From Octopus sinensis (Eukaryota): a stretch of 64,000 nt of DNA. The DNA lies in NCBI RefSeq assembly GCF_006345805.1, contig NC_043020.1, positions 21,762,001-21,826,000 of the forward strand, written 5' to 3'. Shown here piece by piece: positions 1-64,000 of the stretch (position 1 is its first letter; each line of letters opens with the position of its first letter). The notes under the pieces are model-generated. The model saw nothing but the letters and a program-made list of their open reading frames with translations. It was not told where the DNA came from and made no database searches. Made by a program: the position numbers and the translations under genes.

Positions 1-323
1 CAGGTCCACAGCATGGTACATTATGCAAATATCACCAACTACAGCCCCAGGCTGAGCAAAGGCTAGTGGTAGGCAGAACCAGAATGCCCAGTCTGTATGT
101 GCCTCTTTGTTTTAACACAAGACAAGTGTAAATGTATATCACTGTCATACAAGCAGTGTCATCCATTCCCAACAATATTGTACAAGACTATGTCTGGCCA
201 CAGGGAAATATCTCACCCAGAAATAGGTGAGGTTTAACAGAAAGGACATCTAGCCATAGAAAAGCTGGCTCAATAAATTCCACTCATCCTATGCAAGAGC
301 AGATGCTAAAACAACAATATATA

Positions 324-1430
324 TGAGGTGGTACCAAAAAGTTCCTAGACTAGTTCTGTAGTGTGCCAACAGATGGCAGTACACAGTTGTATATGCAGTG
401 TGCTGAGCAACATCACTGTCTTTACTTTGCGAGTTGCGAAATTTGTTTCTGTCCATGACAAAATCACAGACTACAGCATATATGTAATCAAAGAGTCATA
501 AACAATGTTTTGAGTGGCACAGGCACTTCAAAAGTAGAACTTTGCTGGAAGACTTGCTATGTGGAGAAAAATCATCAGATTGTACATTAGGATTGTTGGA
601 AGATAATCAACAACATTGCTTATGTTGCTGGTCTGTTGCATGGGTCCATGCAGGCAATCCTAGCGTTTGAATTGAACATGAGGCACGTCTCTCACCTGTT
701 GGTCGCTGAGCAGGAAGAACATTGTGATGAAGTCTGTCAAGATCTGTCAGCATGCCACTGATGACCCATCCTTCACATCAAAGATCATCAGCAGTGACAA
801 GAGTTGGGTCTATGGGAACAACCCTTTAACAAGCAGCAGTCATCACAATAGAAGAGCCCTTCATCTCCATTACCAAAAGAAGGCATGACAGAGCCAAAGC
901 TCAATCAAGAGTATGCTCATTGTGTTTTTGTCATCTATGGTATTGTGCATCAAGAATTCATTCCCCCCAGGGCCAGACCATTGAGAGTTCTACTGCGACG
1001 TTTTGAGGGAGAACATTTGGTGAAAGCAACTGGATCTGTGGAGCATGAAGGATTGGATTCCTCATGATGACAATGCACCCTGTCACTGAGCTCTCCTCAC
1101 TTGTGAGGTTCTTGCCAAAAACAACATGGTATTGCTTCTGCACTCACCCTTTTTTTGCCAGATTTAGCACCTGCGAACTTCCATCGCATCCCCAAGATAA
1201 AAATGCAGTGCAAAGGTTGCCATTTTAACATCACTGTCAAGATCCAGAGTGAATCGCAGGTCCTCGACTTGCTTAGAGAAAACGACTTCCAGGCTGGATT
1301 CAAAAAGTAGTAGGACCAGTATATTGCTGTGCAAGATGACTATTTTGAAGGCGATGATGTTAAAACTTGGGTAAACAAGTTATTTTTTTATTAAACATAA
1401 CTAGTCTGGGAACTTCTTAATACTACTTTG
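324..1430 (+). mobile_element. Decayed mariner (Tc1/mariner) DNA transposon
   Basis: Imperfect TIRs TGAGGTGGTACCAAAAAGTTCCTAGACTAG (324) and CTAGTCTGGGAACTTCTTAATACTACTTTG (ends 1430), flanked by TA. Broken transposase motifs IISSDKSWVYG, HDDNAPCH and an HSP..PDLAP-like motif. Confidence 0.8.
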
Positions 1431-2899
1431 TACATCATTATATCTAGACAGAAGACAAAAAGCTATTAATGTTTGTCACTGTCTGCACAGGTCTAACATC
1501 ACTTGTGCTCCTCTTAATTTATTCCACATTCTTGTTATGGAATCTAAGTTACAACTTAGTTTGTGATATTCTTTTGTCACTTTGCCTGGACACTTTGGCA
1601 TGAGGCTTGTCCCACTGTCATCTGGTTGAAAGGGGGCAAGTAAATTTATCTTGAATAAATCTGTTTGTACATTTAATAACATGTCGTATAGTACTTCATA
1701 AATTTTCATTGATTTGCTTCTCAACAATGCACTTATCAATGTAAGATAATGCATGTTATGTAAACTTTGGAATTATCAAATGTATTATTGATAATGTATC
1801 CAAATGGTACTTAGCCCCTTCTTATGGAAGAGAGAAACACAGGAAGTCTTGAGAATAAGTAGTGAAAGCTGATCTCAAGATGTTGAGCCCCCTAGAGGCA
1901 TAACGAAGGACTGAGAGTTTGTAATTTGCTGTGCTCAAGACCCATCCATAACAGCAAATAAGTTTTAAAAACATTTTGTTCATGCTTGCATGCACTGTCC
2001 CTACACTCATGCTGCTCTGTCAAGCATTCCCCACATCTCACCTCCCTACCTACCCCCAACAACCATTCCACGTTCACACACGTTACATTCCCTATTTCCT
2101 TGTGCTATTTGTTGCTGTTCACCCCACTACCACATGTATTCCTCATTCTCATTATTATCCCTTTCTTGTGCTTCCAGATATCTATCTCCCCATCCTCTGC
2201 CATATCATGCATCTTCTCATGTCCACTACTCCTATGCCTTGCTCATCTCTTCCCTCAACTATCATTCCTGAGCCACTCCTGTCTTTCTCCACTAACACCT
2301 CATACATTTCACATGAAGCCATATCTACACTCCTGTTCATCATTCACTACATTCATCTCTACCACCCATCTCTAACAATCTGCTATTCTCCCTTCACACT
2401 CTTATAATTGCCCATATCATCTCTTAAAGGTTTTGCTCTGGCACCCCACCACTACAATCTTACGCATTCCCCAGATACTCTCACCAACCCTTATATGAGT
2501 GCACGGTAGCTATGTATTCTCATTAGCAAGACACTGCTGTTTGTCCCTGATATAAAAATTACCTCTCCACTATTGCTGTGAGGGTCTTTTGTTTTTCTTG
2601 TCCTTTCCTATCTTGCAAGTCATTTGGCAATTCCAATAGTGCTGCGAGAGGAGTGGGGAGGAAGTACACACACCAAATACACATTGTAAAGTGGTTGATT
2701 AAAAAAAGTTATCCAGCCATAGAACCCAAGCTAAAGCTGACATGTAGCATAATGCAACCATGTGGCTCACTGAAAGCTATCTAAATATTGGAAAAGAATT
2801 ATTGGACACACAGCTGCAATGGAAACTATCAAGCTGTGTCCAGCATGAAGGGATATAGCAAGCATTTTGACTAAGTCTGCATACCAGAATTTAAATCCA

Positions 2900-3400
2900 A
2901 ATCTTTGAACAGAGCCTTGGGCTCAATTAAGATAGCTATGTGATGCAGCTGGAAACTGCTCAATTCCTGGCTGGAGATGGTTGCTACTGGAAGGATGTGT
3001 GTGTGGAAGGAAGATTCAGCTCTTTGCCATGCCTCCGGAAAAAGTCAGAAGTGGTTGTTGGAGAACTATGACTTCACCAGCCCCAATTTCTAGACTCCTA
3101 ATGCACTCAATTGTAATTCTATGGATTAAAAACACCAACTGCTCTACCTGCAATGCCAAAGTTGAGCTAGTAGCCAAGATCAAGGAGGTGTTCAAAGATC
3201 TTTCTGAGGACACAGCAAGGAACACATGCATCAGGTTCTGGAGCTGTTTTGAGTTGGTGGTAGAAGCTGAGAGTGGATACATTGAGTAAGCTGTTATCTC
3301 CCAGCCATAATGTAGTTGACATTTAAAAATTTTAAAAAATATTTTGGATGGGATATTGTTTCCCCTATCTTTTGTATAATCTGTCAAATTTAGCATACAT
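2900..3400 (+). mobile_element. Fragment of a Tc1/maT-like transposase 3' end
   Basis: ORF 2981-3289 resembles the transposase C-terminus (ELVAKIKEVF...TCIRFWSCFELVVEAESGYIE). It is similar to the 3' part of the element at 42786-43621. Confidence 0.5.
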
Positions 3401-3521
3401 AGAGGTGCACAGGAATGTGTGTAGGTATACGTGCATATAAAGATGTGTGTGTGTGTGCACCCTTGCCAAGCAGTATTGTGATTTTGAAAATAATGGGGGA
3501 TTTCATAAAATTACCTAGTCA

Positions 3522-3832
3522 TTACGTTTATATATTTGTTGTGCAAGATTTTTTATGTGAAACTGTGTGTTAAAACAGATATTGTTGTATTTCGGAATGG
3601 TCATTTTGCCAGTTTAGCCAATAAAAACACACACACTATATATTTGGTGTTACTTTGCTTCAGTGCTATTTATTTTTGACATTAATCTAATCTTATTTCG
3701 GCCAGAGTTCTTTCATCACACTCCTGTGACTGCATCAGTGGTCCTTTGCTTTCTTCTTTCTTATTTGTGAGTCTCTCCTTACTAACCGTCAGCCATTTTG
3801 TATTTCTGTTGTATGTGTCTTTATTTGCGCAT
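3522..3832 (-). repeat. 3' pseudo-LTR of the Penelope-like element
   Basis: Highly similar direct repeat of 7952-8263. Confidence 0.9.
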
Positions 3833-6559
3833 GCGTATATCTCTATGTGCGTCTATGTTTAGTAGTGCATGTCTGTGGGGGAATGCCTGTAATATTTGTA
3901 TCTTCTGTTTATATACGTTCGTGTAATTTGTTTTTGTTTATTCTTATTTTGTACGTGTTTACATCCACTTATTATCATTATTATCATTACGTATGCTTGT
4001 ATGTATGTATAACAACAATACTAGTAATAATAATAATAAAATTAAAAAAATTTTTTTTAATTTAAAAATTAAAAAAAATGTACGTAGTTATTTACTTCCA
4101 TTTGTTTATTTATCTGTATTTTATTTTATTATGTTTTCAGTTTTGTTTATATTGTAACCAGTTTATGGGGATCCTCTTCTGTCATATGTTGTGGTGTGTG
4201 CTAGTGTTCCATTCCAGTTTCCTATTCAGGTTAGGTTTATCTTCTATTATGTGTGTAGCTTCCGTAATTTGTCTGATTGTTGCGTCTGTTCTATGTGTGG
4301 ACAAGCTTTTAACTTCTATGTTGTTGATTGAGCCCTCGTGTTCCTGCTCAGCGTGTTGGTATAGAATCGATGAGCCCTTTCCTTCCAATGTCCATTTATT
4401 CGTTCTCCTATGCTTTGTGCTGTTTCCCCTACGTATGTCGTTGTCTTGTTACTGCATCGTCCCTCTATACATCTTATACTATAGACTACATTTCTGGCTT
4501 TACAGTTTGTTTGTAGGTTAAATCTACACACAGTACAGTACCTATCCGTACAGGGGGTTCTACTAAAAGGGTAGGTTCTACCAATTATGGATTTGATAGG
4601 GTTGCCTAGTTTTTCAACAACCTTAATCCTTAGCTTAAGTTTGTCTAGGGTCCTTCTAAAGCGGTACACCAGTTCACCTCTAGGAGTGGTGTCAACGAAC
4701 ATGACACTCTGGTATTTGTGGCTATCATACCAAGAGTTGGCCTTCCCTATTTTCTTCTTTGTCTTTTCCATAGTGTTCCATGACTTGTTCCTATAGAGTG
4801 GGCAAATCCCATTCCTATCATTACATAAGATAGTATCAAATTTCTTCATGGCTTCTTTGTATACTCTGATCCTTTCTTTATGGCTGTAACCTGAGAACTG
4901 CATGCGGTGAACGAAATGTTGTATGTGTCTCTTTAACTCTGTAGGCTCGCACATGCGGGACACATTTTGCATTATTCTGACAAGGTCTACCATCAAAATA
5001 TTGAATTTGGCATTGTCCGCAATGGCTGAGTTCTGATGGATCAAGTATTTGGAGGCCATACATAGGTTTGGCATAGTACGAATGAAGGATTTGGGTTTTA
5101 TTATTCACAGTTTCTAGCCAGAGTTCTGTGTCTAGTACTGGTAGTCTATGGTTAGGGTGTTTAGTAGGGTAGTCTATTGTGACCTTAATACTCTGGTGGA
5201 TGGAGCTAGCTATTTGCTGGATGCTCTCCATAGTATTAGTTTCTATTTCAACAGTTCTCTCGTGTGGGGGTGCCTTTACCACTATGTTGATATCATCAAC
5301 ATAACGAGAGCACATGTTCACGAGTATGGACTTCTGTGTTATGCGTTCCTTAAGCCTTCTGTCCCACCATACCATGAAAAGGTTGGCCACATCACCGGCA
5401 ATACTAACGCTGATGGCTGCCCCCTCGTGCTGGGCATATATTTTATTGTTAAACTTAAACGTGTGGCCTTTTAGGGTAACTCTTATACTAGCTCCTAGTG
5501 CATGTGCGATCATTTTCTTTACCTGATGGACATTTGCAGGGCTCCGTATGGCTCTGGTCCATCTGCTCCGTCTCTCTATATGGGTCTTCCTAGCCACAGA
5601 AGTAATTATGGGTGGTCTACCTCTTAAACGTCTACTGGGGCAGAAACTACTAAGATCATGTTTATCTAGGTATTCGTTGTCATATGTCAGTCTAAGTAGG
5701 AGGCCCAGTCCCTGTGTTGACATTGCGGAACTCCACCTTGCTCTCGTTGATCATTTCCACGCACTTCTCCACCGCAAAATCCACGTCGATCGATGGGTAT
5801 AGGGATACCACATCCATGCTACTCACCATACATCCTGTCAGGTCGCAAGTGTTGTTAGAGTCATTGATCCTGCTGAGGAGATCTTCCATGCTGTCACAAA
5901 CATGAGGTGACATCCGGATTATAGGGCGTATGATCATTGAGAGGAAGTAGGAGATTCTGTAGTTGCTAGTGATGTTCGCTCCACAGACTGGTCTTGTTGG
6001 TGGTCCTGCTATAGGGTCAGTGGTCACTTTATGGTCCTTGTGAAGTCTATACAGTGCTGGGATATCATTGTTCCAGGCTTGGAAATTGCTAGCTGTGCGT
6101 TTCTGGGGTCCCAGAACAATTGTCCACATCATCATGTTTGCATTGAGGATCTTTTCTCTCTCCTCATACGCCTGTAAAGTTGTTACTTTTGTATTGGCGA
6201 TATGAGGTTGCATTGCCTGGATGTAGTTCGGTAAGCTGTCTATTGACATCCTGCCGGACTTATCTGTGGGAAGGCATACCACCTCTGTTCCTCGTGCGCT
6301 GAACGAGCTTACGTAGGCCACATGCGGGTTTAATCCCGAGTTGTTGGGCCTCTGTCTTATTCTGTCTCTGTCTCTTAGTGTATAGTTCTAAAATCTGTCT
6401 AAGTCTGGTCCTAGCTATAGTGAACTGTGCTTCCATATGGTCATTAGTATGTCTTGGGATGTAGACCCTTTTGTTGAAGAGTAATGTCGGATAAATCCGG
6501 CTCATGTTGTAAGATTTGTCACATATGTTGAAGAATTGAGTGTCAAAGGGGTGGGTATA

Positions 6560-7300
6560 CATGTTAATGGCCCTTCTAGGATTATCTTCTTCATTATCGT
6601 TACTATTCCCATCATCAATCCCACTATTGCCACCATTACCACTATCATTACCACCACTATTACTATTATTACTATCACCATCACAACTATCACAACTACC
6701 ATCATTACTACTTCTTCTGTTACCACCACCACCACTACCACTACTACTACTACTACCACCACCATTATTGCTATTACTGTTATTCCTACCACTGCCATTA
6801 TTGCTATCATTCTGATTATCGCTAGTGATATTCTCATTGTTCCTGTTTCTGGTGTATGTGTTGTTCATATTAGTGTTGGTTCTTATGTCTGTCTGTTGGT
6901 CCCTGCCACTCTCTCTGTTGTGGTAGTTATTTTTGTTCCTACGAGTAGTGTTTTCTGTTTCAAGTCTACTGACTCCCTGTCCAAGAATTCTGTTGCATTC
7001 AACTTTATTCTCCATCGTGACCTCCATGACAAAGCTTTTATTCGTGTCCTTGTGACTATGGTTATCTGTGTGTGTGTTTGTGTGTCCGTTCCCCCTATAA
7101 TTGTTGTTGTTGTAGGTGTTGTTGTTGTATACGATTTTTTCTCTGTTTATGTTTTTGTATTTGTATCTGTTGTGTTCATGCATTCATTTTTGCTGTTGTT
7201 GTTGTAGCTGTTAGTGTTGTAGTTGTTGCTGCGGTCATTATTGTTTGTGTTGTTGTTGCTGCGGTTATTGTTGTCACTCATGTTGTCATTGTACCTATTT
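6560..7300. repeat. Trinucleotide low-complexity tract (AAT/GGT/AAC-type) inside the Penelope ORF, encoding Asn/Gly/Ser runs
   Basis: Visible (ACT/ACC/ATT)n and (GTT)n runs. ORF 6260-7183 reads NNSNSNNGGGSSSSSGSGGGG. Confidence 0.85.
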
Positions 7301-7951
7301 AAATTCCAACGTATTTTTGTGAACGACTTTTCAATCTCGGACAGGCATTGGATGGTATTCACCTTATTATATATCGCATATTTTGGTGGTAGTTGAAGTA
7401 TCGATATTTCGTCTGGGTCTGTTGTTATTCCCCCATAGATGTTCGCTTCACTGTCCTTGTTGAATTCTGCTGGTAGTGGGACATCTGCCATAATAATTCC
7501 GTTTATTGTATCTGGATACTTCAGTTTTTCTTCTTTTTTGAGCTTATAATGATGTTTATGTTTTAACCATGACAATTTCTTTTTAAAATGGATATTGCAC
7601 TGGTGTATAATGTGTCTGTTTTCTGCATATATTATATTCATAAGTGTGGTTTACTCTTTTCGTGTGGTAATGTTTTTAATTTATTTTTAAAATATACGTT
7701 TACGTTTTTCTTGCTCACTTAGCTCCTTGTATATTTTGTTTTTAATATTTACCATCAGCATTCTTTTTAGCTTTTCAGCTTGGCCTTTGGTGAGATCAAG
7801 CCGTTAAACGTTGGATGTGACTTTGTTAATACATGTTTTGGATGAGACATATTGTTTGATAAACTGAAGCTGTTGTGTTGTCACGGTTTTCCGTAGGCAA
7901 CAGAATATAGTGTCCTTCAGCTTCTTGCTAGCCTGGCTATGGCTCACGTTG

Positions 7952-8263
7952 TTACGTTTATATATTTGTTGTGCAAGATTTTTTATGTGAAGTTGTGTGT
8001 TGAAACAGATATTGTTGTATTTCGGAATGGTCATTTTGCCAGTTTAGCCAATAAAAACACACGCACTATATATTTGGTGTTACTTTGCTTCAGTGTTATT
8101 CATTTTTTACATTAAACTTAATCTTATTTCGGCCAGAGTTCTTTCATCACACTCCTGTGACCGCATCAGTGGTCCTTTGCTTTCTTCTTTCTTATTTGTG
8201 TGTCTCTCCTTACTAACCGTTAGCCACTTTGTATTTCTATTGTATGTGTCTTCATTTGTGCAT
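7952..8263 (-). repeat. 5' pseudo-LTR of the Penelope-like element
   Basis: Direct repeat of 3522-3832. Contains the ATG (8034) of the first ORF segment. Confidence 0.9.
8131..8175 (-). ncRNA. Minimal hammerhead-ribozyme-like motif in the pLTR (second copy at 3700-3744)
   Basis: Reads GGACCA-CUGAUGC-G-GUCAC-aggagu-GUGAU-GAAA-G-AA-CUC-UGGCC. Stems I, II and III can be drawn, but position 9 is C instead of A. Confidence 0.5.
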
Positions 8264-8646
8264 TATTAAACTGGTGCTAGGAACAAAAATTAATGTAAAA
8301 TTTTGATGGACAGCTTTAATTTAGATAATTTTAAACAGGAAGTTTGTATCAGACCCAAGGGTGGTTTCAGTTTGGCTGGTATCAAAAGGGTTAATATGGA
8401 AAATTTTTAAGTTCTCCACTTTCAACCTACAAACAAATTGCAATTAGAATACACAAGACCCAAGAGGATCTGGGAATCAGCACGAGTGATGTGCAGGCAA
8501 CTATTATTTTAATTCTAGCATATAACTAAAAGATATTCATCATTTGAAGAGGGGAAAAAAACAAACTATTTCATAAAACAAAACGATGCAGATAGTAAAT
8601 CATTACATATATTGGCTGGAAGTTTCAAATTAACTTTCATACTTAC

Positions 8647-8739
8647 ATACACCTTGATTCCTTCTGAATTTAATTTCTCTGTTGAATATGTTGGTTCACA
8701 TACTCTAACCACATCTTTGGCACCACGAGATTTTAGTTC
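8647..8739 (-). CDS. PTP4A1: PRL/PTP4A phosphatase, second coding exon (ELKSRGAKDVVRVCEPTYSTEKLNSEGIKVY)
   Basis: 93-nt phase-0 exon with acceptor TTTTTATGCTGCAG and donor GTAAGT. Matches human PRL-1 ELKKYGVTTIVRVCEATY..EGIHVL, including the regulatory Cys in RVCE. Confidence 0.95.
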
Positions 8740-9054
8740 CTGCAGCATAAAAATTTTTATTGATGCCAATAACATAACTACATAAGTACAATAGTGTTCC
8801 TTAAGTAAATCTAAAGTTTTAAGTTCCTATGACATATTTTCAATACAAAGATTTTTAAAATGCTCGATAAATTTCAGATTAGCATGTGTATACAAACTAT
8901 CATAAACCTAGAAGGTACTACTAATGAAATAAATGTAGTCAATAAAGTTGGTCAATGGTAATGAAATCATTACATAATGATTTAAATAAGAGTATTTAAA
9001 ACCTAAAATCAAGATAGAGATGGCAACAAAATCTAGAATCAAGGTAGATATGAC

Positions 9055-9800
9055 AGCTAAACCTAGAATTAATCTTAGGGTAAACGTAGGAAAGAAGATA
9101 GGGAAATGGCCTTGTGTGATATGTAAAAAAGGAGTGAGTATAAACTCCAAATTCCATGCCCAATGTTAGCAATGGGCTCACAAGTGCTGTAATAGAATCA
9201 TGGGCAGACCAACAAAGTAAGCCTCGTGTGTGATAGATGCACTGGGGCAATACATATATTGAGCACACTGGAGACAGATTTTCCTAAATGCCCAGATGGC
9301 TCACAAGAAGTAGTTGATAACTTTTGTTACTTAGATGTAAATGGTAAGAGAGAGTTAGGTAAGGTTCAGGGAACTACTGCAGCTGTTGGCAATAAAAGAC
9401 TTTCCTTCAGAGTGAAGGGCAGGTTGTATGAAACCAATGTTAGAACTGCAATGTTGTATGGTAGTGAAACATAGAGAACTTGAGAAAACTGGAAGGAAAT
9501 GAAGTGAGCAATTTCCATTGGATGTGTAGTGTAAGTGTGCATGAATGACTACAAATGTACTAAGAAAAACTGGGCATAGGAGGAATCAGATGTAGTATGC
9601 AAGACTGCACAGGTAGACATGTGATGCATATGAATGAAGACAGCTCATAATGAAGTGCTGATCACTTAGATGTAGATAAATTTTGTAGTAGAGGGAGACA
9701 TGGGATGAAATGGTGATGGTTGATCTTGGGACCTTGAACCTCATACAGATGACAAAGAATATGGATGATTGGTGATGTGCAGTTCTAAAGACCCACTCAC
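9055..9800 (+). mobile_element. Decayed 3' fragment of an RTE-type LINE with a Cys-rich insert
   Basis: WPCVICKKGV..NSK and RVKGRLYETNVRTAMLYGSET. Same family as 16470-19968. Confidence 0.75.
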
Positions 9801-11012
9801 TTTGCTCAAACTGAATTCTGGAAGCACCACTTGCACATAAATATGCATGACTGAGTTATTCACCCAACTTCCTCCTCAAGATGTTCCCATTAACCTTCCT
9901 GTCTAACTGCAGCTCATCCTTGATAGCACTTTTTTTTTTTTACTACTCAGAATCATTTCATTTGTTATTCATTGTTCATTGATCACATACACATCTTCAA
10001 TGAGCTACCACATTATCTCTCCTCATCCACCACTACTATACATCTCTCATTCTACTATTGCACTATGTCTGCCTCTTTCTGTCTTGCACTTTCTCTGATA
10101 AACTTCCCAACCATTTCTTGCTCTTTCCCTGTCGACTGTACCATCACAACTATTTTACTGCTCTCTCCACTTCTTTTTGGCAGTCACACATTCCCTACCC
10201 ACTCCTATTCACTATTGCCCCCTCTACCATTTATCTACCATTCACTATTGCCCCCAACCATACTCAATTTTTAAAGTTATTACCTACCTCTCACCCATTC
10301 TCAATCTCACCCCCTGATACACTCTTGCAACCTCCAATCACCCACATTCCTCATTCTTCTGACTCCATTACTTCCATCCAGACACCTCATTACTACCATT
10401 ATCTTTTTCCAGCTCCACCTAATCACCTCAAACTGCCTTTTCTAAAATATGAAAGTCATATAGTTCCTGTACAGCAAAAAACCTGTACTGCTCAGGTTTC
10501 TTCTTTCATACTTTAAACCTTCGTCTTCAAGCACAACCCTTGCCCCTTGGGGTTAAGTCTTGTAAACTGTGAGGTGATCTTACTTGTGCTGATACCATGA
10601 AAAATTGCACCCTCTACATACTATAAAGTGATTGGCATTAGGAAGGGCATCCACCTGTAGGAACCATGCTAAAGCAGACACCAATGATGCTGTCTTTGAA
10701 CCCATTAGATCTTGTCAAACCAACTAGATCATGCTAGTATAGAACATGGATGTTAAATGATGTAAGTTTTAATCAGAGATTATGAAATCAATTGAATATC
10801 TCTTTAAATGCACATTTTTTCCAGCATATAATAAGTTGTAAATGAAGCTTCTTTCAAATTAAATTTTTGAACAAACAGCCATGTTTTTCAGAAATTTGCT
10901 TTCATTTTGACTAAGTAGCACTTTAGGCAAGTGTGTTTTTTATTATAGTTGTAGACTACTCAATGCTTCATGTGTAACAGAAATCCTTCACAAGCCTTAA
11001 GTGTACATCTTA

Positions 11013-11623
11013 AGGATCTTTACCTTTTGACGTACAGATTTAAAAAACAATTTTTTGTAACTAAACACTTTCAAATTTCAGACACTGGTAGAATGTGCCA
11101 TATAAAACATGTTTTACTCTTAGCATTTTTGAAAAAAACTAATATTTACGAAGATATTTCACCTTAAAGTTCTTGTATTCCGAAATTTCAACCAATCAAT
11201 GACGTGTATTCAGCTGAATAAAATTACTGCCATTGTTTGTCAACAACAACTATCGGCAGTGTATTTTTCGTTTGTCACTGTTATTTATGACATTGTTTGT
11301 GTGTTTGTACTGGTTTTAGCTATAAGGTTTTAGGGCTAGGGTTGTCATAAATAACAGTGACAAACAAAAAATACACTGCTGGAAGTTTGTGTTGATAAAC
11401 AATGGCAGTAATTTTATTCAGCTGAATACATGTCATTGATTGGTTGAAATTACCAATATAAGCCTACTTTAACGTGAAATTACTTTGTAAATATAAGTTT
11501 TTCTCAAAAATGCTAAGAGTAAAACACATTTCATATGACACATTCTACCAGTGTCCGAAGTTTGAAAGTGTTTAGTTAAAAAAAATTATTTTTTAAATCT
11601 GTACGTCTAAAGGTAAAGATCCC
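11013..11623. mobile_element. Palindromic MITE with (G)GGATCTTT termini
   Basis: Two ~290-bp arms that are reverse complements around a short spacer near 11300-11340. Confidence 0.85.
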
Positions 11624-11994
11624 ATATATGCTTACTGGTGGTAGTTGATCCTTTTAGGCTAAAAGTTAAAACTGCACAATTTGTTCAGCCAGTGAGAGCT
11701 TTTATAGTTCTAGATAATGATGTCTGAAAACAAAGTGGGGTGGTCACAGATGACCACTTTCTTTAAATTGTATGTGATTCTCTTGACAGTTTCAATGATT
11801 ATACTATGATTTGATTTCTGCTGATGTTTTCTAGATAAGAATAAAAAGAGAATTGGAAAATTGTAATGTTCACATCTTTTCCCCAAAAGAATTAATATAA
11901 ATGAAACAAAACAGCTTCAGCTTAGAATTATAAACAGGTTATTGAACTGGATTTACAAAAAACTCCAGATTTGTCAAGAACATGACTTGTTTAT

Positions 11995-12301
11995 ACCTTT
12001 TGTTTCGGTCATTAGACTGTGCCCATCACCTTGAATTTTTAAATTGAATGAATGAATCAACCCCCAGTATTTTTTTTAAAGCCTGGTACTTATTCTATCA
12101 GTCATTTCTGCTGAACCACTAAGTTACAAGGATGCAAGCATACCAACACTGGTTGTCAGGCAGTGTGTGCTTGACACACACACACACACAAATATATTTT
12201 ATTCTTTTATGTGCTTGTCATTCGACTGCTAAATTATGGGGACATAAGCACACCAATATCAGTTGTCAAGCAATGGCGGAAGGACAAACACAGACAAATT
12301 T

Positions 12302-12338
<37 letters not shown>

Positions 12339-12480
12339 GCGTGCACGATGGGCTTCTTTCAATTTCTGTCTGTCAAATTCATTCACAAAGCCTTGGATGG
12401 CCCAAGGCTATGATAGAAGACATTTGCCCATGTGATTGGGAAGTAAGCTTCTTACCACACAGCTACGTCTGTGCCTAAAC
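11995..12480 (-). mobile_element. tRNA-derived SINE (decayed)
   Basis: Reverse complement of the SINE at 48612-48968. Confidence 0.8.
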
Positions 12481-13457
12481 TTGAAGCTTGTGTCTAGTTA
12501 ATGTTAAATAAATTGCACACAAGTGACAAAAGAAAAACATTTTTTACCATGAGTTGTTACTAAATAATGTTAAAAAAAAAAAAAGCAAATGCTAAACTAC
12601 TAATAATTAAAATATAAGGCTCCACAAATCAATAAGGGGAGCCTCTACATTGTCACTTTACTAGAAATTGCAGCCAATTTCCCTCAAGTCACACTGTCTA
12701 GAACTATGAATAAAAATAGGTTGTTCATTGCTTAATCAAAGGTCTGCTGACCTGTGGCTAAACAACAACATATACCTTATGAGATTTCTATTTCTTTGAA
12801 TGCTCTGTGTGTGTGCGCGCGCGCACACAAAATTTGGTGAAATATGTAGGTTGTTAGTTATGAAATGGAATGTACAGTGAGTAGCAAAAGTGCCAGTAGC
12901 ATTGTTGACAATTATCCAACAAAACACTTCAGCAATAGTAAGCAGCACCAACTGTTTGTGGGGAAATCATATTTGTATATTTTTGCATAGTTAATCTGCA
13001 ATGATGTGAGCCATATAACTTAAATGAATTGTTTCTTTAGTTTATGAAATAGTTCTTTTGTTTTATTGCATTTTCAATCTTTCTGAAGACTGGTTAAATC
13101 CCAAAACTCAGGTATTTAGGACTTTATGACTGAATGCTAACTTGTGAAGATGGAGTAATGTCCCTTCTCATTCAGTACGTTATATTTGCACTTTGGTTTG
13201 ATAATAAATAGTCCATTTTATTGAGTTTGTTGCGAAATGGCAACATTTTTCTTTAATAATTTTTGGTGACCTTGCACTTTTTTTTTTGATAGCTTTAATT
13301 TCGGTTATAACTTTCATATTTTGCTTCCATTAAAAAGTCAACCTACTCAGTCAGTGCATGTACAAAGTTAAGGTGTACTCATTTTCTCATTGAGAAAGTT
13401 TAGGTAGATATATAAACTTATGAAAAGACAAAAAGAAAAAAAAGTTTTAAATCTTAC

Positions 13458-13568
13458 TTCAATGAATTTATCCAAGGTCCCATCTGTTGGCCGGTCCATT
13501 ATCAGAAACCTCATATGTTTATGAGAAATTTCAGCAGGTTCAGGCTTTATGGCCCTTGTAGCTCTCAT
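13458..13568 (-). CDS. PTP4A1: PRL/PTP4A phosphatase, first coding segment (MRATRAIKPEPAEISHKHMRFLIMDRPTDGTLDKFIE)
   Basis: Matches the PRL N-terminus (P.P.E..YK.M.FLI...P...L.KFIE). 37 codons followed by donor GTAAGA, joining in frame to 8739. Confidence 0.95.
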
Positions 13569-14067
13569 GGTAATTTATTGTTTGGTCGATGTATGGAATT
13601 GACAATAAGAAAAATTAATTAGAGCAAACAGCTCTGCAATCCTGCCAAAATGGTGGTTACTGAAAGAAATCCACCACAAAAATTGGCAGATCAGTAAGAG
13701 CACCTGTTTTTGGTTTCTAAGCACCTAGTAGCGGTTAAGGATCGTCAGTTGGATACGCTCCCCAGCTAGCTGCTGTCTAGCTGTACATCAACTTTAGTTA
13801 TCCAGTAAAACGAGAGAAGAGTGAGTACGTTGAAAGCACAAGCTATCGCCATCCAAAAACTCTTCTATCACAAACACTTCAACAGCAAACTTTACGTGAT
13901 GGAAGGCGCAACAGATTCAAAACTGTCTCCAGTTGTTTTAGAAGTTTACTTGTTTTCACTTCAATTGAAACACAGCACTAACACCACTATTACACGTGTT
14001 GCGCCTGGCAGAAATCTCCACTGTTGGTCACAAACTCCATAAATGTATGACCGAATTCACCAAAGAA
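13569..14067 (-). promoter_or_regulatory. Probable 5' UTR portion of the PRL start-codon exon, with uORFs
   Basis: Strong acceptor TTTTATTTTTTACAG ending at 14068. Non-repetitive and CpG-retaining. Contains exactly three upstream ATGs (14040, 13852, 13788). A second possible acceptor TTTCTTTCAG ends at 13660. Confidence 0.6.
13766..13852 (-). CDS. Candidate peptide uORF MAIACAFNVLTLLSFYWITKVDVQLDSS in the PRL leader
   Basis: ATG(G) at 13852, open for 28 codons to TAG at 13768-13766, ending ~200 nt upstream of the main ATG. Confidence 0.6.
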   Translation of the reverse strand: MAIACAFNVLTLLSFYWITKVDVQLDSS

Positions 14068-15189
14068 CTGTAAAAAATAAAATTCCACATATAATTTTTT
14101 TCTCTCCAATTTTAAACAAACATATTTACAGTTAAAAAATAGGAAACTTTACAGAAAATGTGGAAGGAAGAAATTTATTGAAGAAAGATTAGTAGAAATA
14201 GTCATGCATTCCATCCTGTGAAGTACAAAAATTAGTATCAGTAAGACACCAATACTAATTCAGTGAACTGAATCCTTTCCCTGAAAATAAAACAGAGCCT
14301 TGTCAATTAAGAAATAATTAAAAAAAAAGATCAATTTTGTTTTATAAATTTGAAATAATAGCTATAACTTCCACATTATATTTAAAAATAGAATTACAAA
14401 AATTCTCATTGTTGGAATGTGAAACAACAAGTATACATTGTTTTAACTAAGAGCTTACCCAACAATTGTGTTTTAGATTCCATATGGCTATAATTTGGCT
14501 ACTGTTTGGTATTTAGAAGATAACAAGTAAGTAGCAAGATAGATTAGGATACAAAGAACTGAGTCAGTCTAGTAGATGCATCTTGTAAGAAAGATAATAT
14601 CAAAAGAAGTTTGAAAAGTAATATTTTAGGTTTGGTCATTCACCTGTCAGATAATAAACAACCAGAGATCATCTTAGTTCTATGATACAATTCTACTTTT
14701 TGCTGTATCTCAGGAGTGGTGGTCAAGAATCTTGCAAACCAAATATTTTAATATTCCAAATTCCAGCATTATAATTTATTAATTATTGTAGTAACCTTCC
14801 AAAATATTTTAAAAGTTAAATATATGGACAATAATGGTCATAAAAGGGGCTTGGTTTTAGGAGCAAAATGAGTCCGATTTTCCAAGTATCTGCAAAGATT
14901 ACTAAATTTTTTGGAAGGTAATTCAAATTCTACTACACAAAGTTCATTTGTAATTTCACTATTTACTCAATTTGGTCACCTTGAAAGCAAAATTTATGAC
15001 AACCATATCTGGAAAACTTCAACAAAATGGAAAGAAAAAACTTGAATATAGACGCACACACACTACATATTAACATTCCTTTTCCAATATTTTTCTTTTA
15101 ATTAAATTTTATTCAAACTACTATTTCTTAACTACATTATATATGCTATCAGGTGAATGAAGAATGACTGTTTCTCACAAATTTTTGTG

Positions 15190-15960
15190 AGAATATATAT
15201 AATATATTTTTAGAGAATATATTATAAATTAACATTGGAATGTTCTTGGCAAACATGGATATTATGGGTTTTCCTGTCTTTTTTGGGGCCACACAAAGAA
15301 CATCTTCCTCTTTGCTTTGGCTGAAGAATCTCAAACGAGGTTGACAACCATCTTTTCTTGTTTGAGTAATGTTAGCAGAACTAGAAGATTGTTTGTCATG
15401 TTCTTGTTTAGCATTAACTCCAGCAAGTTCCTTTCCTAACTGAATTAGGTAATTAGGCACTGTCGTCTTTTATCCTTGAAACTTTGCAAGTGAAGCTGTT
15501 TAGCAACAAGGAAAGCAATCACTGCACGTATATCAATCATGTTGTAGAATATAACCATAGGCCATCTTCAAGTCATTTTTTTGCAAGTGTATGTCCTTAC
15601 CATCTTATCTAGGGTATCTACTTCTATTGGTTTGTTGTAACATGCAATAACTTCAGGTTTCTTTTCAGCACTTTTTAAAATCAATTGAAGGCTGAGAGTG
15701 CATTGTACTCATAAGTGTGACTACATAATTTTTCCTACAACAAATAAGGTAGGATCATGGAATCCTTTTGAAATCCAAATATTGTGCTGTTGATTTCTCT
15801 TTCTTTTCCATTTGTGAAAGCACTTGTAAGTTCTACTCTGTTCTTTCTAATTGTTCCAACTGAAGTAGTTTTCTTGCAAAGCAGCTTTCGAGTCAATCCT
15901 AGACTTGTAAAAAAAATTATCACAATTAGTTCACGCATATCCTTAACCGCCACATATTCA
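15190..15960 (-). mobile_element. Decayed piggyBac-like transposase C-terminal fragment
   Basis: FFTSLGL..VGTIRKNR..NSTIFGFQ; KPEVIACYNK..VDTLDKMVRTYTCKK..RWPMVIFYNMID; Cys-rich tail RGRCSLCGPKKDRKT. Confidence 0.85.
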
Positions 15961-16469
15961 TTTATTCAAGTTTATCACACAGTCACTTATTTCTCTAATT
16001 TTGTCATAGATTGGCTGACCGAAAACTAAGATTTTTCAATTCTATTTCACTATTATCGACATTTATGTTTCGTTGAATTATGCTACCCAAAACCCAAAAG
16101 AATATTTTTCTCCCTCGTGTTCTGACCACCCTAACTCTGGCATCCTTCCTCTCTGTCTGTCTCTCTCACTTTTGATTACCATCTGCTTTGCCCAAGACTT
16201 CCACAGACCACAACCACTTCACCCTATATAAACTAGCGCACGCACTCGGATTGCCCTACTCGATTCTTAATACCTCCACCAAAAGAATACGTATCCAGAA
16301 GATGCTCTCGTCTAAATTTGATAGTTCGTCATCCCCACCCCTACTTAGAGTTTATCTCCTATGTAAGGTAGTGATCATATAGTGCATAAATTTGATGGTG
16401 TAGTGTATGCAGGTTGAATTGAAAGCTATTGTTTGTTTATGAATTCTGCCAAATGCGAGTTTTCTTTTC

Positions 16470-19400
16470 AGGTACATAACGCTGCTGTCCCCCGTCACAT
16501 GGGCCCACACTTCCCACACCCTCAGAGTTGGCACTGTCAAAGGTAGGCCTGGTGAGACTGTGGAGATGCTTTAACGGAAATGTGTTGATTTGTGCTGCCT
16601 CCAAGAAGCAAGGTGGAGAGGAGGTTCTGCAATGTTCCTCACAGGCAAAGAACACAGGTATACTTCTTGTGGAGAAATGGGTTGATAAGGTAATCGAGGT
16701 AGTCAGAGTATGCGACAGAATACTTAAAATAAGATTAGTGCTTCATCATGGGTTAGCAACCATTATCTCGGCCTATGCCCCTCAGCTGAGGTGACCTGAT
16801 GGACAGAAAGACTGATTTTATGACACTTTCTTGCAGACTACCCCGTTGACAAATGACAGGGACTTTCTCCGTATGGCTAGTGACTTCAATGGAAATGTTG
16901 GACAACATATAGGTGACTTCCATGGCGTAATTCGAGGCTACAGTTTTGGTTCCCGCAATGAGGAGGGAACCAGGTTGTTGGAGTTCTGCGATGCAAATGA
17001 TCTTATGGTTTGCAATACTAACTTCAGGAAACCTGACAGTCACCTACCGTTCTAGCAGACACACTCGCCAGAAAAAGGGAAAGATGGCTGCTTATAAATG
17101 CCAAAACCTTCCCACGCGAAGAATGTACCCCACAACATAGACTGGTAGTTAGAGACTTCAGGATCCGGGCTAAATGGATGCCCAAACGGCGACCAGCATG
17201 GAGGAGAAGGGTCTGGAAGCTTAAAAATCCTGCGAATGGACAGAAATTTAGAGACATTACTCGAAGGCTTTGACGAAATAGAAGGGGATATAGCTTCACG
17301 TGATCTGGAAGACAACTGGAGGTTTCTACGGGACAACCTGCTGAAGGCCACTAACCAGATCTGTGGATGGTGCAAAGTCCCCTCTCGACTCAAAATAACG
17401 TTGTGGTGGAACAATGTTGTTGACAGAGCTATTAGAGAAGAGAAACAGGCTTGGAAGGACTGGAAGAACAGTGGTAGCAGGGAATTGTATCAGACTGCCA
17501 GAAGGGAAGCTAGGAGGCAGGATTATTTAGCCAGAGGGGAAGCAGATAAGAAAAAATTTGCCAATGTTCTGTGCTCTGAGGACCAAAGACTTGAGGTATT
17601 TCGTGTTGCAAGACAGTGTGTGAGAGAGAATCATGATCTCGTAGGAGAGAAATGTATCCACATGGATGATGGTTCACTTGCACTAAACGAGGCTGCAAAG
17701 AGTGAGGTTTGGAGATGCCACTATGAAAGATGGCACAATAAAGAGAATGAATGGGAGATGAGAGTCTGCCGAATGTTGACCCAGCTATCTAAATTGACAG
17801 TACATTGGCAGATAAAGCAATTAAGAGTATGAAGACACGGAAAGCCCCCGGCCCGTCAGGAATCACTGCAGAGATGTTCAAAACATCCGGCGGTGTTGGC
17901 TATAGCCTAGTCACCTGTATAGTTAACCAGGTGATACACAAAGGAGTCATTCCCAATGACTGGTGTAGCAGCACCATAGTCAATTGCTACAAAGGTAAAG
18001 GTGATAATTTAGATACAAATAATTACAGAGGTATCAAGTTGTTGGATCAGGTAATGAAGGTCACGGAGAAGGTCATAGCCCAACTAATTAGGGAGAGAGT
18101 CAGTTTAGATGAGATGCAGTTTGGGTTTGTGCCAGTGAAATTCAAGACAGGATGCCCCTGGGAGCTCCTCTATGCTGATGACCTAATTGATGCTATATTT
18201 TTTGTAAGACAGCTGCAGGAGAAATACCTAGTGAAAGATAAACCTCTGTACCTGGCTTTCATTGACATGAAAAAAGCCTTTGACAGGGTCCCCTAATCCC
18301 TTATATGGTGGTCAATGAGGAAACTAAAGATAGATGAATGGTTAGTGAGAGCTGTGCAAGCCATGTACAAGGGATGCTGTCAGTAAGGTGAGGATTGGCA
18401 ACGAGTACAGTGAAGAATTCCGGGTAGAGGTAGGTGTCCACCAAGGTTCAGTCCTCAGCCCCCTCCTATTTATCATAGTCCTCCAGGCAATAACAGAGGA
18501 ATTCAAGACAGGATGCCCCTGGGAGCTCCTCTATGCTGATGACCTAATTGCTGAGAACTAGAAGTTTCAAGTGTGGAAACAAGGATTAGAATCAAAGGGC
18601 CTTAGAGTCAACCTAGCTAAAACCAAAGTCCTAATAAGTAGGAAGGCAGACAAACCACAAATCCCTTCAGGTGGATGGCCTTGCTTGATCTGTAGAAAAG
18701 GCGTAGGTAGAAACTCTATAAGATGTACCCAGTGTAAGCTATGGACACATAAGAGGTGCAGCAATATCAAAGGAAGGCTAACTAGGAAGATAGTTTTTGT
18801 ATGTGGCAGATGCTCAGGAGCAATAAACACAGAAAATGTGCAGAGAACAACTTCTGCCACATTCCAGGGAGAAAAACTACAAGCAGTTGACAGCTTCCAT
18901 TACCTAGGTGACCAAGTTAGTAAGTGGGAGTAGGTGCACTGAAAGTGTAACTGCTAGAATGAGAATAGCCTGGACAAAGTTCATAGAGCTCTTACCTCTG
19001 CTGGTGACAAAGGGCCTCTCGCTCAGAGTAAAATGTAGACTGTCTGACACGTGTATGAACAGCCATGCTACATGGCAGTGAAACATGGGCCGTGACTGCT
19101 GAAGACATCAGTAAGCTTGCAAGGAATGAAGCTAGTATGCTCCGCTGGATGTGTAATGTCAGTGTGCATACTTGACAGAGTGTAAGTACCTTGAGAGGAA
19201 AGTTGGACCTAAGAAGCATCAGATGTGGTGTGCAAGAGAGACGACTGTGCTGGTATGGTCATGTGGTGAGAATGGATGAGGATAGCTGTGTGAAAAAGTG
19301 CCACACCCTAGCGGTTGAGGAAATCTGTGGAAGAGGTAGGCCCAGGAAGACCTGGGATGAGGTGGTGAAGCACGACCTTTGGACATTAGACCTCACCTAG

Positions 19401-19968
19401 GCAATGACTAGTGACTGAGACCTTTGGAAATATGCTGTGCTTGAGAAGACCTGGCAAGCCAAGTGAGACAATATCCCGTGGCCTATGCCAGGGGTGTAAC
19501 CAGCCCACTTATGCGTACCTTTCCTTCATTGGACACTAAACTGCTTGTGAAGACTTGTTGAGGCAAATGAAATCGAAATCAAATTCGATGACTGGCATCC
19601 GTGCTAGTGGAGTGCTAAGAGCATCATCCAAGCGTGATCGTTGCCAGAGCAGCGGACTGGCTTCCGTACTGGTGGCATATAAAAAGCACCATTTGAGCGT
19701 GATCATTACCAGCATCGCCTTACTGGCACATGAAAAATTATTCGAACGAGGTTGTTGCCAGTGCCGCTGGACTGGCTCCTCTGCAGGTGGCACGTAAAAG
19801 CACCCACTACACTCTTGGGGTGGTTGGCGTTAAGAAGGGTATCCAGCTGTAGAAAATCTGCCAGATCAGATTGGAGCCTGGTGCATCCATCTGGTTTGCC
19901 AGTCTTCAGTCAAACCGTCCAACCCATGCCAGCATGGAAAGAGGACGTTAAACGATGATGATGATGAT
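16470..19968 (+). mobile_element. RTE-clade LINE (APE endonuclease, RT, Cys-rich insert) with 3' UTR and (GAT)n tail; inactive
   Basis: Endonuclease (ISAYAPQ, DFNGNVG), RT (KAPGPSGI, NYRGIKLL, QFGF, KAFDRVP, LLYADDL), WPCLICRKGVGRNSIRCTQCKLWTHKRC, RRLCWYGHVVRM..RGRPRKTW. Many frameshifts. Ends GTTAAACGATGATGATGATGAT. Confidence 0.92.
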
Positions 19969-22874
19969 ACTATAATGGAAAAAGTTGCTTATTAAGTAGG
20001 TGTGTGACAATTACTATAATTACTAAAAGACAGCAATATTAAAAGCTTGACTGTCTGGAAATCATCATCATCATCATCATTTAGCGTCCGTTTTCCATGC
20101 TAGCATGGGTTGGACGGTTCTACTTGAAGAAATTGCCTATAAAGACCCATGTAATTTACATAAGTGATTTTCAGGATAAAATTTGTTAAAAAAATGCTTC
20201 TACTCATTTAAAATTTGCACCTAAAAGTTTTCAGAAATACCAATATGGCGAGGGGGAAAAGTTTTCAATTTAGTTGTATTTAGCATAATTTCACTTATGA
20301 TTAGATTTTATAAAATTTTCATTAAATAAAATTAATTTCTGTTTAACAGGTATCACATTGAAAGCTATTAAATTACAAAGTGTTTGTGTTGTTTATCATA
20401 AACTTTATATTACATTTCTTGCCCACAAGAGATTATGCCATATGTCTTCTCAAATCCTGATCACAGGAAAAGTTGTTGATATGAATTACCAACAAAAAGC
20501 TGATAAATAAACACAGGTATTGCAAATTAAGTCTAATTACCAATAAACATCAGCTTGGATGACACTTTACTCAACTGACAGAGGAAGGTGACTGGTCAAA
20601 CTGATTATGTTGTTTTTGAAAATATGCTTCCTTTGGTACATTAGTCAAGAACTGTGGCTAATCTCTAAAATACATCTTTGCAATTTATCTTGGAATTCCA
20701 CCAACATGTTTCTTGACGTGTAGAAGCTTTGCTTCAATAACAAATTTGTACTGCTCAGCTGGCTTCAAGTGTTAAATGTCATCAAGTGTTAAATGTCATA
20801 TGGCACAGAATGTTGTTTACGTCAGTGGACGTAATTAATTGGTTGAAATTGCCGAAATGCAAGAAATTAAAGATGAAATATGTTACAAACTACAGAATTT
20901 TCTCAAGAAAGCCAAGATAAAATGATGTTTTATAAACACATTCTACTAGTATACGAAGTTTAAAATTTTTTATTTACCTAGAAATTATGTTAAAAACTGC
21001 CGTTCAAACTGAAAAGATCCCAGCAGGTGCTACTTGGCAATTTCAACACCAGAGTGGGAGCAGATCACAACCCCTGGCAAGAGTGTCAATATGGGGTTGG
21101 CAACATGAATGAAAATGGGCAATGGCTGCTTGAGCTCTGCATGCTCCATGGACTATGTGCCACGAACACCTACTTCCAAGCCAAAGCTAGAAATTTGCAG
21201 AGGAACTGTTGATTATGTCAACTTCAATACATAACTGGTGCTTTATTGAAAGAATGAATGACAAAGTTGACCAAGCCACAACATGAACTTGTTAAAATAA
21301 CAATACATGTCAATAATCTGTTTTATGGCATCCAACTATTTTATATTACATTCTTTATGGAGGATACACCAATGGGAGAGGTATGCTGGAAGAAAGTTTA
21401 AGAACAAAGCTGCAGCAACCCTTCTCAGCAATTGAAAGGGTTTCATGAGTACTCTTACTGGTAATTCTGAGCATCTATTGTTTAAAATCCTGTCAACCTG
21501 TCTCAAATTCCACTACACCATTTGCATAACTATTGGGTACACTAAATAGAGTTCTTAAGTACTCTATATCTGCATACTAAGTATGGTCACTTACCTTTGG
21601 TATTCATGACACAGGCAAGTGCTACTTCAATCGATAGATTAATAAAGATAAATATTTGCAATCACTTGTGCTAACTCAAGATTCAGAATAAAAAACAAAA
21701 AATCTCACTTTCTACTATATGAATGGGAAGTGGCAACTATCTGAATAAGTTTAATTAAAACCTGTGAGTTTCAACTAATGAATACAAGCTGTTACAGAAA
21801 CATTAAAATATTAGAACAATTTACATTTGTAACTCGAGCAATTATTTTCAAAGGTATTCCTTCAGCTAATCATTCTCTTGAAATGAGAAAGAACCCATTA
21901 TCAACCAGTGAAAATAATGTTGAAATCTGTACAGTGTCTAAAGAAACAAGAGTGTTCATAAAGATGAACTGATGATTGCTCACAAAAAGTTATGTAATTT
22001 CACTTCACAGTTAGCTACAATACATATGTTAATTCCAGCAAAAGTAGACCAAGGAAGACTATCAATGAAGTACACCGTCTCAGAAAACTAAGCTTTACAA
22101 AAAGTCACACACAAAATATCACACTCTCCTTCCCACAATCCACTGACCAAGCCTTTGTATGATCTTCTTGTACTGTGAGAGTTTGCTCTGACACCCTATC
22201 ACTACCGTCTTTATCTTCTTCCCAGCTACAAGAACTCCCTCATGTGGGGATAGGCATGCATCTCCTCTGTAGTAAGACACCTGTATTGCCCCTTTACCAT
22301 ACTTTAGCTTTTCAACACCTGTATAACACCCACCCCACCTCTCATTTAGTCATGGGGGCTTTTCCCCCTATTCCATTTGTTTTTGAATGATGATTTAACA
22401 AGAACATGGCAATTTAACAAAGAAATTGATATAATCTATTAACCAAATCAGTGCATAATTTGTAAATCATCAACATTCAATGTCCGTTTTCCATGCTGAC
22501 ATGGGTTGGACAGCTTGACAAGGACTGCACCAGATTCCACAGTTTGTTCTAGCTTGGTTTCTATGGCTGGCTGCCCTTCCTAACACCAGCCACTACAGAA
22601 TGTACTGGGTGTTTTTCATGTGGCACCTTGGTTTTAAGATTTCAATTCTGTTATGGTGGATATATCTCAAGTACAGCAATGTGCCACATATCTCAGCCTC
22701 TGTCATCTCCGTCCCTTTTCTTCCTGGGTTTTCCCACTTCTACAACTTCTTTCCACTTTAAGTAGTTGGAACTTCTTTATGCAACTATCCCTATCACATG
22801 ACCAAACCAGCAGTCTCCTCTCTTGCATACTGCATATAATTCTGTACAACTTCCTCTACTGATAATTAGGTTAT

Positions 22875-23080
22875 CTCATCATCATCATCATCATCATTTA
22901 GCGTCCGTTTTCCATGCTAGCATGGATTGGACGGTTCTACTGGGGTCTGTGAAGCCAGAAGGCTTCATCAGGCCCAGTCAAATCTGGCAGTGTTTCTACG
23001 GCTGGATGCCCTTCCTAACGCCAACCACTCCGTGAGTGTAGTGGGTGCTTTTTACGTGCCACCCGCACTGGTGCCAGACA
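22875..23080 (-). mobile_element. SINE or LINE tail sharing the RTE 3' end (related copies near 10590-10770, 20060-20125, 22470-22630, 38420-38700, 40730-40900)
   Basis: (CAT)n followed by TTAGCGTCCGTTTTCCATGCTAGCATGG, the reverse complement of the 19900-19968 tail. Confidence 0.75.
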
Positions 23081-23119
23081 GAGGTAGCAAAAATTATCTA
23101 CAGCTTCCAGAGAGCCACC

Positions 23120-24430
23120 AGGACATTTAAGAAAATCAGTTTCCTGTGTATCTGTGGTCATTATGGCTCCCATACATCTTCCACATACAAACACTACTTT
23201 CTATAAACCTTCCTACTATTCCACTGCACTTCTTGCATGACCATAGCTTGCACTAGGTAGACTGAATGAAATTTCTGCCTACACCCTACCTACATATCGA
23301 GTAGGGTCATTTACTGGAAGGGTGAAGGTTCCTGTCTAACTTTTTGCTTACTAGGACCTTGGTCTTTAAGTTTACTTCAAGACCCTTTGATTCCAAGTTA
23401 AGTTTCCATACCTGGAATTTCTTTTCTGATTCTGTGATGGCACATCAGCATATAGTAGTTCCCATGGGCTTCCAGTCTTAAATTCCTGTTACAACTTAGA
23501 GGATGATGAATAGGAGGAGGCTGAGGCCTGACCTTTGATGAACATCTCCTCGTGTACTAAATCCATCACTGTACCCATGATCAACTCTTACCTTTCTAAA
23601 AGCACTCCTGTACATGGCCTGTACCATTTCCACAAGCCATTCATCTATCCCTAGCTTCCTTAGAGATCACTATAGAGTGAGGCACTCAGTTGAAAATTTT
23701 CTCTAGATCAACAAATGCCAAGTTCAACAGCCTGTTTTTAGATAAATTCTTTTCTTGCAGTTGCCTGACTATGAATATAACATTTGTGGTGCTTCTCCCC
23801 AAGACAAAGCCAAATTGCATTTCATCCTGTCAAATTCTGTTCCTAATTAATTGGAAACCTTCTTTGCAACTTTCATCACCTGGTCCAGAAATCTGAAGCC
23901 TCTATAATTACTTCTGTCTAAAGCATCTCTCTTACCCTTGTAGCAGCTATGATGTGGTTGCACCAGTCACTAAGGATTACACTTTCCTGAATAACCTGAT
24001 TAACTATGCAGGTGACTGGACTGTATTCAACTCTACTAGATATCTTAAGCATCTTGGCAGTGACTCCTAATCAATCAGAGGCCTTCCCCGTCTTCATATC
24101 TATAATTGCCTTATCTATTATGCTGCTGCCAACTAGGATAGCTTCTGTTGGGTTCATATGAGGAAGATTCTTTCTCCCATTCATTAGTCTTTTATAGTAG
24201 CTCTTCCACACCTCTTTTCAAGATCACTAAAAGCAAGCATATAATTATCTGTTTGTACACACTTCTCACTCACATCTTGATTCTCTATAACACACTGTCT
24301 GGCAATTCAGTCTGATCTTCATTCTGTAAGACATTAGCAACCCCCTTCCTTTCTACTTCTACCCTAGTTAGATAAGCCTCACACCTAGCTTCTCTTTCAG
24401 CTATCTGATATGGTTCTTTGCTACCTTGGA
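23120..24430 (-). mobile_element. Decayed RTE-type LINE fragment
   Basis: Reverse-complement similarity to 17500-18700 (RT region, GIDEWLVE..QAMY-like and LAFVDLEK-like motifs). Confidence 0.7.
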
Positions 24431-24685
24431 CAGCTGGAATAACAAAAGTCAACTTTTGCTGTATTTGAAATCTGAATAACTAGACACGGAATTATATAAA
24501 CCCGCTCAACATAGACTCCCTGTTTAGATTAGCCCACTACTAACACAAATTGAAAATGATAAGAAGGTGGGCTGAAATGTTCATAGGCCAAAAATGGGGT
24601 GGTATAGTGAAGCTATTTGTCAAATCGATGTATTCCTGCATGCCAAGAGGTTAAACAGAACAAGAAATGGACAAACTAATTAATA

Positions 24686-25037
24686 GGCACAGGAGTGGCT
24701 GTGTGGGAAGTAGTTTGCTTACCAACCACATGGTTCTTGGGCAAGTGTCTTGTACAATAGCCTTGGACCGACTAAAGCCTTGTCAGTGGATTTGGTAGAC
24801 GGAAACTGAAAGAAGACCATCGCATGTGTGTGTGTGTGTGTATGTATGTATATGTTTGTTTGTCCCAACAAAATCGCTTGGCAACTGAAGCTAGTGTATT
24901 TATGTCCCCATAATTTTGTAGTTCGGCAAAGAGACCAATACAATAAGTACTAGGCTTACAAAAAATAAGTCCTGGGGTCAATTTGCTCGACTAAAGGAGG
25001 TGCTCCAGCAAGGTCACAGTCAAATGATTGAAACAAA
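24686..25037 (+). mobile_element. tRNA-derived SINE
   Basis: GGCACAGGAGTGGCTGTGTGG head, central (TG)n and tail CAGTCAAATGATTGAAACA. Similar to 48612-48968. Confidence 0.85.
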
Positions 25038-26099
25038 TATTTCTATGAAAAAAAGGAAAAAAAAAAAAACTAAATTAAACCTCAAGTTTTCTAGAGCTTA
25101 AAATTAGCATGGAATCATACTGAGAATGTTGTTTATTTCCTCACACTGCTTTAAGAAAGTGGTGAACACTGGCTGAATTTTACATAGTAGATATTCTTGT
25201 ACATGTAAATTTCATTTTTCTTCAAGAAATATTGGTCAAATTTTACAAATAAAAATATTGCACAATGAATATTATTTTGTAGACTTAATGCCAGATGTGA
25301 CTACTTTTTTTAAAAATTTTGAATACAGTTGAACAATTTGTGGTAATGTTTGCATATTCATTTTGGTTTTGCTCTCTCTCCTACTAATGAGTTTGCTGTA
25401 TGTTAGATATTTTTAAAGCCTTTAATTTATGCTTTTAATGCTAACGAAAGGAATTAGTTTGCACATTGTTTTTTAATATAGATCTACATGCAATTCTGAG
25501 AAGGGTACCTGATAGTTGTGGGATGTACGAAAAACACCAGCTAAATTTCCCTAAAATCACACCTTTAGGTTTGAAAATATTTTTGAAACACAATTGTTTT
25601 TGTTTTTACTGAAAAGGTTCTGCCCATTGTTTTAAGTGTGTAGTGTAAAAAAGAAAACAAAATTTGACCAAAAAGTTGAAAACATCCCCACTAAAATGTA
25701 GAATATCCAACTTATGTGAGTGTTCTGATCTGAAACTATCATTTATAGCCATTTCTAATGGTCCTTTGAAATTTTATTGAAATATCAGATCTCAAAATCT
25801 CAGGATTTATTTAGTTCTATACCAACCAAAAATGTACCAGAACTCAAATCCCTGTGGATTTAGTTAGGCTGAAAACACTGCGAAATTGATACCAAAGACA
25901 CTTTCAATTTCTGTAATGTGAAGATGGTTATCACCCCAGTTTCAAAGATGTCACCACAAATATGGTTAATAATTCGCTTATGCCAATCAAGCAACATTTT
26001 AACCAATTCACTGATCATTCAAATTGTCATATTTCCTCAAATATTCATCCAAATTTCACAAATGAAGTATCAAAGTGTTTCTTTTTGGATGCTCTCCAA

Positions 26100-27122
26100 G
26101 AAAAAATTCAGTAGAAATTACAATTAAACATTTTTTGAAATTCAGTGATACCTACTGGCTTCTCTCGAAAATGGACAAAATTTGGCATTGTTGTGTTATT
26201 AAGTACCTGCAGAAAAAGGGTTTAGCCCCCAAGGACATGCTGATATCATTGCTACATTAGAGGATGATGCTCCAGCTTTGTCAACAATGCCAAAAATGGG
26301 CAGTTGACCCAAGGTCTGGACATCCTGCAAGTGCCACCGCCAAGGAAAACTTGCACAATAGCCTTGGACCGACCAAAGACCATGAGAGAGTTGACAATTC
26401 TCTGCACAATGAACTTGACAACAAAGGTTTCTACTGAATGAGTGTCAGGTCTTCTGACACCTGATCACATTATGAGAAAATCTGACATTGCTTGAGGTAG
26501 ATCTGGTTTCCTCTAACATTTCAAAGCCAGGATGAATGTTGGGTTCATGATAGAGCCAGAAACAAAGAGACAATCCATGCAGTAGAAACACCCCTCCTCA
26601 ACCGCTCCAAAGAAGGCCAAGGTTATTTCATCTGCAGGGAAGGAGAAGGCCTCAGGTTTTTTGGAATGCAAAAAGCACTGTATTTATTGACTATTTTTAA
26701 AAGGGTCACACCATCAATGGTGAATACTGTGCCAATTTGCAGAGGTAATTACAAAAGGCAATGAAGACCAAACGCCCAGCAAAAACTGACCTTTGTTTCA
26801 ATAGCTGTGTATGTGACTGTGGCTTTGAACTGGTTGTTCACCGTCCCTATTCTTTTGATTTAGCTCCATCTGACTCATCTCTTCCTCAACATAAAAAGAC
26901 ACTTAGCTGGGTATCTGTATTGCAGTGATGATGCTGCCATATCTGCAGTTGATGACTTTTGTGACCAATAGCGTGAAAGCTTTTTTACCAATGAGATCCA
27001 AGCACTGCAACACCAAATGAAGTATGTGGATCGCAAAGGGTACTGTGTTGAAAATAAACTTCATTTAGTAACATTCCATGAGAGTATCTTGGTCAGTCTA
27101 TTAACTTTTCAGCAGACCTTCA
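26100..27122 (+). mobile_element. Decayed mariner transposon
   Basis: MDKIWH..VIKYLQKKGLAPKD start, QDE.WV..EPETKRQSMQ and HRPYSFDLAPSD motifs. Confidence 0.8.
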
Positions 27123-28268
27123 TAGAAGTTTTAGCTTTTTTACATCTTTAAAAATGAATTTTATGATAAAAAAGTGTTAAAGTTTTAAAAGTATTTGAAT
27201 GTAAATGGATAAAAGTATATACAGTTGTAAGAAGGGTGGATCTTTCTAGAATAAAATTGGCAGGTTTGATGTTTCAGTCCTATAGCTTCAAGAAGCCATA
27301 AGTCAATTTTAATGTGGCACTGACAATATATTTCTATCAGTTTCAAAGATAACTTTTGATGCAAATACAGAAAGATCTAATAGATTTCATAGGCATCAAC
27401 AAATACCCTCATTACTCATTTTATAACTTTTTAAAATGCCAACTCAATCTTAAAGAAAAAGTAATACATATACAAATATCTGTCTGTCTCTCTCTCTCTG
27501 CCTGTGTGGGTGTGTGTGTGCGTGCGTGCACGCACACATACATGTAAATTTCTAAATTATAATGAAATTCTATTTTCTTCAGAAACAAAATTTCTTAGAA
27601 TCAGCATTTCCAAGAGAATAATTGATTGGAGAAAAAAATTGTGTACACACCTTAATTGATCTGCAAAGATGGTGAGGCCATGCTAGTGTAGAGGGGCTGT
27701 CTGTCTTTTCGACAATACCTCCCAGCAAATCCTGTTGAGTAGGAGGGAGTAAAAATTTGCACTTTAAACTTGTCAGATGTTAAATTCTGAACAATGTTAA
27801 TTCTCATTTTTAAATTCTTAGGTACAAACATCAATACAACCTAAAACATAGATACCAAAGTATTTAATAAAATATCTTTAACAGCATCATACACTATAAT
27901 GCTTTTCAAACAAGTAGATAATGAAATCAAACATTTAAAAATGCAGACACTGCCCCACACTTTTTTTTATATATTTTGAAATTTAACATTCAAGGATAAA
28001 TTTTAAATCACATATTGAACTTTAAATATTCACTCATACAAAGTAATGCTTTATTCCTTTAATTGTTTTTGTAAAGTTAAAAGTCACCAATATATATGCA
28101 GATTTTAATAGTCTCTTCTTGAATTTTCACTATTTAGAATTAAAAAAAGGATTAAATCTGTCACCGCACCAAAAGTTCAGAAATTGCAAGCATTGTCTTC
28201 AGTGTTGCTTTTTGCTTTTGTATTTTTAAAGTAAACTAAAGTTCAGAAAAGCATGAAACATTACTTAA

Positions 28269-29335
28269 CCCTTTCGTTACTATATTTCTGACCAAAATAC
28301 ACCCCTTATGTGTTTCAATTAATTTCTAACATAATCATAAATTTAGTCTGGTTTCATTAAACAACTATAACTTTTTTATTTATCAATATATTAACGTGAA
28401 TTTTGGAAGATAATTTAATGAAATGTTCTCAACCAATTCTATACTATAATTTTTGTCACAAAGTGACTCTAATTGCAGGTAGATACAGGTAAATTCAACA
28501 AAATATAAAATTATAAAAATTTTGTTCAAACATCGCTATAGAAAATGGGTTATTAGCTAATATTCAATTGGGTATACAACAAAATTTTACGATAGAATTT
28601 GTTATTCTGGGTAACTTTCTGATACCCATAATAATATTTATGGCAAAATAGTCTTAATTTCATTTAAGGTTATGGGAAACCACTAACTATCCTTTCTTTC
28701 CTTTTGTTTACATTTAGCGTAACGGTTCGTTTCCGCCGTAATGATTTCAAATAGGCTCATTCGAAAAAGTAAATAGAAATAGTCTAAGGCTTTACTCTCC
28801 TGGGAAAGACTGTGGCTTGGTCCAGTTTCTTCAGAAAAATCACCGAAAGAAACAGTTTTTAAATTTTCACTCCATTCAGGTGCCAATTCATTTTCTTTAT
28901 CGCTGTCGGAGCTCTCGGATTCACTGTTTTCACTTTCGGAAAATGAAACATCAGATTCATTATCAAATACCACATGCTTTTTTTTTTCAGTCATAGAGTT
29001 AGATTTATGAAGGTCTTCAGTAGAATATCCTTCGAATTCTGACTCGCTGCTTGATATAATGAAATTCGTATCCATTTTTTGTCAGAATTACAAATTTTGA
29101 AAACACAATAGGAACAAATTTTGGAAAAAAATCTTCCAAAATTCACGGAATTAAAATTACACTTCGATTTTTGTACAAAACTGTAGTTGAACTCTTTACG
29201 AAGTATAATACGTATTTTCACGAATATACTAAAGAGATTTGCTCTGATATTCTCATTTAAATATGAATAGGTAAATTCGGGCGGCTTTGGTCACATTAAC
29301 CAAAAATTTTTTCGGGCGGTTTCGTAACAAAAGGG
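28269..29335 (-). mobile_element. Non-autonomous piggyBac deletion derivative
   Basis: TTAA target duplications (28265-28268, 29336-29339) and TIRs CCCTTT(C/T)GTTAC. ORF 28683-29075 is an acidic PGBD-like N-terminus ending ALDYFYLLF...IITAETNRYA. Confidence 0.88.
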
Positions 29336-31260
29336 TTAATGTTGAAATTTACTAATTTATCAAGCACAGATTACAAAAGATAGAGGGGGACAAGGTAACT
29401 ATCCTTATTAGACTCACAAGAATAATGGTTAAATAATTTAAGGGGATGATATAGTGAATGCAATGTGCAAAGAAAATTGGAATTTCCTCTCAGTTTGAGA
29501 GAGAAAGCAATTATTAGCAACTTTCAAATAAAAGAGAAAGTAATTTGAAGAAATAAAGGATCTTTCAAAGCCAGTCATGTCACCATCCTTAGCTATTGCT
29601 TGTGCTTCTTTTCCATCTCATGGTTTCCTTGACTTCACCTGTTTCACTTAACTTATCCTTACCATTCCTACTGACTTATGCATGCAACCCTTCTTTCCAC
29701 ACACTCCCAAATCCACATACTAGGCTGGTACCTTCCCCCCAGCCCTTCTCCTTCCCTCAACTTGTAACTATCCTTGCACACTCAATTACTTTTCCATTTC
29801 ATCATCTCCAAGTTACACCTCACCTCCATTCCTCTTCCAACTTCACATACATTGCCCTTCTTCCTTACCCATACTCCCTCTACCTCTTCTCCTACTCCTG
29901 TCTTTCCTATGCTGCAGCTGTCCTTGTTCTGCCAATATTCACCCACTTCCCCTCCAAACTTATCACTCCAAAGCTGAGCATCCCCTTCTTAGTAGGTATC
30001 TGCAATTCATACAACTATCACTATCACCCATGAGTTTTAGACCCAAGCTGTGGTCAAATGTTTTTTGCTCTGCATAAAACTGAGTGCCTATTTTAATGGT
30101 ACATTTCTGGCTCTGAATGTCACTGACTAGTTCATCGACCTGGACCACCAACTATCACATAGGATGCAAGCCCAGGCCATCGAACCTAATTATCAATACC
30201 TATTGCCATGCCGTAGACAGCTTAAATTTCCTGAAGCTTTCACAATTCATTAACACTGTCTCCCAGACTGAGCTCTGCTCCCTTCAAATGCTATGATGAT
30301 ATCCTCATCAAACCAATGGACAAGAATGTGTCCTGATGTGGCAGGCAGGAAGGCCTCTACAAACTAAAATACTGTGACAACTCAGGACTATTGCCTTTTG
30401 CTTTCAGAACACCCCTTCCCACTACTAACAACATCCCTCCTTCACCATCTGTCTTCACTAACACTTCCTCCTTTTACCCTCAGCAGCATCCAACTTCATT
30501 CTCCACACTTCAACCATATACTTCCTCTCCACAATCCATAAACCTGACAAATCTGGCCATCCTGTTGTGTCCTTACTTACCTTTGTGCCCTAGGTTACTG
30601 CTCACTATTCTTACATTCACACACTTTATTCCCCCTTCCTCTACACCAGCATTCCTTAACCAGGGTTCCTAAGGGTTTCGCAAGAAAGAGTGAGAGAAGC
30701 CAATGCTAATTTCATGATCATAATATTACTATATACATCAGTGGTTCCCAACTGATTTTTGGCCATGCCCCACCGAATCGTTTCTAAAATTCTGATGCCC
30801 CCTTGTGATATTTAAGTTTTGTTATTCAAAATTTGGTTAATGTTTATCATATTACCCAAAAACAAAAAATATATAGTGTAACAAATGTAAAAATTGTGTA
30901 GGAAACGAATATGAAAACAAAAAGGGGAAAGCAATAGCAGTGGGAAGAACTTTGGAAAATTCACAAGATCTGAGTTTTTCCCTCATAACTTTTAGGAAAA
31001 TTTTTTTTTTTTAAATGAAATTTTATATAAAATACCTTTCGACTGGCATAGATTATGATTATGAAGAAATTTGTGGGAAAATATTTTCCAGGGTGTAGGG
31101 AGAGGACTTCGGAAAATTCACAAGATCTGAGTTTTTTTCCCATAACTTGGTGACAGTTTATCATGGATAGCGGGTATAAATCTAAAATTTAAATATTCCT
31201 CTGAGTATTGACAAACTATTGCACTACTTGTTTTATGTATTTTTGAATTCGCATAACTAC

Positions 31261-32381
31261 AAATTTCGGATCTTTTCCTTTTGATGGACGGATTTTTCTA
31301 GTTAAATAAACAATTTGAAACTTCATATACTGGTAGAATGTGTCAAAAGAAAATATTATTGTAAACAAAATTGTAATTTGTAAGTTTAATGTAGTTTAAT
31401 TCTTCGAATTTTAAACAATGAAATGCCAGCATTTGAGCTCAAATCATTTGCTGCGTCTAAAAACTCAGACAATATCCTCTTGCAACGTAAACAGCACACA
31501 CACACACGTGTTATTCATCCTTCTCTCTTCTGTCTGTTTGATAAACAAAGGCGGAAGGAGGAGGCATATGCTAGAAATAACAGCTATATCTCTTAAATTG
31601 ATGAATTTCGTCGCCCAATAAAAATATTAACGATATTTTTTTAATATTTTCTTTATTTTTTTTTACTGAAAAGGCTTCTCTCGTGGTTTTGAAGGGCCAG
31701 AAACAACAAAAACAAAACAATAATATGCCTAAATCGGTCTAGAGGGTGCGCGTGGAGTGTGGGTCGCATTGTAAAAATTTGCGAAATATTTTTTCATAAA
31801 AGGATGCCCCAGCTTGTCGGAGGCTGTGATATAAATTGGGAAAAAAATCCTCGACACCAGTGCGTAATTGGTACTTAATTTATCGACCCCGAAACGATGT
31901 AAATTTGTGTAAATTTGTTGCAGCAAGGGGCAAAACACAGAGGGGACAAAGCATGAGATACAAAAGTATTAAGTCGATTCTATCGACACCAGTGCGAACT
32001 CATGAACGTGTATGTATGCTTTTGTGCATACGCTTATATATCAATTACTATGTGCTTGTGCAAATGTATATGCATGTGTTTGAGAGAGAGAGAGAGAGAG
32101 AGAGAGAGTGAGTGACAGAGAGAGTGTGTGTGTGTGTGTGTGTATGCAGCGTGCGTCTGCTATGTTTGTTTATCAATATCGACAACACAGCAAATGATTT
32201 GAGCTCAAATGCTGGCATTTCGTTGGTTAAAAATTCGAAGAATTAAACTACGTAAAACTTACAAATTACAATTTTGTTTACAATATTGTTTTCTTTTGAC
32301 ACATTCTACCAGTATACGAAGTTTCAAACTGTTTAGTTAACTAGAAAATTCCGTTCATCAAAAGGAAAAGATCCCAAATTT
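31261..32381. mobile_element. MITE with ~190-bp TIRs (GGATCTTT family) enclosing a SINE fragment and GA/GT microsatellites
   Basis: Arms 31261-31453 and 32188-32381 are reverse complements. Confidence 0.85.
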
Positions 32382-32392
32382 CTGCGCCCCTG

Positions 32393-35300
32393 ACTTTGGA
32401 TGATCATAACTTTCAGAAAAATGGATATCTGTATATATAAAAGGCAGGATATGTGTGCAAGTGTGTGTACGTGAATGTAATTTATGCAAATCCACAAATT
32501 AGCATGCATGTTGCTCCAATTTTAGGAGGACATTTGTCACGAGCCTAGCTGTATTTTCGTCAAATTATTTTACCTTAGCAGGTAGCGGTAAAAATCGATT
32601 TTCAACCTTAACTTTTACCAATTTTGAAGTTTGCTAACATGAGTTAAGTCCCTTCTTGCCATAGCGAAGTGAAAATGTGTGTGTGTGTGTGTGTGTGTGA
32701 GAGTAAGTTACAGCGTTCACCATCAATAAAAATGTAAAATGTTTTTCTTAAACACGAGATATAGCATTCAAATTTAGGATGTTTTTGAAAGATATTGTTT
32801 ATATATACTTTCTCACACAACAATTAAAATATATTTATTTTAAATCGTCCATCTTTCTCCCCACCTCTCACATACACACATTACTTTGGGTGCAAAAGAG
32901 TTTTGTTTTTATTTTACGCTGAGGAAAAAAATGTTTTGTTGAGAATCCATTTATTTAACAACATAGAAACAAAGAATTAGGTAACTATTTGTCAGTGAAT
33001 TACACAATATAAATGGGTAAAATTTCCGAGGCTCCACCAAATCCCACCCTGTTTCTCGGACCACAAAAAGGTTTTTGTAGCATATCAGGAGGCCAGGGTA
33101 GTTGATTCCATGCAAAAAATCCGATCTTTTTTAATGAAAATTGTGTGAGTGTTATCTAAAAATTTGCCTAGAGTTTTTCATGGTAAATTTGAGATTAAAA
33201 AAAAATGTTTTCCATATTCTTAATCTCCGTATTTTTCCACATACATTGAAAAATAGATGGCGAAAAGATCAATGGGTGTGAAATTTCCGAGGCTTCTAAC
33301 ACACAACACCCTGTTTTTGGACCACAAAAAGGGTTTTGTAGCATATTAGGCCAAGGTAGTTGATTCCACACAAAAAATCCAATTTTTTTTTCCTTAGTGA
33401 AAATCGTGCAAGTGTTGATCCAAAAATTTACCAACCTTTTTCCCATTCATTTCTGTTTATGAAATTCTCTGTATGTAATTTTGCTTTCTCGGTCAAGGCA
33501 AATGATGACTGGCAAAGCAACAGTACCCTAATGCTGGCATTGGATACAGTGACCTGATCTACAATAACGTGCTGATTGAAATCAAGGATGCCCTACTCAT
33601 AATGGGTGGGGCAGCGGTGAACACATTCGGTTTGCCATCCTCATTGCGACAGGACATTAACACACTCCCACCAAAATTACTTCTGGAGTTGTTGTATGAC
33701 GCTGATGGCCTTGCGGAGTACTGGAGAATAAATGAACCGAAATTGCTCCCTGAACAGAGGCTTGTGTACGAAACTGTTGTGTCATTGAAAAGCAGGCGGG
33801 CGGCATTTTTTTTCCTTGATGCTGCTAGAGGTACTGGCAAATCCTTTGTAACAATTAACACTTGCTAAGATTCGTCGCAAGAAACAAATTGTGCTAGCCA
33901 TTGCTTCCTTGGGAATCACTGCTACATTATTGCCGGGAGGTAGGATGGCACATTCGGCATTCAAGCTGCCTTTACATTTGGTGAGGGCCAAGGTTCCTAC
34001 TTGCAACATTGGCAAAATTTCAGAGGAAGCTGAAGTTCTTAGACAGTGCCGTCTCACTTTATGGGAATGCATAATGACCAATAAGGGTGCCCTTGAGGCA
34101 CTGGACCGGTCACTGAAAGGTATCAGGGATTCTACAGCTTCTATGGGTGGTGTAACTCTATTGCTTTCAGGAGATTTCCAGCAAATCCTTCCTGTCATCC
34201 CTAAAGGGAGCTGGGTTGATGAAGTGCATGCATGCCTTAAGTCATCCACATTGTGGCTCCAGGTTAAGACCTTAAGCCTAAGCACAAACATGCGTGCGCA
34301 TTTGCTGAAGACATTTTAGCCCTTGGAGAAGGCAAGGTCCCTAGGAATGATAGGGGCAACATATCCATCTCTGAACTGTGCAACACCGTGGACAACTCTC
34401 CCGATCTTTTGACTGGACATCTGACCCCCCAAGACATTGTCAATTACCCTATCAAAGAGCTTCCACCTCACATTCTTAGGCTAAGGGTTGGATGCCCAAT
34501 TATGCTAATCAGAAACTTGCTTCTGCCTAAACAGTGCAAGCAGACCTGCTTAGTAATCAAGTCCCTGACGCCCCACTTGATTGAGGCCACCATTGTTACA
34601 AGGTGCAGGAGGGGTGAAAATGTTTTCATTTCAAGGATACAGCTTTATCCCTTCGGGTCAGATATGCCGTTTAACTTCTACAGATTGTAGTTCCCGGTGA
34701 GACCATGTCCATCAACAAATCCCTGGGCCAAACACTATCAGTGGCAGGCATCCATCCATTTGGGATTTTCCATTCAATCAGCATAAAAAATTGATAAACC
34801 GATTCCTTTGAATGCTTTAAGTTCTCAAAAAGAAAAAAAAAAAATCGATGCATGGAAATAATCAATAAACCGATTCCTTATGGGATTTCCCAATCAAATT
34901 GCCTGCAACCCATTTTCAGCCAAACGTTTACCAATTTCAATGGATTTCACTCTAATTTGATGTCGGTGTCACTTATTTTGGTTTGAAATAAAGTGCTTGA
35001 TCACTTAATAATCCTAACTTAATCCCGGGCAATGCCGAGCTATACTGCTAGTTTTTAATGAAATTGTCTATGAATGTGTTATATCATGTAGATTCCAAAT
35101 ATACAAAATTCAGGGGGAGGGTGTAAGTATTTTAGGAGGGGTTGGGAATTTCAGAAAATTCACCGGAGTCCACTTCAATTCGTCTTAATTCTCAACAAAT
35201 ATATCTCAGACTATGTAGATTCCGAGGACATGGGAATTTTAGGGGAAAACAATTTGTGACTATTTTTGAAAATTGTTCCCCACTTGCAGGCGTCTCTGAA

Positions 35301-35939
35301 CAAATTGTCTATATTTGTTTTATTTTCTCTATTTTGTGCATCCGTAGATTCCTATCCCTCCCACACACACACGTAATTAAAAAAGTTCAAACATGGAATT
35401 ATTCCATTCAATATCATGTTTATTATAGAGATTATATAACAAATTATGCTTTACACTTCTATATTTAACTGTGCATGTATATTCCTTATTTTTGTTTCTG
35501 GTGTCGGAAAGACACCCTGCCCCCTCCCCCATTTTCTCGCAATTAATTGATTTTTAAAATTTTTTTATTTTTTGCAAAAAACCCATGTTTTTGGATACAG
35601 AGATTCTGGAAAACTGCCAAAAATTGGTATTTTGAAATTGCTCACCTCCCCTTAAATTTCCCCCACCCCCCATATCTTCATTTTCCACTTTCCCCCATAA
35701 CTCTAACCCTAAGTACAAAAAATTTTTTTCAGAATCATAATCTTTGTATTTTCCCGCATATTTTGAAACAAAATTTCTGTAAAAAGTTAAAAGTTAAAAA
35801 TGAAGGATGGTGGGGTGCCAATTTCTTTTGCAGATTCGTATTCTCTGTAGCCAGAAAGGTTTTGTGTTAAAAAAAAAAAAAGAAAGACAATTTCATTAAA
35901 AAATATCCATTTTTCTGAAAGTTATGATCATCAAAAGTG
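32393..35939. mobile_element. TIR DNA element whose left TIR is split by a Helitron
   Basis: GATGATCATAACTTTCAGAAAAATGGATA plus TTTTTAATGAAATTGTC (after 35051) is the reverse complement of 35886-35932. Confidence 0.75.
32428..35051 (+). mobile_element. Helitron, internally deleted, with a decayed PIF1-type helicase
   Basis: 5' A|TC and 3' hairpin CCCGGGCAATGCCGAG followed by CTAG|T. Helicase motifs FFLDAARGTGKSF, LLPGGRMAHSAFKLPL, GGVTLLLSGDFQQILPV, LRLRVGCPIMLIRNL. Confidence 0.92.
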
Positions 35940-38900
35940 TGTGTGTGGAGGAGGGGGGGGTCTTTTCAGATCCCAGAAATCTGTAGTTATGATTTTGAAT
36001 CTTCAAAAAAATTTCAGTATAAGCTTTAGGAAAATATGCTCAAAAAGAAACAAAAATTATTCCATGAATCTTCTCAGCTGCAGTGATGGAAGTTTTTTCT
36101 TACCTTTTTGCTGAATTCACAAACTGACAGGTGGGAATAAAATGACCAGTTAAATTTCATCTCTTTTCATATATATATATATACATATGTGTGTGTGCGT
36201 GTTTGTGTTACCATAAATCTCTTTCTCTCTTTCAGCCTCTTTCGCTTCCTTCAATGATGCTACCCCTTACTTCCACTCCATTTCAATCCATTCAATTCTT
36301 TCATCCCTAGACAGCCCCCCCCCCCCCCCCCCCGCACACATAAGTCTGTCTCCAGTTTATTTCTCCATAGGGAATTAAGATGGCATTGCTTTCAGTACTG
36401 TCTAGTTCTATACTACATTACCTTAAGTGCTTTTTCAAACACCACTGATTGAAGGAGATAATATTCCCTCTTTAGTGATATCAGATCTTATGAATAAGAT
36501 GAAAATGACCTGTTGTCTTTAAAGTGTCCAAAATTTGATAAAATTGTCCACAGAAGGGATGTAAAGAATTTTTCATTTAAGAACTCATTCTCAAATTGTC
36601 CCCTTCTTCTATTGGTGTATTAAACATTGTGTACAAGGGGTATAAAAAATTCAGCATATCTACACATACCTCACCAAAATGTTACCATGCCCCACATATT
36701 GGCTATTGTAATATTGACATCATCCTAGCTAACCTATTATGCTATCAAAAAAATATGACCATATATATATGTGTAATAGTTACCACGTGAACTACAATGA
36801 AAAAATTTGAGAAAGATATGGTATATAATTTTTTTCTACAGGGGTTCTTTGAGACATAATTTATTTTAAGGGTTACGCATGGGTAAAAAGGTTGAGAAAT
36901 CCTGCTCTACACACTCCCATCTCATTTTCATCATGGCTATCAATTCTTTATACAACGTCATCCCTCATGATGTGTTCAGAACCCAACCAACTGCATCAAC
37001 TTTTTATTGACATTATAAATTACATAAATCTTTACATGTGTTTCATTAGTGTATCCTAGTACAACATGCAGTAATTGTTACAGACAATTGTACATTGTGC
37101 TTAGAATACCAGATCATCAGAAGTAATATGTAATTTAACCAATTGTTGGTTACCTACTTTAGTTGATAGGCATAACAAAACTGAAAATTGTGTATAATCT
37201 GAAAGTTATATAACTTTGATAAAGCTAAGGAAAGCTAATTTGTTATTTTTATTAGTGAAATAAAGAAAGGTGAGAGAGAATGCAGTCAGGTTTTCAAAGA
37301 AGAGAAGAAACTGACTCCTAAACTATTTAGATCAAAGAAAGTATAAAGTTAACAACAAATGGCTAAGCATTTGGTGGCAGAAAAAGTTTGGACAGTACAT
37401 GCCTATTCATTCATATGTGCTCATGCATACAAACGGTAGTACAAGTACTCACATGCACAGTTCATTTCTTATTGCTGTACCATTACCTAGCTCAAGGAGA
37501 GAAGAAAATAAAAGAACTCAATCTCATTTGAGACAGTAAACAATTTTGCTCATGTATCTAGAATTGGGGTATATGCTAGTCACCTACCGGTCAGGTTATA
37601 AGTGTGTGTGTGCCCTTATCTTAATATCATGTGAAAAGCCGTAAATGAGGGTCACTTTAATACCAGCAGTGTCATTCATTTCCAGTGTTCTGGAAACAGA
37701 AAGGGTAACCAAAAATTTTTTTAAATCTGCCTCATACACATGCACAGATATAGGAAGGTTTCTACACAGATCCTACCTAAATGTCATTTACAAAGTATTG
37801 ATCAACAAAGGGCAATAGTAGAAGACACCAACCCAGTACATTGTGCAGAAGAAATCCAGAACACATTGTGAAACAGTCATGTCCATTTTCCCTTTTCTAT
37901 CCACCAGTTTCAAAGCACTATAAAAAGATTATGGACGCCATGCTACTTTTAAGAATGCACTCGGTGTTGAATCCCCTATTAATGATAATAGAGATTAATA
38001 AAGTTTAACCCTTTTGACACGAACCCACCAGAGACTACTCTTGGTTATATAAACTTTCAGTTTAAAGTCATTTGTATTAACACTTCAAATTTCTGTGTCA
38101 GTTTACATTTTAAACATTTTAATAATGACAAAACTATTTTATTAAATCCTTCATTATTTTAACTGCTTCTCCCTTACACTTTTGCAGTCTCCTACTCTTT
38201 CCCTCTAGCTGGGTAGCCACACATCTCCTCGACAACAGCACACCTATTTCTACCCTCATTCTTGGTCACTTTCTCTCACTGGTTAACTATGTACCTCCTC
38301 TACAGTAAGACACCTATTGTGCCTCCCTATTTCTCTGTCACACTAACCTTTCATCATCTGACACGAGTTCCCCTCCTCAAATGCCCAATCCCCTCTCCTA
38401 ATTCCTTGTTTTGCGAGTTACATGGTGACCCTGCCAGTGCTGGTGCCATATTAAAAGCATTCAGTCCACACTGTAAAGTGGTTGGCATTTGGAAAGGCAT
38501 CCAGCTGTAAAAATCTTGTCAAAACTAACCTGCCTGTGCTAGTGCCACGTAAAAAGCACTGAACCCACTCTGCAGAATAGTTGGTGGTAGGAAGGGCATC
38601 CAGCCATAAAAACCCTGCTAAAACACAGTAGCATAGGGAATTTTTCTACTGTCCTACCCATGCATGCATGGAAGATGGACAGTAAACAATGATGATGATA
38701 AATATGCTAATGAAAGGTTTAAAGAGCTAAATATTAAGTAACAGCAAAAGATTTTCTAATGTTATGAAACCTCAAACTTTTATAACAGGAACAAATTAGT
38801 TCCATTAGTTAGAGAAGAATGAAAGATCAAGACCAGGATATTTTGCATAATACCACAAAAGAGAGTTTATTACTTCACAGGACTCAAAATTTCATGTGGA

Positions 38901-41379
38901 ACAGAGAGAATTACATATCAATCCTGCAGCACAAATAGGCAGGAGAGATGAAGCATTTGTGATATAAACTACTGTTTCTTTGGCAATCCTAACATTTCTT
39001 AACTTTGTTATAGTATTGTAGCCTAGATTTGCAGTTCTTGTGAAGTGATAAGTAGCTACAATAAATAAATAAATAATTTTTTTAAATCTCAAAATATTAT
39101 TGGAACATTATATTATAGGCATGGCTGTGAGGTAAGAAGCTTGCTTCTGAAGTACATGGATTTGGATTCAGTCCCACTGCATGGTACCTTGGGCAAGTGT
39201 CAACTATAGCCCTAGGCCTTTTAAATGGATGTGGTAGACAAACTGAAAAATGCTTGTCATGTATGTATGTTTGTTCTAAAAATCAGCCTAAGTTGTAGGT
39301 TCATTAATCAATTCCGAAAAATCTGGAATTGAATATTGTATGTCTAGTTTTAATATCAAATCTTGCCTACAATCCCCATTTTAAGCCAGTTGTGCTTGAG
39401 AACTGCATCTCCAAAATTACTGCCTAATTCAAAGGAATATATAATTACATCCACTTACAAAAACTTGTTTTCTATTCTCTGTTGCTGATATTGTTTACTC
39501 CTGAACAAATTTGCAGGTAATTCCAGCTTTGGTATGGTTTATACAGCTGGATGCCTTATGTGTGTGCACATGCAAGATGTGGATAAAAAGTTTGCTTCCC
39601 AACCATGTCGAGTGTCTTCTACTATAGTCCTACTGCATGGTACCTCGGACATGTGTCTTCTATAGTCCTACTGTGTGGTACATTGGGAAGTGTCTTCTAC
39701 AATACAGTAATCCCTTGCCATATCATAGTTCATTATTTAAGCTTACGTTGATTCCTCTGTGGTATCGTTTTGCATTTATAAGGAAATACATACAAATTAA
39801 AAAATAGAAAAAATATACAGTATTGTTTCTACTTCATAGATTTTCACTTATCGCAGGGGTGGTGGTGGAACCTAACAACTGTGATAGTCTAGCAATTATT
39901 GTAGAGCTACTATATGGTACCTTGGGCAAGTGTCTTCTAGCAAAGCCTTTGTGAGTGAACTTGGTACATGAAAAACAAAATACCCTTGTCTTGACATCAT
40001 GTAATGCTTGTAAATGAGTATTATCATCATCATATAAGCGGTGTTGTTGGTTTCTAGTCTTCAGTGAAAAACATGTCTGGCCATAACAAAATATTACCTT
40101 GCTTGGAAACAGATGAGGGTTGGTGACAAGAATGACATCTGGCTATAGAAAATCACTTTTGAATTCTGTCTGACTAATGATAGGTGTACATACACACAGA
40201 CATGATGTTGTGTTAAGGAGTTGTGCTGTGGGAACTAGATCGTTAAAATGAGTGGTTGCAAAGCAAAACATTGGTCAACATTCTATACTACAAACATCAG
40301 ATGTTGAGCCTCACAGAAATGATGAAGGATTGACATCATTGCTGATTTGCTAACTTGAGAAGACCCGCCCAAGTAAAATCATGATGCTAAAGGTATGTCA
40401 TTTATGTCCATGATACTACACACAATCTGTTCCTGACAAATCTCCCTCCCACAATTCATCTAACACCCCCATTCCTTCACCAGGATAGTATCCACTTCTA
40501 TCACCCACTCCCTGCACACTTGTGAACTTGTCTTACTCTCCCTATCCAATCCTCTTTACCATTTCACATAAACATCCCTGTAACTTAAGTGTACACATTA
40601 TCTCTTTTTCCAGCTGGGGTAGCCATGTATCTCCTCTACAGAAAGATCCCGGTTTCTGTCCTCTATCATATTCCATCCTCTCACCATCTGACAATGTCAC
40701 CCTACTAAATTAGGTGTCTTGTTTTGCAAGCTACTTGGTGATCTTGGTGTTGCAGGTGTCATGTAAAAAGCACCCAGTACATTGCATAGTAGTTGGCTTA
40801 AGGAAGGGCATCCAGCCATAGAAACCATGTCAAAGCAGTCAGCTTGTTACAGTCTTCTGACTTGCAAGCATGGAAAGTGGATTTTAAATGATGACTACAA
40901 CCATGGGTTGACTAATAACCTGTGGATGAAATAAGTACACAGAAGTTAATGAGGCTTGTCATGTGTATGGATAAGTATGATTTCTCCTTATTTTTACAGA
41001 ATAATCATCACTCTTTAATGTCCACTTCTCCATGCATGTATGGGTTACAATGAATTTTTTGAGGTAGGTTTTCTACAACTTGATGTCCATGTCACCAGCC
41101 CTTACCTGTTTCCAAGTAAGGTAATATTTCCCCATGGCCAGAAATGTCTCCCATAGAAGATTGAAAACAAATAACATCAATTGTATGATAGTGGTGCTCA
41201 TTTTACAACCATTGCATGATGTCAAAACAAGGGTACCCAAAGACGCTCAAACAACAAGCTTCTTTCAGTTTCCATCTATCAAATCCACTAATGAAGGTTT
41301 GGTTGATCAGATGACATCTGTCCAAAAATCTTCATTGCAAGCAAATAATGAATTCCACACAGTAGTAACCTGCTGGCAC

Positions 41380-42360
41380 TAAGTTCTTGATAAAAGGAGA
41401 GGTGCAGGAGAGCCTGCACCCACAAAAGGCCCAAGGTTATTTACAGAGGTGACACCACCTACAAGAGCATTGTATGCAGATGGAAAGTCATTTAAAGGGA
41501 AAACCAAAATTGAAGTCAAGCCATGCAGTGAAACCAACAACTACAACCACTGACACAAACCACCAATAGGTGGATAAACTAATTCATGTTGACAGATAGG
41601 TCACAATCCATGGACTTGCTGCACAACTAGATCATATCATAACGCATTATAGAACATGGAAGCCTTCATATATCAAAATGCATGAGCAAAGTGAGTTTCT
41701 TGGCAAGTGATGTCTAGCATGAAAGAGAAATGATCTCATCTAATCTGCTGAAAGTGTTTAAATCCAATCAAGGCCAGTCAACACCCCAATCTGATGACAG
41801 GAGATGAAACCTGGACATTTTTTTTATTGAACCATAAATGAAGAATCTGTCCATGGAATAGTATCACACCTCTTCTTTAAAGTCTAAAGAAATCTAAGAG
41901 CCAGGGATAGATACAGGAAGTAATAGTGACTGTTTCAGGGGATGACAAAAGTAACATTCTCTTGATTTTCTAAAAGATGGCTACTTCATGAAAAGCACTG
42001 AGACACTCAAAAGGCTTAAAAAGGTGTGACTGAACATGAATCTGAAAACAAACCATATTCATCATGACAATGCTTGACCATATATGTGTAACAACAAATC
42101 AAATGATTGGTAGATTGAGATGCCCCCTCTCCTTACACACACACACACTCTGAACTTGAATCTGGCAGTTTTCAACTTTCACTTCTTCAACCCAATGAAA
42201 GACTCTTCAAGGAGGGAGGAGGGCTATAATTTGATGACACAAACAAGGTGTACAACAGTGCACACCTGGATTCTGCTGAAGTGGATTCAAGAGTTGGGTT
42301 AAACAAGGGTGAAAATGCATTGCTTGTGATGGAGACTATGAATAGTGCCTTTAGGAAGAG
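41380..42360 (+). mobile_element. Highly decayed mariner remnant
   Basis: LMTGDETW and HHDNA motifs. Confidence 0.55.
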
Positions 42361-42399
42361 TATGTATATTCTATAAATATATCATTTGCTTGCTTCAGA

Positions 42400-42770
42400 C
42401 ATTAGATTGCAGCAGTGCTGGGGGAATAGTTTGAAGAAATTTTATTGAATGAAACCACTCCAGTACTTTTTTTTTTTTAAAGCCTGGTACTTATTCTATC
42501 AATCTCTTTTCCCAAATGACTAAGTTACAGGGATGTAAGTGGTGACAGGAGACAAGCACAAACACAGAAACTGAAAGAAGACCGTTGTATGTGTGTGTAT
42601 ACAACACATGATGGGCTTCTTTCAGTTTTTGCCTACCAAATCCACAAGGTTTTGGTCAGCCTGGGGTTATAGAGGATACTTGCCCCAAGGTGCCATGCAG
42701 TGGGACTGAACCTGGAACCATGTGGTTGAGAAGAAAGTTTTTTTTTTTCACAGCCACACCTGTGCCAATT
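42400..42770 (-). mobile_element. tRNA-derived SINE (similar copies near 39118-39270, 39560-40160, 45590-45920)
   Basis: Reverse complement of the SINE seen at 48612. Confidence 0.8.
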
Positions 42771-42785
42771 TCTTTCTCATATATA

Positions 42786-43621
42786 CAGGGTGTGATGGGT
42801 AAATTGTCACCATTTTATATTTTTAATTTTGTGCATGTTTTTGATTTTGTCAACTACACAGTATAGTAGGGTCAGTTGGGCACCGTCTGTAAGAAAAACA
42901 GCATCATGATGTAATTTACTGCCAGAAATTTGGAAACAACATGCTGTACTGCTTGACATTCACACTGGAAGCTACATTGTGAACATTTCAGAGTGTTTGG
43001 TTGTCAATCTGAGGACATGTACTGAGAATGATAAAAATCAAACATCCAGTCAACATTATGGTGCTTGGAGTGATCACTACTGATGGCAACATTATGCCTC
43101 CATCTTCCCACACAGCCTCAGACTAAACTTGGAGGCTTTCATCAAGTGCCTAGAGGAGGTAGTGCTGCCCTGGGTCAAGAGGATGGCTGTTGAAAGACCT
43201 TATGTCTGGTAGCAGAACTCTGCACCATCCCACACAAGCAGAACCCAGTTATGGCTGTCAGACAATTTCTGTGACCACAGCACACCTAACTTCCCAGGCT
43301 GCAATCCCCTCGCTTATTATGTGTGGGGCACAGTTTAGTAAGAGACCAATAAAACTCCTTCTAACACCAAAGATGAACTGAAAGCAAGGATTATGGCAAC
43401 ATTCAACAACTTAAACAGGGAGACCATCCAGAAGAGTTGCAGGACCATCTGAAGTTGTCTGGAGGCTGTGGTTGAAGCCAATGGTGATTTTATTGAATAA
43501 ATTTACTCTTTAGTATTTCAAGATATTTTCATGTCATTTTGATAAATATATGTTAAAATGAGATGTCAGTGTTATTTTCATTTTTGCATAATTCAGACGA
43601 CAGTTTATTCACAACACCCTG
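42786..43621 (+). mobile_element. Non-autonomous Tc1/mariner (maT-like) element
   Basis: TA|CAGGGTGT...ACACCCTG|TA termini. Remnants HPVNIMVLGVITTDGNIMPP and PGCNPLAYYVWG. Confidence 0.85.
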
Positions 43622-43644
43622 TATATATAACTACCCAATGAGAA

Positions 43645-45380
43645 CACTGGGGAAAAAAAACTCTGCTACCCAAATAAATAGTGCTAATCGAGTACGTTGA
43701 TTCTGAATCTGAATTGCTGTAGTACATTAGGATTTTGTGCATAATTATGTATAAAACTATATTAGTATCAGGAATAGTTAAGTTCAAGGTAAATAATTAT
43801 TATAACAGTATATTAGTACTTTATATAGTATATTTATGTTAAAGGAATACTCACTTTATATTTGATATGCTCAGCTCAGAAATGCTTAAGACACTTACTC
43901 TTGCATTTATGCATGGTGCTAGTCTCCTGTTGTAGGAACCAGCAGTAGTTACCCATCATGTGTGGATTGAACCAGCCTTGATGCCTTACTTCTATCTCAG
44001 ATATGTCCTGGTCGAACTTCTCCCCATGCTCACTAACAGCACCAAGATTCAATGGAAAAAAAAAATCGAAATGAGAATGCAAGAAGTGCATTTTAAGGGA
44101 CCTTTAGCATCCCATTCTTTCATATGCTGTTAGCATGTCGTTTATTAGATCAGCATAGTTTTCAGCTCTATGATTTCCAAGAAAGTTCTGCACAACTAAC
44201 GCAAATGAATCCCATGCCATCAGATCAACTAGATTCAGTTTACCTCTAAATTTGCCACTAGACATCAACTCTCTGATCTCAGGTCCAATGAAAATGCCTA
44301 CTTTCAGTTTTGTGTCCCTTTTCTCTGCACCAAATTTTAGTTTTAGGTACTGGAAGCCACAACCATCATGTGTCATTGCTTTTAGAAAGTTTTTCATGAG
44401 GCTAAGTTTGATGTAAAGAGATAGAAGGAAGATCTTTTGCAGGTCTACCAGTGGCATATGCTACACATTGTACCAACCAACTATGTACTCATCTCTTTTA
44501 GGCCAGTCTTTTGCTGTCATCGCAGCTGTTCCAAACACACAAGAAGCACATATTTTTTGTATAACCCAGCTGCAGTCCTTCGAAGGGGGAAATCACCTTA
44601 AAATCACCACAAATATTCCACTTATGAACAGAGTACTTAACTCCTTTCAGAATGAGTTCCATCGATTCATAAATTTCTTCCATACTGACAACATGACTCA
44701 CAGGAATGGAAGATTTTTCATTACCAACATGTAACAACAGTTTTCAGGCTAACCATACTCGAGTCTATAAACGATCCCCTTTCGTTAACCACAAGCACAT
44801 GTCCTGGTTTTTGCATGAGTACATTAATGTCAGTACAGAAACAAGCATTATTTTCTTGCTTGAAAAAGACAGATAAGCCTTCATGGCAAGAACGGAAAAT
44901 GGAAATTTTCATACCTTGCTGTAGGAAATTCTGTTGCAGTAGTCTAGATCCCAAAACTTCTGTCTTCTCCTTTGACAATGCTAAGTCTCTTACTAAATCA
45001 TTCAAATCTTGATTAAACAAGCATGGCTAATTTTTCTTAGAATCAACTACATACTCTTTGTTGAAGAGTACCACATGTGATGGTAGAGCAAACAACACTG
45101 AAAGTTACCAAGAACAAAGTGACACATTTGGCGCTAGTCAGCACCATCTATTGCCAAACTAAATAATGAACTTTTTCATCATTTATTTTATTGCTGTTAC
45201 TTCCTTCATTTTGAATTAAGACCGCTTTAATTTTAGCTTATTTAATAAGGCCTATATCTGGCCAAAACTATAGTTATAATCTTATGCATGTCCATCACTC
45301 ATAATCCTGACATGCTAGAACAATTCTGAGTGCAGATTCAGAATCAGCTTCACTAATGATATATCTGAAAATCCATATTA
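43645..45380 (-). mobile_element. Decayed DNA transposon, probably Chapaev3-like (CMC superfamily)
   Basis: Motifs WNICGDFKVI..GLQLGYTK.MCFLC.W, IKLSLMKNFLKAM, KVGIFIGPEIRELM, HSHFDFF..NLGAVSEHGEKFDQDI. CAC terminus at 43645. The family name is from memory of these motifs. Confidence 0.7.
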
Positions 45381-46001
45381 ACAAAGAGAATGGAGTGAGC
45401 AACTCATTTTATTGCTGTTCTACAATTGTTTCATCGTTTTATCAAGTTTATTATGGCTGGAATACAAAAAATACTGATTCGATCTATTATTTCACATATT
45501 CTATAGTAATGCATTGATAAAACAATTGTAAAATTATACAATAAAACGAGTTGTTCAATTCATTCTCCTTGATAATGATTATCTTATTTGTCATTAGACT
45601 GCAGCCCTGAAGGGACACCACCTTGAAGAATTTTAGCTGAACGAATTAATCCCAATGCTTATTTTTTAAAAGCATGGTACCTATTCTCTCCGTCTCCTTT
45701 GCTGAACCAACAAGTCATGGGGACGTAAACACACTAGCACCATTGTAAAGAGGTGGCAAGAGGCAAATGCACACATACACAATGGGCTTCTTTCAGTTTC
45801 CATGTACTAAATCTACTCACAAGACTGGTTGTCTTGAGGTTATGGAAAACACCCAAGGTGTTACAGTGGGGACAATCTGGAAGCAAACTTCTTTCCATAC
45901 AGTCCCGCCTGCACACACATTTTATACAGATAAATCTCATCTAGGTTCCATTGATAGTTTTTAACATACAAGTAATGGGCAATGTGATTGTGTGTATATA
46001 G

Positions 46002-46146
46002 CAGTGGCTTCCGAAATTTCTATTACCAAGGACCGCTTTTACTGAAATGAGTTTTCCCACGGACCCCATGATATTGAAAGGTCTGTCAACTTAAATGTTC
46101 ACGGACTCTCAGTACTACCTTTGCGGACACAGGTTGGGAACCACTG
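46002..46146. mobile_element. hAT-type MITE
   Basis: CAGTGG...GGAACCACTG TIRs with a perfect 8-bp TSD GTATATAG. Confidence 0.9.
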
Positions 46147-47987
46147 GTATATAGGGTTATAGTACATAGTGAGAGAAGAAAAATGTATATAGTTGGATAT
46201 ATGGTGCATAGTGTGCGATAGAATAACTAATATTAGATTCCTTTTTACCTATCAAAATCAATTTCTACAGGCATTAAACATATCAGCATTTACTATCGTT
46301 AAAAATTTTATCCCGCACAAGTCTAAGAAGTAACCACTAGCTACCCACCAAACTGGCTATGTTTTAGGGAAAGTATACGAGAAGTGAAACTATTTGTTCG
46401 GCAATTTCCGTAAAAGGAGAGAGAGAGATGAGAAAGAGGAGAGACGGAGAGTGCGCGCGCGCATGTTGCCTAAATAAAACGAATTTAATGAACTAACATC
46501 CTGAAATCGTTTCCATTAATATGTGTAAGCTTTCCCTACATATTATACACGCTTGTAGTTTTGGAAGTCAAATAAAAAATGTAGGTAACTAAATATAATA
46601 ACCAACAATTTTTTAAAAAATTACTTTAAATGTTTAAATGTGGTGGGAAATTCCTATGATTTGACGTTTTCGTTTCTTCTCATGAGAACTGCCAAAAGGT
46701 AAGGGAACAAAATTAATCATAGCCAAACTAACGAATACCAGCAACCAACATAGGTTGGATGCATATTATTTGAATAGCACGAATGCGAAACAACCAGAAG
46801 AATCCTGGTCTGCAACTCCACTATACTTGAATAGCAATTTGTTAATCCAGAAGCTAATTACTAAAGGATGAGAACTAAACTTTTTCAGAACAGCGACCAC
46901 GCTCACGACTTCATTAAATAAAAATTTCGACCGTCATAAAATAGACATCCGTTTACTAATTTTTACTAGCTTTACACTAAGTGCTGCTCCTCAAACCACT
47001 CCAATTGACCATTAAGTATTTTTCCTTCAACCAGCTCCACATAACTGGTAAAAGAAAACGGTTATGTTGCTTAAAGTAGTTTTAAAATGAACACATCTGC
47101 GTGGTTTTGATATAAAAACACACTTAAACAAGCTATTTAATTACTCGGATTAAAGAAATCCCAAATGAAATATTTACAAGACCAGCTGTAAATATTAGTA
47201 TACGTACATACATTACTAATACATTTTCTAAACATAGACGCTAACTATAAAAGAAAATTTAAATAAAGAAAACATTTTAAGTATAAAAAAAAGTCCAAAC
47301 TAGTTTTTTCTGAAACAAAATGGTTGAACTACAGTTGGTGTTCTTTAGGTATAGACCCGGAAATTAATCCGATGCACCCAAAACCGTAATTTCTTTATTG
47401 TAGAATCGAAAATTGATTCTACAATAAATAAATAAGTAGCTTTCAGGTCTCTTTCTGTTAATTTTCACTTTTGGTTTGGTTGTCTGCAAAAAAGTTACAA
47501 CAATGAAATTACGAGAAAGGGAGCGAGGGTAACTCTAAATTTCATAATCTACGATCTTGAAAACATACACAGCTGAAGAGATTAAGTTTTTAGCGTATTA
47601 GATAATTTCCAACTCTAATCTATAGCAGCGCATAAGGCTGAGAGAATCTGTCTAGATAGTACCCTTCTCTGAATAGAAAAATGCACAAAATCTCAATTGC
47701 TAAAGAAGATAAAAATTACGATTGTTAGTTAATTCAGCACTCACAAATACCTTGAGAAACTAAAATTCTTCGATTTTAGGAAATATCTATCTGGAAACTA
47801 CTTCTGAGGTTGTTAATTAACAACAACTCTTTCAAAATAGATTTTAAAGCAGATAAAATCCACCAAATGTCAAAATATATGACAATAATCAGGAAAATAC
47901 AGAAGACATCTTGGTACGGTTGAGATGACTAGAGTTTGTTAACAGCGAACAGACACACAAACACACGTGTGCATGTGTTTCAAATAA

Positions 47988-48035
<48 letters not shown>

Positions 48036-48432
48036 AGTGAGAGAGACAGACAGACAGATATATATATATACATACATACATAGAGAGCGAGAGACATAGA
48101 TTGATATAATACGATGCAAAATAAAAAGGGCAAACGAAACACTATATCAAGAGAGATTCGGTAATCTTAATATAGTTTCCGATGCATTTTAACGGGAAAT
48201 AATATCGTTTAAGACAAATGGCCGCATACTGTAAGTCTATGCTTCCGACTATGTCAAGGTAAATGATCGTAATTTTTAAAAGTAAAACTATCACCGCAGA
48301 TGCCTCAAAAGCAGTAGTTTCGAGGCAGGAAAAAATTAGAAACACGTAAATGAACACATGGCTAGATTTATACAGATACTTACGCAGACACAAATTCAAG
48401 GAACTTTGTATGTTAATCCACATGGACAAACA

Positions 48433-48478
<46 letters not shown>

Positions 48479-48611
48479 CACAAATATACACACATATACA
48501 TATATATATATACACAAATATACACACATATACATATATACACATATATATATATATACATATATATACACACATATACACACATATATACATATATATA
48601 CACATATATAA

Positions 48612-48968
48612 ATGTGGCTGTGTGGTAAGTAGCTTGCTAACCAACCATAGGGTTCCGGGTTCAGTCCCACTGCGTGGCATCTTGGGCAAGTGACTTCTGC
48701 TATAGCCCCAGGCCGAACAATGCCTTGTGAGTGGATTTTGTAGACGGAAACTGAAAGAAGCCTGTCGTGTATATGTGTATGTCTGTCCTCCTAGCATTGC
48801 TTGACAACTAATGCTGGTGTGTTTACGTCCCCGTCACTTAGCGGTTCGGCAAAAAAAATTGATAGAATAAGTACAGGGCTTACAAAGAATAAGTTCCGGG
48901 GTCGATATGATCAACTAAAGGCGATGCTCCAGCATGGCCGCAGTCAAATGACTGAAACAAGTAAAAGA
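48612..48968 (+). mobile_element. tRNA-derived SINE, relatively intact
   Basis: tRNA-like head TGGCTGTGTGGTAAGTAGCTTGCT..GGTTCCGGGTTCAGTCCC, and tail CAGTCAAATGACTGAAACAAGTAAAAGAG. Confidence 0.9.
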
Positions 48969-48969
48969 G

Positions 48970-50411
48970 TATATACACATATATATAACCATACACACAT
49001 ATATATACATACATACACACATATATATATATACATATATACACATATATACACATATATATATATATACATATATACACATATATATGTACATGTATAC
49101 ACATATATATATACATGTATACACATATATATATACATATATACACATATATATATACATATATACACATATATATACATATATACACATATATATATAC
49201 ATATATACACATATATATACATATACACATATATATATATACATATACACATATATACATATACACATATATATATATACATATACACATATATATATAC
49301 ATATACACATATATATATACATATACACATATATATATACATATACACATATATATATACATATACACATATATATATACATATACACATATATATACAT
49401 ATACACATATATATATACATATACACATATATATATACATATACGTATATATATACACATATATATATACACATATATATACATATATATACACATATAT
49501 ATACACACATATATACATATATACACACATATAGACATATATATACACATATAGACATATATATACACATATAGACATATATATATACACATATATATAT
49601 ACATATATATATACACATATATATATACACATATATATATACACATATATATATACATATATATATACATATATACACATATAGACATATATATATACAC
49701 ATAGACATATATATATACACAGACATATATATATATACACATAGACATATATATATATATACACATATAGACATATATATATACACATATAGACATATAT
49801 ATATACACATATAGACATATATATATATACACATATAGACATATATATATATATACACATATAGACATATATATATATACACATATAGACATATATATAT
49901 ATACACATATAGACATATATATATATACACATATAGACATATATATATATACACATATAGACATATATATACACATATATATATACATATATACACATAT
50001 ATAGACATATATATACACATATATAGACATATATATACAAATATATATACACATATATATACATATATATATACACATATATATACATACATATATACAC
50101 ATATATATACATACATATATACACATATATATACATATATATATACACATATATATACATATATATATACATACATATATACATATATATATACATACAT
50201 ATATACACATATATATACATATATATATACATACATATATACATATATATATACATACATATATACATATATATATACATACATATATACATATATATAT
50301 ACATACATATATACATACATATATACATATATACATACATACATATATACATACTATATATACATACATATATACATACATACATACATATATACATACA
50401 TACATATATAT

Positions 50412-50444
<33 letters not shown>

Positions 50445-50445
50445 C

Positions 50446-50476
<31 letters not shown>

Positions 50477-50495
50477 AAAACATATACATATATAT

Positions 50496-50526
<31 letters not shown>

Positions 50527-50678
50527 TACATATATATATACATATACACATATATATACACATATATAGACACATATATAGACACATATAGACATATATA
50601 TATATACATATATAGACACATATATATATATGTAGACACATATATATACATTCATATATATACATATATATATATACA
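48970..50678. repeat. 1.7-kb compound (TA/CA) microsatellite array; further arrays at 47990-48090, 48436-48610, 53527-53710 and 55730-56215
   Basis: Directly visible. Confidence 0.97.
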
Positions 50679-51060
50679 CTAGCAGTATCGCCCGGCGTTG
50701 CTCGGGTTTGTAAGGGAAATAATTATATAAGCATTTTTAGATGTAAAGTATAATAGCCATCTCAATATGGCTAACCACAAAGGGGGAGGGGTGTTACTGT
50801 AGCTTTTAACGTTCTGAGATATAATAATAAATTTTAGAGAGTTACTTCCCTTATATATGTCAAAAATGGATTAAAAATGGGAAAAATTGATGGTAAATTT
50901 TTTTTTAAATCGTAGAGGCGCGCTAATACCCAGACGGTCTCGATATGAATCACGACTATAAGATACCCGGTTTTGGTTAAACTGCACCGCAAAATGTGGG
51001 AGTAGTTAGGAATCTAAATCGTAGGAGACAGACACACAACCTCACTTTTATATATAAAGA
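50679..51060 (-). mobile_element. Non-autonomous Helitron
   Basis: Minus strand reads A|TCTTTATATATAAAAG ... CCCGAGCAACGCCGGG hairpin ... CTAG|T. The 3' end resembles that at 35051. Confidence 0.85.
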
Positions 51061-51159
51061 TTTCCTCTATTTACATAATATTGAGGTCTCTTTCTTCTTT
51101 TGTTCTTACTGTTTTTACCAATATACATATATATATATATATATATAAATATATATATA

Positions 51160-51482
51160 GTTACAGAGATGTACTTGCATAGCAAGTGACTTGATCTGAG
51201 ATCGTGTGCTGGAACGAAAACAGTTGCAGCGTTGAAGGTGTTTATAAGCCATTTAAGAAACACACAAAAACCGTTAGATTCACTTCAACATTTAAATTTA
51301 ATTTGTCAAAATATTTTCGTCGCTTTGAGACCGCGACCTGTTAGCACGATATTTTTGTCAGTGAACAGGTCGCGGTCTCAAAGCGAGGAAAATATTTTGG
51401 CAAATTAAATTTAAATGTTGAAGTGAATCTAACGGTTTTTGTGTGTTTCTTAAATGGCTTACAAACACCTTCCACGCTGCAA
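51160..51482. mobile_element. Fold-back repeat, likely an inverted pair of Penelope-type pLTRs in a TA tract
   Basis: Arms 51224-51342 and 51364-51482 are reverse complements with a 21-nt spacer. Contains a hammerhead-like motif. Confidence 0.7.
51354..51404 (+). ncRNA. Minimal type I hammerhead-ribozyme-like motif with a G3:C8 core
   Basis: UUUGUCA-GUGAACA-G-GUCGC-ggucucaaa-GCGA(G)-GAAA-AUAU-U-U-UGGCAAA, with a 7-bp stem I and palindromic stem III AAUAUU. Confidence 0.6.
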
Positions 51483-51839
51483 TATATATATACACACACA
51501 TATATATATGTATGTATGTATGTATATGTGTATGCATGTATGTGTGTGTATGTGCATGTCTGTGCTTGTGATTGTCCTCCACCACTGCTTGACAACGAAT
51601 GTTGGTTTGTTTACATCCCTGTCACCTAGTGGTTTGACAAAGGAAACAGATAGAATAAGTACAATGCTTACAAAAATAAAACTGGAGTTGATTCATTAAA
51701 CTACAATTCTTCAAGGCATTGCCCCAGCATGGCCACAGACCAATGGCTGGAAAAAGCAGAAGAATAAAAGAATACATTCTCTGCTTTGGTCTTATGTTGA
51801 AGGCATGAGAAAGCTTGAGTTTACATGAGAAGGCCTAAC

Positions 51840-52095
51840 AGACCTGGTAGAAACAGCAGCCAAATCTCCCTCAAATCACACCTTACTGTCTTATGTATGT
51901 ATTATATATGAGCCAATGAGGGGGACCTCTACATGGTAGCTAGACCTGGTAGAAATAGCAGCCAAATTCCCCCAAATCACACCTACTGTCTTATCTATGT
52001 ATGTATGTATGAGCCTATGAGGGAGAGCCCTACATGGCAGCTAGACATGGTAGAAATAGCAGCCAAATCTCCCTCAAATCACACCTTACTGTCTT
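51840..52095 (+). repeat. Three tandem ~100-bp units (GACCTGGTAGAAA.AGCAGCCAAAT..CC..AAATCACACC.TACTGTCTTA), probably a SINE tail
   Basis: Units start near 51840, 51942 and 52043. Dispersed relatives near 12650 and 25520. Confidence 0.7.
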
Positions 52096-52315
52096 ATGTA
52101 TGTATATATATATATATATATACAAGCCACTACGGTTATTTATGTAAAGTCTTCCTCAAATCACTCTCGCTATTTACTCTCTTCCAAGAACATTTTCACT
52201 CACTCTTATCTCTTAGCTTGCCATACATTTTACTCATGTATCTATCAGCGTGATAGACAGAAACAAATATTACATCGCCATTGCATTCTATTGTCTACCT
52301 GTCAACACACACACA

Positions 52316-52865
52316 GTGAATTACTTTCATTTTATTCGTTGCACACTGTGTGTGTGCATGTGCGTGTGGTGTAAACCACATTAAGAAAAGCATTTGACAT
52401 ACACACCAGAATGTGAGTTTTCTGTAAATTTTGCTGAATTGGAGTTTAAATTTTAAAAACTGGACCTGGCATGACCCGATGCATTCTACTCTTAAAAATG
52501 CTAGGTAAATTGTAATTGAAGAAATCCTATATTGTAGATTTCTATAAGTGACAAAGGGAGGCAGATAAAATCTGCCTTTTATAATAAGAGATATATCTCT
52601 TATTATAAAAGGCAGATTTTATCTGCCTCCCTTTGTCAGTTATAGAAATCTACAATATAGGATTTCTTCAATTACAATTTACTTAGCATTTTTAAGAGTA
52701 GAAAGCATCGGGTTTTGCCAGGTCCACTTTTTAAAATTTAAACTCCAATTCAGCAAAATTTACAGAAAACTCACATTCTGGTGTGTATGTCAAATGCTTT
52801 TCTTAATGTGTTTTACACCACACGCACACACACAGTGTGCAACGAATAAAATGAAAGTAATTCAC
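52316..52865. repeat. Spacer-less ~550-bp palindrome of two head-to-head Helitron-like 5' ends
   Basis: Centre between 52593 and 52594. Each arm starts TCTCTTATTATAAAAGGCAGATTTTATCTGCC. Confidence 0.85.
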
Positions 52866-53426
52866 CTTTTGTAGTGAGTGACTCTTTCAGTCTGCCACTT
52901 CCTCTTTACACACACAGACACGCAAATATATAAATAAAATTGTAAGCTAACGTGCGTGTGTGTGAGTGTGTGCGTGTGTGCGTGCGTGTGCGTGTGACAG
53001 GAAAGTATTTTAGGACAAATATAAGACCTATATCGGCGATGTTTCGCTTGTCGTAGCACAGGTTTCCGTCGATTTCCGTAAAAAACTTTTATTTTTTTAC
53101 ATAAGTAATGAGAGCGAAAGAGACTAAGAGAAAGCGATTGTATGACGAGGAAGTTCTTTTGAAGTTACGTGCATGGGACGCATTGATGTACATGTGTGTG
53201 TGTGTTTGATGGAGTGTGGGAGACAGACAGTATGTGTGTGTAAGTGAAGTGCTTCTGTTAGTGTGTGAAAAGACAGAGTGAGAGTAATGTGTGTGAAAGA
53301 GAGAGATAACTGAAATTTTTACTCGGTTTATGTGTATATGTATGTATTCGGTTGATGAAAGCTACTGCTGTTTGCGATAGTAATCGAAGAGGAACAACTT
53401 CTGGATCACCTCTACTAAATGTCCAC

Positions 53427-53526
53427 NNNNNNNNNNNNNNNNNNNNNNNNNNNNNNNNNNNNNNNNNNNNNNNNNNNNNNNNNNNNNNNNNNNNNNNNNN
53501 NNNNNNNNNNNNNNNNNNNNNNNNNN
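53427..53526. other. Assembly gap (100 N)
   Basis: N run next to a TA microsatellite. Confidence 0.99.
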
Positions 53527-55426
53527 CATATATATATATATACATATATACATATATATATATATATACATATATACATATATATATATACTATATACAT
53601 ATATATATATATATACATATATACATATATATATATATACATATATATATATACATAATACATATATATATATACATATATACATATATATATATATATA
53701 TTATATATATATAAGTATGTATATATTTGCGTGTGTGTTTGTCCTCCCACCTTGCTTGATAATCGATGCTGGTGTTTATGTCCCTGCAATGCCCATACAC
53801 CAGAATGGGCGCAGTCACTTGACTGAAACAAGTGGTGGGGGGGAGATGTGTGTGTGTCTATATCGAATAAATTAGAACTCTGCTATACACATTGAGTACT
53901 CTCATTCGATTCGTCGAGCATCAATGCACGTTATATGATTAGACAGGGAAGTAAATTCCTCGGAACTTAGCAATGCAAAATGGTTTGGAAATCCTTAATA
54001 TTCAACTATAAAGAGAGGAAGGAAAAATGAAGTATCCATTAATGAGAACTGCAGCAAGCGAATTATAGAACGGAGAGAATTTTGTTTATCATAACACCAA
54101 GAACGAATGAACATTCCAGCTATAGCAGTAAATCTCGACCATCTTTTTCATCTGATTATTTTATTCGTTTCATTCGATGCTTAAAAATTAGTTTTATAAT
54201 ATAGTTTCAAAATTCCTATTATGCTTTTCACATACTTGTGTGAAGTCGAACTGTGCAAAACGTTAAAGAAACAGTAACATTTTGCAATACATCTACATCA
54301 AAATTTTTCATGGACCCTTAAAATACTACCTGTGGATCTCCAATTTACTATTTAGCTTTTGTGGACCTCTAGGGGTCATATGGATCACGGCTGAGAGTCA
54401 ATGAGCTATATTAACACTCCAACTAGTTGCCATTTAATAAAATGATGGTAAGATTAGAATCCATCAGATAAAAACGTGTGTGTATAATCTTTATATGATG
54501 ATTCACACCGTCGCTCGATGTAATAATTTTTTTCAGGCAACAATAGAAATGAATCATTTTAAAACGTTAGTCAAAAACGAGTATACGAGAGAGGGAAAAT
54601 AAGACTGCAATAGACAAAATTATTTAGAATCCCACAAAGAAAATGCGAACCAAATGTATGAAATTCTTTACATATAACTACGGGTGGGAGGCACGAAAAT
54701 GATGTTTCAGAGCTTACATATGTGCCTGTACATATATACACACACATAGAGAGAGGCTGGTTCTGAAATGCCCTCAGTATTTAATATATAAAAGCAAAAT
54801 GACTTTTAATTTTATATAGCCTATCTTATTTAAATGCTTCTAAGTCATCCAGTACATTGTTTAAGCATTCTGAAACGTGATTGCTCAGAGTTCAAGAAGC
54901 TTCTAATACACAGACTACCAAGACAAAGCTTTTATATACTGTAATCTTTGACCGACATATATTATCCTCGTACGTCGAGGAATAAAATGAACTTTCGTAT
55001 GCATCAAGTTACTTCATATTTTGTGTGTGTATATATATATATATATATAAACCAACAACGTCATAGTTATGCGTATATTGTACATACAACACACTTAAGC
55101 AAACTCCCACACAAATCGGAAAATACCAAAAAGAGAAAAATGTGTATGTGGGGGAGTCTATTAGGTACTAACTGTACGAAATATTAGTAATAGAATGAAA
55201 AGAATGGAATAGTCATGGTTGGAACGACTTTAATTATAGATTTTTGCAGGATTTAAAAGAATTGATCAGATGAGAGATGACGTCGAGAGTACATCTAGAA
55301 TAATAGTAGTTATAATTATAACTAAAATGTGAAAATTTTCCAAACACGAGAAAGAAAAAAAAAAAAATTAGAAAGAACCGGCATCAAAATAAAAAAAATG
55401 CGTCAGTATCGAGTGAAGATACTTAC

Positions 55427-55640
55427 CAGAATATTTCTGCACATTGATCGTAACAAATATAGTATATTCGCTTCTACAGCGATTTCCACCAATAAACAAA
55501 AAGCTGTCCGACAAGACAACTGAAGACGAAGAGCGACACAACAACTTGGCTGGAGTGATTGCAGTCTCACAGATAAGGAGGAAACATGGCTACCGTACTC
55601 TTACGGACATGACGTCACAACATTCGGAGGTCACGTGATA
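55427..55640 (-). promoter_or_regulatory. Candidate promoter and non-coding first exon, possibly of PRL
   Basis: TGACGTCA (55610-55617), GTCACGTGAT (55630-55639), YY1-like GCCATGTT near 55590, CpG-rich unique sequence, and a consensus donor TG|GTAAGT with the exon ending at 55427. Confidence 0.5.
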
Positions 55641-55786
55641 GGATTAAAGGCCATGTCGCGTTGATTCGTATTCATTTTCTTTTTAGAACACATACACACA
55701 CACGTATGTGCGTATGTATGTATGTATGTATGTGAACATATATGTATATATATATATATAATATATATATATATATATAACATATA

Positions 55787-55832
<46 letters not shown>

Positions 55833-55968
55833 ATATATATATATATATAATATATATATACATATATATATATATTATATATATGTATATATATGTATAT
55901 GTATATATATATATATGTATATATAAAACAAATATAAGAGAGTGGTCAATCTCACCCTTATTAATTAA

Positions 55969-56014
<46 letters not shown>

Positions 56015-56131
56015 TATATATATATATATGTATTATATATATATATATATGTATATATATGTATATATATATATACATATATATATATATAACATATATA
56101 TATATGTATATATATGTATATATATATATAC

Positions 56132-56215
<84 letters not shown>

Positions 56216-56889
56216 CGTGCAGATATTTTATGTGCTTCAATACTTTTTATTAACGAAATAGTTTTCTTAAATGCATGACTAACTCCCAATCTTGATATAT
56301 CAGGATGACAAATAGCTTGACTCATTGACTAGAAAAGTTATATTATTTAAAAAAAAAAAACTTCTGCCAAGACGATTGATCTTCCCCACCCACAAAAGTG
56401 TCTTATCTGATACCAGAGTCCTGTACTATTTTCATTGGTCAGTTTAATAGCTGATTCATTGTGAAATCAAAGATTAGGTTGCTAAATTTAGGCTCATTTC
56501 ATCATAATTATTTTTGTGAATGTGATCAGCAACAGTAGTAACAACAACAACAATTCAATAGAAATAGTGAAAACAACCACAACAGCAACTAAACTCACCA
56601 ACATCGTTATTCCAATATGTCACCAGATGGAAAGTTTGAATGAAAAAAGTAGTAATATATCACATCATACAACACACACAAACAACTTTTTAGACAGAAA
56701 ATTTGAAAACAACTGGAAAGAATTATTTGCTAGTATAGCTTTTGTTCTTTCTCCAGCAGTTTACATACAGAATTTTAAAACGTTCAGATCAATGATCCAG
56801 AAATATTTTTATTGACCAACCACTCTAGTCTAGCTACTCTTATTCACAAGATTTTACAGTAGGTTCATATATATATATATATATATATT

Positions 56890-57110
56890 TCTGTAAATGT
56901 TATATGTGACAATTATTCGGTAGCCATGATAAAACTCTGAGTTTCAGATGCCTAGGTGGCATATAGCATTTTTCCGATGGCCGAATTACTGAAGAGATGG
57001 CGGCGTGGATTTCCATCTCGGCATCCGAAACTCAGAGTTTTATCATGGCTACTGAATAATTGTCACATATTACATTTACAGATAAATTCCTCTATTTACA
57101 TAATATCGAC
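56890..57110. mobile_element. Fold-back repeat (63-bp arms, 67-nt spacer), likely Penelope pLTR-derived
   Basis: 56890-56952 is the reverse complement of 57020-57082. CTGAAGA...CCGAAAC on the plus strand. Confidence 0.65.
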
Positions 57111-57346
57111 GTCCCTTTCATTCTTTTGTTGTCTTACCATTTTTATCAATATATATATATGTATGTATATATATGAAGTTAAATATATGTCAAGTCATAG
57201 AGTGACCAATGGTTTTTCATCCATAGAGTGCTTGGCTTTATAGACTTGTCAGACTCCAATGACTGTAGACATATATTCTCTACACAAACAGGAGGCAGAA
57301 AACTGTCATAGTCAGTTAATTAGTAAACAAAGAATATTCTATACTG

Positions 57347-57565
57347 CAGTGGTTTTCAACCAGGGTTCCGTGGAACCTTAGGGTTCTGCCAGTACAGTTC
57401 AGGGGTTCCGCAAGAAGTTACAAAAATGCTAAAATCGACAGTAATTTTTAATTCTCCTGTGCAGATATGTGTGCATAAGACAATTAAATTATTGCTCAGG
57501 GGTTCCTCGAGCCAGTGAAATGTTTTCTTGGGGTTCCGCTCCAGTAAAAAGGTTGAAAAGCACTG
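57347..57565. mobile_element. hAT-type MITE
   Basis: CAGTGGTTTTCAACC and GGTTGAAAAGCACTG TIRs with a perfect 8-bp TSD CTATACTG. Confidence 0.92.
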
Positions 57566-57789
57566 CTATACTGTCTGAACCTTAAACAGGACGGGTTATC
57601 ACCCTTAGATTGGTCTGATTAGCAAAATCTTATGGTTATAATTGACCCACAGGGAATCTCCTCCCTAATCAACAAATGGGAAATACCATGCCTGCAGCAG
57701 GTAGTGTCTAAAATGTAAACAGGGAAATAGATTACTTCTGGAGTTTAAGAGCATCACTGGGTTGAGCGAGTCTTTAAGGATCCTTGCCC

Positions 57790-58685
57790 ACTCTGCTATG
57801 CAAAGCATATGTATGTATGCATGTATGTATTTTTTTATTTGTTTCAGCCATGCAGCTGAAGTACCACCATAGTTTTGTTGATTTCCTCAGGCTGGGAGGT
57901 TTCACATCACCACTCTTGCATGTTCTTTTGTCCCAGCGGTTGTCCCATTTGGTGTATGAGGGAATTTGATTCTGCTGCACTTGTCTGTACCTCATGCCAG
58001 GCTGTCTGTTCATTTTGTATTGTAGAGAGGAGGATGTCTGCTTTCTTTTTGAAGACATCTACATCCACATTATGTAGATATAAAAACTTTTGTGGCAAGG
58101 CATTGAAGAGTTGTGGGACTTTGAATCCTAGGCCTTTGCAGTACCTGGTCCTGAATTTAGATGGAGTGGATGGTATGATACAATGACATTCAGTTCTGGC
58201 ATTTGTATAACATTCAATGCCAAAATTAGGTACTAAACCCTTCTAAAGTTTTTCATATGTAGATTATTATATATCTGTTGTGCCTTTGCTTCAGGGAGTA
58301 AGTCACAGTTTTCTCAGCCTCTCCCTGTAGCTCATCCACTGCACTGTTTCAATCTCTTTAGTGAAGTGACATTGGACTGCTTCAAGGTCCGCTGTTAGTT
58401 TGGCACTATGTGATGACCATAGCTGAGAGCAGTAGTGAACAAAGGTCCTCCACAGGGTAAACATAATTTCTTGGTCTCTTAAAGGACTTTAGTATCCATT
58501 TCTTGGTCTCTTGAAGGACCTTAGTATCCATCCTACCAATTGTCTACACTTTGCTGCCATCTTCTTAATTTGCATATGAAATGATGCATCATTGCACATA
58601 TCGATCTCCAAGTCTTTCACTACCTGTGACTCTGGGATTGCAGTGCCTTCAGGTCCTGTATATGCAGGCTGCAGTGCATTCATGA
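57790..58685 (-). mobile_element. 3' fragment of a CR1/L2-like LINE
   Basis: VVKDLEIDM.NDASFHMQIKK..AKCRQLVGWILRSFK and QLFNALPQ..LYLHNVDVDVFKKK. Confidence 0.7.
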
Positions 58686-59559
58686 GTTGACAGTACAGTG
58701 CTTGTATGTATGTATGTATGTATGTATGTATGTATGTATGTATGTATGTATGTATGGTCGCTTGTATGTCAGGTCACTCATGAGTGCTACTGGTAACATA
58801 GAACCCAGTACATGTTGCATGGTTAGGTTGCCAGCAACTAAACCAGCACCCCCACCAGGCTTTTCTGGTGAGGAGTGTTGCTAGGAACCCAGCAGGACTA
58901 AAAACAAGACCTCTTAAAAGGCCAGATGAAGTTAGTGCAGGTTCAATGACTATCTAGCAATAGCACGAGTATGCAGAAATTCTGGGATGGTGTCCGGCAT
59001 GCTGTAAGGCCACTGGGAGTGAGGCACCCCTGAACTCTTGCTGAAGCATGTTTCTAGGAGAAAGCTACTCTGATATAAAACCAGATATGCAGAGAATAGC
59101 ATTAGACATTTTATGCTTGAGATCATGGCACTCCCACATCCCTGAGCCAGCAACTTATATTGGTGCCTGACATCTTGCCTTGGCTTATCTCACAAGTCCT
59201 TATTGGACCTAAACTTTGCACAGGCATTGCTGACCTTTTCCTTTACATGTGCATTCCTTTTCTTTTTTTCTTTTTAGATATATATTGATATATATTTTTA
59301 TTTGGAAGTCCTGCAGTGATGGGAAAGTGGTGAAGCATGCAAACCTGATAGGTTGGAAGCATGTCGTCAATGACCTGCATGTAGGTGGCCTATGTTAAAT
59401 ATAAAGTAGTCTCCTTGTCACCTAAGATAGTGATAGGTTTCAGTTGCTGCATGGATGTCTGGGCAGCTCCATTTAGGGAGAGCTCCACTTACCTGGAGGC
59501 CAGAGAGGTTCTAGAAAAGGTGAACAAAAATTGCCTGTCTTTCTCTATCTGGTCAGTTT

Positions 59560-61922
59560 AGCATGACTGTTGGATGTCAATCCTGTGCTCTCAAAGCAAT
59601 GAGAATACTTATAAAATCTGGTTGGAACTTGAATATTTCAAGTTGGAATGTGCACACTCTGTGGGATAATAAGAGAGATCGTAGGCCTGAAAGACACACC
59701 GCATCTGTTACTTGGGAGCTGAACTATTATAACACTGATATAGCTGCACTTTCAGAGACTTGTGTAGAAGGTGATGGTCAGCTTGAGGAAGTAGGAGGTG
59801 GATACACCTTTTTTGGAAGTGGAAACTGAAGGAGGAGTGCAGAGTGGCTAGTGCTTAAGGATTTCAGATTGAACTGCAAAGCCAGCACTTTGGCTTTGCA
59901 GTTCAATCTGAAGTCCTTAAGAAGTTAGAGAAGCTTCTTGTTTCTTTCCTATAAATGATTCTCTAATGATTCTATGTTTGCACCTGAGGGGTGGGTGCTT
60001 TGCTACTTTAATAAGTGCTTATGCACTTACTTTCACCAGTTGTGATGAAAATGAAGCTATTTTCTATACCCAACTGAGAGCTATACCTAGGAAAATCCCC
60101 AATTCTGATAAAGTCATTCTCCTGAAGGATTTCAATGCCAGGGTTGGAACAGATTGGCAGACATGGAACTCTCTTGGATGTTTTGGTGTAGGGAAGATGA
60201 ATTGCAATAGTTTCATGCTTCTGGAGCTTTGCAAGGAATATGGACTTTACATTGCAAGCAATCATTTTAAGCACAGAGGTGATCACACAACAGCATGGAT
60301 GAACCCAAGGTCTAAAGTTTGGCACTTGCTGGATTGTGTCATCATTCGCAAGTGTGATGTCTATGACATTTGTAATATCAAGTCCTTTCATGGTTCAGAG
60401 TACTGGACAGACCACAGCCTGGTGCAAGCAAAGTCCCAGATGATGATCCCAATGAAAGAAAGAAGAGGGCCAGTTGGCATTCCTCGGCATCTAAATCTCC
60501 ATAAAATAGATGATGCTGTGGTGAGGAAAGAACTTCAGAATTGTTTATCCAGCATTGAAAATACTACAATGTGGGAAGATTTCTGAGACTAGGCTCTTCA
60601 ATGTGCTGCTGAAACACTGGGACATGCTACTTCCAGACACATAGACTGGTTTGATGAAAATGATGCTGAAGTTCAGGGACTATTGGTTGTTAAGTGCCAT
60701 GCCCACAGTATATTACTGCACTGAGGACTTTCAGTTGTGCAGCAAAATCCAACACTTGCCCACTAGAGCAGTGTAAAATCACTACTGCAGTGATATCTCA
60801 GGAAGATGCAGAACACCTGGTGTGGGGACCTTGCATGTGATGTTCAGGCTGCTGCTGATGCAAATAACAACAAGAAGCTTGACCATCTTATGAAGCAAGT
60901 TACTCCTTTGCATTCCAAGGAGTCTTCTACTATGTTTATTAAATCAACAGAGATCACAGGTCACTTGATTGGACATTTTTCTGAACTCTTAAACTGTGAG
61001 ACAATTGTCCATGAAGCCGTGATTGACACTATGCAACAAAGACCTGTCATTAGCTCCTTAAATTCCATGTCCTAAATAGGTGAGATAATGACAGCAAGAA
61101 GTAAATTAAATCTTAGTAAGGCACCTGGTAGGGATGGTATTTGTGCTGAGGTCCCGTGATCACATCACATAGTCCCTTAATGAACTTATTAGTGTAATCT
61201 GGAGGAATGGTGCAATGCCTAAGGCCAGGAAGGATGCAATTATTCTTCCTCTCTATAAAAGAAAGCCAGAGTAGAGTGTGGCAATTACAGAGGTATTGCT
61301 CTACTATTAGCTGCTGGCAAGGTTCTGGTAAGTATTCTTACCAGAAATATATAACATATGTATAACATATATAACATATATAGAAATATATAACATAATT
61401 TCACTAACCAAATTAATAAATGGGGGAGCTCCCATATTACAAATACATAACAAAAACATCAATAAACTCATTATAGGATTATAATTAATTATTCCTCCAC
61501 ATAAAAATAATCTTTGTCTATTAATCTTTTCATAAATTAAATTTCCCAAACAAAACATCATGTCTTGTAAATGATATCCTATCTGAATCTCAATGTGGTT
61601 TCTGATCTGGAAGAGGAATGATGGATATGATTTTCACAATGAGACAGATGTAGAAGTACTATGAGCAGAATATGTATCTTGTCCAGATATTCATTTATTC
61701 AACCAAGGCCTTTGATACTGTGAATAGGGTTTCCCTATGGAAAATACATGGCAAACCTGGATGTCCAGATCACTTTGTATCAATAATCAAATCATTTCAT
61801 GATGGAATGGAGGCTTGGGTCAATGTTGGTGGTAGCATGGCGGGACCCATCCCTGTAGAGAATGGTGCCAAGCAGGGTGGCACCCTTGTCCCAACTCTCT
61901 TTTCTCTGTACTTTGCTGCTTT
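59560..61922 (+). mobile_element. Decayed RTE (BovB/RTE-1-like) LINE interrupted by a NUMT
   Basis: ISSWNVHTL..RPERHTA..IAALSET..GYTFF; ISAYA..DFNARVG; NYRGIALL..AGKVL; ESQCGF; KAFDTVNR; GAKQGGTLVPTLFSLYF. Confidence 0.9.
61345..61562 (-). pseudogene. ND4: NUMT: fragment of mitochondrial NADH dehydrogenase subunit 4
   Basis: In invertebrate mitochondrial code it reads MMFCLGNLIYEKINSQSLFLCGGMINYNPMMSLLMFLLCICNMGAPPFINLVSEIMLYISMY, matching the ND4 FCL.N..YE...S.S...NMAAPP..NL..EI motif. Confidence 0.88.
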
Positions 61923-61929
61923 TCAAAAT

Positions 61930-62800
61930 AAATAAAGTCATTTCCCAATCATATAGGACTTGGTACTTCTTGACTTTCTTGTCCACTGTCTTCGCAATAT
62001 TCTGGTCTGCAGGTATGTTGCAAAGATCTGTTCTATCTTCTTCTTTAAAAAAAACATGTCTTAACCATCTCCATGATTCCCCATCACCTTCATCCAATAT
62101 TTGCTGAAAAACTCTCTGTGTAGGACTTTCTCTTTCCATTTGATGATCTTTTCTCTGTTTGTCCTTATGTTGTAATCCTGGAGGGTCTCAACATTGTCAC
62201 TGGTCACCTTCTCATTGAGTGAAGCCTGCAACATTCTTTCAGCACTATTCCCCAGATAGGCATGTAAGGACTTGATCTCCTTCATAACACTGTCTTCAGT
62301 TCTTGCACCCCCAAATCATCCATGTGGTAATTGTGGTAATTTGGTCTTATGTTTTTCTGCAGTTTGTAACCAGCTTCCATCTTTTTCACAACCATGGAGA
62401 ATCGTAGCATACTAACAATAAACATCAGGTGTAACACAGTCTCCTCGAAAGATTCCTGTCTTGATGTTGACTTGTCCAATTTCCCTCCCACCTGCAGTCA
62501 AAACTGGCTTCCAGTTCCTTATACTGTTTTTCTATAAATAAATCATATTTTTAGCTGCCCTGACTATCTCCAGGCATTTTAAAATCTATGAGTGAGGAAC
62601 TATATCATATGCATGTGCTTGATAGGCTTATCAACCTTCTCTGATAATTCCTTAAAATTGCCTTATCTATAACCAACAGATTTTTTGTTCCTCATGATCC
62701 CTTCCTTCAGCCTTACTGTTCATTCACTTCCAAGATGTTTGTACAATTTCTTTCTCATTATTCCAGTTAGAAGCTTCCACATCACAGGCAAATAAGCAAT
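61930..62800 (-). mobile_element. Rearranged remnant of an R4/Dong-like (REL endonuclease) non-LTR element
   Basis: AYD.VPHS.ILKCLE, HMDDL, WKEKVLH.EF..WL.H..K.E and KKVKKYQ.L motifs. Confidence 0.6.
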
Positions 62801-63386
62801 TGGATGATAGGTTACTGGTTATGGATCATCATCATGATCATCATCGTCATCGCCATCTTCCTCCTCATCATTGTATTATTATTGTTATTATTATCATTAT
62901 TATTATTAAGCATTATACTTCTGGTTGGAAGGCTAGAAAGTCAGTTGGAGCTTGACAGGTATTTTTGTTCTCAAAACTATATTATTGATATTATTGTTTA
63001 AAAGCATAAGACAGTAGTCTTTGTCCCCAGAAAAAAATGAGCTAAATAATATTTGGACTTTGTGCCTGAATATTTTAGTATTTGCGAAATGTTTACACAT
63101 TTGCAAGTGAGAAATGAGGTGTGAGGTGGGTGTAACTTTCTAACACAAAACAAACCAGTTTATAACAGCAGGAAAAGTCATGTAAATGTAATTTTCACTG
63201 ACACAAGTAACAATTTCAAGGACAAAATTGATGAGTAGAAGAACAATAAAAGTTAGAGTCCTCAGAATAACACCAAGTATCAACATATGGTGGCTCATGG
63301 GATATGTGATCATGGAGGGCAGTAGCACCCTCCTCCTAAAAGTCCAACGGACACAAAGAGAGAACTAGGTTGAGATAGATTTGGAA

Positions 63387-64000
63387 ATGCTAATACAAAT
63401 AAAGCCACAAGACTTGGAAAACATCCCAGACTATGTCTGCCTCAAGGGTAGGAGGAAATTACTCTTGACCACCGAGGGCAGAAGGCCTCATTGCTTCGCT
63501 TGTCATGAAGCAACACACCTACAAGCACTCATCCCTCAGCAAAAAGGTACAGGGGTCCATAGACCTCTGTTGACACCAACATTATGGCTGGGAAAACAAA
63601 AAACAGGACCAGCTGTAGAAAGATCATCACCAACAATAGGGAAAGCAGCAAAAATAGCAACAACACCAGCAGGAAAACTGTCAGAGAGGTCAACCACAAA
63701 ACCAACACCTCGCAACCAAGCTCAACAAACTCACCCTCTAACAAACAAACACGCAGAAAAAGATACACATACAAACACGAATTCACTTCCACACAAAGAA
63801 GAGGAGGTTGCAACTGGCACTATTTCTATCACATTGAAAAGTGATGATGAGGGGGAACAGATTAAATCCAAAAGACCAAAAAGAAGTCACGGAAGTGAGG
63901 CATTTTGTCCTGCACCAAAACAAGATAACAAGAAACTGCACTCGCACCCACAACAAACACAGACACTCAGACAACTCCTGAGGCACCACAATCATCAACT
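63387..64000 (+). mobile_element. Gag/ORF1-like open frame with a degenerate zinc knuckle, running off the window; likely LINE ORF1
   Basis: MLIQIKPQDLENIPDYV..TTEGRRPHCFACHEATHLQALIP followed by a low-complexity K/T/P tail, with no stop before 64000. Confidence 0.5.

What the first reader, a model, noticed from the sequence alone, without database searches (positions are those of the whole stretch)
13766..13852. Candidate conserved peptide uORF in the PRL leader: a possible invertebrate Mg2+-sensing translational switch
Seen: ATG GCG ... TAG encodes MAIACAFNVLTLLSFYWITKVDVQLDSS and ends ~200 nt before the PRL start. It sits in a non-repetitive block with roughly ten CpGs in 400 bp, against very few in the next 900 bp of intron. 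Established: mammalian PRL-1/2 (PTP4A1/2) regulate Mg2+ homeostasis through CNNM transporters, and their translation is controlled by a conserved Mg2+-sensitive uORF that stalls ribosomes. Inference: this is the orthologous element, which would extend the uORF-PRL-CNNM circuit to molluscs. I cannot verify peptide similarity to the vertebrate uORF from the sequence alone.
Basis: partly seen in the sequence, partly recalled or inferred. Interest (0 to 1): 0.8.

Follow-up and report, generated by a model that had tools for sequence, protein, structure and literature searches.

The report
Wrong uORF flagged; true PRL uORF nearby
The flagged 28-codon reading frame is real but is not the counterpart of the vertebrate magnesium-sensing element; that counterpart is a different, ancient and already catalogued upstream reading frame lying just upstream in the same PRL leader and split by a 41-kb intron.

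Summary
The ORF exists exactly as described, on the minus strand (13852..13766, MAIACAFNVLTLLSFYWITKVDVQLDSS*). It ends 197 nt before the PRL start codon (13568). An ORF of this length arises in 53% of shuffles. It has no similarity to the vertebrate PTP4A1/2 uORF peptide. It recurs in only one close relative and is absent from five other mollusc or invertebrate sequence sets, two fish and a coral.

The genuine orthologue is a different uORF, here called uORF-A: MCRNIL|FFGEFGHTFMEFVTNSGDFCQAQHV*. Its first six codons lie in exon 1 (55444..55427, in a CpG island). The rest opens exon 2 (14067..13990), 138 nt upstream of the flagged ORF. It is 65% identical to the mammalian uORF peptide (E 4e-13). 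Differences from other species are mostly synonymous for every invertebrate compared and about half for the two fish. The intron follows codon 6 in the scallop and the shark too.

This family is already published as ESUCA group HG0001 (PRL-1/PTP4A). By my reading of a garbled table header, it is recorded in fly, vertebrates, Lophotrochozoa and Cnidaria. The window therefore adds a new member of a known kind.

The flagged ORF (uORF-B) is at most a lineage-restricted second uORF that may dampen reinitiation. Magnesium sensing in invertebrates remains untested.

The parts
13766..13852 (-). uORF-B, the flagged ORF: MAIACAFNVLTLLSFYWITKVDVQLDSS*. Start context ttttggATGg. It is a second uORF, restricted to this lineage, and is not the PTP4A uORF orthologue.
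   Evidence: Searches show the ORF. It recurs only in the close relative L003-L005 as MAIICAFNQFIFLPYWKSPVDVQLDSGRIGRQPDC*. There is no alignment to the mammalian uORF.
13990..14067 (-). Exon 2 part of uORF-A: FFGEFGHTFMEFVTNSGDFCQAQHV*, with stop TAA at 13992-13990. This is the true orthologue of the vertebrate PTP4A1/2 conserved-peptide uORF.
   Evidence: It is 95% identical to the relative, against 43% in the adjacent intron. Homologues are found in scallop, other invertebrates, zebrafish, shark, mammals, lamprey and an octocoral.
55427..55444 (-). Exon 1 part of uORF-A: ATG TGC AGA AAT ATT CTG (MCRNIL), followed by the donor GTAAGT at 55426-55421. Start context cgatcaATGt.
   Evidence: The pattern ATGWSYMGNAAYATHYTNGTRAGT has one hit in the window and none in 100 shuffles. 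The scallop has CGATCAATGTGTAGAAATATACTG|GTAAGTAT. The joined exons translate to MCRNILFFGEFGHTFMEFVTNSGDFCQAQHV*.
14068..55426 (-). Intron 1 (about 41.4 kb). It splits uORF-A after codon 6 in phase 0. The acceptor is ttttttacAG at 14069-14068. The intron is full of transposon ORFs.
   Evidence: Conservation with the relative starts exactly after the AG. The shark has the same intron position (MSKHIP|QFCG...), as does the scallop. Octocoral exon 2 also begins just after an AG acceptor (tttctAG|), but no upstream octocoral exon was identified. Transposon ORFs are listed.
55200..55800 (-). CpG island and likely PRL promoter with the 5' end of exon 1. It contains CACGTG (55637-55632) and a palindromic CRE, TGACGTCA (55617-55610). 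The transcription start site is not determined.
   Evidence: The CpG observed/expected ratio is 1.2-1.45. The sequence is shown.
13458..13568 (-). Start of the PRL main ORF in exon 2: MRATRAIKPEPAEISHKHMRFLIMDRPTDGTLDKFIE. The donor GT is at 13457-13456.
   Evidence: tblastn with human PTP4A1 gives 53% identity. Against the relative, pS is 0.50 and pN/pS is 0.09.
8647..8739 (-). Next PRL coding exon: ELKSRGAKDVVRVCEPTYSTEKLNSEGIKVY, followed by the donor GTAAGT. The rest of the gene lies beyond the start of the window.
   Evidence: The exon end was placed by analogy with the spliced mollusc transcripts P0001/L006.
13777..13788 (-). A mini uORF of three codons (MYS*) lying out of frame inside uORF-B.

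Best explanation
The window holds the 5' part of a PRL (PTP4A-type) phosphatase gene on the minus strand. Its leader carries two uORFs. uORF-A is MCRNIL|FFGEFGHTFMEFVTNSGDFCQAQHV* (55444..55427 joined to 14067..13990). It is the orthologue of the vertebrate PTP4A1/2 conserved-peptide uORF, which in human cells represses PRL translation in a way that depends on peptide sequence and on Mg2+. By homology, uORF-A is the element most likely to hold ribosomes on the leader when Mg2+ is plentiful and to release translation of PRL when Mg2+ falls. That step is inferred, not shown. The flagged ORF, uORF-B (13852..13766), lies 138 nt after the uORF-A stop and 197 nt before the PRL ATG. It is a second uORF restricted to this lineage. 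Ribosomes that resume scanning after uORF-A, or that leak past it, would meet its AUG. If translated, it would lower and perhaps tune reinitiation at the PRL start. I put the chance that selection maintains it at about 50%. It is not the Mg2+-sensing orthologue.
For: Shown for uORF-A. (1) BLASTP of uORF-A against the mammalian 44-aa uORF protein P0129 gives 65% identity, E 4e-13. The profile search returns 48 proteins carrying the ...GHTFMEF..SGDYCQAQH... motif (three of those fetched depart from it slightly). They come from mammals, birds, reptiles, amphibians, fish, lamprey, a scallop and unnamed invertebrate contigs. (2) Over the 19-codon core, differences from the window run as follows: close relative 3 synonymous and 0 nonsynonymous; scallop 4 and 1; other molluscs or invertebrates 6-8 and 1-4. 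In the two shifted frames nearly all the same changes are nonsynonymous. (3) Gene structure is shared. Six codons precede a GTAAGT donor, and the remainder starts directly after an AG acceptor, in the window, the scallop and the shark. (4) The human PTP4A1 CPuORF used as the sequence-dependent positive control by Takahashi et al. reads ...MSKHIPQFCGVLGHTFMEFLKGSGDYCQAQHDLYADK*. This ties the motif to the element of Hardy et al. 2019 as cited in PMC7530721 and PMC11855589.

Shown for uORF-B. No alignment to P0129. It is present only in L003-L005, with a conserved ATG and context, a 3-nt in-frame indel, and five synonymous and no nonsynonymous changes in the C-terminal VDVQLDS. Identity is 0.74, against 0.65 and 0.54 in the flanking spacers. 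The simulated probability of neutral retention is 0.015-0.06.
Against: There is no transcript from the window's own species. The exon 1-exon 2 junction, and the continuity of exon 2 from 14067 to 13458, rest on conservation and splice signals only. Mg2+ sensitivity has been shown only in human cells. The distance from the conserved CQAQH to the stop varies among species (1, 2, 6 and 7 codons). That fits poorly with a simple stall at termination. One mollusc transcript (L011) lacks the MCRNIL-type first exon, so the start codon used may differ among species.

For uORF-B, the stop is not conserved: the relative's ORF runs 8 codons further. Overall pN/pS is 0.49, against 0.71-0.73 in the other frames, from only 20 substitutions. 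The Kozak -3 position is U. An ORF of this length is expected by chance. Only one species pair is available.
Confidence: 0.85

Rival explanations
1. One reading: the flagged ORF (13852..13766) is itself the orthologue of the vertebrate Mg2+-sensitive PTP4A1/2 uORF.
For: It lies in the PRL leader on the correct strand, about 200 nt before the start codon. Its ATG and frame are kept in one relative.
Against: There is no BLASTP alignment to the mammalian uORF peptide. There is no tblastn hit in the scallop, three other mollusc or invertebrate sequence sets, zebrafish, shark or octocoral leaders. A different ORF in the same leader is clearly homologous.
Confidence: 0.02
2. The flagged ORF is a chance ORF with no selected function. 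Its partial conservation in the relative only reflects general constraint on the PRL leader, or the short evolutionary distance.
For: ORFs of at least 28 codons occur in 53% of shuffles. The stop is not conserved. The middle of the peptide has diverged. pN/pS is 0.49 and is not distinguishable from the off-frame controls given 20 changes. It is absent outside one clade.
Against: The two species differ at 50% of synonymous sites in the PRL exon, and their introns cannot be aligned. Even so, the ATG, its 13-nt context and the frame are kept, the frame through a 3-nt indel. The last seven shared codons carry 5 synonymous and 0 nonsynonymous changes. The neutral retention estimate is 0.015-0.06.
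Confidence: 0.45
3. The conserved block at 14067-13990 is constrained as DNA or RNA, for example through the CACGTG E-box at its 3' end or through an RNA structure, and not as a translated peptide.
For: It contains CACGTG. Its nucleotide identity is high enough for blastn to detect it even in fish.
Against: For every invertebrate compared, substitutions fall mostly on synonymous sites of one frame, whereas in the other frames they are nearly all nonsynonymous; for zebrafish and shark about half are synonymous. CACGTG is lost in the scallop, L012, the two fish and the coral, while CQAQH is kept. There is no Rfam match. The leader does not fold better than shuffles, z = -0.8. Human frameshift mutants derepress the reporter (PMC7530721).
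Confidence: 0.03
4. uORF-A encodes a stable microprotein that acts in trans, and is not, or not only, a cis-acting stalling peptide.
For: GENCODE annotated the PTP4A2 uORF as protein-coding on its evolutionary profile, and HLA-presented peptides confirm that it is synthesised (PMC13275300). NCBI annotates 'LOC128125822 homolog' proteins across vertebrates. The distance from the conserved core to the stop varies, which is atypical for stalling at termination. The invariant His, Cys, His, Asp and Glu residues could bind a metal (inference).
Against: Reporter work in human cells shows cis repression that depends on the peptide sequence. Nothing here tests an action in trans.
Confidence: 0.2

Closest known systems
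PTP4A1/PTP4A2 (PRL-1/2) magnesium-sensitive conserved-peptide uORF (Hardy et al. 2019, PNAS 116:2925). Also known as human LOC128125822, GENCODE c1riboseqorf55, and ESUCA family HG0001, which includes Drosophila PRL-1.
   Same: uORF-A has the same host gene and the same position in the leader. It shares the peptide core (G-H-T-F-M-E-F-x-x-x-S-G-D-F/Y-C-Q-A-Q-H). It shares the intron after codon 6 with the shark, and shows purifying selection on the peptide.
   Different: uORF-A is shorter, at 31 codons against 37-44. It ends one codon after CQAQH, where vertebrates have the DLYADK tail. Its Mg2+ response is untested in any invertebrate. The flagged uORF-B shares only the host gene and the leader location. 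It has no sequence relationship to this family.
Leaders with several uORFs that work by reinitiation (GCN4, ATF4 type)
   Same: Two successive short uORFs precede the main ORF. The spacers of 138 nt and 197 nt are long enough for reinitiation. Human PTP4A1 mRNA is among those resistant to eIF2 inhibition (PMC4383229).
   Different: uORF-B does not overlap the main ORF, unlike ATF4 uORF2. There is no evidence here for dependence on eIF2. This is an analogy only.
Metabolite-sensing uORFs that act through the nascent peptide or the uORF (AMD1 MAGDIS, fungal arginine attenuator peptide, TRPM7 Mg2+-sensitive uORFs)
   Same: A short conserved peptide in a leader, whose sequence rather than its mere presence represses the main ORF in response to a small ligand or ion (from PMC11855589, and from general knowledge).
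   Different: The peptides are unrelated in sequence. In those systems the stall site sits at a fixed distance from the stop, whereas the tail after CQAQH varies here.

Membership tests
PTP4A/PRL conserved-peptide uORF (HG0001; Hardy 2019 element), tested for the flagged ORF uORF-B | Lies in the 5' leader of a PRL/PTP4A gene, on the same strand, upstream of the main ATG | tested here: met
   13852..13766, minus strand, 197 nt before the PRL ATG at 13568.
PTP4A/PRL conserved-peptide uORF (HG0001; Hardy 2019 element), tested for the flagged ORF uORF-B | Peptide homologous to the family core GHTFMEFxxxSGD(F/Y)CQAQH | tested here: not met
   BLASTP against the mammalian uORF protein P0129 finds no alignment with E <= 100. 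The motif is absent from the peptide.
PTP4A/PRL conserved-peptide uORF (HG0001; Hardy 2019 element), tested for the flagged ORF uORF-B | Conserved across distant animals carrying the same gene | tested here: not met
   tblastn hits only the close relative L003-L005. There is nothing in L006/L011, L010, L012, scallop L013, L014, zebrafish, shark or octocoral.
PTP4A/PRL conserved-peptide uORF (HG0001; Hardy 2019 element), tested for uORF-A (55444..55427 joined to 14067..13990) | Peptide homologous to the family core | tested here: met
   65% identity to P0129, E 4e-13. The profile search recovers vertebrate 'LOC128125822 homolog' proteins. The human PTP4A1 CPuORF sequence is given.
PTP4A/PRL conserved-peptide uORF (HG0001; Hardy 2019 element), tested for uORF-A (55444..55427 joined to 14067..13990) | Purifying selection on the encoded peptide (low Ka/Ks) | tested here: met
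   For the invertebrates, 3-8 synonymous against 0-4 nonsynonymous differences over 19 codons, with pN 0-0.085 and pS 0.30-0.80 (zebrafish and shark are less skewed: 4.5 synonymous against 5.5-6.5 nonsynonymous, pN 0.12-0.14, pS 0.43-0.44). The off-frame controls are nearly all nonsynonymous. The published median Ka/Ks for HG0001 is 0.06-0.24.
PTP4A/PRL conserved-peptide uORF (HG0001; Hardy 2019 element), tested for uORF-A (55444..55427 joined to 14067..13990) | uORF split by an intron after about codon 6, with the second part opening the exon that also carries the main ATG | tested here: met
   Shark exon 1 is ATGAGTAAGCACATCCCT|GTAAGT, and its exon 2 starts cag|CAGTTCTGTGG. The scallop and the window have the same arrangement. 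I derived this feature here; I did not take it from a published definition.
PTP4A/PRL conserved-peptide uORF (HG0001; Hardy 2019 element), tested for uORF-A (55444..55427 joined to 14067..13990) | Present in the mature mRNA and translated | not testable with these tools
   No transcript or ribosome-profiling data for the window's species could be reached. Spliced transcripts from other invertebrates (L010, L011) carry the uORF in their leaders.
PTP4A/PRL conserved-peptide uORF (HG0001; Hardy 2019 element), tested for uORF-A (55444..55427 joined to 14067..13990) | Represses the main ORF in a way that depends on peptide sequence and on Mg2+ | not testable with these tools
   This has been shown only for the human leaders (PMC11855589; PMC7530721; PMC10083557).

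The most novel reading that the evidence does not exclude
In this cephalopod-like lineage the ancestral Mg2+-responsive PRL uORF has been joined by a second uORF (the flagged ORF). This second uORF is lineage-specific, and its C-terminal peptide (VDVQLDS) is under selection. PRL translation would then integrate two inputs. One is stalling on uORF-A. The other is the efficiency of reinitiation past uORF-B.
Probability: 0.15. Interest if true: 0.4.

Novelty: new member of a known kind. Interest (0 to 1): 0.25.

Why it matters
The PRL-CNNM-TRPM7 axis is a main controller of cellular magnesium in vertebrates, and the PRL leader uORF is its translational sensor. This work places the orthologous uORF precisely in an invertebrate genome, split across a 41-kb intron at the position seen in the scallop and the shark. 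That gives a correct target for annotation and for reporter or ribosome-profiling tests of whether Mg2+ sensing by this peptide is ancestral to animals. It also warns against assigning orthology to a uORF by position alone: the flagged ORF sits in the right leader but is unrelated. The gain is modest, because the wide conservation of the family is already published.

Tried and rejected
1. Hardy et al. 2019 (PMC6386685 and its DOI) is not held. I recovered the human uORF sequence from Supplementary Figure S6 of the ESUCA preprint instead.
2. A full-text search for the peptide strings found nothing. A search for the SRA run accessions of the related contigs also found nothing. The species of the window and of loci L003-L006, L010-L012 and L014 therefore remain unnamed, and I could not verify 'cephalopod' directly. 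A mollusc origin is supported by the identity of the MCRNIL exon and its donor to the scallop's.
3. A look-up of the plus-strand 73-aa ORF antisense to the region (13821-14042) found nothing on record and no Pfam hit.
4. My first search for exon 1, using the regex MS[KRQ][HNQSK][IVL], gave one false candidate at 20207 with no donor. A donor-anchored scan then found 55444.
5. The first exon 2 coordinate was off by one, and the join gave MCRNILVLW*. This was corrected to 14067.
I padded it with the genomic read-through.
7. Rfam found nothing for 13000-14600.
8. The RNA fold of the leader is unremarkable, z = -0.8.
9. I considered candidate splice sites inside exon 2 that would remove uORF-B: CAC|GTAAAG at about 13895 and tttctttcag at about 13661. 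I rejected them. The donor is absent in the relative, and the acceptor lies in a window-specific 22-nt insertion.
10. No full-length PRL protein closely matching the window (i.e. from a close relative) turned up in the protein searches, so no spliced transcript from a close relative could be fetched.

Full report
**Observation.** The ORF is at the stated coordinates, on the minus strand: 13852..13766, ATG start, 28 codons, MAIACAFNVLTLLSFYWITKVDVQLDSS*.
- The PRL start is on the same strand at 13568 (MRATRAIKPEPAEISHKHMRFLIMDRPTDGTLDKFIE|gtaag). It is 53% identical to human PTP4A1 over this exon. The next coding exon is at 8739..8647. The rest of the gene runs off the low end of the window.
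- The spacer between the ORF's stop and the main ATG is 197 nt.
- The CpG statement holds on one side. There are 10 CpG in 13652-14051, 1 in 14101-15000 and 7 in 12560-13457.
- The ORF is not unusual as an ORF. A closed ATG ORF of at least 28 codons appears in 53% of dinucleotide shuffles of the 422-nt stretch.

**What the surrounding sequence is.**
- Logan contigs from a related species (L003-L005) carry PRL exon 1 at 89% amino-acid identity. They align with the window from a sharp boundary. Upstream of 'polypyrimidine-AG|TTCTTTGG' identity is 43%, which is unalignable. Downstream of it identity is 95% for 78 nt. It is then 65%, 74% (the flagged ORF), 54%, and 86% in the coding part.
- The boundary is a 3' splice site, with AG at 14069-14068.
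- The 78 nt read FFGEFGHTFMEFVTNSGDFCQAQHV* in one frame.

**Relatives of that frame.** The same frame recurs, with mostly synonymous differences, in:
- a spliced mollusc transcript (L006/L011...FGHTYMEFVTNSGDYCQAQHV*);
- an invertebrate transcript (L010: MSRNILFFGEFGHTFMEFLCNSGDYCQAQHV*);
- two further invertebrate genomic contigs (L012, L014);
- the scallop Mizuhopecten (L013);
- zebrafish ptp4a1 transcripts (MSKHIPQFCGVLGHTFMEFLKGSGDYCQAQHGVYAEK*);
- a shark PTP4A1 locus;
- an octocoral, about 160 nt upstream of its PRL gene, just after an AG acceptor (LFGFRSRFQKFMEYFLKDSGEFCQAQHE*).

A profile search returned 48 proteins with the motif (three of those fetched depart from it slightly). They include the 44-aa mammalian MIRPQSSMSRHIPQFCGVLGHTFMEFLKGSGDYCQAQHDLYADK, which NCBI names 'uncharacterized LOC128125822 homolog'. 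LOC128125822 sits beside PTP4A1 at 6q12 (PMC10959942).

**The first exon.**
- In the shark the uORF begins in exon 1 (ATG AGT AAG CAC ATC CCT|GTAAGT) and continues after an acceptor (cag|CAG TTC TGT GGT...).
- A donor-anchored scan of the window found one matching short exon: cgatcaATG TGC AGA AAT ATT CTG|gtaagtat at 55444..55427, inside a CpG island.
- The degenerate pattern has one hit in the window and none in 100 shuffles.
- The scallop has CGATCAATGTGTAGAAATATACTG|GTAAGTAT, encoding the identical MCRNIL.
- Joining 55427 to 14067 gives MCRNILFFGEFGHTFMEFVTNSGDFCQAQHV*, 31 codons. I call this uORF-A.
- Intron 1 is about 41.4 kb, against about 34.5 kb in the scallop. It falls after codon 6 in phase 0, as in the scallop and the shark.
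- Just upstream of exon 1 lie CACGTG and a perfect CRE (TGACGTCA), as expected of a promoter.

**Selection on uORF-A.** Counts are over the 19-codon core, each compared with the window.

| Compared with | Synonymous | Nonsynonymous |
|---|---|---|
| Close relative (L003) | 3 | 0 |
| Scallop | 4 | 1 |
| L012 | 6 | 1 |
| L014 | 7 | 2 |
| L011 | 8 | 2 |
| L010 | 6 | 4 |
| Zebrafish | 4.5 | 5.5 |
| Shark | 4.5 | 6.5 |

- In the two other frames the same substitutions are almost all nonsynonymous.
- The constraint is therefore on the peptide. It is not on the E-box at the ORF's end, nor on an RNA fold. There is no Rfam hit, and the leader fold has z = -0.8.
- BLASTP of uORF-A against the mammalian uORF protein gives 65% identity, E 4e-13.

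**Link to the known element.**
- The ESUCA paper used 'the PTP4A1 CPuORF' as its sequence-dependent positive control, citing Hardy et al. 2019 (PMC7530721).
- Its Supplementary Figure S6 prints that ORF as ...MSKHIPQFCGVLGHTFMEFLKGSGDYCQAQHDLYADK*.
- The frameshift mutant that derepresses the reporter changes the residues after FMEF.
- Reviews describe the element as a Mg2+-sensitive uORF whose coding sequence matters (PMC11855589; PMC10083557).
- uORF-A is therefore the orthologue of that element.

**The flagged ORF (uORF-B).**
- It has no alignment to the mammalian uORF.
- It has no tblastn match in any locus except L003-L005.
- In that relative the ATG and its context (GTTTTTGGATGGCGATA) are kept. 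A 3-nt indel preserves the frame. The peptide there is MAIICAFNQFIFLPYWKSPVDVQLDSGRIGRQPDC*. That is 63% identity, and the stop is displaced by 8 codons.
- pN/pS is 0.49, against 0.71-0.73 in the off-frames, from only 20 changes. The last seven shared codons (VDVQLDS) carry 5 synonymous and 0 nonsynonymous changes.
- The two species differ at half of the synonymous sites of the PRL exon (pS 0.50, pN/pS 0.09). A simple neutral simulation retains the ATG, an open frame and an in-frame indel with probability 0.015-0.06.
- Conclusion: it is possibly maintained within this lineage, but the evidence comes from a single species pair.

**Mechanism.**
- Shown: the leader has uORF-A with a weak start context (tcaATGt, and likewise tcaATGa in L010, zebrafish and shark). 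A 138-nt spacer follows, then uORF-B (ttggATGg) containing a 3-codon mini uORF, then 197 nt, then the main ATG in a strong context (accATGa).
- Inferred: uORF-A acts as in human cells, holding ribosomes when Mg2+ is plentiful. Ribosomes that terminate and resume scanning, or that leak past uORF-A, can initiate at uORF-B. That would lower reinitiation at the PRL start.
- The tail after CQAQH varies among species (V*, AL*, FPREE*, E*, DLYADK*). This argues that any stall is not tied to termination. It also leaves room for a microprotein that acts in trans. GENCODE treats the PTP4A2 uORF as protein-coding (PMC13275300).

**Novelty.**
- ESUCA Table S1 lists family HG0001 as D. melanogaster PRL-1, zebrafish ptp4a1/2/3, chicken and human PTP4A1/2. 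Median Ka/Ks is 0.06-0.24, and an earlier report by Crowe et al. is cited.
- HG numbers were assigned so that the most widely conserved families come first.
- Table S2 gives, for human PTP4A1, counts of 0|9|0|13|0|9|22|2|0|6|20|... across 19 categories. The header was garbled. I read the order as Metazoa-other, Cnidaria, Bilateria-other, Lophotrochozoa, Ecdysozoa-other, Arthropoda-other, Insecta, and so on. That order fits the insect-only families in the same table.
- On that reading, conservation in Lophotrochozoa and Cnidaria is already on record. My scallop and octocoral results agree with it.
- Three things are added here: the exact placement in this genome, the shared intron position, and the correction of which ORF is the orthologue.
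- I found no paper testing Mg2+ sensitivity outside vertebrates.

**Limits.**
- The species of the window, and of most Logan and ENA contigs, could not be named.
- There are no transcripts for the window's species.
- Only one relative is informative for uORF-B.
- Hardy et al. 2019 could not be read.

Noticed in passing
window 55468-55482 (minus strand); L013 about 5962-5976: A small inverted repeat, TCGCT-gtaga-AGCGA, lies about 25 nt upstream of the uORF-A start codon. The scallop has TCGCT-gaaag-AGCGA at the same place, with the stem kept and the loop changed. This may be a conserved hairpin in exon 1.
   Followed up: no
L011:1-180 and L006:430-680: A fully spliced mollusc PRL transcript carries the conserved core (FGHTYMEFVTNSGDYCQAQHV*) but has no MCRNIL/MSRNIL-type first exon. 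Its only in-frame upstream ATG is about 50 codons away. The start codon of the uORF may therefore differ among molluscs. The internal Met of FMEF is invariant, even in the coral.
   Followed up: partly
window 16000-20000 (plus strand), 28683-29075 (minus strand), 4316-7641 (minus strand): Long, GC-richer ORFs lie inside the PRL introns; by eye they look transposon-derived: reverse-transcriptase-like ORFs in intron 1, a piggyBac-like N-terminal ORF in intron 1, and a LINE/RT-like set in intron 2. None was searched against any database.
   Followed up: no
window about 53400-53520: A run of N, presumably an assembly gap, flanked by TA/CATA microsatellite. It shows as runs of X in the ORF translations. 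It lies about 2 kb downstream of PRL exon 1, inside intron 1.
   Followed up: no
window 48800-50700: A very long (TATG/CATA)n-type microsatellite with GC of 0.16-0.22 and strong skew. It produces spurious ORFs of 450-600 codons on both strands.
   Followed up: no
window 14000-14009 and 13903-13912 (minus strand): The 3' end of uORF-A (GGCGCAACA) is perfectly complementary to TGTTGCGCC about 90 nt downstream, and the two pair in the predicted fold. The downstream arm is not conserved in the relative (GCAGAGCC), so this is probably fortuitous.
   Followed up: partly
L012:102-191: In one unnamed invertebrate contig the uORF continues past CQAQH as FPREE* instead of V*. No PRL start codon was noted in the remaining 1 kb (not searched). 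The uORF exon and the coding exon may be separated by an intron in that species.
   Followed up: no
P0089 (Chiloscyllium punctatum chiPu_0007315); P0152 (Mizuhopecten KP79_PYT23837): Public gene models have absorbed the uORF. The shark model fuses it in frame to PTP4A1 as an N-terminal extension. The scallop model calls it a separate 67-aa hypothetical protein with an extra middle exon. Both look like annotation artefacts.
   Followed up: partly
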